64,000 nucleotides of DNA from Squalus acanthias (taxonomy: Eukaryota), in assembly GCA_030390025.1 (NCBI GenBank), contig JASTWF010000034.1, positions 5,270,001 through 5,334,000 on the forward strand, read 5' to 3'. Numbering within the stretch: position 1 is the first letter of the stretch; each line of letters begins with the position of its first letter. Shown here piece after piece: positions 1 through 64,000 of the stretch. The notes under the pieces are model-generated. The model ran no database searches, was not told the origin of the DNA, and was given only the letters and a program-made list of their open reading frames with translations. Both the position numbers and the translations under genes were made by a program.

Positions 1-1090
1 GATTCAAAATTGGCTTAGTGGCAGGAGGCAGAGGGTGATGGTCGAAGGTTGTTTTTGTGACTGGAAGCCTGTGTCCAGTGCTGTACTGCAGGGATCGGTG
101 CTGGGTGCTTTGCTGTTTGTAGTGTACATTACTGATTTAGATATGAATGTAGGAGGTATGATCAGTAAGTTTGCAGATGACACGAAAGTTTGTGGGGTGG
201 TAAATAGCGAGGAGGGAAGCCTCAGGCTACAGGACGATATAGACGGGTTGGTTAGATGGGCAGAAGAGTGGCAAATGGAATTTAATCTTGAAAAGTGTGA
301 GGTGATGCATTTTGAGAGGACTAACAAGGCAAGGGAATAAACAATGAATGGTAAGACCCGAGGAAGGACAGAGGATCAGAGGGACCTTGGTGTGCATGTA
401 CATAGATACCTGAAGGCAGCAGGACAGGCAGATAAGGTGGTTAAAAATGCATATTGGATACTTGCCTTCATTAGCCGAGGCATAGCATATAAGAGCAGGG
501 AGGTTATGATGGAGCTGTACAAAATGCTAGTTAGGCCACAGCTGGAATACTGTGTGCATTTCTGGTCGCCACACTATAGGACGGATATGATTGCATTAGC
601 GGGGGTGCAGAGGAGATTCACCAGGATGTTATCTGGGCTGCAGCGTTTCAGGTATGAAGAGAGACTGGACAGGCTGGGGTATTTTTCCTTCGAGCAGAGA
701 CGGCCGAGGGGTGACCTGATTGAGGTGTACAAAAATATGAGGGGCATAGATAGGGTACCTAGAAAGGAACTTTTCCCCATAGTAGAAGTGTCAATAACCA
801 GGGGGCATAGTTTCAAGCTAAGGGGCAGGCGGTATAGAGGGGATTTGAGGAAAAACCTTTTCACCCAGAGGGTGGTTGGAATCTGGAACTCACTGCCTGA
901 AAGGGGGGTAGAGGCAGGAATCTTCACAGCATTCAAGAAGCATTTAGATGAGCACTTGAAACGCCTTTGCATACAAGGCTGTGGATCAAGTGCTGGAAAA
1001 TGGGATTAATATAGACAGGGCTTGATGGCCGGCGCGGACACGATGGGCCGAAGGGCCTCTTTCTGTGCTGTATAACTCTATGACTCTATT
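1..1090 (+). mobile_element. CR1 LINE, 3' part (RT C-terminal half and 3' UTR)
   Basis: ORFs 35-340 and 344-1009 carry QGSVLG, KFADDTK and LVRPQLEYC; ends in a (ACTCTATG)-type microsatellite tail near 1071-1090. Confidence 0.93.
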
Positions 1091-1294
1091 ACTTCCATAT
1101 AAACACTACTTACTCTAAACTAGAGACCTTACTTTTAATTTAACGACTGGTCTGTAGAAATATTCACCAGGTCCTGCAAGCTGACAAAGATAGAAAAAGA
1201 AAGGAACACCTCCCTCCCCGAACTCCCTCACTCACCATAATCGCAGTTTCACATTCTGTTCCAAGCTACACTCCGTGACAAACTGCACTCTAGC

Positions 1295-2000
1295 CAGTAC
1301 TAAGGGAGTGCTGCATTTTCGGAGGTGCAGGACTAAGGGAGTGCATCTCTGTCAGTGGGGCAGTACTGAGGGAGCACTGCACTGTCGGAGGGGCAGTACT
1401 GAAGGAGTGCATCTCTGTCAGCGGGGCAGTACTGAGGGATCGCTGCACTGTCAGAGGGGCAGTACTGAGGGATCGCTGCACTGTCAAAGGGGCAGTACTG
1501 AGGGAGCACTGCACTGTCAGATGGGCAGTACTGAGGGAGCGCTGCACTGTCAGATGGGCAGTACTGAGGGAGCACTGCACTGTCAGAGGGGCAGTACTGA
1601 GGGAGCACTGCACTGTCGGAGGGGCAGTACTGAGGGATCGCTGCACTGTCAGAGGAGCAGTACTGAGGGATCGCTGCACTGTCAGAGGGGCAGTACTGAG
1701 GGAGTACTACACTGTAAGAGGGGCAGTACTGAGGGAGCAGTGTACTGTCGGAGGAGCAGTACTGAGGGTGCACTGCACTGTCAGAGGGGCAGTCCTGAGG
1801 GAGCACTGCACTGTCAGAGGGGCAGTACTGAGGGAGCACTGCACTGTCAGAGGGGCAGTACTGAGGGAGAACTGCACTGTCAGAGGGGCAGTACTGAGGG
1901 AGCACTGCACTGTCAGAGGGGCAGTACTGAGGGAGCACTGCACTGTCAGAGGGGCAGTACTGAGGGAGCACTGCACTGTCAGAGGTGCCGTCTCGCAGAT
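1295..2000 (+). repeat. 33-bp minisatellite (GCAGTACTGAGGGAGCACTGCACTGTCAGAGGG), about 21 copies
   Basis: Direct periodicity; 11-aa repeat in overlapping ORFs. Confidence 0.95.
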
Positions 2001-2645
2001 GATTGGTGAGGACGAGGTAAAGCAGGCTTTTCTCTCATCTTTGGTCTCCCATCTCATGCCGCAATCCCAGTCTGGCAGCTGTGTTCTACAGGGCTCGGTT
2101 ACTGATGGTACTTCCGAGCCACTCTTGGTGATGGACATTGAAGTTTCCCCCTCCCGACCCAGTGTATAATTTGCGCCCTTTCTGCTCTTGGTGCTCCCAT
2201 CAACTGGTGTTCAGCATGAAGATGTGCCGATTCATCAGCTGAGGGAGGGCGGTAGGTGGTAATCGGCAGGAAGTTACATTGCCCATGTCTGACTGGAAGC
2301 CATCAGACTTCATTACATCCTCAGGCAATGTTGAGGACTCACAGGGTTTCTCCCTCCCGATTGTGTACCCCTGTGCCCCCACCTCTGGTGGGGCTGTGCA
2401 GACCGTGGAATGGTGATGGAGGGTTTGAGAATGTTTACTGACAGGTATGGTTCTGTGAGTATGATTATGCGAGAATTTAATGTTTCCAGAGAGTTTCCTG
2501 GAGTATTCAGGTGCTTACAGCGTATTTATCTCATTGGTTAATATTTAAGTGTTTTCCTTTGATTCCTTCGTATTAATCCTTTGCTCCTTTTTATTATTCT
2601 TCCCCTCGGTCAAACACGATGACATGTTTGTCTGGATAAGGTCAT

Positions 2646-2686
2646 TCTTCTTCTTCTTCTTCTTCTTCTTCTTCTTCTTCTTCTTC
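2646..2686 (+). repeat. (TTC)n microsatellite
   Basis: Direct reading. Confidence 0.95.
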
Positions 2687-2719
2687 TATTTTCAGGCAAT
2701 AGACAAATGAACTGAGAAT

Positions 2720-3062
2720 TAAATTCCTGGACTGAGGTGGGAGCAGTGTAATCTAGGCAGCCCTGGGAACGAAATTCCTGGACTGAGGCGGGAGCACTGT
2801 AATCTAGGCAGCCCTGGGAATGAAATTCCTGGACTGAGGTGGGAGCAATGTAATGTAGGCAGCCCTGGGAATGAAATTCCTGGACTGAGGAGGGAGCAGT
2901 GTAATCTAGGCGGCCCTGGGAATGAATTTCCTGGATTGAGGCAGGAGCAGTGTAATCTAGGCGGCCCTGGCAATGAAATTCCTGGATTGAGGCAGGAGCA
3001 GTGTAATCTAGGCAGCCCTGGGAATGAAATTCCTGGACTGCGTTGGGAGCAGTGTAATCTAG
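2720..3062 (+). repeat. 51-bp tandem repeat, about 6.7 copies
   Basis: Unit GAAATTCCTGGACTGAGGYGGGAGCAGTGTAATCTAGGCAGCCCTGGGAAT; 17-aa periodicity in ORFs. Confidence 0.93.
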
Positions 3063-4494
3063 TCGAGTCCCATCGTTCCATCACTGGGATATTCTCTCAG
3101 ATCCTGCCATTTAAGACCATTTATTTATTATTTCTTTAATCCTGATGTTCTGGTATGGAATAAATCAGAGAACGAGTGTGGGGAAATCCATTTTGTCAGT
3201 GGTCTAAACAGAGTGCTAAGGTTGTGAATTTGGAAAGTTTGGGAATTAGGAGCAGTGGGGGAAGGAGGAGAGAGCGAGAGGAGAGGCCGGAGATAAAGGT
3301 AGGCCAGAGAACCCGGAGCTGGGAGCGAGTGGAAGGGAGTTCGGTTAGTGACATCAGCACAAGGGAAGACGCTGCAAAGAAAAAATAGTATGTTGATTGT
3401 GACTTTTTGAAGTCTTGAGTTTAATTCCGTTAAGTTCGTTGGTAGTCTATTAAATAGAGGCTTGGCAGGGCACCTCAGTCCCGTGGAATGCACACCTTGT
3501 GCCATGTGGGAACTCCAGGACACTTCCCACGGGTTTCGGAACTTGAGCAGCAGCTGGCGTCACTGCGGTGCATCCGTGAGGCTGAGAGCTCCGTGGATAG
3601 CAGGTTTCAGGAGGTGGTCACCCCGCAGCATAAGAGTGTGCAGGCAGAGAGGGAACGTGTGACCGTGAGACAGACAAGGAGAACCACGCATTTAGTGCAG
3701 GAGCCCCATGAGTGCATCTTACTCTCGAACCAGTATTCGATGGTTCCTCTGGGGAGTACAACCAGAGCCAAGTCCATGGCAACACTGGTGGCTGAGCTGT
3801 AGGGGGGTGGCAGTAAGGTCGGGAAAGCAATAGTGATAGGAGATTCGATAGTTAAAGGAACAGACAGGTGTTTCTCCAGCCACAGACGTGACTCCAGGAT
3901 GAGATGTTGCCTCCCTGGTGCCAGGGTCAAGGATGTCACTGAGTGGCTGCAGGACATTCTGAGGGGTGATGGTGAACAGACTGAGGTCGTGGTCCATATT
4001 GGCATCATCGACACAGGTAGAGAGAGGGATGTGATCCTGTAGGCAGATAATAGGGAGCTTGGAAAGAGATTATAAAGCAGGACCTCGAAGGTAGTAATCT
4101 CCAGATTACTCCTGGTGCCACGAGCTAGTGAATATATAAATAGGAGGATAGAGCAATTAAATGTGTGGCTGGAGATATGGTGCAGGAGGGAGGGCTTTAG
4201 ATTCCTGGGACATTGGGGCCGGTTCTGGGGGAGGTGGGACCTGAAAATGCCGGACGGGTTGCAACTCAACAGAGCCAGAACCAATATACTCACGAGGTGT
4301 GGGCGGAGGTGGTTGCTGCTGCTGTTGGGGAGCATTTAAACTAATCTGTCAGGGGGATGGGCACCAGGATGTGGCATTAGAAAGGAGAAACAAGGTTCAC
4401 AAAGGATAGGGAGAGACAGATAGCAGTAGAGTATGAAATAGTACGGTATTATGTGGGTTCAGACTAACAGAAAATCCAAGAAGGTCTAAGATAG

Positions 4495-5240
4495 AAACAG
4501 AAAATGCTGGAAACACTCAGCAGCTCAGGCAGCATCCGTGGAGAGAGAAACAGAGTTAACGTTTCAGGTCTGTGACCCTTCATCAGAACTGGAAAAAGTT
4601 AGAGATGTAACAGTTTATAAGCAGGTGCAGGGGCAGGGAAAGGGGGGAGTGGAGGAAATAACAAAAGGGATGGTCTGTGATAGGTTGGAAGGGAGGAGTG
4701 GTTAAATGTTCCCAATGGGGATGACAGAATCCTCAACAGCTGCCGCCTGAGCTGCAGTCAGAGTGGGAGTGGAGCGGAGAATGAAAGTGACAAGCGTTCC
4801 ATCCCACTCTGACCTCTCTGTTCTCGGCCTCTTACAACGTAAGCTCGAGGAACAACACCTCATCTTTCTATTGGGCACTTTACAGCCTTCTGGACTCAAC
4901 ACTGAGTTCAACAATTTCAGACCATATCCTCGGCCCCCATTTTTTCAGGAGGCAGCTGTTGATGATTCTGCCATTCCCATTTACAACATTTAACCACTCC
5001 TGCATTCCACCCTATCACAGACCTTCCCTTTTGTTATTTCCTCCCCTCCCACCTTTCCCTGTCCCTACACCTGCTTATAACCTGTTACATCTCTAACTTT
5101 TTCCAGATCTGACGAAGGGTCACAGACCTGAAACGTTAACTCTGTTTCTCTCTCCACAGATGCTGCCTGACCTGTTGGGTGTTTCCAGCATTTTCTGTTG
5201 TTGTTTCAGATTTCCAGCATCCGCAGTATTTTGCTATTGA
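4495..5240. mobile_element. Penelope-derived fold-back insertion: two ~255-bp inverted arms around a GIY-YIG C-terminal fragment
   Basis: 4495-4750 is the reverse complement of about 4945-5200; the centre encodes RKLEEQHLIFLLGTLQPSGLNTEFNNF; flanked by AAGGTCTAAGA / AAGGTCGAAGA. Confidence 0.85.
5102..5144 (+). ncRNA. Minimal type I hammerhead ribozyme motif (Penelope-associated)
   Basis: CTGACGA(5109)-AGGGTCACAGACCT (stem II)-GAAA-CGTTA; mirror copy with CTGATGA on the minus strand at 4552-4592. Confidence 0.75.
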
Positions 5241-5754
5241 AAGGTCGAAGAAACGTTTACAGTGTATGTGTGTAAACGCACGAAGCGTGGTAAATAAGGT
5301 GGGTGAGCTGCAGGCGCAAATAGCCACATAGGAAAATGATGTTGAGGCGATAACAGAGACCTGGTTCTGAAAAGGGCAGGAGTGGGTACTAAATATTCCT
5401 AGATATAAGATGTTCGGGAAAGATAGTGGAGGAAAGAAATGAGGTGGTGTGGCAGTATTGATTAAGGAGAATATCACAGTGCTGGAGAGAGAGGATGTCT
5501 TGGAGGGGTCAAGGTCAGAATCTAATTGGTTAGAATTAAGACTCAATAGAGGTTCCATTACACTACTAGGTGTATTCTATAGACCACCAACTAGTGGGAA
5601 GGATATAGAGGAGCAAATCTGCAGGGAAATTAGAGAGGTGGAAGAAATGTAGAGTAGTAATAATGAGGGATCTTCAATTATCCCAATATTGACTGAGATA
5701 GTAATAGTATAATGGGCAGAGAGGGAGAAGAATTTCTGAAATGTTTTCAAGAGA

Positions 5755-6580
5755 ATTTTTTTTCGTTTCTGGAATGTGTGCGTCGCTGGCGAGGCCAGCA
5801 TTTATTGCCCATCCCTCAATGCCCTCGAGAAGGTGGTGGTGAGCCGCCTTCCTCAACCGCTGCAGTCCATGTGGTGAAGGTACTCCCACAGTGCTGTTAG
5901 GGACGGAGTTCCAGGATTTTGACCCAGTGACGATGAAGGATCGGTGATATACTTCTAAGTCAGGATGGTGTGTGACTTGGAGGGGAACTTGCAGGTGGTG
6001 GTGTTCCCATGCACCTGCTGCCCTTGTCCTTCTAGGTGGAAGAGGTCGCGGGTTTGAGAGGTGTTGTCGAAGATGCCTTGGTGAGTTGCTGCAGTGCATC
6101 TTGTAGGTGCTACACACTGCAGCCACGATACGTCGGTGGTGGAGGGAGTGAATGTTTAAGGCGGTGAATCGTGTGCCAATCAAGGGGGATGCTTTGTCCT
6201 GGATGGTGTCGAGCTTCTTGAGTGTTGTTGGAGCTGTACTCATCCAGGCAAGTGGAGAGTATTCCATCGCACTCCTGACTTGTGCCTTGTAGATGGTGGA
6301 AAGGCTTTGGGGAGTCAGGAGTTGAGACACTCGCTGCAGAATACCTAGCCTCTGACCTACTCTTGTTGCCACAGTATTTATGTGTCTGGTCCAATTAAGG
6401 TTCTGGCCAATGGTGACTCTCAGGGTATTGATGGTGAAGGATTCGTCGATGGTAATTCTGTTGGATGTCAAGGGGAGGTGGTTAGACTCTCGCCTGTTGG
6501 ACATAGTATTTGCCTGTCACTTTTGTGGTGCGAATGTTACCTGCCACTTACCAGCCCAATCCTGAACGTCGTCCAGGTTG
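5755..6580 (-). mobile_element. 3' fragment of a second CR1-group (L2/Crack-like) LINE nested in CR1 ORF2
   Basis: ORF 5674-6504 has YKAQVRSAMEYSPLAW...KLDTIQDKA; A-rich tail near 5755-5763. Confidence 0.82.
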
Positions 6581-8917
6581 GTGCATTTCTGGCCCAAAGA
6601 GGAAGGAGGCATTGCTGGATCTGGTTCTCAGGAATGAGGTAGGTTAAGTGCAGCAAGTGTCAGTAAGGGAACATTTAGGGAATAGTGATCATAGTATCAT
6701 AATGTTTAGATTAGCTATGGAAAAGGACAAGGAGCAATCTAGAGTAAAAATACTTAATTGGAGGAGGGCCAATTTCAGTGGGTTGAGAACGGAGCTGGCT
6801 TGGGTAAAAGAAATCAAAGATAAGCAGGCAAAACTGTCATTGAACAATGGGCTGCCTTTAAAGAAGAGATGATTTGGGTACAATTGAGGTACATTTCTAC
6901 GAGTGGGTTGGGTAGCGCAAAAAAAGCCAGCGCTCCCTGGATGACAAAAGAGATTTTGAGTAAGAGTAAGCAGGAGAAGTGGGCATATGACAGATATCAA
7001 GTTCAGAGTACAAGTGAGAACCAGGCTGAATATAGAAAGTTCAGAGAGGAAGTGTAAAAGGGAATAAGAGAGGCAAAGAGAGTGTATTAGAATAGATTGG
7101 CAGCAAACAAAAAATTGGATCCAAAAGTCTTCTAAAGGCATATAAATAGTAAACGGGTACGAAGAGGTGGGGTGCGGCTGATTAAGGACCAAAAAGGAGA
7201 CCTACGAATGGAGGCAGAGGGCATGGCTGAGATACTAAATGAATACTTTGCATCTGTTTTTACCAAGGAAGAAACTGCTGCCAAAGTCATAGTGAAAGAG
7301 AAGGTAGTTGAGATACTGGATGGGCTAAAAGTTGATAAGACGAGGTACTAGAAAGGCTGGCTGTACTTAAAGTAGATAAGTCACCAGGAGCGGATGGGAT
7401 GCATCCTAGGATGCTAAGGGAAGTTGGGAAATTGCGGAGGTACTGGCCATAATCTTCCAATCCTCCTTCGATACGGTGTGTTGGCAGAAGACTGGAGAAT
7501 TGCAAATGTTACACCCTTGTTCAAAAACGGGTGTAAGGATAAACCCAGAAAATACAGAGCAGTCAGTTTAACCTTGGTGGTTGGGAAGCTTTTAGAAACG
7601 ATAACCCGGGACAAAATTAACAGTCACTTGGACAAGTGTGGATTAATTAAGGAAATCCAGCACGGATTTGTCAAAGGCAATCGTGTTTAACTAACTTGAC
7701 GTGTTTTCTAATCATTTAACAGAGAGGGTTGCTAAGCAGAATGCGGTTGACATGGATTTCAAAAAGACGTTGATAAAGTGCCATATAATTAGCTTGCTCG
7801 CAAAGCTGAAGCCCATGGAATAAAAGGGACAGTGCAGCAAAGATAAGAAATTGGTTAAGTGACAGGAAACTGAGAGTAGTGGTGAACGGTTGTTTTCTGG
7901 ACTGGAGGAAGGTACACAGTGGTGTTCCCCAGGGGTCGGTACTAGGACAACTGCTTTTTTTGATATTTGTTAATGATTTGGACTTGGGGGTACAGGGCAC
8001 AATTTCTAAATTTGCAGATGACTCAAAACTTGGAAGTATAGTGAACAGTGAGGAGGATAGTGATAGACTTGAAGAGGACAGAGACAGGCTGGTGAAATGG
8101 GCGGACACGTGGCAGATGACATTTAATGCAGAAAAGTGTGAAATGATACAGTTTGGTATGAAGAATGAGGAGAGACAATATAAACTAAAGGGTACAATTC
8201 TGAAAGTGGTGCATGAACAGAGAAACAAATCGTTGAAGGTTGCAGGGCAAGTTGAAAAGGTGGTTAAAAAAGCATACGGGATCCTGGGCTTCATAAATAG
8301 AGGCTTCGAGTATAGAAACAAGGAAGTTATGATGAACCTGTATAAAACATTGGTTCGGCCTCAACTGGAGTATTGTGTCCAATTCTGGGGCCCGCACTTT
8401 AGGAAGGATTTGAATGATTAGAGCGGGTGCAGAAAGGATTTACAAGAATTATTCCAGGGATTACGGACTTCAGTTACGTGGATAGACTGGAGAAGCTGGG
8501 GTTGTTATCCTTAGAGCAGAGAAGGTTGAGAGGAGATGTGATAGAGGTGTTCAAAATCATGAGGGTTCTGGACAGAGTAGATAGAGAGAAACTGTTCCCA
8601 TTGGTGGAAAGATCGCTAATCAGAGGACACAGATTTAAGGTGATTGGCAGAATAACCAAAGGCGACATGAGAAAAAACTTTTTTATGCAGCGAGTGGTTA
8701 GGATCTGGAATGCACTGCCTTAAAGGGTGGAGGAGGCAGATTCAGTTGTTGCTTTCAAAAGGGAATTGGATAAGTACCTGAAGGAAAAAAAACGCACTGC
8801 TTCGGGGAAAGGGTGGGGGAGTGGGACTTGCTGAATTGCTCTTGCAGAGAGCTGGCACGGGCTCGACGGGCCGAATGGCCTCCTTCTGCGTTGTAACCGT
8901 TCTATGATTCTATCTGT

Positions 8918-9372
8918 TAAGAAAGAAAGACTTGCATTTATATAGCACCTTTCACGACCACTGGACATCTCAAAACGCTTTACAGCCAATGAAGTACTTT
9001 CGGAAGTGTAGTCACTGTTGTATTGTGGGAAACACGGCAGCCAATTAGTGCACAGCAAGCTCCCACAAACAACAATGTGATAATGACCAGATAATCTGTT
9101 TCTGTTATGTTGATTGTTGGATAAACATTGATCAGTACACCGGGGATAACTCCCCTGCTCCTCTTCAAAATAGGGTCATGGAATCTTTTACGTCCACCTG
9201 AGAGTGCAGACAGGACCGTTGTTTAACGGCACCTCCGACAGTGCCGCACTCCCTCCGCACTGCAATGGAGTGTCAGCCTTGAATTATGTGCTATAAGTTC
9301 CTGCAGTGGGTCTTGAACCCAGAATCCTCTAGAGTCAGAAGCGAGTGTGCTACCCACTGAGCCACAGCTAAC
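8918..9372 (-). mobile_element. tRNA-headed Deu-domain SINE (SacSINE1/AmnSINE-like)
   Basis: On the minus strand: A box TGGCTCAGTGG, B box GGTTCAAGACC, Deu core CAGGTGGACGTAAAAGATTCCATG...TGTGGGAGCTTGCTGTGC, and tail ATATAAATGCAAGTCTTTCTTTCTT. Confidence 0.85.
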
Positions 9373-9489
9373 ACATTACGCCTGCCTTTTTTCTGTCACT
9401 TTCTCGTCTTTTGTTCTCAGCTTAAGATCAATACAGGAAGAGAAACTCCCTTCTCTCTGTTCTGTCTTCGGTATTTTTGGACTCTGCTA

Positions 9490-9628
9490 GAATCAAGGGG
9501 TATGAGGATGGGCTGGGTGTCGGGGAATGTGGATTTGAGGTCGAAGATCAGCCATGATCTCATTCAATGAGGGGCTCGAAAGACCGTATTGCCAACTGTT
9601 GCTCCTAATTCTTATATTCTTATGTTTA
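9490..9628 (+). mobile_element. Short CR1 3'-end remnant
   Basis: GATCAGCCATGATC...TTCTTATATTCTTATGT tail. Confidence 0.7.
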
Positions 9629-9799
9629 TGGGCGGGTGAAATATTACGTATTCGCTCACTTTTAATTTAAAACTGTGTACAATAAGGTGAGCTAGATTAT
9701 GCTGCAGTAAAGTGTGGTGGTGACAATGGTTCAATGAGTCTGTTTGTTCAATTACTGTAATTAATGCCAGTTACAGTGAGGGCTAATGATGTCGCTGAT

Positions 9800-10495
9800 T
9801 GTAAGCATGCAGGTGCAGCAGGCGTTTAAGAAGGCAAATGGTACGTTAGCCTTCATAGCGAGAGGATTCGAGTACAGGAGCAAGGATGTCTTGCTGCAGT
9901 TGTACAGGGCCTTGGTGAGACCACACCTTGAGTATTGTGTGCAATTGTGGTCGCCTTATCTGAGGAAGGATGTTCTTGCCATGGAGGCAGTGCAGCGAAG
10001 ATTCACCAGACTGATACCTGGGATGGCAGGAATGACGTATGAAGAGAGATTGGGTCGATTGGGCTTCTATTCGCTAGAGTTTAGAAGAATTAGAGGAGAT
10101 CTCATTGAAACTTATAAAATTCTAACAGGACTAGACAGACTAGATGCAGGAAGGATTTTCCCGATGGTGGGGGTGTCCAGAACCAGGGGTCACAGTCTAA
10201 GGATAAGGGGTAAGACATTTAGGAATAAGATGAGGAGGAATTTGTTCACCCAGAGAGTGGTGAACCTGTGGAATTCTCTACCACAGAAGACAGTTGAGTC
10301 CAATTCATTAAATATATTCAAGAAGGAGATGGATATATTTCATAAGGCTAAGGGGATCAAGGGATATGGGGAGAAAGCAGGGACAGGGTACTGAATTTGG
10401 ATGATCAGCCAAGATCGCATTGAATGGCGGAGCAGGCTCGAGGGGCCGAATGGCCTATTCCTGCTCCTATCTTCTATGTTTCTATGTTTCTATGT
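9800..10495 (+). mobile_element. 5'-truncated CR1 LINE
   Basis: ORF 9786-10394 matches the CR1 ORF2 C-terminus; (TTCTATGT)n tail. Confidence 0.92.
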
Positions 10496-10499
10496 GCTT

Positions 10500-11845
10500 C
10501 TACATCCCAGAGGCCATCTTCTCAGTAAAGGGTTAGAATCAGTGTCTTATGAGCCACTCACGGACGGCCCTTGCAGTGGCAACATTGTGCGCCTCCCTCC
10601 CACGTTGGTGCTGCTGATTCTCCTCCTCCTCCTCCTTTTCCTCTTCCTCCTTCTCCTCAGGTGGTGCACCAAATCTGGTGGCAATGGCTGGGTCCTCATG
10701 TTTGCAACGTTATGAAGCATGCAGCACTCAACAATGAAGAGGAGACTTGCTCGGGAGAGTACTGCAGGGCTCCTCCTGAGTAGTCCAGACACCGGAACCG
10801 TTGTTTGAAGATGCCGACCGTCTGCTCTATGAGATTCCTGGTGGCGCTCTGGCTCTCATTGTATTGCCACTCGGCAGGGGTTTGGGGGTTATGCAGCGGT
10901 GTCATCAGCCAGGTGCAGAGTGGATAACCCTTGTCCCCGAGGTGCCATCCACTAGGTTGACACGATGGCAGGAAGAGGTCTGGCGCAGGATAAAAGTGTT
11001 GTTGCCGCTGCCATGATAGCGGGCATTGACGGCGAGTATGAGCTGTCTGTGGTCACAAACCAACTGGACATTCAAAGAGTGGAAGCCCTTGTGGTTTCTG
11101 AACACCAGTGCATTCTCATGAGTTGCCCACAATGCCACATGCATGCAGTCAAAGGCGCTCTGAATCATGGGGAAGCCCACTTACCTCGCAAAGCCACATG
11201 CGTGTTCGCACTGTTTGTCCTGGGTCATGGGAAGAGATGCACTGGCGTCTCCTCTTATACAAAGCCTTTGTCACCTCTCAGATGCAACAATGAACAGCGA
11301 ACTGGGAGATATTCGCTGTGTCCCCAGTCGAAGCCTGAAAGGAACCGCTGACTTAGAAATTCAGAGCCACTGTCACCTTCATTGCCATCGACAGAGACGT
11401 CCTGGTCCTGAGCTGAGGCTGCAGATCTGGTTGCAGGAGGTGGCAGAGCTCAGTGATCCCCTCCTTGCTGAAGCGCAGCCATTGGAAACACAGCTCCTCA
11501 GACAAATGGATATAGGAGGAGAATTGCTCCCTGAATACCCTGGGAGGGTAAGGTCTCATGTTGGCCCTCCTCCTTCTGGTCACGTTTGCCACTCTCTCTC
11601 TCTCCGCCTCTGCTGTCTCCGAAGGTGAAGCTGGACGACGAACACGCCCCAAGTTAGTGCAGCCCCTATCGAAGCTGCTAAATATCGTTCGAAGGTGAAA
11701 TAAAAATGAACCTCCAAATGACTGCTCAATTTCATGAGTGGCGATAATATAGCCGAGCTCGTACGCTAAGCTCCAATCGCCCTGTTACCCCTTCCCAACC
11801 CCCGAAGGTGCTCAGGGGAGGTGCTAACCAACCAATTTTCCCCCA
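10500..11845 (-). mobile_element. PIF/Harbinger transposon relic with fragmented HARBI1-like DDE transposase
   Basis: Fragments YPPRVFRE...LRFSKE, GFPMIQSAFDCMHV...[16 protein letters not shown] and [26 protein letters not shown]; terminus GGGGGAAAATTGG near 11832-11844. Confidence 0.88.
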
Positions 11846-12056
11846 TGATTATCTGTGTCATTCCCCATCCCATCCGCGCTGCTGTCAGCTATTGATTCTG
11901 AAGGTGATTTCGTGTTACCAAGATTCAAATGTTCAACTCAAGTAAATTTATTGGAAGTGACTCTTTATTTAACCAATATCAGTCTGCTACCGACACTGAA
12001 CATTTGTCTCAGATCAGAAGAATGCTGGCTTGGTTTAGGAGACTTTTCACCTAATG

Positions 12057-12190
12057 GCGAAAGGCCATCGACCTGAAACGTTAACTCTGTTTCTCTCTCT
12101 CGCCACAGATGCTGCCTGACCCGCTGAGTATTTCCACCATTTTCTGTTTTCATGTCAGATTTCCAGTATCCGCAGTATTTTGTGTTTGTT
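12057..12190 (+). mobile_element. Short Penelope 3'-end fragment with truncated hammerhead
   Basis: GACCTGAAACGTTAACTCTG...CCGCAGTATTTTG, same as the arm at 5120-5235. Confidence 0.8.
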
Positions 12191-13504
12191 TTCACCTAAT
12201 GCTCGGTATGGTTACTTACAGAGTCACAGGAACAAATCCTGGCAGATCACATCCACATCTTTAAATGTCTGAAATTTCCGCTAATCATTCAGTTCCAGTC
12301 AGTGTCTCCTTTCCCACCCTCTCCAGTTCTGCATTATTGGCACTGCTACTGATGGTTAAAGTAGGATTACAAGGATAATTTACATTCTCACAAAACATTA
12401 ATTCAGCCAGATTTCAATACATTTCTTTCTGATCATTGTTTTGAATTTACAATTGGATCCCATGCCCGTCTGTCACAGTACAGTGGATCTGTCAGTGAGA
12501 CCCAGAGTGATTCTCTATTGCCTCCTGCTGTACTTCAGGATAAACAATACCAGCTGATTGTAACTGAAGTACTGAGGATAAGAAAATCCTGTGATATATT
12601 CTCGTCTAATATTCTCTGCACAAGTTGGAAACAACAGGTGAAAAAGTACAAGGAGAAATCTCTTCCATTTGTGTTCAGATACTTTACAGCAGCATTCGGT
12701 GACACTTTGCCTGTGGGATAAATTGTCTGAATTCGATGCTGATAAATGCATTTAGTGGGACATGACCTGGTCAATCATCTCTATTTACTTTAATTCAGAG
12801 GCCATTATTTGCAATGTTACTTCGCAAATCTTCCTTTCAAAGAGCTAAAATGTGTGTATTTCAACAAAAATGCAGTAAACTCAATCTTCAAAACATATCT
12901 GATAGCCCACTTATCTTTATAACTGCAGTGAACTTGTATTTATTATCTTAGCATTGTCGTATTACATCCATACATTTTACATACAATTGCCTGTAATTAT
13001 TACATGCCAAGGTTGCAGTTTCTGTATTTTGCTGTTGCATTCATTTTCAGTTCTAAATAGAATGGATATTCTGACCAGGAGCAGGAATCCAAGCGGGATT
13101 TCCCGCTCACTAACACTGGGGCACAGAAGCGAACTGCACCGCTCCAAATGCTGACTGATCCCGGGACACGAAGGTTTCCTGAAAGGTTCTGGTCCATTGT
13201 GTCCCTGGTACCTCGGGCGGTGCTTTTGTCTGCTGGGCTAAATTTACATCGATCATTTAATCTCTCCTTGATCAAACATCTGCTATTTTCATGTTGTATT
13301 TATTCCCATTTCAGTTATTGATTCCACAATGTATTCCCGATTATTCTTACAATAAACCCTGTATTCAGCTCCACAGGCAATAGGATTAGATTATTTCATT
13401 GAATGTCGCTCGTGAGTTGCAGATTTCACCCCGAATTCCCACAAACTGCTGCTTTTACTCCCAGCCTGATGAATAATTTCCCTGTTTATTTCCCTTCCTC
13501 ACAG

Positions 13505-14406
13505 TGAACTTAGTGACGATTGGGATCCTGTCTCGGGGAAAGTGCGGTCTCTCCAAATGTGTCACTCGCTACCTGGTGGCCATGGCAACGGCGGATCTAC
13601 TGGTCGTTGTCCTCGACCTGATATTGAGGCAGATTCCGATTATTTATGAGGATCACTTTTATTTCGTGCGGTCGATCCCCGTGTGTAATATCCACGCCGT
13701 CCTGCTGTTCGCAGCCACAGACTGTTCTGTCTGGTTCACCGTCACTTTCACCTTTGATCGATTTGTGGCCATTTGTTGCCAGAAGATGAAAACTAAACAT
13801 TGCACCGAGAAAACGGCGGCTGTGGTTCTGGGAACAGTGACTGTGCTGAGCGGTTTAAAGAACATCACCTGGTATTTTATGTTCACAAGTGGGTATTGGC
13901 TTGTGAACAACCCCTGGTTTTGTGAGGTCACATCCTATGTTGTGTTCTCACGGGTCTGGGGAACAATCGAGCTCCTTCATTATAGTCTCACCCCGTGTGT
14001 CCCATTTGTGGTGATTCTGCTGCTCAATGCTTTCACCATCAGACACATTTTAGTGTCCAGCAGAGCCCGCAGGAGACTCCAGGGTCCCAGCAGTGGGGAG
14101 AGTCCCAGAGACCCAGAGATGGAGAGCCGCAGGAAATCCATCATATTACTACTTGTTATCTCCGGCAATTTCATCCTGTTATGGGCAGTGTTTATGGTGT
14201 ATTCTATATGGAGCCGGATGTATTATTTGGGGTATCAGTCTGTAGTTCTACCTGATTATGTAATGGTACTGGGATTCATGCTGCAGCTGCTGAGTTGCTG
14301 CACAAACACTGGGATTTACGCCGTGACCCAGACTAAGTTTAGACAGCAGCTGAAGGATGTGGGGAAATATCCCTTTACTCTGATTGTAAAATTCATTAAA
14401 GGATGA
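13505..14406 (+). CDS. Class A GPCR, GPR139/GPR142-like; main coding exon (first exon with ATG and most of TM1 not located)
   Basis: Polypyrimidine tract plus ACAG acceptor at 13501-13504; uninterrupted ~300 codons; motifs YLVAMATADL (TM2), FTFDRFVAIC (DRY-like), P in TM5 and SCCTNTGIY (NPxxY-like); helix 8 KFRQQL; stop TGA 14404-14406. Confidence 0.88.
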
Positions 14407-14470
14407 GAAGAAGCGGAGACTTTGCAGCCCAAGAGTTGACAGTTCCCTGGGCCTGATAATGTGGCCGCCA

Positions 14471-15225
14471 GCACAAAGATGGCGGCTCTGGGGCCCAGCA
14501 CAAAGATGGCGGCTCTGGGGCCCCGCACAAAGATGGCGGCTCTGGGGCACCGAACAAAGATGGCGGCTCTGGGGCCCCGCACAAAGATGGCGGCTCCGGT
14601 GCCCAGCACAAAGATGGCGGATCCAGGGCCCAGCACAAAGATAGCAGCTCTGTGGCTCCGCACAAAGATGGCGGCTCTGGTTCCCGCATAAAATGGCGGA
14701 TCTGGGGCTCCGCCCAAAGATGGCGTCTCTGGAGCGCCGCACAAAGATCGCAGCTCCGGTGCCCAGCACAAAGATGGCGGCTCCGGGGCCCAGCACAAAG
14801 ATGGAGGATCCGTGCCGCGCACAAAGATGGCGGTTCCAGGGCCGCGCACAAAGATGGCGGCTCCGGGGCCGCGCACAAAGATGGCGGCTCTGGGGCCAGG
14901 CACAAAGATGGCGGCTCTGATGCACTGCGGAAAGATGGCGGCTCTTCGGCCCCGCACACAGATGGTGGCACCCGCGCCCTGCACAAAGGTTGCGGCTCTG
15001 GGGCCCCGCGCAATGATGGCGGCCCTCCCCATTCCCACGCTCAGCACAAAAATGGCGCCTCTGGGGCCCCGCTCAAAAATGGCGGCTCAGGGGCCCCGCA
15101 CAAAGATGGTGGCTCTGGGTCCTCGCTAAAAGATGGCGGCTCTGGGTCCCCGCACAAAGATGGTGGATCTGGGGCCCCGCACAAGGATTGCGGCTCTGGG
15201 GCGCCGCACAAGGATTGCGGCAGTC
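14471..15225 (+). repeat. 27-bp GC-rich minisatellite (GCACAAAGATGGCGGCTCTGGGGCCCC), about 28 units, each with a YY1-like core
   Basis: Counted about 28 units, 12 of them with an exact AAGATGGCGGC. Confidence 0.93.
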
Positions 15226-15534
15226 ACTCTGGGTCTTTCCCTGGCGGCGGGAGGCGAGTGTCCGGATGGCGGGAGCAGTTGGAATCCCGGTTACTGTGCG
15301 AGCGGGCGGCGAGGCGGAGCAGCCTGGCCCGGCACGGCCCACAGTACCCCGAGCAGCCCAGCCCGGGGAGGAGATGGCCCGGCACCAGGACTTTATTAGT
15401 CATTATAACCCTTTAAAATCATTACACCACTTTACAGATCTTTTATAACCCTTTATAAATCATTATGACCATTAATAAAACATTATGACGCTTTTTCAAT
15501 CATTATGACACTTAATAAATCATTTTTATAACTA

Positions 15535-15947
15535 ATTCTTGGGATGTGGGCGTCGCTGACGAGGCCAGCATTTATTGCCCATCCCTAATTGCCCTTGAGC
15601 AGGTGGTGATGAGCCGCCTGAGACAAGCGAGTGTCTTGTGGGCCATTTCAGAGGCCTGGTAAGAGTTAACCACATTGAAGTGGGTCTGGAGTCACATTTC
15701 AACCTTACCAGGTAAGAGTGGCAGATTTCCTCCCGAAAGGCCAGAAGTGAACGAGGTTGGTTTTTACGACAATCCAGTACTTTCATGGTCACCATTATTG
15801 ACACAAGCTTTTCATTCCAGATTTGTATAATTAATCAAATTTAAATTCCCGCAGCTGGTGGGATTTGAGCACATGTCTCTGGATCATTTGTCGAGTCATC
15901 TGGTTTACTGGTCCAGCAACATAACCACTATGCTACCGTACCCTTCA
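15535..15947 (-). mobile_element. tRNA-derived SINE whose 3' tail matches the LINE at 5755-6580
   Basis: Minus-strand head GGTAGCATAGTGG...GCTCAAATCCC; tail CCAGCATTTATTGCCCATCCCT shared with 5795-5817. Confidence 0.72.
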
Positions 15948-15949
15948 AA

Positions 15950-16140
15950 AATATCACCGTTCTTTGATCGTCACTGAATCAAAAGGCTGAAATTCCTTCC
16001 ACAACAGTATTGTGGGAGCACCATCACCACACGGACTGCAGCGGCTCAAGATGAAGGCCCACCATTTTCTCATGGGTAACTAGGGATGGGCAAGTGATAT
16101 CAACCTTGACAGCGTCACCACTAGCCTGAGAACAAATACA
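15950..16140 (+). mobile_element. 3' fragment of the same L2/Crack-like LINE
   Basis: Matches the reverse complement of about 5770-5950 (CACGGACTGCAGCGG...GGGATGGGCAA). Confidence 0.7.
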
Positions 16141-16920
16141 AGAAGTAAAAAATAGGATTAAAATCAATGATTTTATAATTCATTGATTGAAACCAGATGA
16201 GGCCTGTGATCAGAGCGGGGCGTCAAGTACGCTAAACAAATTGTCAACACCACTTGGATCTCCAATTCTATCGTTGTATGAATGATACTTGTCACACTTT
16301 CCCAATTTCCCAATCATTACAATATGTGCTTGATAAATATCACATATTACCAAAATTGAAGCCCAAGGGGATTAAAGTGGCAGTGACAACAGTCTGCCAG
16401 CAATCGGTCAACAATCGGTCTGTTACAGTGAGAGGTTTTGAATATGTAAGAGAGGATTAAAGTAAGGGGTATATCAGAGTGGTACAGAGAGTTGTGTGAG
16501 GTATATCAGTGTGTTACTGCAAGGATGTGTGGGGTATATCAGAGTGTTATAGTCAGGGGCGTGGGTTTATATTAGAGTGTTATAGTAAGGGGTGTTGGGT
16601 ATATAGATATTTACAGTGAGGGCTGTATGGGGCATATCAGAGTGTTGTAGTCAGAGGAGTGGGTTTACATCAATGTGCTACAGTGAGGGGTGTGGGGTAC
16701 ATCAGAGTAATACAATGAGCGGTGTTGGGTATATCAGAGTGTTACAGTGAGAGATGTGGTGTATAACAGAGTGTTACAATCAGGGGTGTGGGTTTATATG
16801 AGTGTTACATTGAGGGGTGTCGGGTATATCAGAGTGTTACAGTGAGGGTTATGGAGTATATCAGAGAGTGTTACAGTGAGGGGTGTGGGGTAAAACGGTG
16901 AGTTACAGTGAGAGGTTTAA

Positions 16921-18330
16921 GAACATAAGAAAGTAAGAAATAAGAGCAGGAGTTGTCCATTCGGCCCCTTGAGCCTGCTCCGCCAGTCAATGAGAGCATG
17001 GCTGATATTCTGCCTCAATTCCTTTCACCGGCCTTATCTCGATATCCCTTGATGCCCTTACTAGTCAGAAACCTATAGAAATCTGTTTTGAATATGCCCA
17101 ATGACTGAGCCTCCACAGCCCTCCGGGGTAGAGAATTCCAAAGATTCACTACCCTCTGTGTGAAGAAATGTCTTTATTAGAGTTAAATATATTTACATAG
17201 ATACATAGATACATAGAAGAGTACAGCACAGTACAGGCCCTTCGGCCCTCGCTGTTGTGCCGAGCATTGTCCGAGACGAAGATCAAGCTATCACACTCCC
17301 TATCACTCTGGTGTGCTCCATGTGCTTATCCAATAACCGCTTGAAAGATTCTAAAGTGTCCGACTCCACTATCACAGCAGGCAGTCCATTCCACACCCCA
17401 ACCACTCTCTGAGTAAAGAATCTACCTCGGACATCCCTTCTATATCTCCCCCCATGCACCTTATAGTTATGCCCCCTTGTAACAGCTGCCTCTACCCGAG
17501 GAAATAGTCTCTGAACATCCACTCTATCTATCCCCCTCATCATCTTATAAACCTCTATTAAGTCGCCTCTCATCCTCCTCCGCTCTAAAGAGAAAAGCCC
17601 CAACTCCCTCAATCTTTCCTCATAAGACCTCCCCCCCCAAACCAGGCAGCATCCTGGTAAATCTCCTTTGCACTCTTTCCAATGCTTCCACGTCCTTCCT
17701 ATAGTGAGGTGACCAGAACTGCACACAATATTCCAAATGTGGTCTCACCAAGGTCCTGTACATTTCTTAAGACTAAAGGGATCAAGGGATATGGGGAGAA
17801 AGCAGGTACAGGGTACTGAATTTGGATGATCAGCCATGATCGCATTGAATGGTGGAGCAGGCTCGAGGGGCCGTATGGCCTACTCCTGCTCCTATCTTCT
17901 ATGTTTCTATGCTTCTATGCTTCTCATATCAGTCCTGAATGGCCTACCCTTTATCATGAAGCTGTGGCCCCTGGTTCTAGACTCCCCAGCCAAGGGAAAC
18001 ATTCTCCCAGCATCCAACCTATCAAGCCCTGTAATAATTGTTTATGCTTCAATTAGATCCCCTCTAATTCTTCTGAATTCAAGAGAACACAGGCCTAGTT
18101 TACTTAATCTCTTCTCATACGGCAGTCCCGGCATCCCAGGAATCGATCTCGTGAACCTTCGTTGCACTCCCTATTTGGCAAGTTTATCCTTCCTTAGGTA
18201 AGGAGAACAAAATTGTACACAGTACTCCAGATGTGGTCTCACCAAGGCCCTATATAAAGGGAGTAAGACTTCTTTACTCCTGTACTCAAATCCTCTTGTA
18301 ATGAAGGCCAGCATACCATTAGCCTTCCTT
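16921..18330 (-). mobile_element. Nested cluster of CR1 3' fragments
   Basis: Host copy at 16921-17175 plus 17923-18330; inserted minus copy at ~17190-17760 (ATAGATAC tail) and plus copy at 17762-17920. Confidence 0.85.
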
Positions 18331-18839
18331 GGGGTATGTAAGAGAGTGTTATAATCAGGAGTGTGGGGTATATCAGAGTGTTACAGTGAGGGGTGTGGTT
18401 TATATCAGAGTGTTATAGTTTTGGGTATATCAGATTATTACAGTGATGGGTGTGGGGTACATCAGAGTGCTACAGTGAGTGGTGTGGGGTATATCAGAGA
18501 GTTACAGTGAGGTGTGTGGGGTTTATCAGCGTGTCACAGGTAGGGGTGTGAGGTATATCAGTGGGTTACAGTGAGGGCTGTGGGGTATATCAGAGTGTTA
18601 CAGTGAGGGGTGTGGTGTATATCACATTGTTACAGTGAGGGGTGTCGTGTCTATCAGTGTATTACAGTGAGGGTGTGAGCTATATCAGTGTTAAAGTGAG
18701 GGGTGTGGGGTATATCACATTGTTACAGTGAGGGGTGTCGTGTCTATCAGTGTGTTACAGTGAGGGTGTGAGGTATATCAGTGTTACAGTGAGGGGTGTG
18801 GGGTATATCAGATTGTTGTAGATAGGTGTGTGGTTTATC

Positions 18840-19942
18840 TGTGAAAGAGTAAGCCATATAACCTATTCAGAAAAATACACAATTCTATCAAAGAATTCTG
18901 GCCTTATTAAAATATGACATGCTGGGTCTGGAAATCTAGAAACCTAACTATGAAAAAGCTGTGAAAGCTTTCTGGCTATAGAGATAAGATAGTTGTTGAA
19001 ACTGAATCAATAACCTTATTGAAACAGAAGGTTAAAAGCTGACCTTTCGGAACAAGACACTTTCACCCTGGCTAGGGTTTTCTAATTTACACTTCGTAAA
19101 GAAGCACAAACATCTGCCTTCGTAAAAATGACAAAGTAAAATGCACCTGCCGTTACACCGTTTTTTATGGTAAATTTAGAACACCTAGAGAAGAGACATA
19201 ATTCTGTAATGCTACCAGCTGTGGTGACTGTAAGAATTGCAGGGGTCAGCAGAAAAATGACCAGAGATAATTAGCTAACATCAGCAGAAAACCTTAAAGG
19301 AAATACCACTGGAAAAGTTTAAAAATATTGAACTCTCAAATGGGATAGTAGACTCGCTTTAAACGGACGAGGTGATTCTTGGCTTCAGAGGCGGCTCTGT
19401 ATATCTCCAACTCTTTGTACCTCGGCTGTCAAAGGTATTTGTTTTTGGTGGATATCCTGTAGAAAACTAAAAACTGTAAAACTGTAGCGAAGTTAAGATT
19501 TGAAAGGAAGGTTCGCTGATAATAGAATTGTAATTTTTCTCTTTTTGGAACTGTTAATGTTGCTATTGACTCACCAACTGTAAATTACATGTCGGTTCTT
19601 CAATAAATCTATATATTTTTAGAATTGTCTCACATAAGACTTCTGTATCAAACTCGCAAACTCAATCTCTGTACACTCTTTGGTGAGGAGTTGCAGAATT
19701 GTGGGGAGTTTTCCGGAACCTCATAATATCCGGAACGTTACAGTCTAGCTAATCTTATTAAAAGTGCTATCTGGAGGACGGCAACATTTTCAGGTTGTTC
19801 CTTTCCTTTAGGGAGAGATAGTCTGGACCTTTAGCATCTTTAGGATTCGGCTACCTCATAGTTTAGTTGAAAGTGAACGTCTGAGGAATATGCCTGATCC
19901 GGGGTAGCACTAAAGGTGCTAGGATTAGTAATTATCCCTTCA
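18840..19942 (+). mobile_element. Probable solo LTR (1103 bp) of unknown family
   Basis: Starts TG and ends CA; flanked by TATC at 18836-18839 and 19943-19946; AATAAA near 19602; non-coding; interrupts the satellite cleanly. Confidence 0.72.
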
Positions 19943-21334
19943 TATCAGCGTGTTGCAGTGAGACATGTGCGGTACATGTCAGTGTTTCAGTGAAGGGTGT
20001 GGGGTTATTCAGATAGTTAAAGTGAGTCGTGTGGGGTATATCAGTGTGTTACAGTGAAGGGTGTGGTGTATATCAGTATTACAGTGAGAGGTGTCGGGTA
20101 AATCACAGTTTTACTTCGAGGGGTGTGGGGTACAACAGAGTATTACAGTGAGGGGTGTGGGGTATATCAAATTGTTACAGCGAGGGGTGTGTGTTATATC
20201 AGAGTGTTACTTGGATGGTTGTTGGGTATATCAAAGTGTTACAGTGAATGGTCTGGGGTATATCAGAGTGTTAAAGTGAGGTGAGTGGGGTATATCAGTG
20301 TGTTAAAGTGAGAGGTGTGTGATATGTAAGAGAATTTAAGTGAATGGTGTGGGGTATAACAGAGTCTTACAGTGAGTGGTGTGTGGTATATTGATGGTTG
20401 TTGGGTATATCAATGTGAACCAGTGAGGGGTGTTGGGTATATCAGAGTGTTAAAGTGAGGTGAGTGAGGTATATCGGTCTGTTTCAGTGAGAGGTTTGAA
20501 ATATGTAAGAGAGGATTAAATTATGGGGTATATCAGAGTGTTAATGAGGTGCGTGAGTTATATCAGAGTGTTAAATTGAGGGGAGCGGCGTATATCAGAG
20601 TATTAGCATAAGTGGTGTGGGGTATATGGGTGTGTTACACGAAGGCATGTGTGGGGTATATCAGAGTGTTGTAATCAGGAGAGTGGGTTTGCATCAGAGT
20701 GCTACAGTTACGGGTGTGGGGTACATCAGAGTAATACAATGACTGGTGTTGGACATATCAGAGTGTTACAGTGAGGGGAGTGGTGTATAACAGAGTGTTA
20801 CAGTCAGGGGTGTGGGGTTATATCAGTGTGTTACATTGAGGGGTGTCGGGTATATCAGAGTGTTACAGCGAGGGATATGGAATATATCACAATGTGTTAC
20901 AGTGAGGGTCGTGGGGTATAACCGGTGCGTGACAGTAAGATGTTTGAGGTATGTAAGAGAGTGTAACAGTCAGGAGTGTGGGCTATATCATTGTTATAGT
21001 GAGGGGCGTGGTTTATATCAGAGTGTTACAGTGAGGGGTTGTGGGGTATATCAGATTATTATAGTGATTGATGTGGGGTATATTAGTGTTGCAGTGAGGG
21101 GTGTTCAGTATCTGAGTGTTACAGTGAGGGGTTGTGGGGTATATCAGTTTATTATAGTGATTGATGTGGGGAATATTAGTGTTGCAGTGAGGGGTGTTCA
21201 GTATCTGAGTGTTACAGTGAGGTTTGTGGGGTATATCAGAGTGTTAAAGTGAATGGTGTGGGGTATATCAGAGTGTTAAAGTGAGATGAGTGGTACATTA
21301 TTCTTTATCTAATCCATGGGTACCTGCCTGTTAC

Positions 21335-21465
21335 AATGAAAGGTCTACGACCTGAAACGTTAACTCTCTTTCTCTCTCCACAGATGCTGCCTGACCTGCT
21401 GAGTATTTCCAGCATTTTCTGTTTTTACTTCAAATTTCCAGCATCCACAGTATTTTGCTTTTTGC
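21335..21465 (+). mobile_element. Penelope 3'-end fragment
   Basis: AGGTCTACGACCTGAAACGTTAACTC...CAGTATTTTGC. Confidence 0.78.
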
Positions 21466-21509
21466 GCCTGCCTGGAATTATTTGATCAGACAGTATTGAG
21501 GGAGCTTTA

Positions 21510-22335
21510 AGGACATAAGAAATAGGAGCAGGAGTAGGCCATTTGGCCCTTCGAGCCTGCTCCACCATTCAATGTGATCATGGCTGTCCTTCTACCTCAT
21601 CTCCACTTTCCTGCAATATCCCCATATCCCTTGATTCCCTCAATATTCAAAAATCTATCGATCTCTATCTTGAATATACTCAATGACTGTTTCTCCACAG
21701 CCCTCTGGACTATAGAATTCCAAGGATTCACCACCCTCTGAATGAAGAAATTTCTCCTCATCTCAGTCCGAAATGGGCGACCCCTTATTCTGAGGCTGTG
21801 ACCCCTGGTTCTAGACTCCCAGGCCAGGGGAAACATCCTCCCTGCATCTAACCAGTCAAGCATAGTAAGCATTTTTTATGTTTCAATTAGATCACACCTC
21901 ATTTGTCTAAACTCTACAGAATTTAGGCTTCGTCTACTCAATCGCTCCTCATAGGACAACCCCCCATCCCAGGAACCAGCCTGGTGAACCTTCCTTGCCC
22001 TCCCTCTTTGACAAGTATATCCTTCCATAGTTAATATGACCAAAACTGTACACAGTACTCCAGGTGTGTATCTCACGAGGGACCTATATAATTGCAATAA
22101 GACGTCATTACTTTTATACTCAAATCCTCTTGTAATGACAGCCAACATACCATTTGCTTTCCAAATTGCTTGCTGTACCTGCAGGTTAATGTTCAGTGAT
22201 TCGTGTACAAGGACACCCAGGTCCCTCTGAAGACCAACATTTCCCAATCTCTCACCATTTAAAAAATACTACAGTAGGAAAAATAGAAAAGCAAAGTGGA
22301 TAAGTTCACATTTCTCAGCATTGTATTCCATCCAC
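21510..22335 (-). mobile_element. 5'-truncated CR1 LINE
   Basis: ORFs 21597-21872 and 21876-22247. Confidence 0.88.
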
Positions 22336-23677
22336 ATATCAAGTCCACGTAAGTTATTAGAATATTAATCACAATGCAACCAGACAATCAACAAATATAA
22401 AGTGTTGTACTTCTTTAATTCGCAGTATTAAAAAGCTCTGAACAAAATGTGTATCCGTATTTTCAACTTCAATAACTTCCATGAATAAACGTGGTATTCT
22501 TCAACCAGCACACCACCCATGTAACAGGTCAGATATGCAGCACTTATTCTCAAGTGCAGAAAAACACATACTCAATTTGTGTCACTGAATTATAAACAAA
22601 AAGCAGGAAAAACTGTGATTTAACAGAAATAAACATCTGTCTTTCTTTCTGGACAGTAGAACCAGTCAGACTGACTTGGAAATGTTGACTCATATGTTGA
22701 TGTAAAGATTTATAGTTTACCAATTTCGCTCCTAGTGTTTTTCTCTCAAACATTCTCCACAATATTATTCCCTGCTCTTATCAAGAAAAATGTTGAATTA
22801 TTTTAGGTACTTCACAATTAAATGCAGGGAACAAACGTCATTGTACTCACAATTTTTAATCTCTTACATCAAACATTCAATCGAATTGTACGTCATCAGT
22901 TTAATCAAAGTATTTTCTGTGTCTTTCTCAATAAACAAATAAAACAGTTTGCCTGCAATTTTTATACATCATCACATTTCTCTTGTTTCTCTTAAGACTT
23001 CCCTAAATGTTTAAGAGGAAATCTATATTTACATTATTCCTGTGACTTGTTAGGACTACAGAACGACAGGCAAAATAAAAGGTTTTGTGTTTTTCCATTT
23101 TTTTCGTTCTCTTCCTATATGTCTTAATGGTATATTTTTTAAAAATTCATTTAAAAGTAAATTGTAACTCGTACAAATCCTCCCCTGCCCCCCCCCCCTC
23201 CTCAACACCATGGTTTCATGTTTGTGTAAAGCTACTCACTTCACTTGATCGCTCACAATCAAAAATTGAGTAATTTCAATTTTAAAACATTTTAAGCATT
23301 TCAGAACCTCTTCAAAAGCGTTTGGACTTCAAGACCTGGTTGAAACTTGTTTAGATGAGGAGGAAATTGACTTTTCCTTCTGTTTCTTCCAAAATCATAT
23401 TCAAAACTTAGGGGGGGAAATGCTTTTAACACTCATTTATTGTGAAAAGTTCATTAAAATCTTTAAATTCTTTCAAGTCTCGTTGCAGCTTTGACAGAAG
23501 AAGTTGCTCCAAGTTTCTATTTCCCCCTTCAATGCTATCGTTAAACATACAACAAGAAAAATAAAATAAAGTCTAATTCCAAACGGAGCTCAGATCAGAA
23601 AGTGAGTAACATGGTTAAACTTGCTAAGAAGGGGGCGAGGTTATCTCTCCCCAGCCCTGGCGATGAGTTGGGATCAG

Positions 23678-24820
23678 TGCTGTACTTGCCCTGGGAGCAT
23701 TTGATTGGGACAGTGCAGAGAGCTTTAATCTTTATATAACCCGTGCTGTTATTGCCCTGGGAATATTTAATGGGACAGTGCAGAGAACTTTAATCTTTAT
23801 ATAACCCGTGCTGTTATTGCCCTGGGAATGTTTGATGGGACAGTGCAGACAGCTTTCATCTTTATAAAACCCGTGCTGTTATTGCCCGGGGAATGTTTGA
23901 TGGGGCAGTGCAGACGGAGCTTTACTCTGCATCCCCGGGTGTTTGGGTATTGGGCCCCTCCGCCCGCTCCAGCTCACTGTGCGGCCTGTGAATTTAAGTG
24001 AGCAGGATCTTACAGATCGCCGCGCGGCCAAGAACCTTCCAGGGAACATTGCTCAGCAGGTCAGGCAGCATCTGTGGAGAGAGAAACAGAGTTAATGTTT
24101 CAGCTCGATGACCTTTCATCAGAACTGCAAATGTTACAGATGTAACAGATTTTAAGCATGTATAGAGGCAGGGAAAGGGGGGATGGGAGGAAAGAACAAA
24201 AGGGAAGGTCTGTGTTGTACCTGCCCTGGGTGTATTTGGTGGGATTGGGTGGCGGGAGCGTTACTCGTGCTGTACTTGCCTTGGGAGAATTTGATGGCAC
24301 AGTGCAGAGGGAGTTTTATCCAATACCTAACAGCTGCTGCACCTGCTGTGGAAAGGTTTGATGAGGCAGTGTAGAAGTAGATTTAACCTGTATCTAACCC
24401 GTGCTGTACCTGCTCTTGGAGTTTTTGATGGGACAGTGCAGTGGGAGCTTTACTCTGTGTCTAACCCGTGCTGTTCCTGCCCAGGGAGTGTTTGATGGGA
24501 CAGTGCAGAGGGAGCTTTACTCTATATCTAACCCGTGCTGTACCTGCCCTGGGAGTGTTTGATGGGACAGTGTAGAGGGAGCTTTACTCTGTATCTAACC
24601 CGTACTGTACCTGCCCTGGGAGTGTTTAATAGGACAGTGTAGAGGGAGCTTTGCTCTGTATCCAACCCCTGTTCTCGCTGTCCTGGGAGTGTTTGATGGA
24701 GCCAGTAAAAGACAGCTTTACTCTGTATCTAACCTGTGCTGTATCTGCCCTGGGGGTGTTTAATAGGACAGTGTAGAGGGAGCTCTACTCTTTATCTAAC
24801 CCCTCTTGTACCAGCCTGTG
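23678..24820 (+). repeat. 65-bp satellite (GGGACAGTGTAGAGGGAGCTTTACTCTGTATCTAACCCGTGCTGTACCTGCCCTGGGAGTGTTTGAT), interrupted at about 23935-24215
   Basis: Direct periodicity; further blocks at 39258-39460, 40765-41120, 43978-44222 (minus) and 50620-50770. Confidence 0.9.
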
Positions 24821-25037
24821 AGAGTAACCCACACCACCAGCGGCGTTTAACACCCCCGGCTGTCACCCGCCCTGCCGTTTATCCCCCCATCTGTATCTCT
24901 AACTCCCCGATCCCCTTGAACTGCCCGTTTTTATCCCCCCTGTTTATTCATCCCCTCCGCTGTCTCTAATCACCCAGTTTATCTCCACACCCCTGTAAAA
25001 TATCCTCCGTATACGACGCCATGTGTAATGCCCCTGT

Positions 25038-25340
25038 GCATAGCATAGAAGCATGGATGATAGGAGCAGGAGTAGGCCATTCGGCCCCTCGAGCCTGCTC
25101 CGACATTTAATGAGATCATGGCTGATCATCCAAATTCAGAACCCTGTACCTGCTTTCTCCCCATATCCCTTGATCCCTTTAGCCTTAAGAAATATATCTA
25201 TATCCTTCTTGAATATATTTAATGAATTGGCCTCAACTGCCTTCTGTGGTAGAGAATTCCACAGGTTCACCACTCTCTGGGTGAAGAAATTCCTGCTCAT
25301 CTCAGTCCTAAATGGCTTACCCCTTATCCTTAGACTGTGA
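25038..25340 (-). mobile_element. CR1 3' fragment
   Basis: Reverse complement of the CR1 C-terminus and tail. Confidence 0.85.
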
Positions 25341-25344
25341 TATT

Positions 25345-26806
25345 CACTTCCACACCCCTATATAATAACTGTGTATAATAGACCCGTGAGACCCCCTATA
25401 AATTATACCGTGACACCCCTCATAAACTTTACCCGTGACTCATCCTGTATACTATACCGGTGGTACTCCCCTGTATACTATACCCGTGACACTCCCCCTG
25501 TATATTATACCCATGACACTCCACCTGTATACTATACCCGTGACACCCCATTTAATATACCCGTGACAACCCCCTGTATACTATACCCGTGACACCCCGT
25601 ATACTATACCCCAGTGACACTCCCCTGTATACTATACCCGTGACACCACGTATACTATACCCCAGTGACACTCCCCCGTATACTATACCCCTCTGACACC
25701 ACCTCTATACTATACCTGTGACACCCCCTGTATACTATACCCGTGACAATCCCCTGTATACTATAGTCCTGTGACACCTCCCACGTATATTATACCCGTG
25801 ACACCCCCATTATACTATACCCGTGACAGCCCCCTGTATACTATACCTGTGACACCCCCTGCACACTATACCCATGACAGCCCCCTGTATACTATACCCA
25901 TGACACTCCCCCTTAATACTATACACGTGACAACCCCTGTATACTATTCCCCTGTAACACCGCCCCCTGTATACTATACCCGTGACACTCCCCTGTATAT
26001 TATACCAGTGACACCCCCTGTATACTATACCCCTGTGACACACCCCCGTATACTATGCCGCTGTTACACAACTCCAGTATACTATAGCCGTGTGACAGCA
26101 CCCACGTATACTAGACACCTGTGACACCCCCTGTACACTATACCTGTGACACGCCACTGTATACTACACCCGTGACACGCCACTGTGTACTATAACCCTG
26201 TGACTCCACCCTGTATACTACACCCCTATGAAACCCCCCTGTATACTACACCCCTGTGAAACCCACCAGTATACTACACCCCTGTGAAACCCACCAGTAT
26301 AACATAGCCCTGTGACACCCCACAGTATACTATACGCGTGACACGCCACTGTACACTATAACCCCGTGACACCCCCTGTACACAATATCGCGTGACAATC
26401 CCCTGTATACTAAAGCCCAGTGACACCCCCTGTATAATATATCCGTGATACACACCAGTATACTATAGCCCTGTGACACCCCCTGTACACCATAACCACA
26501 ACACGCCCTTGTATACTATACCCGTGACACGCCACTGTATACTATAACCCTGTGACCCCCCCAGTATACTATACCCCTGTGAAACCCCCCTGTATACTTT
26601 AACCCTGTGACACCCCCTGTATACTATACCCCCGTGACACCACCCCTGTATACTATACCCCAGTGACACTCCCCCTGTATAATTTACCCTTGTCACACCA
26701 CCCCTGTATACTATACCCCTCTGACACACCCTGTATACTAGACCCGTGACAATCCCCTGTATAGTATACTCACGTGATACCCCCTGTATATTATACCCCT
26801 GTGACA
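25345..26806 (+). repeat. ~26-bp degenerate minisatellite (CCCCTGTATACTATACCCGTGACA)
   Basis: Direct periodicity. Confidence 0.92.
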
Positions 26807-28777
26807 CGGGAGAGTTCAAAAGCAGCGGGTGCAGAGCGAGAGCGCCAAAACCCGGGAGAGTTCCAACCCTGGGTGCAGAACGAGAGCGCCAAAACCCGGG
26901 AGATTTCAAACCCCGGGAACAGAGCGAGAGCGCCAAAACCCGGGAGAGTTCAAAATCAGCGGGAGCAGAGCGAGAGCGCCAAATCCCGGGAGAGTTCAAA
27001 CCGCGGGAACAGAGCGAGAGAGTCAAAACCCAGGAGAGTCCAAACCGTGGGAACAGAGCGAGAGAGCCAAAACCCGAGAGAGTTCAAACCGCGGGAACAG
27101 AGCGAGAGAGTCAAAACCCGGGAGAGTCCAAACCGCGGGAACAGAGCGAGGGAGCCAAAACCCGGGAGAGTTCAAACCGCGGGAACAGAGCGAGAGCTTC
27201 AAAACCCGGGAGAGTTCAAACCGCGGGAACAGAGCGAGAGCGCCAAAATCCGGGAGAGTTCAAACCCCGGGAACAGAGCGAGAGCGTCGAAACTCGGGAG
27301 AGTTCAAACCCCGGGAACAGAGCGAGAGCGTCAAAACCCGGGAGAGTTCAAAACCCGGGAACAGAGCAAGAGCGTCAAAACCCGGGAGAGTTCAAACCCC
27401 GGGAACAGAGCGAGAGCGTCAAAACCCGAGAGAGTTCAAACCCTGGGAGCAGAGCGAAAGCGCCAAAACCCGGGAGAGTTCAAACCCCGGGAACAGAGGC
27501 AGAACGTCAAAACCCGGGAGAGTTCAAACCCCGGGAACAGAGCGAGAGCGCCAAAACCCGGGAGAGTTCAAACCCCGGGAACAGAGCGAGAGCGCCAAAA
27601 CCCGGGAGAGTTCAAAACCCGGGAGAGTTCAAAACCCGGGAACAGAGTGAGAGCGCCAAAACCCGGGAGTGTTCAAACCCCGGGAACAGAGCGAGAGCGC
27701 CAAAACCCGGGAGTGTTCAAACCCCGGGAACAGAGCGAGAGCGCCAAAACCCGGGAGATTTCAAACCCCGGGAAAAGAGCGAGAGCGTCAAAACCCGGGA
27801 GAGTTCAAACCGCGGGAACAGAGCGAGAGAGTCAAAACCCAGGAGAGTCCAAACCGTGGGAACAGAGCGAGAGAGCCAAAACCCGAGAGAGTTCAAACCG
27901 CGGGAACAGAGCAAGAGAGTCAAAACCCGGGAGAGTCCAAACCACGGGAACAGAGCGAGGGAGCCAAAACCCGGGAGAGTTCAAACCGCGGGAACAGAGC
28001 GAGAGCTTCAAAACCCGGGAGAGTTCAAACCGCGGGAACAGAGCGAGAGCGCCAAAATCCGGGAGAGTTCAAACCCCGGGAACGGAGCGAGAGCGTCAAA
28101 ACCCGGGAGAGTTCAAACCCCGGGAACAGAGCGAGAGCGTCAAAACCCGGGAGAGTTCAAACCCCGGGAACAGAGCGAGAGCGCCAAAACCCGGGAGAGT
28201 TCAAAACCCGGGAGAGTTCAAAACCCAGGAACAGAGCGAGAGCGCCAAAACCCGGGAGTGTTCAAAACCCGGGAACAGAGCGAGAGCGCCAAAACCTGGA
28301 GGAGTTCAAAACCCGGGAACAGAGCGAGAGCGCCAAAACCGGGGAGAGTTCAAAACCCGGGAACAGAGCGAGAGCGCCAAAACCTGGGAGAGTTCAAAAC
28401 CCGGGAACAGAGCGAGAGCGCCAAAACCTAGGAGAGTTCAAACCCCGGGAGCAGAGCGAGAGCGCCAAAATCCGGGAGAGTTCAGAACCCGGGAACAGAG
28501 CGAGAGCGACAAAACCCGGGAGTGTTCAAAACCCGGGAACAGAGCGAGAGCGCCAAAACCTGGAGGAGTTCAAAACCCGGGAACAGAGCGAGAGCGCCAA
28601 AACCGGGGAGAGTTCAAAACCCGGGAACAGAGCGAGAGCGCCAAAACCTGGGAGAGTTCAAAACCCGGGAACAGAGCGAGAGCGCCAAAACCCGGGAGAG
28701 TTCAAAACCCGGGTATAGAGCGAGAGCGACAAAACCCGGGAGAGTTCAAAACCCGGGAGAGTTCAAAACCCGGGAGA
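26807..28777 (+). repeat. 44-bp tandem array (GGGAGAGTTCAAACCCCGGGAACAGAGCGAGAGCGCCAAAACCC), about 45 units
   Basis: Direct periodicity; T-poor plus strand explains the long spurious ORFs. Confidence 0.95.
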
Positions 28778-31700
28778 CGCTGAAGTACAACGGACCGGTG
28801 AGTGTAAACAAGTAAAAAGTAATCGAAGTGTGACGTCACCAGAAAGCAGGTAAGTGATTGGTTGGTGAGTATTTCTCTATTTCTCGCTTTTTTCCCCAAA
28901 CGTGAGCGTCTAAATTTAAGTGACTTGGTGTAGATTAAAAGATATAAGCGTTTCAAATTTTAAAAGTAATTAATTAATTGAGATGGGAGACCAGGCAATG
29001 TGTTGTTGTTGTTGCATTTGGGAGCTCCTGGACACCATTGAGGTCCAGGCGACCACATCTGCAGCAAATGCAGGATGCTCGATGAAATTCGGCTCAGACT
29101 TGATGAGCTGGAGTCCGAGCTTCAGACATTGGGACACATCAGGGAAGGGGGAGCATTACCTGGACACTAAGTTCCAGGAGGCAGTCACACCAACTAGAAT
29201 AATTACTTCCAATTTGGCCCATGGTCAGGGACAGGAGGGTGTGACTACAAGTGAGGCAGGTATTGGGTTCCAGGAGGAAGTGGTGGAGGAGCCTCAGCCC
29301 TTGGCCTTGTCCAACAGGTACGAGATTCTTGCTCCCTGTGTGGATGAGGCCAGGGATGGCAGGGAGGATGAGAAAACTGACCACAGCAACGTGGTACAGC
29401 GAGCCATTCCAGTTGAGGGAGCAAAAATAATAATTTTAGTGATGGGGACAGTATAGTGAGGGGGATAGATAGTGTTCTCTGCAGCCATGAGCCTGAGTTC
29501 CCGAAGGCTGGGTTGCCTGCCCGGTGCCAGGGTTAAGGACATTTCCTCTGGGCTGGAGAGAAACTTGGAGTGGGAGGGGGAAGATCCAGTTGTCATGGTC
29601 CACGTAGGTACCAATGACATAGGTAGGACAAAGAAAGAGTTTCAGCTGAGAGAGTATGAGCAGCTAGGGGCTAAATTATAAAGCAAAACCACAAAGGTAA
29701 TAATCTCTGGATTACTACCTGAACCACGAGCGAATTTGCACAGGGTAAATAAGATCAGAGAAATAAGCGAGTGGCTCAAAGACTGCTGTGGGAGAAATGG
29801 GTTTCGATTTGTGGGGCACTGGCATCAGTATTGGGATAAGAGGGAGCTCTTCCGTTTGGACGGGCTTCACTTGAACCATGCTGGGGCTAGAGTCCTGGCA
29901 AATCGAATAACTAGGGCTGTAGAGAGGGCTTTAAACTAAATAGTCGGTGGGAGGATCCAGGTGAGTGGGAAAATTAAAAGTCAATGAGAAATGAGAATGC
30001 AATAGAGCAGGCTAGAGATGGGGGAAATAATAACCAGAGTATGACAGGAAGGGACAGAATGTTTAAAAATAAGAGTGCAACAGAAAAAATGTCAAAACAA
30101 GGAAAAATGGTGAAAAGACAAAGTTAAAAGCTCTATATCTGAATGCACGCAGCATTCGTAACAAGGTAAATGAATTGACGGCACAAATAGATACAAATGG
30201 GTATGATCTGATGGCCAAGTAAAGGATGGCATCAAATTGAAAACGGACGCATAAAATGTTGCCAAGATTGGTGTGAGACCAGAGGATTGGGAAAATTTTA
30301 AAAACCAACAAATGATGACTAAAAAAGTAATGAATAGAGAGAAGATGAATTATGAAAGTAAGCTGGCAAGAAACATTAAAACAGATAGTAAGAGCTTCTA
30401 CAGGTATATAAAAAGGAAGAGGGTAGCTAAAGTAAACGTTGTCCCCTTAGAGGATGAGACTTGGGAATTAATAATGGGGAACGGGAAAATGGCGGAGACT
30501 CTGAACAAATATTTTGCATCGCTCTTCACTTTAGAAGACACTCACAACATCCCAATAATGAATAATCAAGGGGCCAAAGGGAGTGGAGAACTAAGGACAA
30601 TCACTATCACTAAGGAAACAGTACTCGGTAAAATAATGGGACTAAAAGACGACAAGTCCCCTGGAACAGATGGCCTGCATCCCAGGGTCTTAAAAGAAGT
30701 GGCTGCAGAGATACTGGATGCATTGGCTGCAATATCCCAAAATTCCCTGGACTCTGGAGAGGTCCCAGCGGATTGGAAAACCGCTAATGTAACACCGCTA
30801 TTTAAGAAAGTAGGGAGAAAGAAAGGAGGAATCTATAGACCAGTTTGCCTAACATCTGTCGTTGGGAAAATGCTGGAGTTCTTCATTAAGGAAGCAATAG
30901 CAGGGCATTTAGAATAATATACTGCAGTCAAAGTTGCTAGAGTTCTTTGAGGATGCAACAAGCAGGGTGGACAAGGGTGAACCAGTATTTGGATTTCCAG
31001 AAGGCATTCAAAAAGGTGCCACATAAAAGGTTACTGCAAAAGATAAGAGCTCACGGAGTTGGGGGTAATATATTAGTATGGATACAGAATTGGCTAACTA
31101 ACAAAAAGCAGAGATTCGGGATAAATGGGTAATTTTCTGGTTGGCAAACGGTAACTAGTGGGGTGCCACAAGGATCGGTGCTGGGGCCCCAACTATTTAC
31201 AATCTACATTAATGTCTTGGATGAAGGGATCGAGTGTAATGTAGCCAAGTTTGCGGATGATACAAAGATGAGTGGAAAAACACGTTGTGCAGAGGACTCA
31301 ATGAATCTGCAAACGGATATAGACAGGCTAGGTGAGTGGGCAAACATTTGGCAGATGGAGTATAATGTGGGAAAGTGCGAGGTTATACACTTTGGCAGGA
31401 AAAATAAAAAAACACGCTATTATTTAAATGGAGAGAGTTTACAAAATGCTACAGTTCAGAGGGACCTGGGGGTGCTTGTGCATGAAACACAAAAAGTTAG
31501 CATGCAGCTAGAGCAAATAATCAAAAAGGCAAATGGAATGTTGGCCTTTATTTCAAGGGGGTTGGAGTATATAAGCAAGGAGTCCTGCTACAACTGTACA
31601 AGGTATTGGTGAGACCACATCTTGAGTACTGCGCACAGTTTTGGTCTCCTTATGCAAGGAAGGATATACTTGCATTGGAGGCAGTTCAGAGACGATTCAC

Positions 31701-32172
31701 TAGGTTAATTCCAGAGATGAGGGGGTTGACTTATGAGGAAAGGTTGAGCAGGCTGGCCCTATACTGATTGGAATTTAGAAGAATGCGATGTGATCTTATC
31801 GAAACATATATTATACTGAGGGGCTCGACAGGTTAGATGCAGAGAGGATGTTTCCCCTCATGGTGAAACCTGGAACTCGGGGGCACAGTCAAAGAATAAA
31901 AGGTCGCCCTTTAGAACTGAGATGAGGAGGAATTTCTTCTCTCAGAGGCTCGTAAATCTGTGCAATTCTCAGCCCAAGAGAACTGTGGAGGCTGGGTCAC
32001 TAAATACATTTAAAGTGAAGACAGACACATTATTGCAAGATAAGGGAGTGAAGGGTTATGGGGAGCGGGCTGGGAAGTTGCTTTGAGCCCAAGATCAGCC
32101 ATGATCTTATTGAATAGCGGAGCAGGCTCGAGGGGCCAAGTGGCTTTTTCCTGCTTCTATTTCTTATGTTTT
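28778..32172 (+). mobile_element. CR1 LINE with 5' UTR, esterase ORF1 and internally deleted ORF2
   Basis: HVGTNDIG and DGLHLN; EN start LNARSIRNK followed by a deletion near 30215; RT motifs PQGSVLGP and FADD; 3' tail. Confidence 0.9.
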
Positions 32173-32253
32173 GCTTAGGGTAATCAGAGCTCAGATCAAT
32201 CAAGGCTTTAAACTTTTCTAACAAATTAGATTTATTAACGTTCAAATACAACA

Positions 32254-32335
32254 AGTTTTGCAACAGTGTTCGAACGTTCCCAGGCAAAGCTCTGAAATTT
32301 CGACTCCAACGCCTTTACCATTCGGATATCGCAGC
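32254..32335 (-). pseudogene. Degenerate tRNA-Ser(CGA)-like sequence
   Basis: Minus strand GCTGCGATATCCGAATGGTAAAGGCGTTGGAGTCGAAAT...GTTCGAAC resembles vertebrate tRNA-Ser(CGA); stems are disrupted. Confidence 0.62.
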
Positions 32336-33266
32336 TGCTTAAGTGCAGCGGTCAGCTGAAATGCACAAATCGCGGATCCTGCACTGAGTGTTTAATCTCG
32401 GCAATGACCATTTCGCTGGTTTCGTGATATTCAATTTGCTGCAAATTCATTAAATTGAAAAGAGTCGCAGCGATCATTACAATAAACTAAACCCTCCGAT
32501 ATTGAAGAGGAGTATAACATGTTGAGAACAGTTTCCAATATTCTGCAGGATAACGCAAATAAACAGCAGGAATATTGTGTTCTGCTCCCACATGACACAG
32601 ATTAGCCTCAGGCTCTGCTCCTTGCCCGCCGGCTGCTGAAACCTTGTCTCCAGATGATAAACTGATTCTAAACTGGATCTAAAGATTCAGGAAAGAGCCT
32701 AAACACAGCGGGTGAGATTAAATATATAAAGCAGTTATTTTAGACCAGAGGCAGCGTTAAATCACATATATTTCTCAAATGCATCAATGTATGAATATGA
32801 CACTAAATGTGTTTAAGTACAGTAGGGGGATTTGAAACAGATTCGGGGCCAGTGGTTTCCAAGGTGATCTGAGCTGTGGCTCTTTTGCCTCTTTCTCCCC
32901 TTCCTCCCACACGCTGCCGGTTCTCAACATTGTATTAAATCTCCTGCTCTGGGCCATTCAGCACATTTTAATTCATCCCTCCAGAACAACCATAGACTTC
33001 ACCCCATTGCTCAATCCAGTTGTTTCCTAAATAATTCCGGTAATTTCACCACCATCGCTGGGCCTGGAGTCCATTGGAAGTGTTGATCATTCTCCTGATA
33101 TCAGTCCGAAATAGTTCACTTTTAAATTTGAGCTTCTTCCAACTTGTTCCTTCGCCCACAATGTAATTTGAATTAGTTTTCCACACAAGTTACTAACTTG
33201 TTTATCTGTGTAATACCATGTCACAGTAGCCTCCATTCTAAGCTGATATGTCCAAAGTGTCGACAA

Positions 33267-36200
33267 TGGCCCAGAAATTCGATTTCGATGGTTGCCGCGG
33301 GGGAAAGTATCCCCCGCGATATCGCACTCCGCGCCTACCTTTATGGTTTTGGCCCACACGAACTTCTGCTCCTGGGCCTCTCCCTGGTGCCGGCGCGCAG
33401 TGTGTGCGTGTCCCAGAGGCGCAGTTAGTTCGATGCTACCTCTGGGATCACGTGGGCCAGTTAGAGCCAATGGCAGCACACTGTCTTTAATTCATAGTTT
33501 TGTCAGGAAGAGCTGTCAAAACTATGAATACAACAAGCTCCCAAAAGAACAGCTAAACCTCAATTAAATTTAAAAAAAGCCACCACATTAATAAAATCAC
33601 TATAGTTAAATAAATTAACCACTATAAACAAAAATTTAGAATTTTGAAAAAATTTAAATTCTTTTTAAAAGTTATGAAAATAAACTTACCTTTCTTTAAA
33701 GTATCTAAACAAGATAAACCTGTTGAAAAAAATTAAAAATAATACTTATTTAACTACTTACCTTGTTAAAAGGGGGTCTTACGCCTGCTTTCTTTATGTG
33801 TAAAATCTTCATAGAAACATAGAAAATAGGTGCAGGAGTAGACCATTCGATCCTTCGAGCCTGCACCACCATTCAATGCGTTCATGGCTGAACATGCTAC
33901 CTCAGTACCCCATTCCTGCTTTCTCGCCATACCCCTTGATCCCCCTAGTTGTGAGTATTATATTTAACTCCCTTTTGAATATATTTAGCGAACTGGCCTC
34001 AACAACCTTCTGTGGTAGAGAATTCCACAGATTCACCACTCTCTGGGTGAAGAAGTTCCTCCTCATCTCAGTCTTACATGGCTTCCCCTTTATCCTTAGA
34101 CTGTGACCCCTTGTTTTAGTTTTGCCTAACATTGGAAACATTCTGCCCGCATCTAATTTGTCTAAACCAGTCAGGATTTTAAACGTCTCTATATATCCCC
34201 CCTCATTCTTCTGAACTCCAGAGGATACAAGTTCAGTTGATCCAGTCTTTCTTGATATGTCAGTCTGGCCATCCCAGGAATCAATCTAGTGAACCTTCGT
34301 TGCACTCCCTCAATAGCAAGAATGTCCTTCCTCAAGTTAGGAGACCAAAACTGCACACAATACTCCAGGTGTGGCCTCACCAAGGCCTGTACAACTGTAG
34401 CATCACCTCCCTACTCCTGTACTCAAATTCCCTTGCTATGAAGGCCATCATGCCATTTGCTTTCTTGACTGCCTGCTGCACTTGCCTTCCTACCTTCAGT
34501 GACTGATGTACCATGACGCCCAGGTCTCGTTGCACCTCCCCTTTCCCTAATCTGCCACCATTCAGGTAATAGTCTGCCTCCCTATTTTTACCACCAAAGT
34601 GGATAACCTCACATTTATCCACATTGTACTTCATCTGCCATACATTTGCCCATTCACCCAACCTGTCCAAGTCACTCTGTAGCCTCCTGGCATCCTCCTC
34701 ATTGTTCACACTGCCTCCCAATTTAGTGTCATCCGCAAATTTGGAGATATTACAATTAATCCCTTCATCCAAATCATTAATATATAATGTAAACAGCTGG
34801 GGCCCCAGCATCGAACACTGCGGTACCCCGCTGGTCACTGCCTGCCATTTTGAAAAGTACCCATTTACTCCTACTCTTTGTTTCCTGTGTGCCAACCAGT
34901 TCTCAATCCACGTCAACACATTACCCCCAATCCCATGTGCTTTAACTTTGCACACCAATCTCTTGTGTGGGACCTTGTTGAAGGCCTTCTGAAAGTCCAA
35001 ATACACCACATCTACTGGTTCCCCCCCCCGTCCACCCTATTGGAAACATCCTCAAAAAAATTTCCAGAAGATTTGTCAAGCATGATTTCCCTTTCACAAA
35101 TCCATGCTGACTTGGACCTATCATGTCGCCACTTTCAAAATGGTCTGTTATGACATCTTTAATAATTGATTCCATCATTTTACACACCACCGAAGTCAGG
35201 CTGACCGGTCTATAATTCCCTGCTTTCTCCCTCCCTCCTTTTTTAAAAAGAGGGGTTACATTAGCCACCCTCCACTCCTTTGGAACTGATCCAGAGTCTA
35301 AGGAATGTTGGAAAATGATCGTCAATGCATCCACTATTTCCATGGCCACCTCCTTAAGTACTCTGGGATGCAGACCATCAGGCCCTGGGGATTTATCAGC
35401 CTGCAGTCCCATCAATTTCCCCAACACCTTTTCCCGACTGATAAGGATTTCCCTCAGCTCCTCCCTCTTACCAGATCCTTTGATCTCTTTTATTTCCGGA
35501 AGGTTGTTTGTGTCCTCCACAGTAAACACCGAACCAATGTACTTGTTCAATTGATCTGCCATTTCTTTGTTCCCCATTATGACTTCCCCTGTTTCTGACT
35601 GCAGGGGACCTACGTTTGTTTTTACTAACCTCTTTCTTTTTACATATTTATAGAAGCTTTTGCAGTCCGTTTTAATGTTCTCCGCAAGCTTCCTTTCATA
35701 TTTTATTTTCCCTGCCCTAATCAAACCCTTCGTCCTCATCTGCTGAGTTTTAAAGTTCTCCCTGTCCCCGGGTTTGCTGATACTTCTGGCCAATTTGTAT
35801 GCCACTTCCTTGCTTTTAATACTATCCCTGATTTCCCTTGTTAGCCATGGTTGAGCCACCTTCCCTTTTTTATTTTTACGCCAGAAAGGGATGTACAATT
35901 GCTGTAGTTCATCCATGCGATCTCTAAATGTCCGCCATTGTCCTTCCACTGATAACCCCTTAAATATCGCTTGCCAATCTAACCTCGCCAATTCACGCCT
36001 CATACCCTCAAAGTTGCCCTTATTTAAGTTCTGGACCATGGTCTCTGAATTAATTGTTTCCTTCTCCATCCTAATGTAGAACTCCACCATACTATGGTCA
36101 CTCTTCCCCAAGGGGCCTCGCACCACAAGATTGCTGATTAGTCTTTCCTCATTACACAACACCCAGTCCAGGATGGCCTCCCCTCTAGTTGGTTCCTCAA

Positions 36201-37683
36201 CATATTGGTTTAGGAAACCATCCCTTAAACACTCCAGGAAATCCTCCTCCACCGTATTGCTTCCAGTTTGAGTAGCCCAATCTATATGCATATTAAAGTC
36301 ACCCATGATAACTGCTGCGCCTTTTTTGCATGCACCTCTGATTTCCTGTTTCATACCCTCCCCCACCTCACTACTACTGTTTGGAGGTCTGTACACAACC
36401 CCCACTAACGTTTTCTGCCCTTTGGTGTTCTGCAGCTCAACCCATATTGATTCCGCATCCTCCAAGCTATTGACCTTCCTAGCTATTACATTAATCTCAT
36501 TTTTAACCAGCAATGCTACCCCACCCCCTTTTCCTTTTAGTCTATCCTTCCTGAATGTTGAATACCCCCGGATATTCAGTTCCCAGCCTTGATTGTTCTG
36601 GAGCCACGTCTCTGTATTCCCAATCACATCATATCCGTTAACATCAATTTGCACAGTCAATTCATCCACCTTATTACGGATACTACTTGCATTAAGACAC
36701 AGAGCCTTTAGGCTTGTTTTATTAACACCCTTTGTCCTTTTAGACTTATGATTTAGTATGGCCCTTTGTGTTTCTTGCCTTTGTTTACTCGGATTTCCCT
36801 TATTGTTTCTCACCCTTCTAACATTTGTTTCTGACTGCATATTACTTCCCCCTGTTTCGCTACATAGGTTCCCATTCCCCTGCCATATTAGTTTAAATCC
36901 TCCCGAACTGCCTTAGAAAATATTACCCCGAGGACATCTGTTTCAGTCCTGCCCAAGTGCAGACCGTCCCTTTTGTACAGGTCCCACTTCCCCCAGAACT
37001 GGTTCCAATACCTCAGTTATTTGAATCCCTCCCTCCTGCACCACTGCTCAAGCCACGTATTTAATCTCGCTATCCTGTTGATGCTACTCTGATTAGCACT
37101 TGGCACTGGTAGCAACCCAGAGATTATTACCTTTGAGGTCCTACTTTTCAATTTAGCTCCTAGCTCCCTAAATTCTGCTTGTAGGACCTCTTCCCGCTTT
37201 CTACCTATATCGTTGGTACCTACATGCACCACGACAGCTGGCTCTTCACCCTTCCTTTCCAGAATATTCTGCAGCCGCTCCGAGACATCCTTGACCCTTG
37301 CACCAGGGAGGCAACATACCATCCTGGAATCTCGGTTGCGGCCACAGATACTCCTGTCTATTCCCCTTACAATTGAGTCCCCTATCACTATAGCTCTATC
37401 ACTCTTTTTCCCGCCCTGCTGTGCAGCAGAGCCAGCCATGGTGCCATGAACCTGGCTGCTGGTGCCTTCCCCTGGTAGGTCATTTCCCCCAACAGTATCC
37501 AAAACGGTATATCTGTTTTGGAGGGAGACGACCGCAGTTCACTTAGGAACCGCCCCCTTCACAATACCCAAAGTGCCGGTTTCCCGCGCATGCACAGTGC
37601 ATGCAGGAAACCGGCACTTCGGGACCTAATACGCGAGAGTACACTGTGCGTAATCTCCCGTATTAAGTCTAATTTTCGGGCCA
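33267..37683. mobile_element. Non-autonomous TIR element (Harbinger-like MITE) split by a CR1 insertion
   Basis: TGGCCCAGAAATT at 33267 and AATTTTCGGGCCA ending at 37683 are imperfect inverted ends; TSD not clean. Confidence 0.5.
33810..37530 (-). mobile_element. Relatively young CR1 LINE: ORF1 esterase part and near-complete APE-RT ORF2 with a few frameshifts
   Basis: ORFs 37017-37502, 34942-36840 (632 aa; NASS, TETW, YRPP, GDFN, SDH), 34377-35009 (FADD) and 33902-34383. Confidence 0.95.
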
Positions 37684-37884
37684 TTAACTCCAGCAGGTAA
37701 AACCCTCCCGGCGTGTATGTTTGTTCTACAGGATCGGAGTGTGTCTGGTGCTGCTGCTCCCTCCTCTAGCCGTTGTGCAGTATTGCACCACATGCTCCCT
37801 CTACTGGCTGCTGCGCAGTACTGCTGTGTATGGGTGAACCTGGTCCAATTTCGAACTCCTCTGCTTCTAGCTCTTTCATGAGGA

Positions 37885-38985
37885 CGTAAGAACATAAGAA
37901 ATAGAAGCTTGAGTAGGCCATTTGACCCTTAGAGCTTGCTCCGCCATTCAATAAGATCATGGCTGATCTTCTACCTCATCTCCACTTTCCTGCACTATCC
38001 CCATATCCCTTGATACCTTATTATTCAAAAATCTATCGATCTCTGTTCTGAATAAACTCAACGACTGAGTCTGCATAGCCCTCTGTGGTAGCGAATTCCA
38101 AAGATTCACCATCCTCTTCTCAGTCCTAAGTGGCCGACCACTTATTCTGAGACTGTGACCCCTGGTTCGAGACTCCCAAGTCAGAGGAAACATCCTCCCT
38201 GCATCTACCCTGTCAAGCCCTGTAAGAATTTTCTCTGTTTCAATAAGATCACCTCTCATTCTTCAAAACTCTAGAAAATATAGGCCTTGTCTACTCAATC
38301 TCTCCTCATAGGACAATCCCCCCATCCCAGTAACAAGTCTTCTGAACCTTCGTTGCACTCCCTGTATGACAAGTATATCCTTCTTTAGGTAAGGAAACCA
38401 AAACTGTACACAATACTCCAGGTGTGGTCTCACCAAGGCCCTATATAATTGCAGTAAGACGTCTTTGCTCTTATACTCAAATCCTCTTGTAATAAAGGCC
38501 AACATACCATTTGTTTTCCTAAGTGCTTGCTCTTCCTGCAGGTTAACTTTCAGTGATCCGTGTACAAGAAAACCCAAATCCCTCTGAACAGCAACATTTT
38601 CCAATCTCTCACCAGTTAAAAAATACTCTGCTTTTATATTTTCCTAACAAAGTGGATAATTTCACATTTCTCCACATAATAATCAATTTGCCTTGTTCTT
38701 GCCCACTCACATCGCCTGTCTATATCCCCTTGAAGCCTCCTTGCATCCACTCACAACTTGCATTCCCACCCAGCTTTGTATCATCAGCAAACTTGGATAC
38801 ATTACATTTGGTCCCCTCGTCCAAATCAATGATATAAATTGTGAAGAGCTGAGGCCCAAGCACTGATCATTGCGTTACCCCACTAGTTACAGCCTGCCAA
38901 CCCGAAAATGAACCTTTTATTCCTGCTCTCTGTTTTGTGTCCTCAAACCATGCTACTATATTACCCCCAGTCCCATGAGCCCTAA
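37885..38985 (-). mobile_element. 5'-truncated CR1 LINE
   Basis: ORFs 37957-38259 and 38263-38604; TAAGAACA tail. Confidence 0.88.
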
Positions 38986-39459
38986 ACTCCACGGCCTTTC
39001 CGACCTCCTCGACCCTTCCTGTATCCCTTGTAGCCCTTTCAATACATCTCTCGACCATTATCCACATCTGACCGTCCCGCAACTGCATAAAACCTGCGCT
39101 CTTCGTAATGCAGTCTGTGCTTGTAATTTCCAGTACTTCTGATATTGGGATCGAAACATTTCAGGTGTCTGTCATCACCTCTTTAAGGTTTTTGTTCTTT
39201 TACAATCCATCATTACACCATTTGTAGAGTTTTATGATTTCTTTTGATAAAAACCTGCATGGGACAGTGCAGAGGGAGCTTTACTCTGAATCTAACCCGT
39301 GCTGTACCTGCTCTGAGAGTGTTTGGTGGAACAGTGTAGAGGGAGATTTACTCTGAATCTAACCCGTGCTGGAACTGCCCTGGGACTGTTTGATGGGACA
39401 GTGTAGAGAGAGATTTACTCTGTATCTAACCCGTGCTGTACCTGCCCTGGGAGTGTTTG

Positions 39460-39710
39460 AGTGTCTCACTCCCTCTCTCTCTACATCTCGTTCCCTCTCT
39501 CTCTACATCTCGCTCCCTCTGTCTTTCTCTTTCTCAATGTCTATCCATCTGTCCCTCTCTTTCGCTGTTTCCTCTCTCTGCTGCCGTCCATGTCTCCATC
39601 TCTCTCTCCCTCGTCTTCTCTTCTGCCAACACGCTATCTCTATCCGTACTTCTCTCCTTCTCCCTGTCCACCTTTCTTTTTTACTCTCTCCCTCTCTCTC
39701 TGTTCCCACT
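39460..39710 (+). repeat. CT-rich low-complexity tract
   Basis: Direct reading. Confidence 0.85.
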
Positions 39711-41121
39711 ATATATTTTTCTTGATTGAAAAGTACCCTGAAGTATTTCAGCCTGACTGTTTAAAATAACAACAATAAATCACATTTTTGTGATATGTTT
39801 TATATCTTAAGTATAGGGCTCCGAATTTGTTGGCTTTATCTAGATTCTATGAAAGTACCAATCTCATTCACAGGTCGGCTCTTGAGAGCGTCGATTAGTT
39901 CTGGAGGCCACACCAATGACTCATTCCTGCAGCACCAAGCATAAATACACTAGACCAGAATGAGAGGCCATTTTGTAACAGGCATTCGCTGGAAATTCGC
40001 AAACAAGCATATTTTAAATTTAAATGTAAATTTGAGGGTTTTTGTTTTTGGAAGACGGGGGCAATATATATTTAAGGTTTTCGGAATCTGAAGTTGTGTT
40101 AAGAGACATTAGCAAAGCCCTAAAAAGGAACCCGTTATCATCCACGCACGTTTAAGTGGCGGATTGATCCAGTATTATCACACGTTCAGTGTAATTGGGT
40201 CATATGTTTAAATCTGCTTTTATTCCTTAAAACAATAAGGCATCAGCCGTTTAAAAAAATATATTAAATTAACCATGTGCATTGCAGAGCACCTGGTGAG
40301 TGAGCATTGAAATATTTTGTGGTCACAGAAACCAAATTTTGAAATATTGGCTATATTTTTGGTGGTTGGAGAGAAAAAGGCAAAAAAAGGCATCAAATTA
40401 AAGCTGTTTATTTTGATGCTGATCAAAATAACTAGCCTGTTGCCGGGTTTGGGTTGCGGTGAAAAGACGTGGCCCTCTTCCCCTGGCCAAGCTTACCCCC
40501 CCCCCCCCCCGCCCCTCCCAACCCCACAAACACAAACATCGGGGTTTAAATCTCACCGCCAACGCTGGGATGTGGGCCCGAGACACAGGCAGAGATAAAG
40601 TCTTCCAGTGGGCAGGGCTTCGGGGGTGTGGGGGGAAAATGGAGGCCCAGGAGCCCTCGATCAACAGCAGTGTCCCCAGGGCTCGGCTCACCCACAAACT
40701 CGCGGAGGCCCGGCGTGTGAGGTAGTTTTAATAAAAAATCAAAAACGGAATAGATCAACAGAAAGGACTGTGTGGAAATAGCTTTACTCTGTATCTAAAC
40801 CGTGATATGTCTGCTCTGTAAGTGTTTGATGAGGCGGTGTTGAGGGATCTCTATTTTGATCGAACCGGAGCTGTAGCTACCCTGGGAGCTTTTACTCGGG
40901 CAGTGTAGAGGGAAATTTACTCTGTATATGTGCCGTGCTGTACCTGTCCTGTCAGGGTTTGATGGAACAGTGCAAAAGGGAACTTTAATCTGTATCTAAC
41001 CCGTGCTGTACCTGCCCTGGGAGTGTTTATGGGACAGTGTAGAGATAGCTTTAATCTGTATCTAACCCGTGCTGTACCTGTCCTGGGAGTGTTTGATGGG
41101 ACAGTGTAGAGGCAGCTTTAG

Positions 41122-42770
41122 TCTTGGAGCAACTTCTTCTGTCAAAGCTGCAATGAGACTTGAGATTTTTAGTGATATTTTCACAATAAATAAATACTAA
41201 AAATACATTTTCCCTCTAATTGCTGATATGATTTTGGAAGGAACTGTAGCAAAAGTCAATTTCCCCTCACCTAAACAAGTTTCAAACAGGTCTTGAAGTC
41301 CAAATATTTTTAAAGAGGGTCTGAACTGCTTAAAACTGTTTTAAAATTTAAATTTCTCAATATTTGATTTTGAGTGATCGAGTGAAGTGAGTAGCTTTAC
41401 ACAAACATGCAACCATGGTGTTGAGGAGGGGGAGGGCAGGGAAGGGTTTGTAGGAGTTACATATTATTTTTTAATGACATTTAAAAAAATTACCATTAAG
41501 ACATTTAGGAGGAGAACCAAAAAAGGGGAAAAACACAAACCATTTCATTTTGTCTGTCGTTCTATAGTCCAAACAATAATGTAAATATAGATTTCCTCTT
41601 AAGCATTTATTGGAGTGTTTATAGAAACAAGAGATATGTGATGATGTATAAGAATTCACGATATTTGAGTGTTTAAAATTGACTGGGATATTGATACAGA
41701 GAATGTTTCAGACATTCCTGCATTGCGGAACGGTGTGAGCTCTTTGCATTAGCAGGAAATGGGATTGTTGAAAGGAGATGCGGATTTTGTTTGTTTGAAT
41801 AGGGTGAGAATCAGATCGTGTCTGACTAACTTCAAACTCTTCAAACACATGAAGGAACTAGAGATGGGGGCAATACACAAACCTGAGACCCCAGACAAGG
41901 GCCGAAGGAAGGTTTGTTCACAGATTAACCATTCTCCAGGCTGATAGTTTCGGGGTGATGTCATTCTGGAGGCCTGGGCAAACAATACAGAAAACACGAG
42001 TTCAAATCCCTCCCTGGGCTGTTGTGAATTTGAATTCTGTTCTTTTGAAATAAAATAAATCTGGAATAAGAAAACTTCCAAAACAGGATGACTCACTCCC
42101 GCCTGGTCCTGTGCAGCCGAGTGTGCCGGACAGCACAAGGCGGGAGTGAATTGTTGCCTTTTACCCGCTGTGTGTACTGTATAAAGATACAGATTAAAGC
42201 GTGTATATTTTGCTGTTTGTGTGTGTGTGTATATATTGGAGATGGATTTTGGATATATTTTAAGATGGAGATCTAAAGATAAAAATAAGGAGCGTTTAAA
42301 ATCGGGGTTGTTAATAGAAACAAGATTTATGTAATGAAGTATAAGAATTGCAGGAACCTACTTTAGAAGAAGCCACTCTTTGTTAATTGAGAAAGACACA
42401 GAAAATACGTTGATTAAACTGATAACGTACAATTCAATTGGGATTGAATGATTGAAATAGGAGATTAAAAATTGAGTGAACAATGAAGTTTGTTTGTTTG
42501 TTTCCCGATTTTCGTGGGGAAGAACCTAAAATAATTCAACGCTTTTCATGATAAGAGCAGGGATTAATATTTTGGAGAATGTCTGAGAGAAAAACATTAG
42601 AAGCGAAATAGGTAAATTATTAATCTTTAATTTAACATATGAATAAACATCTCCAAGTCAGTCTGACTGGTTCCGCTGTCCAGGAAGAAAGACAGATGAT
42701 TATTTCTGTTCAGTCATAGATTTTCCTGCTTTGTGTTTATAATTAAGTGACGCAAATTTTGTTTATATTT
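41122..42770 (+). repeat. Third partial copy of the duplicated AT-rich segment, with a ~650-bp insertion
   Basis: CTTGGAGCAACTTCTTCTGTCAAAGCTGCAA matches 51945 onward; insertion at about 41660-42310. Confidence 0.85.
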
Positions 42771-43729
42771 GTGAATTGTAAATTAACAACAATCAGTCAC
42801 ATTTCTGTGACAATTTTTACGTCTTAAAAGATTGCATTTGTGGCTCAGAATCAGTATGATAGCTTTGCAGAGGCAGGAAATGGCATTGTAGATTGGAGGT
42901 GCAGTTTTTTCCCAGGGCAGCACCCTGGCCAGGGACATGCTTTTCCTGATCTGCTGCATCCTGTGTAGATCAGAAACAAGTTAAGGTATTCATATTAATC
43001 GCCCCAAGACAATGAAATGGGTAAACAATGTCTGATCAACGCCAGAGACTTCCAGCAGGAGATGGTGGAATATATAAAACCCAAGGTTCCCAGACCAGAT
43101 GAGGCAGCAGGTGTTGGCACACATTATAGTTCTGCATCTCTTGTGTCTTTGGAGCAGGTTCAGTTTAACTTTAAAATGACTCTCTCAAATAATAGGCCTG
43201 AGAGAGATCCTGACAGAAATTAAGAACAGACATTCTGAGAGTTTCAAAGAAAGAGGTGTAGAGATTTCAAGAAATACAAAATTATAAAGTAATAAAGGAA
43301 AGGTACAGAGAGATATAGAAATATAAAGCGAGATCGATATACAGAGAGACACATAGAGAGAGAGATGTACAGAGATATAAAGGAAACTGTAGAAATACAG
43401 AGCTATAATGAAAAACATTAGAGATACAGGACACCAGTCTTCGTACAATCTGCACGTGTGCCCCACTGGTCTCAGAATGTAACCCAGGGACCCTCACGGC
43501 CTGTCTCTCCAAATCTAAGTAAAACATCTTTCATTCTCTTATTTCATCACTCCCAAATTCCCAGCGAACCAGTGAGAGAAACTGAGGACAAGAAAGCAGA
43601 TAGTAAGAAATACAAAGAGTGCGATCAAGAAAAGAAGTAGAAAGAGTTATGGAGAGATTAAGGTGCAGAAAGAAATTAAAGGAGAGATGGATGTTTAGGT
43701 AAAGAGAAAGATGGAGAACTAAATATAAA

Positions 43730-43960
43730 ATTACAGAGCGATTAAATTCGGGGATGCGCAAGAGGCCAGAATTGGAGGTGCGCAGATATCTCAAAAGGTT
43801 TTAGGGACGGAGGAGGCTACAGCGATAGGGAGGGGCAAGGCGAATATTAAAATTGAAGCGTTGCCAGGCCGGGAGTTAATGTAGGTCAGCGAGCACAGGG
43901 GTGATGGGTGAAAGGGACTTGGTGCGAGTTAGGAGAAACAAAGGCATGGATGAGGGTTTG
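43730..43960 (-). mobile_element. L2-type LINE fragment
   Basis: Translation RYLRTSNSGLLRIPEFNRS and upstream KSLSPITPVLADLH-like sequence. Confidence 0.65.
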
Positions 43961-44715
43961 AGTAGGTCACTCTACAATTTCACATCAATCACTGCTGGCA
44001 GGTACAGCACTGGTTAGATACAGATTAAAGCTGTTTCTACACTGTCACATCAATCACTCCTGGCAGGTACAGCACGAGTTAGATACATATTAAAGCTGTT
44101 TCTACACTGTCACATCAATCACTCGCTGGCAGGTACAGCACAGGTTAGATACAGATTAATGCTCTCTCTACACTGTCCCATCAAACACTCACTGGGTCGG
44201 TACAGCATTGTGAGATACAAGTAAAAGTGTTTCTGCTGCTGTGGAGTTGGACTCTGTAACAAGTGATCCTGTGTACAGTGTGTCTCTCCCAGCGTGGAGT
44301 CGAACTCTGTAACAAGTGTGCCTGTGTTCAGTGTGTGTGTCTCCAATTGTGGAGTCGGACTCTGTAACAAGTGTGCCTGCATTCAATGTGTGTCTCTCCC
44401 AGCGTGGAGTCGAACTCTGTAACAAGTGTCCCTGTGTACAGTCTGTGGTAACACAATACAGCTTCCTGTGACTCGAACTTTATTGCATCACTTCCTGTGA
44501 TTAGTCCAGGATAAATACTGGACTGATCAGTTGGATCCTGGAGAGGCATAGAGTAAGACCTCTTTTGTATGTAGCACCTTTTTAGTTGATTAAAGCTTTC
44601 TTTAAGTTCACCACGCGTAAGGCTCATTCTTACGACAATTTAATCAACTTTGAAAAACTTCGCACTCAAACTTTTTGGACGAACTCGGAACTAAGGATCC
44701 AGGGAATCATCCATC

Positions 44716-46440
44716 ATGGAAAACATCCTTAAACCATCGCGTCTTGACTTGGACCCAAACACCCGAGCAGCCGGTAAGGTGTGGAAACACTGGTATCGCA
44801 CGTTTGACAATTTTCTTGAATATTGTAAGGTAGATGATGACTCAAAGTTGCGGATACTCATCAACAGTGTCACCCCGAATGTATTTCAGTATGTGGAGGA
44901 ATGGGGCAGTTACGAGGAGGCAATTCGGTCGCTTAAGAGACTATATACTAAGACACCGAATGAGGTCTATGCCAGACATCTACTAGCTACAGCCCAAAAA
45001 GGGCCGGAGGAATCCATTGATAAATTCCTCCAAGAGCTTCGCAGACTTAGTATGGACTGTAACTTTCAGGCGGCCTCAGCTGAGCTGTACCGTGAAGAAA
45101 TGATCCGTGATGCTTTCATCTGCGGGCTTGCCTCCCCATTTATACGCCAGCGTCTACTGGAAAGTAAGACACTTGAGCTTCAGCGAGCTTATGACATGGT
45201 TTGCTCTCTAGATCTGGCGAAAAGAAATGCAGACCTTTATACAGTGCCCAGACCTCGGTCTACTGCCTTAACTACAGTCAGACAATTTAAGAGGCCACAA
45301 GTGAACTCTATTAGGGAGGTCTTTATCCCTGACGATCAATCTGATGACTTCACTGATGAAGAGGATGATTACCCCACTGTGGCAGCCTCTTGGCAATCTA
45401 AGAAATGCTTCTTTTGTGGTGATGAGTTTCACCCTCGGAAATTCTGCCCTGCTCGCAATGCATTTTGCAATCATTGCAATAAAAAGGGTCATTTTGCAAA
45501 GGTTTGCCTATCAAGAGCCTCTACGAGGGCTTATCAAGCTAAGTCCTACCGAACTGCCCCGGTAAGGTCCTATCAAGATGTTCCGGCTAAAATCTATCGT
45601 GCTTCCTCTTGGGTTTCCTCTCGAAGAAACACACCTAGAGTTTCAGCCACTCTTTGTGCAACGACACCAATTACAGCTGCTTGTCCTCAGAACATATTCC
45701 ATGCAGCTACAAAAGCATCAATTAATGGACATACTTTAGATGCCTTAATTGACTCAGGTAGCACTGATAGTTTCATTAGGGAACAGATTGTTGCAGAGTT
45801 AAAGCTACATGTTTTCCCATCGGACCAGGCAATTGCGATGGCTCAGTCATCACTTAATACCAGAATTTCTAGCTTTTGTATGTTTGAAATAACACTTAAT
45901 GGTCACAGGTATGCCTCCACCCGGCTTTCGGTGCTCAAGGACTTATGTAGTGATCTTATCTTAGGGCTGGATTTTCAAAAGCAGCATAAGAAGCTCACCA
46001 TTGAGTTCGGCGGATCCAAACCTGAACTCACTATTTCTAATATACTACCTCGATTACCGTTCTGTGCATTGTCAGCAGCTTCACTGGATGAACCCTCACT
46101 GTTTACCAGTATCCCTCCTCGATGCAAACCGATTATAACAAAGTCACGACGTTTCAGTCAGGAAGACCAGTCTTTTATTGCGGCTGAGATTTCTCGGCTT
46201 TTAGCAAAAGATATCATCGAGCCTTGTTCGTCGCCATGGCGCGCCCAGGTCGTTATTTTTAAGAACCCTCTACAACCTCACAAGAAACGGCTGTGCATTG
46301 ACTATTCACAGACCATCAATCAATATACGGACTTGGACGCATACTCATTGCCGCGCATCGATGATATGGTTAATAAACTGGCTGAGTACACGGTGTTCTC
46401 AACATATGATCTGAAAAGTGCCTATCATCAGGTACCTTGA
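44716..46440 (+). CDS. Gypsy gag-protease-RT N-terminal part (frameshifted polyprotein)
   Basis: Two zinc knuckles (CFFC..H...C and CNHC...GH....C); protease LIDSGS; RT motifs SPW and DLKSAYHQ. Confidence 0.92.
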   Translation: MENILKPSRLDLDPNTRAAGKVWKHWYRTFDNFLEYCKVDDDSKLRILINSVTPNVFQYVEEWGSYEEAIRSLKRLYTKTPNEVYARHLLATAQKGPEESIDKFLQELRRLSMDCNFQAASAELYREEMIRDAFICGLASPFIRQRLLESKTLELQRAYDMVCSLDLAKRNADLYTVPRPRSTALTTVRQFKRPQVNSIREVFIPDDQSDDFTDEEDDYPTVAASWQSKKCFFCGDEFHPRKFCPARNAFCNHCNKKGHFAKVCLSRASTRAYQAKSYRTAPVRSYQDVPAKIYRASSWVSSRRNTPRVSATLCATTPITAACPQNIFHAATKASINGHTLDALIDSGSTDSFIREQIVAELKLHVFPSDQAIAMAQSSLNTRISSFCMFEITLNGHRYASTRLSVLKDLCSDLILGLDFQKQHKKLTIEFGGSKPELTISNILPRLPFCALSAASLDEPSLFTSIPPRCKPIITKSRRFSQEDQSFIAAEISRLLAKDIIEPCSSPWRAQVVIFKNPLQPHKKRLCIDYSQTINQYTDLDAYSLPRIDDMVNKLAEYTVFSTYDLKSAYHQVP

Positions 46441-48671
46441 AGGTCTCAGACAAGCAGTATACGGCCTTTGAAGCCAATGGACGGCTGTATCAATTTCGTC
46501 GCCTCCCCTTTGGGGTCACTAATGGAGTGGCTGTCTTCCAGCGAGCAATGGATGACCTGGTCAAACAGGAAGACTTGAAGGATACGTTTCCTTATCTGGA
46601 CAATATTACTGTCGCAGGTCGCAATCAGCGGGAACATGACGCCAATCTCCAACGATTTTGGGATGCACTCCAGCACCGTTATTTGACATTAAATGCGGCT
46701 AAATCCATTGAGTCACAACCAACCATCAACATCCTTGGCTATTGTGTGGGCAATGGCATCATTAAACCTGACCCTGAAAGGCTTCGCCCACTCCAAGAAC
46801 TCCCGCCACCTAAGAATCCGGCCTCCTTGCGCCGGGCCCTCGGCCTGTTTGCATACTATGCTAAATGGATTCCTAACTTCTCGGACCGAATCCAACCTCT
46901 ACTGAAGGCCAGCACATTCCCACTAGACACAGCGGCTGTTGCAGCCTTTAACCTCCTGAAAAAACAGTTGGAGAAAGCGACTCTTCACTCCATCGATGAA
47001 AGTCTTCCTTTTGTTGTTGAGTGTGATGCCTCGGAGGTGGCGATCTCGGCCACTCTGAATCAGGAAGGTCGTCCGGTGGCATTTTTGTCCAGGACTTTTC
47101 AAGGGGCTGAGCTACATTATCCTCCAGTCGAGAAAGAAGCTACAGCCATCATAGAGGCAGTACGGAAGTGGAGTCATCTCCTAGCTCGCCAGCACTTTAC
47201 CTTAATCACGGACCAGCGATCGGTCGCCTTCATGCTCGATAATCGAAAACGGACCAAAATTAAAAATAATAAAATCCAGCTTTGGCGGCTGGAATTGGCC
47301 TCTTTTGGTTACACCATCCACTATCGACCTGGCAAGGAGAATGTGGCTCCGGATACCCTCACACGAGCATTCTGCTCCGCCATGGCACCCTCTACGCTCG
47401 TAGACATCCATGATGGTTTGTGTCATCCGGGCGTTACTCGCATGCTACACTTCGTGCGGTCCCGAAATCTCCCATTCTCTACCGGGGATGTAAAGAAGAT
47501 GTGCTCGGACTGCAGAGTCTGTGCGGAATTGAAACCTCAGTTTTTCCGCCCCTCGGGTCGTATACTCATACATGCGACCCAGCCAATGCAACGGCTTAGC
47601 ATCGATTTTATTGGGCCGTTGCCCTCTTCAACTCGCAACACTTATCTATTGACCATGGTCGATGAGTATTCCCGTTTTCCGTTTGCCTTTCCCTGCCCCA
47701 ATATGCTGACGACCACGGTTATCAGCTGCCTTGAGCAGGTATTTGCTTTCTGTGGCATGGCATCCTATGTTCATTCGGATCGGGGCCCTTCTTTTATGTC
47801 AGGAGAACTCAAGGCCTATCTCTCGGAACGGGGTATTGCTGCCAACAAAACAACGCCTTATCATCCGGTCGGGAATGGGCAAGTCGAGCGTTATAACGCT
47901 ATCATCTGGAATGCGGTACGTCTGGCTTTGAGATCTCGGGGCCTACCCAACCAGCAATGGGAAGCAGTACTTCCAGACGCATTACACTCCACACGGTCCC
48001 TCCTTTCGACTGCCACAAATACGATGCCTCATGAACGGTTCTTCCGATTTCAGCGTCGCTCATCCTATGGGATATCTCTCCCGTCGTGGCTGACTGCACC
48101 GGGACCAGTGCTACTCCGAAGATATGTCCGGGCGTCTAAGAATGACCCCCTGGTAGATGAGGTTGAGCTCACTGACGTCAACCCTACCTACGCCTATATT
48201 CGATATCCTGACGGTCGGGAATCTACCGTGTCATTGCGGGATCTGGCTCCCTGCCCGCCAAAACATAGAGGGACATCAGGGGATGATATTGTACCAGGCA
48301 CATCTCTGGGCTCGCCAGGTGCCTCTCATCACGATCTGGATCTGACGCCGGCTGGTACCTCACTCCAGCGTGCCGACCTGGGGCAGACTGACTATGAGCC
48401 CGTCGGGGCTCGCACGCGCAGCCACGATCCACCCTGTACCGTACGCTCGGAAACGGATCTGCCACAGCCCTGCCCGACACCCGTTCGGGCACCAGTACAC
48501 AGTCAGGATCGTCCTGACCCCTCACAGAGCGGGCTGGATCACTCGGACTCTGGTCTACGGCCCGCGGCGGGTAAACGGGCTAGGGGCCCTCTACCGCTAC
48601 GAGAACACAAACGGGTGCGGCTCTCCCTCGTCCAGCGGCTACGAAATGGAGGGAGCATCCCGGCCTCCTAA
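46437..48671 (+). CDS. Gypsy RT-RNase H-integrase part
   Basis: LPFG, YLDN, CDAS/EKEA/TDQ, HHCC zinc finger and the D-D-E triad (IDF, SDRG, VER). Confidence 0.93.
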   Translation: MKVSDKQYTAFEANGRLYQFRRLPFGVTNGVAVFQRAMDDLVKQEDLKDTFPYLDNITVAGRNQREHDANLQRFWDALQHRYLTLNAAKSIESQPTINILGYCVGNGIIKPDPERLRPLQELPPPKNPASLRRALGLFAYYAKWIPNFSDRIQPLLKASTFPLDTAAVAAFNLLKKQLEKATLHSIDESLPFVVECDASEVAISATLNQEGRPVAFLSRTFQGAELHYPPVEKEATAIIEAVRKWSHLLARQHFTLITDQRSVAFMLDNRKRTKIKNNKIQLWRLELASFGYTIHYRPGKENVAPDTLTRAFCSAMAPSTLVDIHDGLCHPGVTRMLHFVRSRNLPFSTGDVKKMCSDCRVCAELKPQFFRPSGRILIHATQPMQRLSIDFIGPLPSSTRNTYLLTMVDEYSRFPFAFPCPNMLTTTVISCLEQVFAFCGMASYVHSDRGPSFMSGELKAYLSERGIAANKTTPYHPVGNGQVERYNAIIWNAVRLALRSRGLPNQQWEAVLPDALHSTRSLLSTATNTMPHERFFRFQRRSSYGISLPSWLTAPGPVLLRRYVRASKNDPLVDEVELTDVNPTYAYIRYPDGRESTVSLRDLAPCPPKHRGTSGDDIVPGTSLGSPGASHHDLDLTPAGTSLQRADLGQTDYEPVGARTRSHDPPCTVRSETDLPQPCPTPVRAPVHSQDRPDPSQSGLDHSDSGLRPAAGKRARGPLPLREHKRVRLSLVQRLRNGGSIPAS

Positions 48672-49591
48672 TCTTTTGGGGGGGGGGGGAGAATGTGGTA
48701 ACACAATACAGCTTCCTGTGACTCGAACTTTATTGCATCACTTCCTGTGATTAGTCCAAGATAAATACTGGACTGATCAGTTGGATCCTGGAGAGGCATA
48801 GAGTAAGACCTCTTTTGTATGTAGCACCTTTTTAGTTGATTAAAGCTTACTTTAAGTTCACCACGCGTAAGGCTCATTCTTACGACACAGTCTGTGTCTC
48901 TGCTAGTGTGGAGTCGGACTCTGTAACAAGTGTCCCTGTGATTAGTGTGTGTCTCTCCCAGCGTGGAGTCGGACACTGTAACAAGTGTCCCTGTGTACAG
49001 TCTGTGTCTCTGCTGTTGTGGAGTCGGACTCTGTAACAAGAGTACCTGTGTACAGTGTGTGTCTCTGCTGATGTGGAGTCAGACTCTGTAACAAGTGTCC
49101 CTGTGTACAGTCTGTGTCTCTGCTGGTGTGGAGTCGGACTCTGTAACAAATGTTCCTGTGATCAGTGTGTGTCTCACCCAGTGAGGAGTCTGATTCTGTA
49201 ACAAGTATGCCTGTGTTCAGTGTTTGTCTCTGCTGGTGTGGAGTCGGACTCTGTAACAAGTGTGACTGTATACAGTGTGTGTCTCTGCTGGTGTGGAGTC
49301 GGAGTCTGTAACAAGTGTCCCTGTGTACAGTCTGTGTCTCTGCTGATGTGGAGTCGGACTCTGTAACAAGTGTCCCTGTGTACAGTCTGTGTCTCTGCTG
49401 ATGTGGTGTCGGACACTGTAACAAGTGTCCCTGTGTACAGTCTGTGTCTCTGCTGGTGTGGAGTCGGACTCTGTAGCAAGTGTCCCTGTGATCAGTGTGT
49501 GTCTCTCGCAGTGTGGAGTCGGACTCTGTAACAAGTATGCCTGCGTTCAGTGTGTGTCTCTCCCAGTTTGGAGTCGGACTCTGTAATAAGT

Positions 49592-50525
49592 AGAGACATA
49601 GAAAAATAGGAGCAGGGGTAGGCCAATCGGCCCTTCGAGCCTTCTCCGCCATTCAATATAATCATGGCTGATCCGCTATCTCAATACCATATTCCCGTTC
49701 TCTCCCCAAACCCCTTGAAGCCTTTTGTCTCCACAAATCTATCTATCTCCTCCTTAAATATATTCAGTGATTGGGCCTCCACAGCCTTTTGTGGTAGAGA
49801 ATTCCACAGGTTCACCACCCTCTGAGTGAAGAAATTACTCCTCATTTCAGTCCTAAATGTCCTACACCGTCTCCTGCGTCTGTGACCCCTCGTTCTAGAC
49901 CCCCCAGCCAGGGGAAACATCCTCCCTGCATCCATTCTGTCTAGCCCTGTCAGAGATTTATACGTTTTAATGAGATCCCCTCTCATTCTTCTAAACTCTA
50001 GTGAATACAAGCTTAGTCGACCCAATTTCTCCTCATACGACAGCCCTGCCATCCCAGGAAACAGCCTGGCGAACCTTCGCTGCACTCCCTCTTTGGCAAG
50101 TATATCCTTTCTTAGGTAAGGAGATCAAAACTGCACACAGTGCTCCAGGTGTGGTCTCACCAAGGCCCTGTATGTCTGTAGTAAGACATCCTTGCTCCTG
50201 TTCTCAAATCTTATTGTAATGAAGGCGAACATACCATTTGCCTTCCTAACTGCTTGCTGCACCTGCATGTTTGCTTTCAGTGACTGGTGTACAAGGACAC
50301 CCAGATCCCTTTGTACATCAACATTTCCCAATCTATCACCATTTCAATAATACTCTGCCTTTCTGTTTTTCCTACCGAAGTGGATAATTTCACATTGATG
50401 CACGTTATACTGCATCAGCCATGTATTTTCCCACACACCCAACTTGTCTAAATCGCCTTGAAGCCTCTTTGCATCCTCCTCACAACTCACAATCCCACCT
50501 ATTTTCGTGTCGTCAGCAAACTTGT
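49592..50525 (-). mobile_element. 5'-truncated CR1 LINE
   Basis: ORFs 49681-50085 and 50125-50331. Confidence 0.88.
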
Positions 50526-50844
50526 TTCCCTGTGTTAAGCGTGTGTCTCTGCTGGTGTGGAGTCGAACCCTGTAACCAGTATCCCTGTGTGAGGGAACTT
50601 AAACACAATTCGTGCTTAAACTGCCCTGGGAATGTTGAGGAGACAGTATAGCTGGAGCTTTACGCTGTATTTAAACGGTGCTGTACCTGCCCTGAGAGTG
50701 TTTGACAGGAGAGTGCAGACGGAGCTTTAATCTGTATCTAACCCATACTGTACTTGCGCTGGGAGTGTACCTGCATGCTGACTTTTTGTGATTCATGTAC
50801 AAGGACCCTCAGATCCCTCTGTACTTCAGCATTTTGTAATCTCT

Positions 50845-53800
50845 CATTTTGCAGCACCTGTTAGTTATGGGTAAATCTCCCTCTACACTGTACCTTTAGA
50901 TTCTCCCAAGGCAAGTACAGCACGAGTTATGATCCCACTACCCAATCCCACCAAACACACCCAGGGCAGGTACAGCACAGACCTTCCCTTTTGTTCTTTT
51001 CTCCCATCCCCCCTTTCCCTGCCTCTGTACTTGCTTAAAATCTGGTAAATCTGTAACATTTTCCAGTTCTGATGAAAGGGCATCGACCTGAAACATTAAC
51101 TCTGTTTCTTTCTCCACAGATGCTGCCTGACCTGCTGAGCAATGTTCCCTGTAAGCTGTGTGAGTGGGCGGCGATCTGTAAGGTCCCACGCACTGAAATT
51201 CACAGGCGGCACAGTGAGCTGGAGCGGGCGGAGTGTCCCAATGCCCAATGACCGGGAATCCTCACAGACCCGTTTGTGAACTCACAGAGCCGATCCGAAT
51301 TGCAACAACATTTGCTGAGATACAGAGCCCTGGCACCCGGCGAGCGTTGTCTCGAGATTCATTCAGTCCCTTTTCCATGGAGACGCGCATAGTCCGTATC
51401 CGGGTGACTGAGCGGCGGCCGCACTTTGGAACAACACAGGTGGAGGTGCAGCGCGTATACAATGGTACAAGGACCGCTGGAAGGAGGCGAAAACAAACAT
51501 TTATTAGCCCCACGGTGAAACAAAGATATGAGAATTTGATTTTTGGATAATTCAGAAAATTGTTTATAGGCGGAAAAAGATATGGGAAAGTGATAATGAA
51601 TGTTTCGTGGTACGTTCCAGTTCAATTTAGCCAGGACTCGTCCCATTTTTGAAATAGTTTATCAGGGTTATTTAAATCATGTTGCGAGCGGGGTGAAAAA
51701 GTTTGTGCCCCCGTTTGTACCTCAGAGTCTGAGAGACGGAGGGAACGGCAGCAGAAAAACAGGAAACAACATCTCCAGAAACTGATCGCAACTCATCGCC
51801 AAGGCTGGGGAGAGATAACCTCACCGCCGTCTTAGGAAGTTTAACCACTATATTCACTTTCTGATTTGAGCTCCGTTTGGAACTAGATTTGTTTTATTAT
51901 ATTTTGTCGTATGTTTAACGACAGTATTGAAGGGGGAAAGAGAAACTTGGAGCAATTTCTTTTGTCAAAGCTGCAACGAGACTTGAAAGAATTTAAAGAT
52001 TTTCAATGAGCTTGTCACACAAAATGAGTGTTAAAAACACTTTTTCCCCCTAGGTTTCGAATATGATTTCGGAAGAGACTGAAACAAAAGTCAATTTCCC
52101 CGCTCATCTAAACAAGTTTCAGCCACGGCTTGAAGTCCAGACGCTTTTAAAGAGGTTCTGAAATGCTTAAAATGTTTTAAATTTGAAATTTCTCAAGATC
52201 TGATTTTGAGTGATCGATGAAGTGATTAGCTTTACACACACATGCAACCGTGGTGTTGAAGAGGGGGAGGCAAGGGGATGATTTGTAGGAGTTAAATATT
52301 ACTTTTTAATGACTTTTTAAAAATATACCATTTCGGCATTTAGGAAGAGAACCAAAAAAGGGGAAAAACACAAACCATATTATTTTATCTGTCGTTCTAT
52401 AGTCCGAACAAATCGCAGGAATAATGTAAATATGGATTTGCTGTTCAATATTTAGTGCAGTGTTAATAGAAACAAGAGTTATGTAATGATGTATAAAAAT
52501 TGCAGGAAACTACTTCAGAAGAAACCACTCTCTGTTTATTGAGAAAGACACAGAACATACTTTGATTAAACTGATAAATTACAATTCGATTTGGTTTGAA
52601 TGTTTGAAATAGAAGATTAAACATTGACAGTACAATGAAGTTTGTTTCCTGCTTTTAATTGCGAAGTACCTAAAATAATTCAACAATTTTCGTGATAAGA
52701 GCAGGGATTAATATTGTGGAGAATGTTTGAGAGAAAAACATTTGAAGCAAAATTGGTAAATTATAAATCTTTACGTCAACATATGAGTAAACATTTCCAA
52801 GTTAGTCTGGCTGGTTCTCCTGTCCAGGAAGAAAGACACATTCTGTTAAATCACAGCTTTTCCTGCGTTTTGTTTCTAATTCAGTGACGCAATTTGTGTA
52901 TGTGTTTTTCTACACTTGTGAATACGTGCTGCATTTCTGACATGTTAAATGGATGGTGTGCTGGTTCAAGAAGACCACCTTTATTCATGGAAATGACTGA
53001 AGTTGAAAATACGGATACACATTTTGTTCAGTTCTTTTTAATACTGCGAATTAAAGAACTACAGCACTTTATATTTGTTGATTGTCTGGTTGCATTGTGA
53101 TTAATATTCTATTAACTTACGTGGACGTAATATGTGGATGGAAAATAACGCGGAGAAATCTGAAGTTATCCACTATGGTAGGAAAAATAGAACAGCAGAG
53201 TATCTTTCAAATGGTGCGAGATTGGCAAATGTTGGTGTTCAGAGGGATTTGGGTGTCCTTGTAGAAAAATCACGGAACGTTAACCTACAGGTACAGCAAG
53301 CAATTAGGAAAGCAAATGATATGTTGGCCTTCATTAGAAGAGGATTTCAGTATAAAAGTAAAGACATCTTATTGCAATTATATCGGGCCCTGGTGAGACC
53401 ACGCCTGGTGTATTGAGTACAGTTTTGGTCTCCTTACCTATGGAGGGATATACTTGTCAAAGTGGGAGTGCAACAAAGGTTCACCAGACTGGTTCCTGGG
53501 ATGGGGGGATTTTCCTATGAGGAGTGATTGTGTAGACTATGCCTATATACTCTAGAGTTCAAAAGAATGAGAGAGATCACATTGAAACATGCACATTTTT
53601 TTATAGGGCATGACAGGATAGATGCAGGGAGGATGTTTCCCCTGGTTGGGGAGTCCAGAACCATGGGTCACAGTCTCAGAATAAGGGTTCGGCCATGTAG
53701 GACTGAGATGAGGAGAAATTTCTTCACTCAGTGGGTGGTGAATCTTTGGAATTCTCTAGCTCAGAGGGTTATGGAGACTCAGTCGTTGAGTATAATCAAG

Positions 53801-54376
53801 ACAGAGGTCGATAGATTTAAGAATATTGAGGGAATGAAGGGAAATGGGGATAGTGCGGGAATGTGGAGATGAGCTAGAAGATTAGCTATGATCATATTGA
53901 ATGGCGGAGCAGGCTCGAAGGGCCAAATGGCCTACTCCTGCTCCTATTTCTTATGTTCTTATGTGCTTAAAGCTCACTCAATACTGTCCCATCAAACAAT
54001 TCCAGGCAGTCGCACAAAAGCAAAATACTGCGGATGCTGGAAATCTGAAGTAAAACAGAAAATGCTCGAAATACTCAGCAGGTCAGGAGCATTTGTGGAG
54101 AGAAGAACAGAGTTAACGTTTCAGGTCATAGACATTTCATTGGAACAGGCAGGTACACTTGGATTCGATACAGAGTAATGCTCCACTCACCTCATTTTAA
54201 CACTCTGATATACCCCACGCCATTCACTTTAACAAAGTGATATACCCCTCAGTTTAATCCTCTCTTACATATCCCAAACCTCTCACTGTAACAGACCGAT
54301 ATACCCCGCTCACCTCACCTTAATACTCTGATATACTCGACACCCCTCAATGTAACACTCTGACATAACCCGCACC
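50845..54376 (+). repeat. Segmental duplication, copy B (satellite, Penelope end, unique 1.9 kb, CR1 53125-53965, Penelope 54012-54150, 32-bp satellite)
   Basis: Mirror image of 21200-24350. Confidence 0.9.
51233..51835 (+). pseudogene. Possible degenerate intronless TIMP/NTR-like coding relic
   Basis: One frame with two internal stops (51548, 51650); IVRIRV..QVEVQRVYNG..LFIGGKRYGKVIMNVSWYVP..NSLSGLFKSCCE..KVCAPVC loosely follows TIMP N-domain order; judged by eye only. Confidence 0.3.
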
Positions 54377-55134
54377 TGTAGGATAGGGTGTATTTGAATG
54401 ATTTAGTAAACATTTTTGTCTAACTATAATATGTGAAATTTTCTGTTAAAAGCTTTAAAGCCTGTATAAAATGGCGAATGGCTGAGAGAGAAGCAGGATG
54501 GGAAATTGTGCTAACCTGACTGAAACTCGCTCTGTTTGCAATTACTGAAGTAATGGAATGTAATGCTAAGTTGATGGAGACTATCAGGGAGGTGGTATTT
54601 AGTAATGTGATAGAAAAGAGATGAGAGTTGGAGAAGAGAGAGAGATAAGTGAAGCACCTCTCAGTGATAACTACTATAAAATGGACAAATTGTTTAGACA
54701 ACATCTTGGGAAATAGTTTTTGGAAAGAGAATATCTAAAGTTAAAAGGGCCCTTTGAAATGCACAAAGCGAGTCCGAGTGGGATCAACAAGGTCATAAAA
54801 CATGTATTGGTGTCAGATAGCTGTTTGCAGTCACGTAGGAAGAGGGAAAAAAGGTGAATAAAGATACGGATTTTGAACACTGAAGGCAGCGCGAACCAGA
54901 GGTGAAGGAGTTTCAGTCGAGAGAAAACAGCAAGAGAAGAAAGAGACAGTCACTCGGAAGGAACGCCGAGGCTCAAACGAACAAGACTGTGACTATCTCC
55001 TTGTTAAGTATTAACTTCTTTGTACTGGATGTTTAATGCTTAATAAACCTGGTTTACTGATACACAATGTACCTGTACCCAGAGTGGTTTGTGTAGTCAC
55101 GGACAAATTATTATAAGAGCTTTTGGAAGCTACA
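54377..55134 (+). promoter_or_regulatory. ERV 5' LTR (758 bp)
   Basis: 5-bp terminal inverted repeats; TATAAAA at 54675; AATAAA at 55042; last ~53 bp repeated at 61950-62002. Confidence 0.87.
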
Positions 55135-55137
55135 ATT

Positions 55138-55155
55138 TGGCGTCCAACGTGAGGC
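55138..55155 (+). other. Primer binding site, tRNA-Lys1,2 type
   Basis: TGGCGTCCAACGTGAGGC versus canonical TGGCGCCCAACGTGGGGC (16/18), 3 nt after the LTR end. Confidence 0.88.
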
Positions 55156-55371
55156 TGTGACTATTAACTGAAACCAGGTCTATTGTGCATAAAGCAGCCG
55201 TTTGCATTTTCCCTTGGATTTTCGTCTGACCAACGAGGATCCTCGTGGAAAGTTAGGTTTTCTAACAGATAGTGTCTCTTTAACGCACAAAAGAATGTCG
55301 AGTGAGTATTTTCTTGTAGATTATAAAGCGAAGTTTATTTAGAAGTGCGATGAGGCACAGTTACAAATGTT

Positions 55372-56975
55372 AGTAGAATGGGCCCTTGCAATCAGAATCA
55401 GGGAAATTTATAATGGGGAACAAAGAAATGGTAAACCAATTAAATACATACTTTGGTTCTGTCTTCACAAAGGAAGACACAAATTTCCTCCCAGAGATGT
55501 CGTGGAACATAGGGTCTAATGAGAGGGAGGAACATAGAAACATAGAAACATAGAAGATAGGAGCAGGACTAGGCCATTCGGCCCCTCTAGCCTGCTCCGC
55601 CATTCAATGTGATCATGGCTGATCATCCAAATTCAGAACCCTGTCCCTGCTTTCTCCCCATATCCCTTGATCCCTTTAGCCTTATGAAATATATCCAACT
55701 CCTTCTTGAATATATTTAATGAATTGGCCTCTACTGCCTTCTGTGGTAGAGAATTCCACAGGTTCGCCACTCTGGGTGAAGAAATTCCTCCTCATTTCTG
55801 TCCTAAATGTCTTACCCCTTATCCTTAGACAGTGACCCCTGGTTCTGGACTCCCCGAACATCGGGATCATCCTTCCTGCATTTAGTCTGTCCAGTCCTTT
55901 CAGAATTTTATAAGTTTCAATGAGATCCCCTGTCATTCTGCTAAACTCCAGCGAGTATAAACCCAATCGATCCAATCTCTCCTCATGCGTCATTCCTGCC
56001 ATCCCAGGTATCAGCCTGGTGAATCTTCGCTGCACTCCCTCCATGGCAAGAACCTCCTTCCTCAGATAAGGCGACCAAAACTGCACACAATACTCAAGAT
56101 GTGGTCTCACCAAGGCCCTGTAAAACTGCAGCAAGACATCCTTGTTCCTGTACTCAAACCCTCTCGCTACGAAGGCCAACACACCATTTGCCTTCTTAAC
56201 CACCTTCTGCACCTGCATGCTTACCTTCACCGACTGGTGCACAAGGACACCCAGGTCTCGTTGCACTTCCCCTTCTCCCAATCTATTGCCATTCAGATAA
56301 TAACCTGCCTTCCAGTGTTTGATACCAAAGTGGATAACCTCGCATTTATCCGCGTTATATTGCATCTGCCATGCTTCTGCCCAGTCACCCAACCTGGCCA
56401 AATCATCCTGGAGTTTCTCGGCATCCTCCTCACAGCACACACGCCCACCCAGCTTTGTGTCATCTGAGAACTTGGAGATATTACATCTAGTTCCCTTGTC
56501 TAGATCATTAATATATATTGTGAATAGCTGGGATCCAAGGACCAATCCCTGCGGTACCCCACTAGTCACTTCCTGCCACGTGGAAAAATACCCATTTATT
56601 CCAACTCTTTGCTTTCTGTCTGCCAACCAGTTATCTATCCAAGTCAATACCTTGCCCCCAATCCCATGTGCCTTAACTTTACACGCTAATCTCTTATGCG
56701 GAACCTTATCGAAAGCCTTTTGAAAGTCCAAATACACCACATCCACTGGTTCTCCCTTAACTATTTTACGAGTTACATCCTCAAAAAATTCCAGTTGATT
56801 ACCCAAGCACGATGTACCTTTTGTAAATCCATGTTGACTTTGTCCGATCCTGTCACAGTTTTCCAATTGCTCTGCTATTACATCTTGTATAATGGACTCT
56901 AGCATTTTCCCCAGTACCGATGTCAGGCTTACTGGTCTGTAATTCTCCGTTTTCTCTCTACCACCTTTTTTGAAC
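55372..56975 (-). mobile_element. CR1 insertions inside the ERV (plus fragment 55372-55530; minus RT half 55531-56975)
   Basis: ORF 55682-57070 carries CR1 RT motifs; (CATAGAAA)n tail. Confidence 0.9.
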
Positions 56976-58320
56976 ATGATGCAGAGATGCCGGTGTTGGA
57001 CTGGGGTGGACAAAAGTAGGAAGTCGCACAACACCAGGTTATAGTCCAACAGCTTTATTTGAAATAACAAGCTTTCGGAGCGGCTGCTCCTTCGTCAGGT
57101 GAAGTGAAGAAATACAAATGGGCACAGCATATATCGACAGAGAACAATGCCTGTGCAGAGAACAATGCCAGACGACTACAGTTAATCTTTCTAACTGCCC
57201 TTTATCACACCTCGGCAGAGAGACAATCACGGCAATCAAATCCAACCAGGTCAGTCAGGAAGACATTACATCAAAGACGATAGCAAAATACAACAAAGAC
57301 AATGAGGTGGGGTCACAAGGGGTCTAATGTGGCAGTCTGTATGGAAAACCAAATACTTTAAACTTTTTACTTTTTTTACTGGAAATCACATCTGTGAACA
57401 AGCCAACGATGACTCGAGTCTGGATGAGTCTACGTTAGGTGGGGTTACATGTAGCGTGACATGAACCCAAGATCCCGGTTAAGGCCGTCCTCATGGGTGC
57501 TTAACTTGGCTATCAGTTTCTGCTCGATGATTTTGCGTTGTAGTGTGTCTCGAAGGCCGCCTTGGAGAACGCTTACCCGAAGATCCGAGACTGAATGGCC
57601 TTGACTGCTGAAGTGTTCCCCGACTGGAAGGTAACACTCCTGCCTGGCGATTGTTGTGCGTGTCCATTCATACGTTGTCGCTGTGTCTGCATGATCTCGC
57701 CGATGTGCCATGCTCCGGGGCATCCTTTCCTGCAACGTATGAGGTAGACAACGTTGGCTGAGTCACATGTGTATGTACCATGTACCTGGTGGGTAGTGTC
57801 CTCACGTGTGATGATGGTATCTGTGTTGATGATCTGGCATGTCTTGCAGAGGTTGCCGTGGCAGGGTTGTGTGGTGTCGTGGTCGCTGTTCTCCTGAAAG
57901 CTGGGGAATTTGCTGCGAACGATGGTACTTTTGAGGTTAGGCGGCTGTTTGAAGGCGAGTAGTGGAGGCGTGGGGATGGCCTTAGCAAGGTGCTCATCGT
58001 CATCGATGATATGTTGAAGGCTGCGAAGAACATGGTGTAGTTTCTCCGCTCCGGGGAAGTACTGGACGACGTAGGGTACTCTGTTGGTTGTGTCCCGTGT
58101 TCGTCTTCTGAGGAGGTCTATGCGATCTTTCGCTGTGGCCCGTCGGAACTGTCGATCGACGAATCGAGCGTCATATCCCGTTCTTACGAGGCACCTGAAC
58201 GGACACCGCGCAGCAATCGCCAGGCAGGACTGTTACCTCCCAGTCGGGGAACACATCAGCAGTCAAGAACATTCAGCCTCGGATCTTCGGGTAAGCATTC
58301 TCCTAGGCTGCCTCACGTAT
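56976..58320 (-). mobile_element. Penelope-like element (GIY-YIG remnants, hammerhead-bearing 3' end, short inverted 5' piece)
   Basis: LPVGEHFSSQGHS..DLRVSVLQGG..EQKLIAKL..HEDGLNRD; hammerhead at 57066-57102; plus-strand inverted duplicate at 58190-58320. Confidence 0.88.
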
Positions 58321-58329
58321 ACTACGAGG

Positions 58330-60035
58330 GGTGGAGAGTACATTCACAGCGTGTGAACGTCATCTGTTGGCCACATTTTGGGCAGTCAATCATTTCACCT
58401 ACATTACCGGACTGCAGAAGGTCATCTTGCATTCCCCACACACGCCCCTTAATCTGCTGTTAAAACCAAGTGAGACCAAGGTATCCTCTCAGCGAATAAG
58501 TAAATGGACACTAGAATTCTTACACTGTGACCTGAACATTACGCCTCAACGAGCCACGCTGTGACCACTTATGCTCGCCTATGAGGGAAGCCCACACCAG
58601 TGTCCATTACCAGTGCTAGATATGGAACCAAATCCAGTAAAGGCTAACGCCATACCCGGAGCTCGAAATGTGTACCTTGACGGGTCATCATACTGTGTAG
58701 ATGGCCATCCTAGAACTGGATGTGCCCTTATTGATATCGACGCTCCCGATTGGTCAGAGGGATTTCACGTTCTCGTCCACTCCTCACAACAGGCAGAACT
58801 GATTGCAGTAATTCTAGCCGTACATTACACGGCTATGGATGAAACAAATATCTGGTCCGACAGCAGTTACGTTTGTAATACAGTTATGGCTCTTCCCCTC
58901 TATAATACCAATGAGTTTTGCTCATCAGAACATAAATCTTTATTACATTGTGGTCTCCTCCGTAAGCTATGGAAAGTGCTCCAGGAACGAGTCGCCCCTT
59001 GTCACGTGTGTAAGGTAGCAGCCCATCAGAAAGATTGATCCCCCCATTCGCGAGGTAACCAAATGGCCGATCGCTTTGCTAAGCAGGCGGCCGAGAACGG
59101 AAAGTTACTACCTTGGTGGGTGATTAATAATACTCAGACACCCGTAGTGGGGTCGGTGACTAAGACTAAAACCATTGATCTTTTGGCCCTATAGGATTCA
59201 TATGCTCCTTATGCACAGGTACTAGCCTGGCATCAACAGGGATGCCCGGTACCAGCACCCACCCTATGGGCTGACTCCACTGTAATGCAACAAGATGTAG
59301 ATAAAAACCCTCCCCTACTAATGATCCGGAATAAAGAGGCTGACCTAGTAGTTTGTATTCCTCCTCATTTAAAGGAAGACATTCTAGCTCTCTTTCATTC
59401 ATTTCCCGGGGGCAGTTTTCACAACTCTGCAAGAAATGTTACAGATAAAACATAAATTGCACCTTGCGCAACATCCACAATCATCAGGGATTGTGGAGAG
59501 GGGAAATCGAACTTGAAAGACAATGTTGCAGAAGTTGTGTACAGATCACCCCACTCAGTGGACTGACATGTTGCCTTTATGTCTAATGGCAATACGATCT
59601 ACCCCACACGGGACTACGAGGGTAAGTCCATATGAGGCTATGACTGGGAGGCAAATGCGGATACCAGGACATGCAATATATGGAAATAACACACCATTAA
59701 AACTACAACCATGTAGCCAAAAATGGTTACAAACCTTGATAGATCATATGGACGAGGTGAGCAAGCTGGTGGTCATTAACATAGGCAAATCGCGTGAACA
59801 AATCAAGCGATATTATAAGAGAGTAAAACCATTTGAGTATGATGTTGGAGACCGAGTAATGTCACACAATTTATCTCCAAAAAATCACTCATTCGAGATA
59901 AAATGGATGGGCCCTCATACCATAGTAGATAAATTAAATCCAGCTGTGTATCTACTGAATGTCCCATATGATCCGAAGGGAGAACCTAAACTGAAATGGT
60001 TCCATATCAATCAGATGAAAACTGTTAAGAATTAA
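58330..60035 (+). pseudogene. pol: ERV pol remnant: tether (degenerate RNase H), second RNase H, integrase with GPY/F module
   Basis: FTACERHLLATFWAV; YLDGSS..SQQAEL..WSDSSY..KVAAH..RGNQMAD; IPPHLKEDILALFH; HPQSSGIVERGN; W..MLP..IRSTPH..SPYE; KWMGPH; WFHINQMK. Confidence 0.88.
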
Positions 60036-60068
60036 GATGTTACATTTTGGTTTACCCACAGGTTAAAG

Positions 60069-61950
60069 ATGTGGCTCTGTAGTCTGATACTGATAATTGG
60101 ATGTGCAGTGAGCTCTCCGGAGGTAACAAAAACTTTTGACATTAGCATTAACATCTGTACACTGGACGAAGGAGGCGAATGTGCCCTACTCTCCATCTAT
60201 GGAACAGAACCTCGAATTGTTGGCTGACATAAACAATCAAAGAACCATAACGGATCATCCGAGACGTATGAGGAAGGATGTTCTTGCCACGGAGGGAGTG
60301 CAGCGAAGATTCACCAGGCTGATACCTGGGATGGCAGGAATGACGTATGAGGAGAGATTGGTTCGATTGGGCTTATACTCGCTGGAGTTTAAAAGAATGA
60401 GAGGGGATCTCATTGAAATTTACAAAATTCTAACAAGATTAGACAGACTAGATGCAGGGAGGATGTTCCCGATGGCCGTGGAGTCCAGAACCACGGGTCA
60501 CAGTCTAAGGATAAGGGGTAAGCCATTTAGGACTGAGATGAGGAGGAATTTCTTCATCCAGAGAGTGATGAACCTGTGGAATTCTCTTCCACAGAAGGCA
60601 GTAGAGGCCAATTCATTAAATATATTCAAGAAGGAGTTAGATATATTTCTTAAAGCTAAAGGGATCAAGGGATATGGGGAGAAGGCAGGGACAGGGTACT
60701 GAATTTGGATGATCAGCCATGATCTCATTGAATGGCGGAGCAGGCTCGAGGGGCTGAATGGCCTGCTCCTGCTCCTATCTTCTATGTTTCTATGTTTCTA
60801 TGAGGGGGATGTTCCAGTTTGGATCAGAAATAGTACAAAAGATAATATAACAACACCATACGGAGCGGGTTGTGGTACTTTACAAGAAAAGGTGTATAAT
60901 TGGGAAATAAAAGAAGGATATGGTGTGTGTATCAGGTGCGGGATAAGGAACAGGAAAGGCCCAAATGTGTGGAAATTCCTGAAGAAAAAGAATGGAATCT
61001 GGGAACAGGTACAAGAATCAAATTAGGGACCAGTAGCTCCGGAAAGTAAGAGATATATACAATTAGGCTGGCCTCGGTGGTGGAAGAAAGTACCGGCCAG
61101 TATTCTTGTATTGGGTCGAATATTGTAATGGGCTTTAAAAATCAGGATGATGATTGACCTCCTATTCCGAATATGATGCAAAGATTACCTCAGCAGGATA
61201 TGAGATTCCCAGAGACGATATAGAGATCAGCGCAGCAGAAAATAAACCCTTTATGATAACCTTTATACGTAGGGGAAACTATAGGGATTTTGGGAATAAA
61301 GGTGACAGCATAACATAATTCAAAAATGGGATAACTGGATGTGTAAGAGAAGATGGGTATGTCTATAGTGTTAAGCTCACACCCTATGAGAAAGTAATAT
61401 TAAGAACCACGAGAGGGTGTACCGGAGGAACAATGTCCCCAACTAACACCGGGACCTGGGAACGGTCTAGTAATTAAACCCACTTATAAACCAGTGTTTC
61501 ATCAAGTAATACCAGAAGTGGCCCCTGTTACCTAAATTTAACAGAACTAATACTACCAAAGTGGTGCCCTGACAAAACAGCACAACTAACTCAGAGAATG
61601 CTGCAGCAAGTTTTTAATCAGTACTGGGAAAATGCGACCTTATCTATAAGCAAAGAGAAAACAGAACGGACCTCCCGTCACGAGTTTAGTAGCACCAAAG
61701 AAAGCAGCCAGGGAAAGAGTAGACAGAAAGAGGATTGATAAACGATGGACTCACAGGTTTCAAGACAGTAACATCGGTAATTAACTCAATGGATTCCGCA
61801 GATTTACAAATACAATTACAAACGGTGAGGGAAAAGTTGAGGGAGATACTTAGTAGGGAAAACAACATAGTAAGCGAGGAGCTAAGGGAGGATCAGGTAA
61901 TGACCATACACCTGCGGGACATCATACATGAAATAGAGGATCATGCCATG
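60069..61950 (+). pseudogene. env: ERV env remnant (signal peptide, ectodomain, furin site, fusion-peptide/heptad region; 3' part deleted)
   Basis: Acceptor TTTACCCACAG at 60051-60061; MWLCSLILIIGCAVSS; frame continues across the CR1 insertion; KSRQK(R)/GLINDGLTGFKTVTSVINSMD..LQIQLQTVREKLREIL. Confidence 0.75.
60268..60802 (+). mobile_element. 5'-truncated CR1 inserted in env
   Basis: CR1 C-terminus and (TTCTATGT)n tail; TATGAG on both sides. Confidence 0.9.
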
Positions 61951-62004
61951 AGTAGTTTGAGAAGTCACGGAACAATTATTATAAGAGCTTTTGGAAGCTA
62001 CACA

Positions 62005-62365
62005 TCACAGGCCGGGAATGGAGTGTGAATTCCCCCTTCTTTATGTATGGTTCAGTACCACACCTAATGAGAACTGACACACCACAGGCCGGGAATGGAG
62101 CCTGGGTAATTCCTTCCTTCTCTGTAATGGTTCAGTACCTCACCGACTGTGAACAACTGACACATCACAGACCAGGAGTGCAGCCTGGGCTCTCCCTTCT
62201 CTGTGTGTGGGCCACAGTACCTCTTTGACTGTGTACAACTGACATACCACAGCCCGGGAATGGAGCCTGAGCCCTTCCTTCGCTGTGTGTGGGCCATAGT
62301 ACCTCTTTGACTGTGAACAACTGACATACCACAGCCCGGAAATGGAGCCTGAGCCCTCCCTTCTG
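62005..62365 (+). repeat. ~82-bp tandem repeat, about 4.3 copies
   Basis: CACAGSCCGGGAATGGAGCCTG recurs near 62006, 62082, 62165, 62248 and 62330. Confidence 0.8.
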
Positions 62366-62399
62366 TCAGTCTGGAAGGCAGAGCAAATATGTAACTGCA

Positions 62400-64000
62400 C
62401 AAGGGAGTATGGCAAGGCTGGATGGCATTTATTTTAATCCAATGAGTCTTAGGAGTAAGGCAGATGAATTGAAGGTGTTGATGAACACATGGGAGTATGA
62501 TATTGTTGCGATCACAGAGATATGGTTGAGGGAGGGGCAGGACTGGCAGCTCAATATTCCGGGGTATAGAATCTTCAGGCCAGACAGAGGGGATTGTAAA
62601 AGATGAGGGGTGTCGCAATATTAATCAAGGAGACAATTACTGCTGTAAGGAGGGATGATATTTTCGCAGGTTTCTCTAATGAGGCCATTTGGGTAGAACT
62701 TAAAAACAAAAAGGGGGCAAGCACTTTGCTGGGAGGGTACTATAGGCCCCCAAACACTCAGGGGGAGATAGAAGAACAGATATATAGCAAAATCTCAGAG
62801 AAGTGTAGAAATAATAGTAGGCGATTTCAACTTCCACAATATTAACTGGGATAATTAGAGTGTGAAAGGCTTAGAGGGTGTTGCATTCTTAAAAGGCATC
62901 CAGGAGTGATTTTTAAGCCAGCATATAAAAAGTCCTAAAAAGAGAGGGGGCGGTACTGGACCTAATTTTAGGGAATGTAACCGGGCAAGTGGTGGAAGTG
63001 TCAGTAGGGGAGCAGTTTGGTGACAGTGACCATAATTCGGTGAGATTTAAGGAAGTCTTGGAAAAGGACAAAAATGGACTGGAAATAAATGTTCTAAATT
63101 TGGGGAAGGCCGATTTTAACATAAAGGCAGGATCTGGCCAAAGTGGACTAGGATCAGCTACTTTTAGGAAAGTCCACAACGGAGCACTGGGAGTCATTCA
63201 GAAAGGAAATAGAGATAGTACAACGGCAACATGTTCCGTAAAGGTCAAGGGTGGGACCAACAATTCCAGGGAACCATGGATGTCAAGAGATATACAAGAG
63301 TGGATTAGGGTAAAAATGCATGTTCTTGGCAGATTCTAAGGATTAAAAACATTGGAAGCCCTAGAGGAGTATAGAAAGTGCAGGGGGGTACAAAAAAAGG
63401 AAATGAGGAGAGCGAAGAGGGGGCATGAAAAAACACTGGCTGGCAAAATAAAGGAAAATCCCGAGGTGTTTTATAAGTATATTAAGGGCAAGAGGATAAC
63501 CAGGGAAAGAGTAGGGCCCATTAGGGACCAAAGTGGCAATCTGTGTGTAGAGCCGGAAGATGTAGGTGAGGTTTTAAATGAATATCTTGCATCTGTGTTC
63601 ACTATGGAGAAGGATGATGTCGGCATAGAAATCAGGCAGGGGGATTGTGATATATTTGAACACATTAGCATTGAGAGGGAGGCGGTGCTAGTGGTTTTAG
63701 CGGGCTTAAAAGTGGATAAATCCCCAGGCCCAGGCGAAATTTATTCCAGGCTGCTTTGTGAGGCAAGGGAGGAGATTGCAGGGGCTCTGACACAAATTTT
63801 CAGAACCTCTCTGGCCACAGGGGCGGTGCCATAGGGCTGGAGGACAGCTGACGTAGCGCCATTGTTCAAGAAGTATAGTAGGGATAAACCTGTGAATTAC
63901 ATGCCAGTGAGCCTAACATCAGTGGTAGGGAAATTATTGGAAAACATTCTGAGGGACAGAATTAGTCTCCACTTGGAGAGGCAAGGTTTAATCAAGGATA
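62400..64000 (+). mobile_element. CR1 ORF2 (APE endonuclease to start of RT), runs off the window
   Basis: ITEIWL, YYRPP, GDSDH and DKSPGP motifs with stops and frameshifts. Confidence 0.9.

Follow-up and report, generated by a model that had tools for sequence, protein, structure and literature searches.

A frameshifted env fragment in a decayed provirus of Squalus acanthias, probably derived from an F-type retroviral fusion protein

Retroviruses whose envelope protein (Env) is built on an F-like scaffold include the lokiretroviruses and the foamy viruses. In lokiretroviruses, a PGP motif stands straight after the signal peptide and the F2 segment is ~90 residues long (PMC7947760); 16 of the 23 Env entries of that study, compared by eye, follow an RxKR site with F-[LI]-[GA]-x-[LI], the lamprey and frog forms differing. 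The F scaffold takes up binding modules either N-terminally, as in coronavirus spike, or before the cleavage site, as in foamy Env (PMC11468914). The primer-binding site of foamy-type loci has been assigned to tRNA-Lys (PMC5512871). For snakehead retrovirus (SnRV), an infectious clone exists and the genome is 10,688 nt (PMC12193657); CmiERV lineage I of the elephant shark clusters with it, so that SnRV-clade endogenous retroviruses (ERVs) are already known from a cartilaginous fish (Han 2015, PMC4422223). In the open-licence literature searched, no paper describes F-type Envs for ERVs that are SnRV-like or come from sharks; bioRxiv supplements may list some. On how retroviral Env arose, Wang and Han (2020) set out four scenarios without deciding among them (PMC7947760). 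Here, we analyse a window of 64,000 nt from Squalus acanthias (contig JASTWF010000034.1), in which a first-pass annotation had compared positions 61440–61950 to the Env of lokiretroviruses. We find that the motifs quoted there lie in the env gene of a decayed provirus. We hold with good confidence that 61440–61950 is the frameshifted, truncated middle of this env, and that its ancestor was an F-type (class Ib) Env of a basal lineage probably nearest to the SnRV clade.

The provirus runs from a 5′ LTR to a short remnant of the 3′ LTR (Table 1). It is interrupted by a LINE, presumably CR1-like, and by a second retroelement, presumably Penelope-like as judged by eye. Its primer-binding site is of the tRNA-Lys type, which is not unique to foamy viruses. 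No gag, protease or reverse transcriptase (RT) of the provirus was found, and at the integrase gap a tblastn alignment with the Xenopus tropicalis Pol P0001 skips from residue 850 to residue 977. A short open frame on the forward strand between the two insertions (57103–57327, MGTAYIDREQCLCREQCQ...) may be a remnant of a leader or of the start of gag. At the other end, a deletion appears to have taken the anchor together with the greater part of both F1 and the 3′ LTR; the match of one related contig ends at 61948, next to the env/LTR junction. The flanks are two different satellites (54183–54376 and 62000–62364, with 32-bp and 82-bp units) and no exact target-site duplication flanking the provirus was found, which together hint at rearrangement. 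Dating by LTR divergence was dropped, as the 3′ LTR offers a comparison of 53 nt only. Having lost gag, RT, the membrane anchor and the bulk of F1, this copy is unable to make an anchored fusogen; dead and fragmentary, it represents its kind poorly.

Table 1 Parts of the provirus and the elements inserted in it
Feature	Positions	Strand	Evidence or remark
5′ LTR, TG...CA, 758 nt	54377..55134	+	AATAAA at 55042; last 53 nt recur at 61950-62002
Primer-binding site	55138..55155	+	16/18 bases as in the site of 14/15 foamy-type reference loci
LINE insertion, approximate limits	55361..56974	-	Self-BLAST to many copies in the window; RT-like ORF
Second inserted retroelement	57450..58313	-	ORFs, self-BLAST; Pol relatives match the provirus from 58310 on only
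pol tether (degenerate RNase H)	58328..58561	+	PF17917, E 7.4e-10; 55/77 identical to P0001
pol RNase H	58660..59100	+	PF00075, E 2.4e-16
Linker and integrase	59105..60032	+	~125 core codons missing near 59410
env start: signal-peptide-like hydrophobic stretch and first 66 codons	60069..60266	+	One stop
CR1-like 3′ fragment inside env	60267..60798	+	Private to this copy; skipped by contigs in 4/4 runs
env N-terminal module before the F core	60799..61433	+	Broken reading frame, with stops and shifts near 61090, 61165 and 61397
F2-like segment (C-P..GPGNG, LNLTE, WCP, helix)	61434..61723	+	Frame change near 61530; BLASTP to P0006
Basic cleavage-site region	61718..61731	+	Frame change inside; R-x-R-R here in P0005-P0008
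Putative fusion peptide and first heptad region	61732..61949	+	72 codons, then cut off
Last 53 nt of 3′ LTR, joined to env	61950..62002	+	48/53 identical to 55082-55134

Elsewhere, the window contains a Ty3/Gypsy-type LTR retrotransposon on the forward strand (45300–48100; motifs of protease, RT and integrase besides two CCHC motifs), two inverted 2.6-kb repeats (51781–54363 and 21111–23678, 84.6% identical, with partial copies near 41100–42800) and, in a LINE-dense region, long minisatellite arrays at 14471–15221, 25372–28758 and 48887–49591 (27, 26/44 and 55-bp units).

The first-pass annotation had quoted a series of env motifs broken by a frameshift at the cleavage site, and all of them are present. 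LNLTELILPKWCP begins at 61532 and its frame continues to GKSRQK; GLINDGLTGFKTVTSVINSMD, followed by LQIQLQTVREKLREIL, begins at 61732 in another frame, which holds GLINDGLTG...NSMD and the heptad. The switch falls at ~61724–61731, with basic residues on either side, and is the real lesion that had been proposed, because related contigs in three of the four compared runs lack it. Many related contigs likewise lack the frame changes that env shows near 61090, 61165, 61397 and 61530. The four runs compared were taken from 20 runs containing parts of 58320–62002 (10 studies; nine organism labels plus two unlabelled rows); among the 20, half the words of that interval were present in one only, and runs with small shares were left out. 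All four compared runs cover all 30 bins, and the provirus thus belongs to a multi-copy family. One run (X15), guessed to be RNA, was discounted as evidence of expression. Across all six frames of the window, [RK]G[LIV][IV]N has a single match, which, together with the six viral relatives described below, argues that the motif stretch is not a product of chance. The F2-like part starts at C-P..G-P-G-N-G (61434–61466), upstream of the second frame change (~61530). Past the break, env continues for 72 codons and stops at ~61949, in agreement with the truncated TM first described; the tail of the ORF from 61950 on is read-through into the LTR and does not belong to env. The heptad-like helix is there in a modest form, with hydrophobic residues at six of ten a/d positions in the best register, and the hydrophobicity of the putative fusion peptide is low (mean 0.52; 0.22–0.70 in the relatives).

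An exhaustive search of 1.84 billion proteins returned seven matches to the motif stretch. Six are from cartilaginous fish (catshark, skate, two from sawshark and two from whale shark), with E values between 4.5e-15 and 3.9e-5, which by itself points to a host among the cartilaginous fish; the seventh, a giant-virus repeat protein (P0009), was dropped as a repeat artefact. Four of the six (P0005–P0008) keep R-x-R-R where the window copy is broken, followed by G-[LVT]-[VI]-N in three and R-V-I-N in one. The homology extends upstream: env pieces before the break match the skate protein P0006 by BLASTP (E 1e-8 and 1e-11), and env read with an X at each break is identical to P0006 at 100/260 positions and to P0008 at 77/190. 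From GPG to the cleavage site there are ~93 codons in the window, 87 residues in P0006, 85 in P0008, 101 in SnRV and, counted by eye, about 92 in Loki-Bsp. P0008 and P0010 are chimeric gene models, and only their homologous parts were used; in the public models, Env pieces are fused with a Niban-like protein of the host in sawshark and with parts of pol in whale shark, which are likely annotation chimeras. P0006 itself comprises an N-terminal module, F2, the heptad and a C-terminal hydrophobic, anchor-like stretch, with most of F1 absent, and is either an internally deleted copy or a spliced gene model. One alignment (A3) was left out, short N-terminal pieces being misplaced in it. No relatives came up when viral and metagenome contigs were scanned for related loci, and a word search with RNase H gave no matches.

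The F core of the window env is contiguous with an N-terminal module. This module adds ~260 residues ahead of the core, so that GPG lies at residue 283 of the X-read env, as against 236 in P0006, and the N-terminal parts of the two proteins are homologous (score 70, 0/2000 shuffles). By eye, the Cys, Trp and G-x-Y-x-C spacing in the window module is Ig-like, and P0006 has D-x-G-x-Y-x-C; both motifs are reminiscent of the F strand of immunoglobulins. Database searches returned no match supporting an Ig fold for the window module or P0006. The SnRV env (L001:6131-9535) contains neither an immunosuppressive domain (ISD) nor CX6CC, has a weakly Ig-like N terminus (E 0.03–0.06: V-set 0.06, contactin-3 0.03, perlecan 0.04) and enters an F-like core at about residue 516; its N-terminal part is not significantly like those of the window family (229 and 235 of 1000 shuffles). 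From its position, the predicted N-terminal module would be the part that binds the cell.

Placement of the virus rests on Pol. The nearest Pols are P0001 of X. tropicalis and P0002 of Callorhinchus milii; two proteins that we call loki-type by eye, from motifs in the supplement of PMC7947760 (P0003 and P0004), are more distant. In integrase, the window is identical to P0001 at 111/196 positions, to P0002 at 96/196 and to the loki-type pair at 81/195 and 79/195, and is nearer to the latter (41–42%) than to SnRV (46/145); in the tether, the loki-type proteins reach 27/70 and 28/61. Trees built from nine of 37 Pol ORFs, with reference labels assigned by motif, join the window with P0001 (and P0002) at supports of 80/93 and 86/94, neither of them starred, and keep this group separate from the loki pair and the foamy rows. 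In tether/RNase H plus integrase, the window lies outside P0003+P0004 (99/99, 98/98) in both trees, two rows being all that represent the loki type. As the window lacks RT, its RT placement is by proxy through P0001, which is identical to SnRV at 122/258 positions, to the loki type at 112/248 and to foamy viruses at 96–102/253–255, the reference locus L001 being taken as SnRV from its RT row by eye. An RT+tether tree unites P0001, the loki type and SnRV at 96/96 and leaves the branching among them unsettled; it is unrooted and has no good outgroup, the Gypsy outgroup of a first RT tree having been badly translated (branch 7.4) and left out. A grouping of P0001 with SnRV is neither rejected (p-AU 0.55) nor supported by this tree. 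These data indicate a likely lineage with members in X. tropicalis and C. milii, close to but apart from the lokiretroviruses; it is probably, as we judge with moderate confidence, a separate basal lineage related to SnRV.

The same data speak to the loki label of the first-pass annotation. That the provirus is a true lokiretrovirus, one of a divergent branch in Chondrichthyes in which an N-terminal module was added to Env, would fit its dual RNase H, its VYLDGSSY motif, which resembles loki VYVDGCSF, and a loki-like integrase C terminus. To our knowledge, however, the combination of tether and RNase H is common to all retroviruses, and its presence here therefore does not discriminate for lokiretroviruses. 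By eye, loki Env and the F1 of the relative P0007 also have landmarks in common (DL-x-x-G-x-x-P-S-[WY], P-[VI]-x-V-D and G-x-I-L-x-x-P, as well as YR/YK, L-x-x-C, CP and CG), and the best RT+tether tree joins P0001 with P0003, at a support of 52/7. Against this, the proxy carries LPQG in its RT where the loki type has [CL]PFG, its protease region is short and that of the loki type long, both trees set the window apart from the loki pair, the fusion peptide and N terminus differ, and the lokiretrovirus screen gives three genomes of Chondrichthyes with none positive, in PDF columns that may be off (PMC7947760). The combination of R-x-K-R with G..G..V-NSMD, which had been read as a loki signature, fails as such: NSMD occurs, by eye, in none of 16 of the 23 loki Env entries. 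With Pol outside the two loki-type proteins and ~260 residues between the signal peptide and PGP, loki membership is unlikely, and the provirus is very probably not a lokiretrovirus. As a statement of membership the label is thus likely wrong; as a statement that the protein works like a loki Env it is fair.

Less likely still is that the provirus belongs to the foamy-like ERVs of the CmiFLERV/XtrFLERV group and that the window env is the undetected env of that group. The nearest Pols do come from the same two hosts, only pol has been found for XtrFLERV and CmiFLERV (PMC5512871), the primer site is foamy-like and foamy Env is likewise F-like (PMC11468914). However, a grouping of P0001 with the foamy RTs is rejected (p-AU 0.018; four mammalian-type foamy rows, fish FLERVs being absent from the tree), the RT identity of the proxy to foamy viruses is lower, and the foamy receptor-binding domain stands just before the cleavage site whereas the additional part here precedes the F core. 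Motifs of P0001 are absent from either supplement searched, which decides the identity with XtrFLERV neither way.

The window's own env piece matches no fusion protein in Pfam, the PDB, the Atlas or a word-indexed search, and the fusion-protein type was judged on its relatives. P0007, with the longest F1, runs 289 residues past the cleavage site and another relative 155. The top Atlas feature clusters of P0007 are Baculo_F/Gypsy env (0.95) and, at 0.92, Fusion_gly (a family present on 47% of the cluster members), and the top five of its structure neighbours are all envelope or F clusters (TM 0.57 with F0); all these rows lie below the service's naming bar, and the underlying model has a pLDDT of 0.56. 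Paramyxo/pneumovirus F (PF00523), baculovirus F (PF12259) and errantivirus Env (PF07253) are thus feature and structure neighbours of P0007, but none gives a Pfam match at E<=10, and the relatives have no Pfam match to Foamy_virus_ENV. AlphaFold models of P0007 (four-row alignment, pLDDT 40.5) and P0006 (single sequence, 32.7) were unusable; Foldseek with the former gave no match at E<=0.001, and PDB searches with P0007, alignment A4, P0006, the window N-terminal piece and the SnRV core returned nothing relevant. Among 16 reference gamma/delta Envs, the distance from cleavage is 64–70 residues to the start of the ISD and 80–86 to that of CX6CC. The reported absence of both motifs extends to all six relatives, including those running 155 and 289 residues past the site, and the window itself reaches the position of the ISD only, not that of CX6CC. 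A relation to the F proteins of Mononegavirales, which the first-pass annotation cited as reported for lokiretrovirus Env, is therefore supported indirectly, through the intact relatives, of which P0007 falls near F and envelope clusters, and not through the window's own piece. With one source of evidence joined by landmarks read by eye, we consider it highly likely that this env encoded an F-type fusion protein. That the Env is instead gamma-type or unrelated, with no more than an F-like look to its basic site and helix, would suit the frequency of gamma-type Envs in cartilaginous fish (bioRxiv 2021.11.23.469661), the missing direct F match of the window piece and the unusable AlphaFold models, but is very unlikely given the long relatives without ISD or CX6CC, z values of at most 2.4 against all 15 ISD-bearing reference Envs and the Atlas features and structures that point to F families.

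On the F-type reading, the ancestral stretch 61440–61950 would have encoded an F2-like segment and, after a cleavage site likely of the furin type, a predicted fusion peptide with the first heptad behind it. The ancestral Env, led by a signal peptide, would have formed a trimer cleaved at the basic site, and its N-terminal module may have bound the cell. By analogy with paramyxovirus F and foamy Env, in which this mechanism is established, the heptad would then refold to a coiled coil, inserting the fusion peptide. More tentatively, a retrovirus lineage widespread in cartilaginous fish, shared with Xenopus and placed between lokiretroviruses and SnRV, might carry an F-type Env with an Ig-like front module, with SnRV possessing the same type of Env. 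If so, the layout would resemble that of coronavirus spike, with an Ig-like binding module ahead of the F core, and F-type Env would span the loki, foamy and SnRV-like branches, making it the likely ancestral retroviral envelope, which gamma/beta-type Env would have replaced later. An F-type Env with a front module in a third deep branch would bear directly on the question of where retroviral Env came from, and SnRV may then have an F-type Env of solvable structure.

The element can be compared with three known groups. With lokiretroviruses it shares an F-related Env with a PGP motif, a ~90-residue F2 and an RxK/RR site, besides dual RNase H and a loki-like integrase; the cleavage site agrees with the loki RxKR pattern through the relatives and is broken in this copy. 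It differs in its separate pol branch, in a fusion peptide unlike the long apolar one of lokiretroviruses, in the distance from cleavage to N-[SA] (17 residues, as against ~23 in loki Envs by eye; PMC7947760) and in its front module, which the loki Envs compared lack. With foamy viruses and FLERVs it has in common an F-like Env scaffold with a binding module of its own, here a predicted one, and the same type of primer site (PMC11468914, PMC5512871); the foamy module lies just before the cleavage site, that of the window ahead of the whole F core, and a grouping of the proxy RT with foamy RTs is rejected. SnRV differs from the window family in its integrase, in its primer site and in the N-terminal part of Env, which has roughly double the length and contains additional basic sites. 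Among 32 reference Envs, a set in which foamy ORFs are cut at the locus end and no loki Env is included, SnRV Env ranks first for three of four queries (z 9.5, 5.7 and 4.5; P0007 z 0.1). The similarity is statistically weak: its alignment to the family profile spans the full length at an hhalign E of 0.11–0.12, and its HMM score is reached by 3/300 shuffles. Like the window family, SnRV Env has a long N-terminal part followed by a collinear core of C-P..G-P, basic site and heptad, and, like the relatives, it has no ISD or CX6CC; a Y-x-C-M-W motif found twice in SnRV Env also occurs in skate P0006, and SnRV has the RT nearest to that of the proxy Pol P0001.
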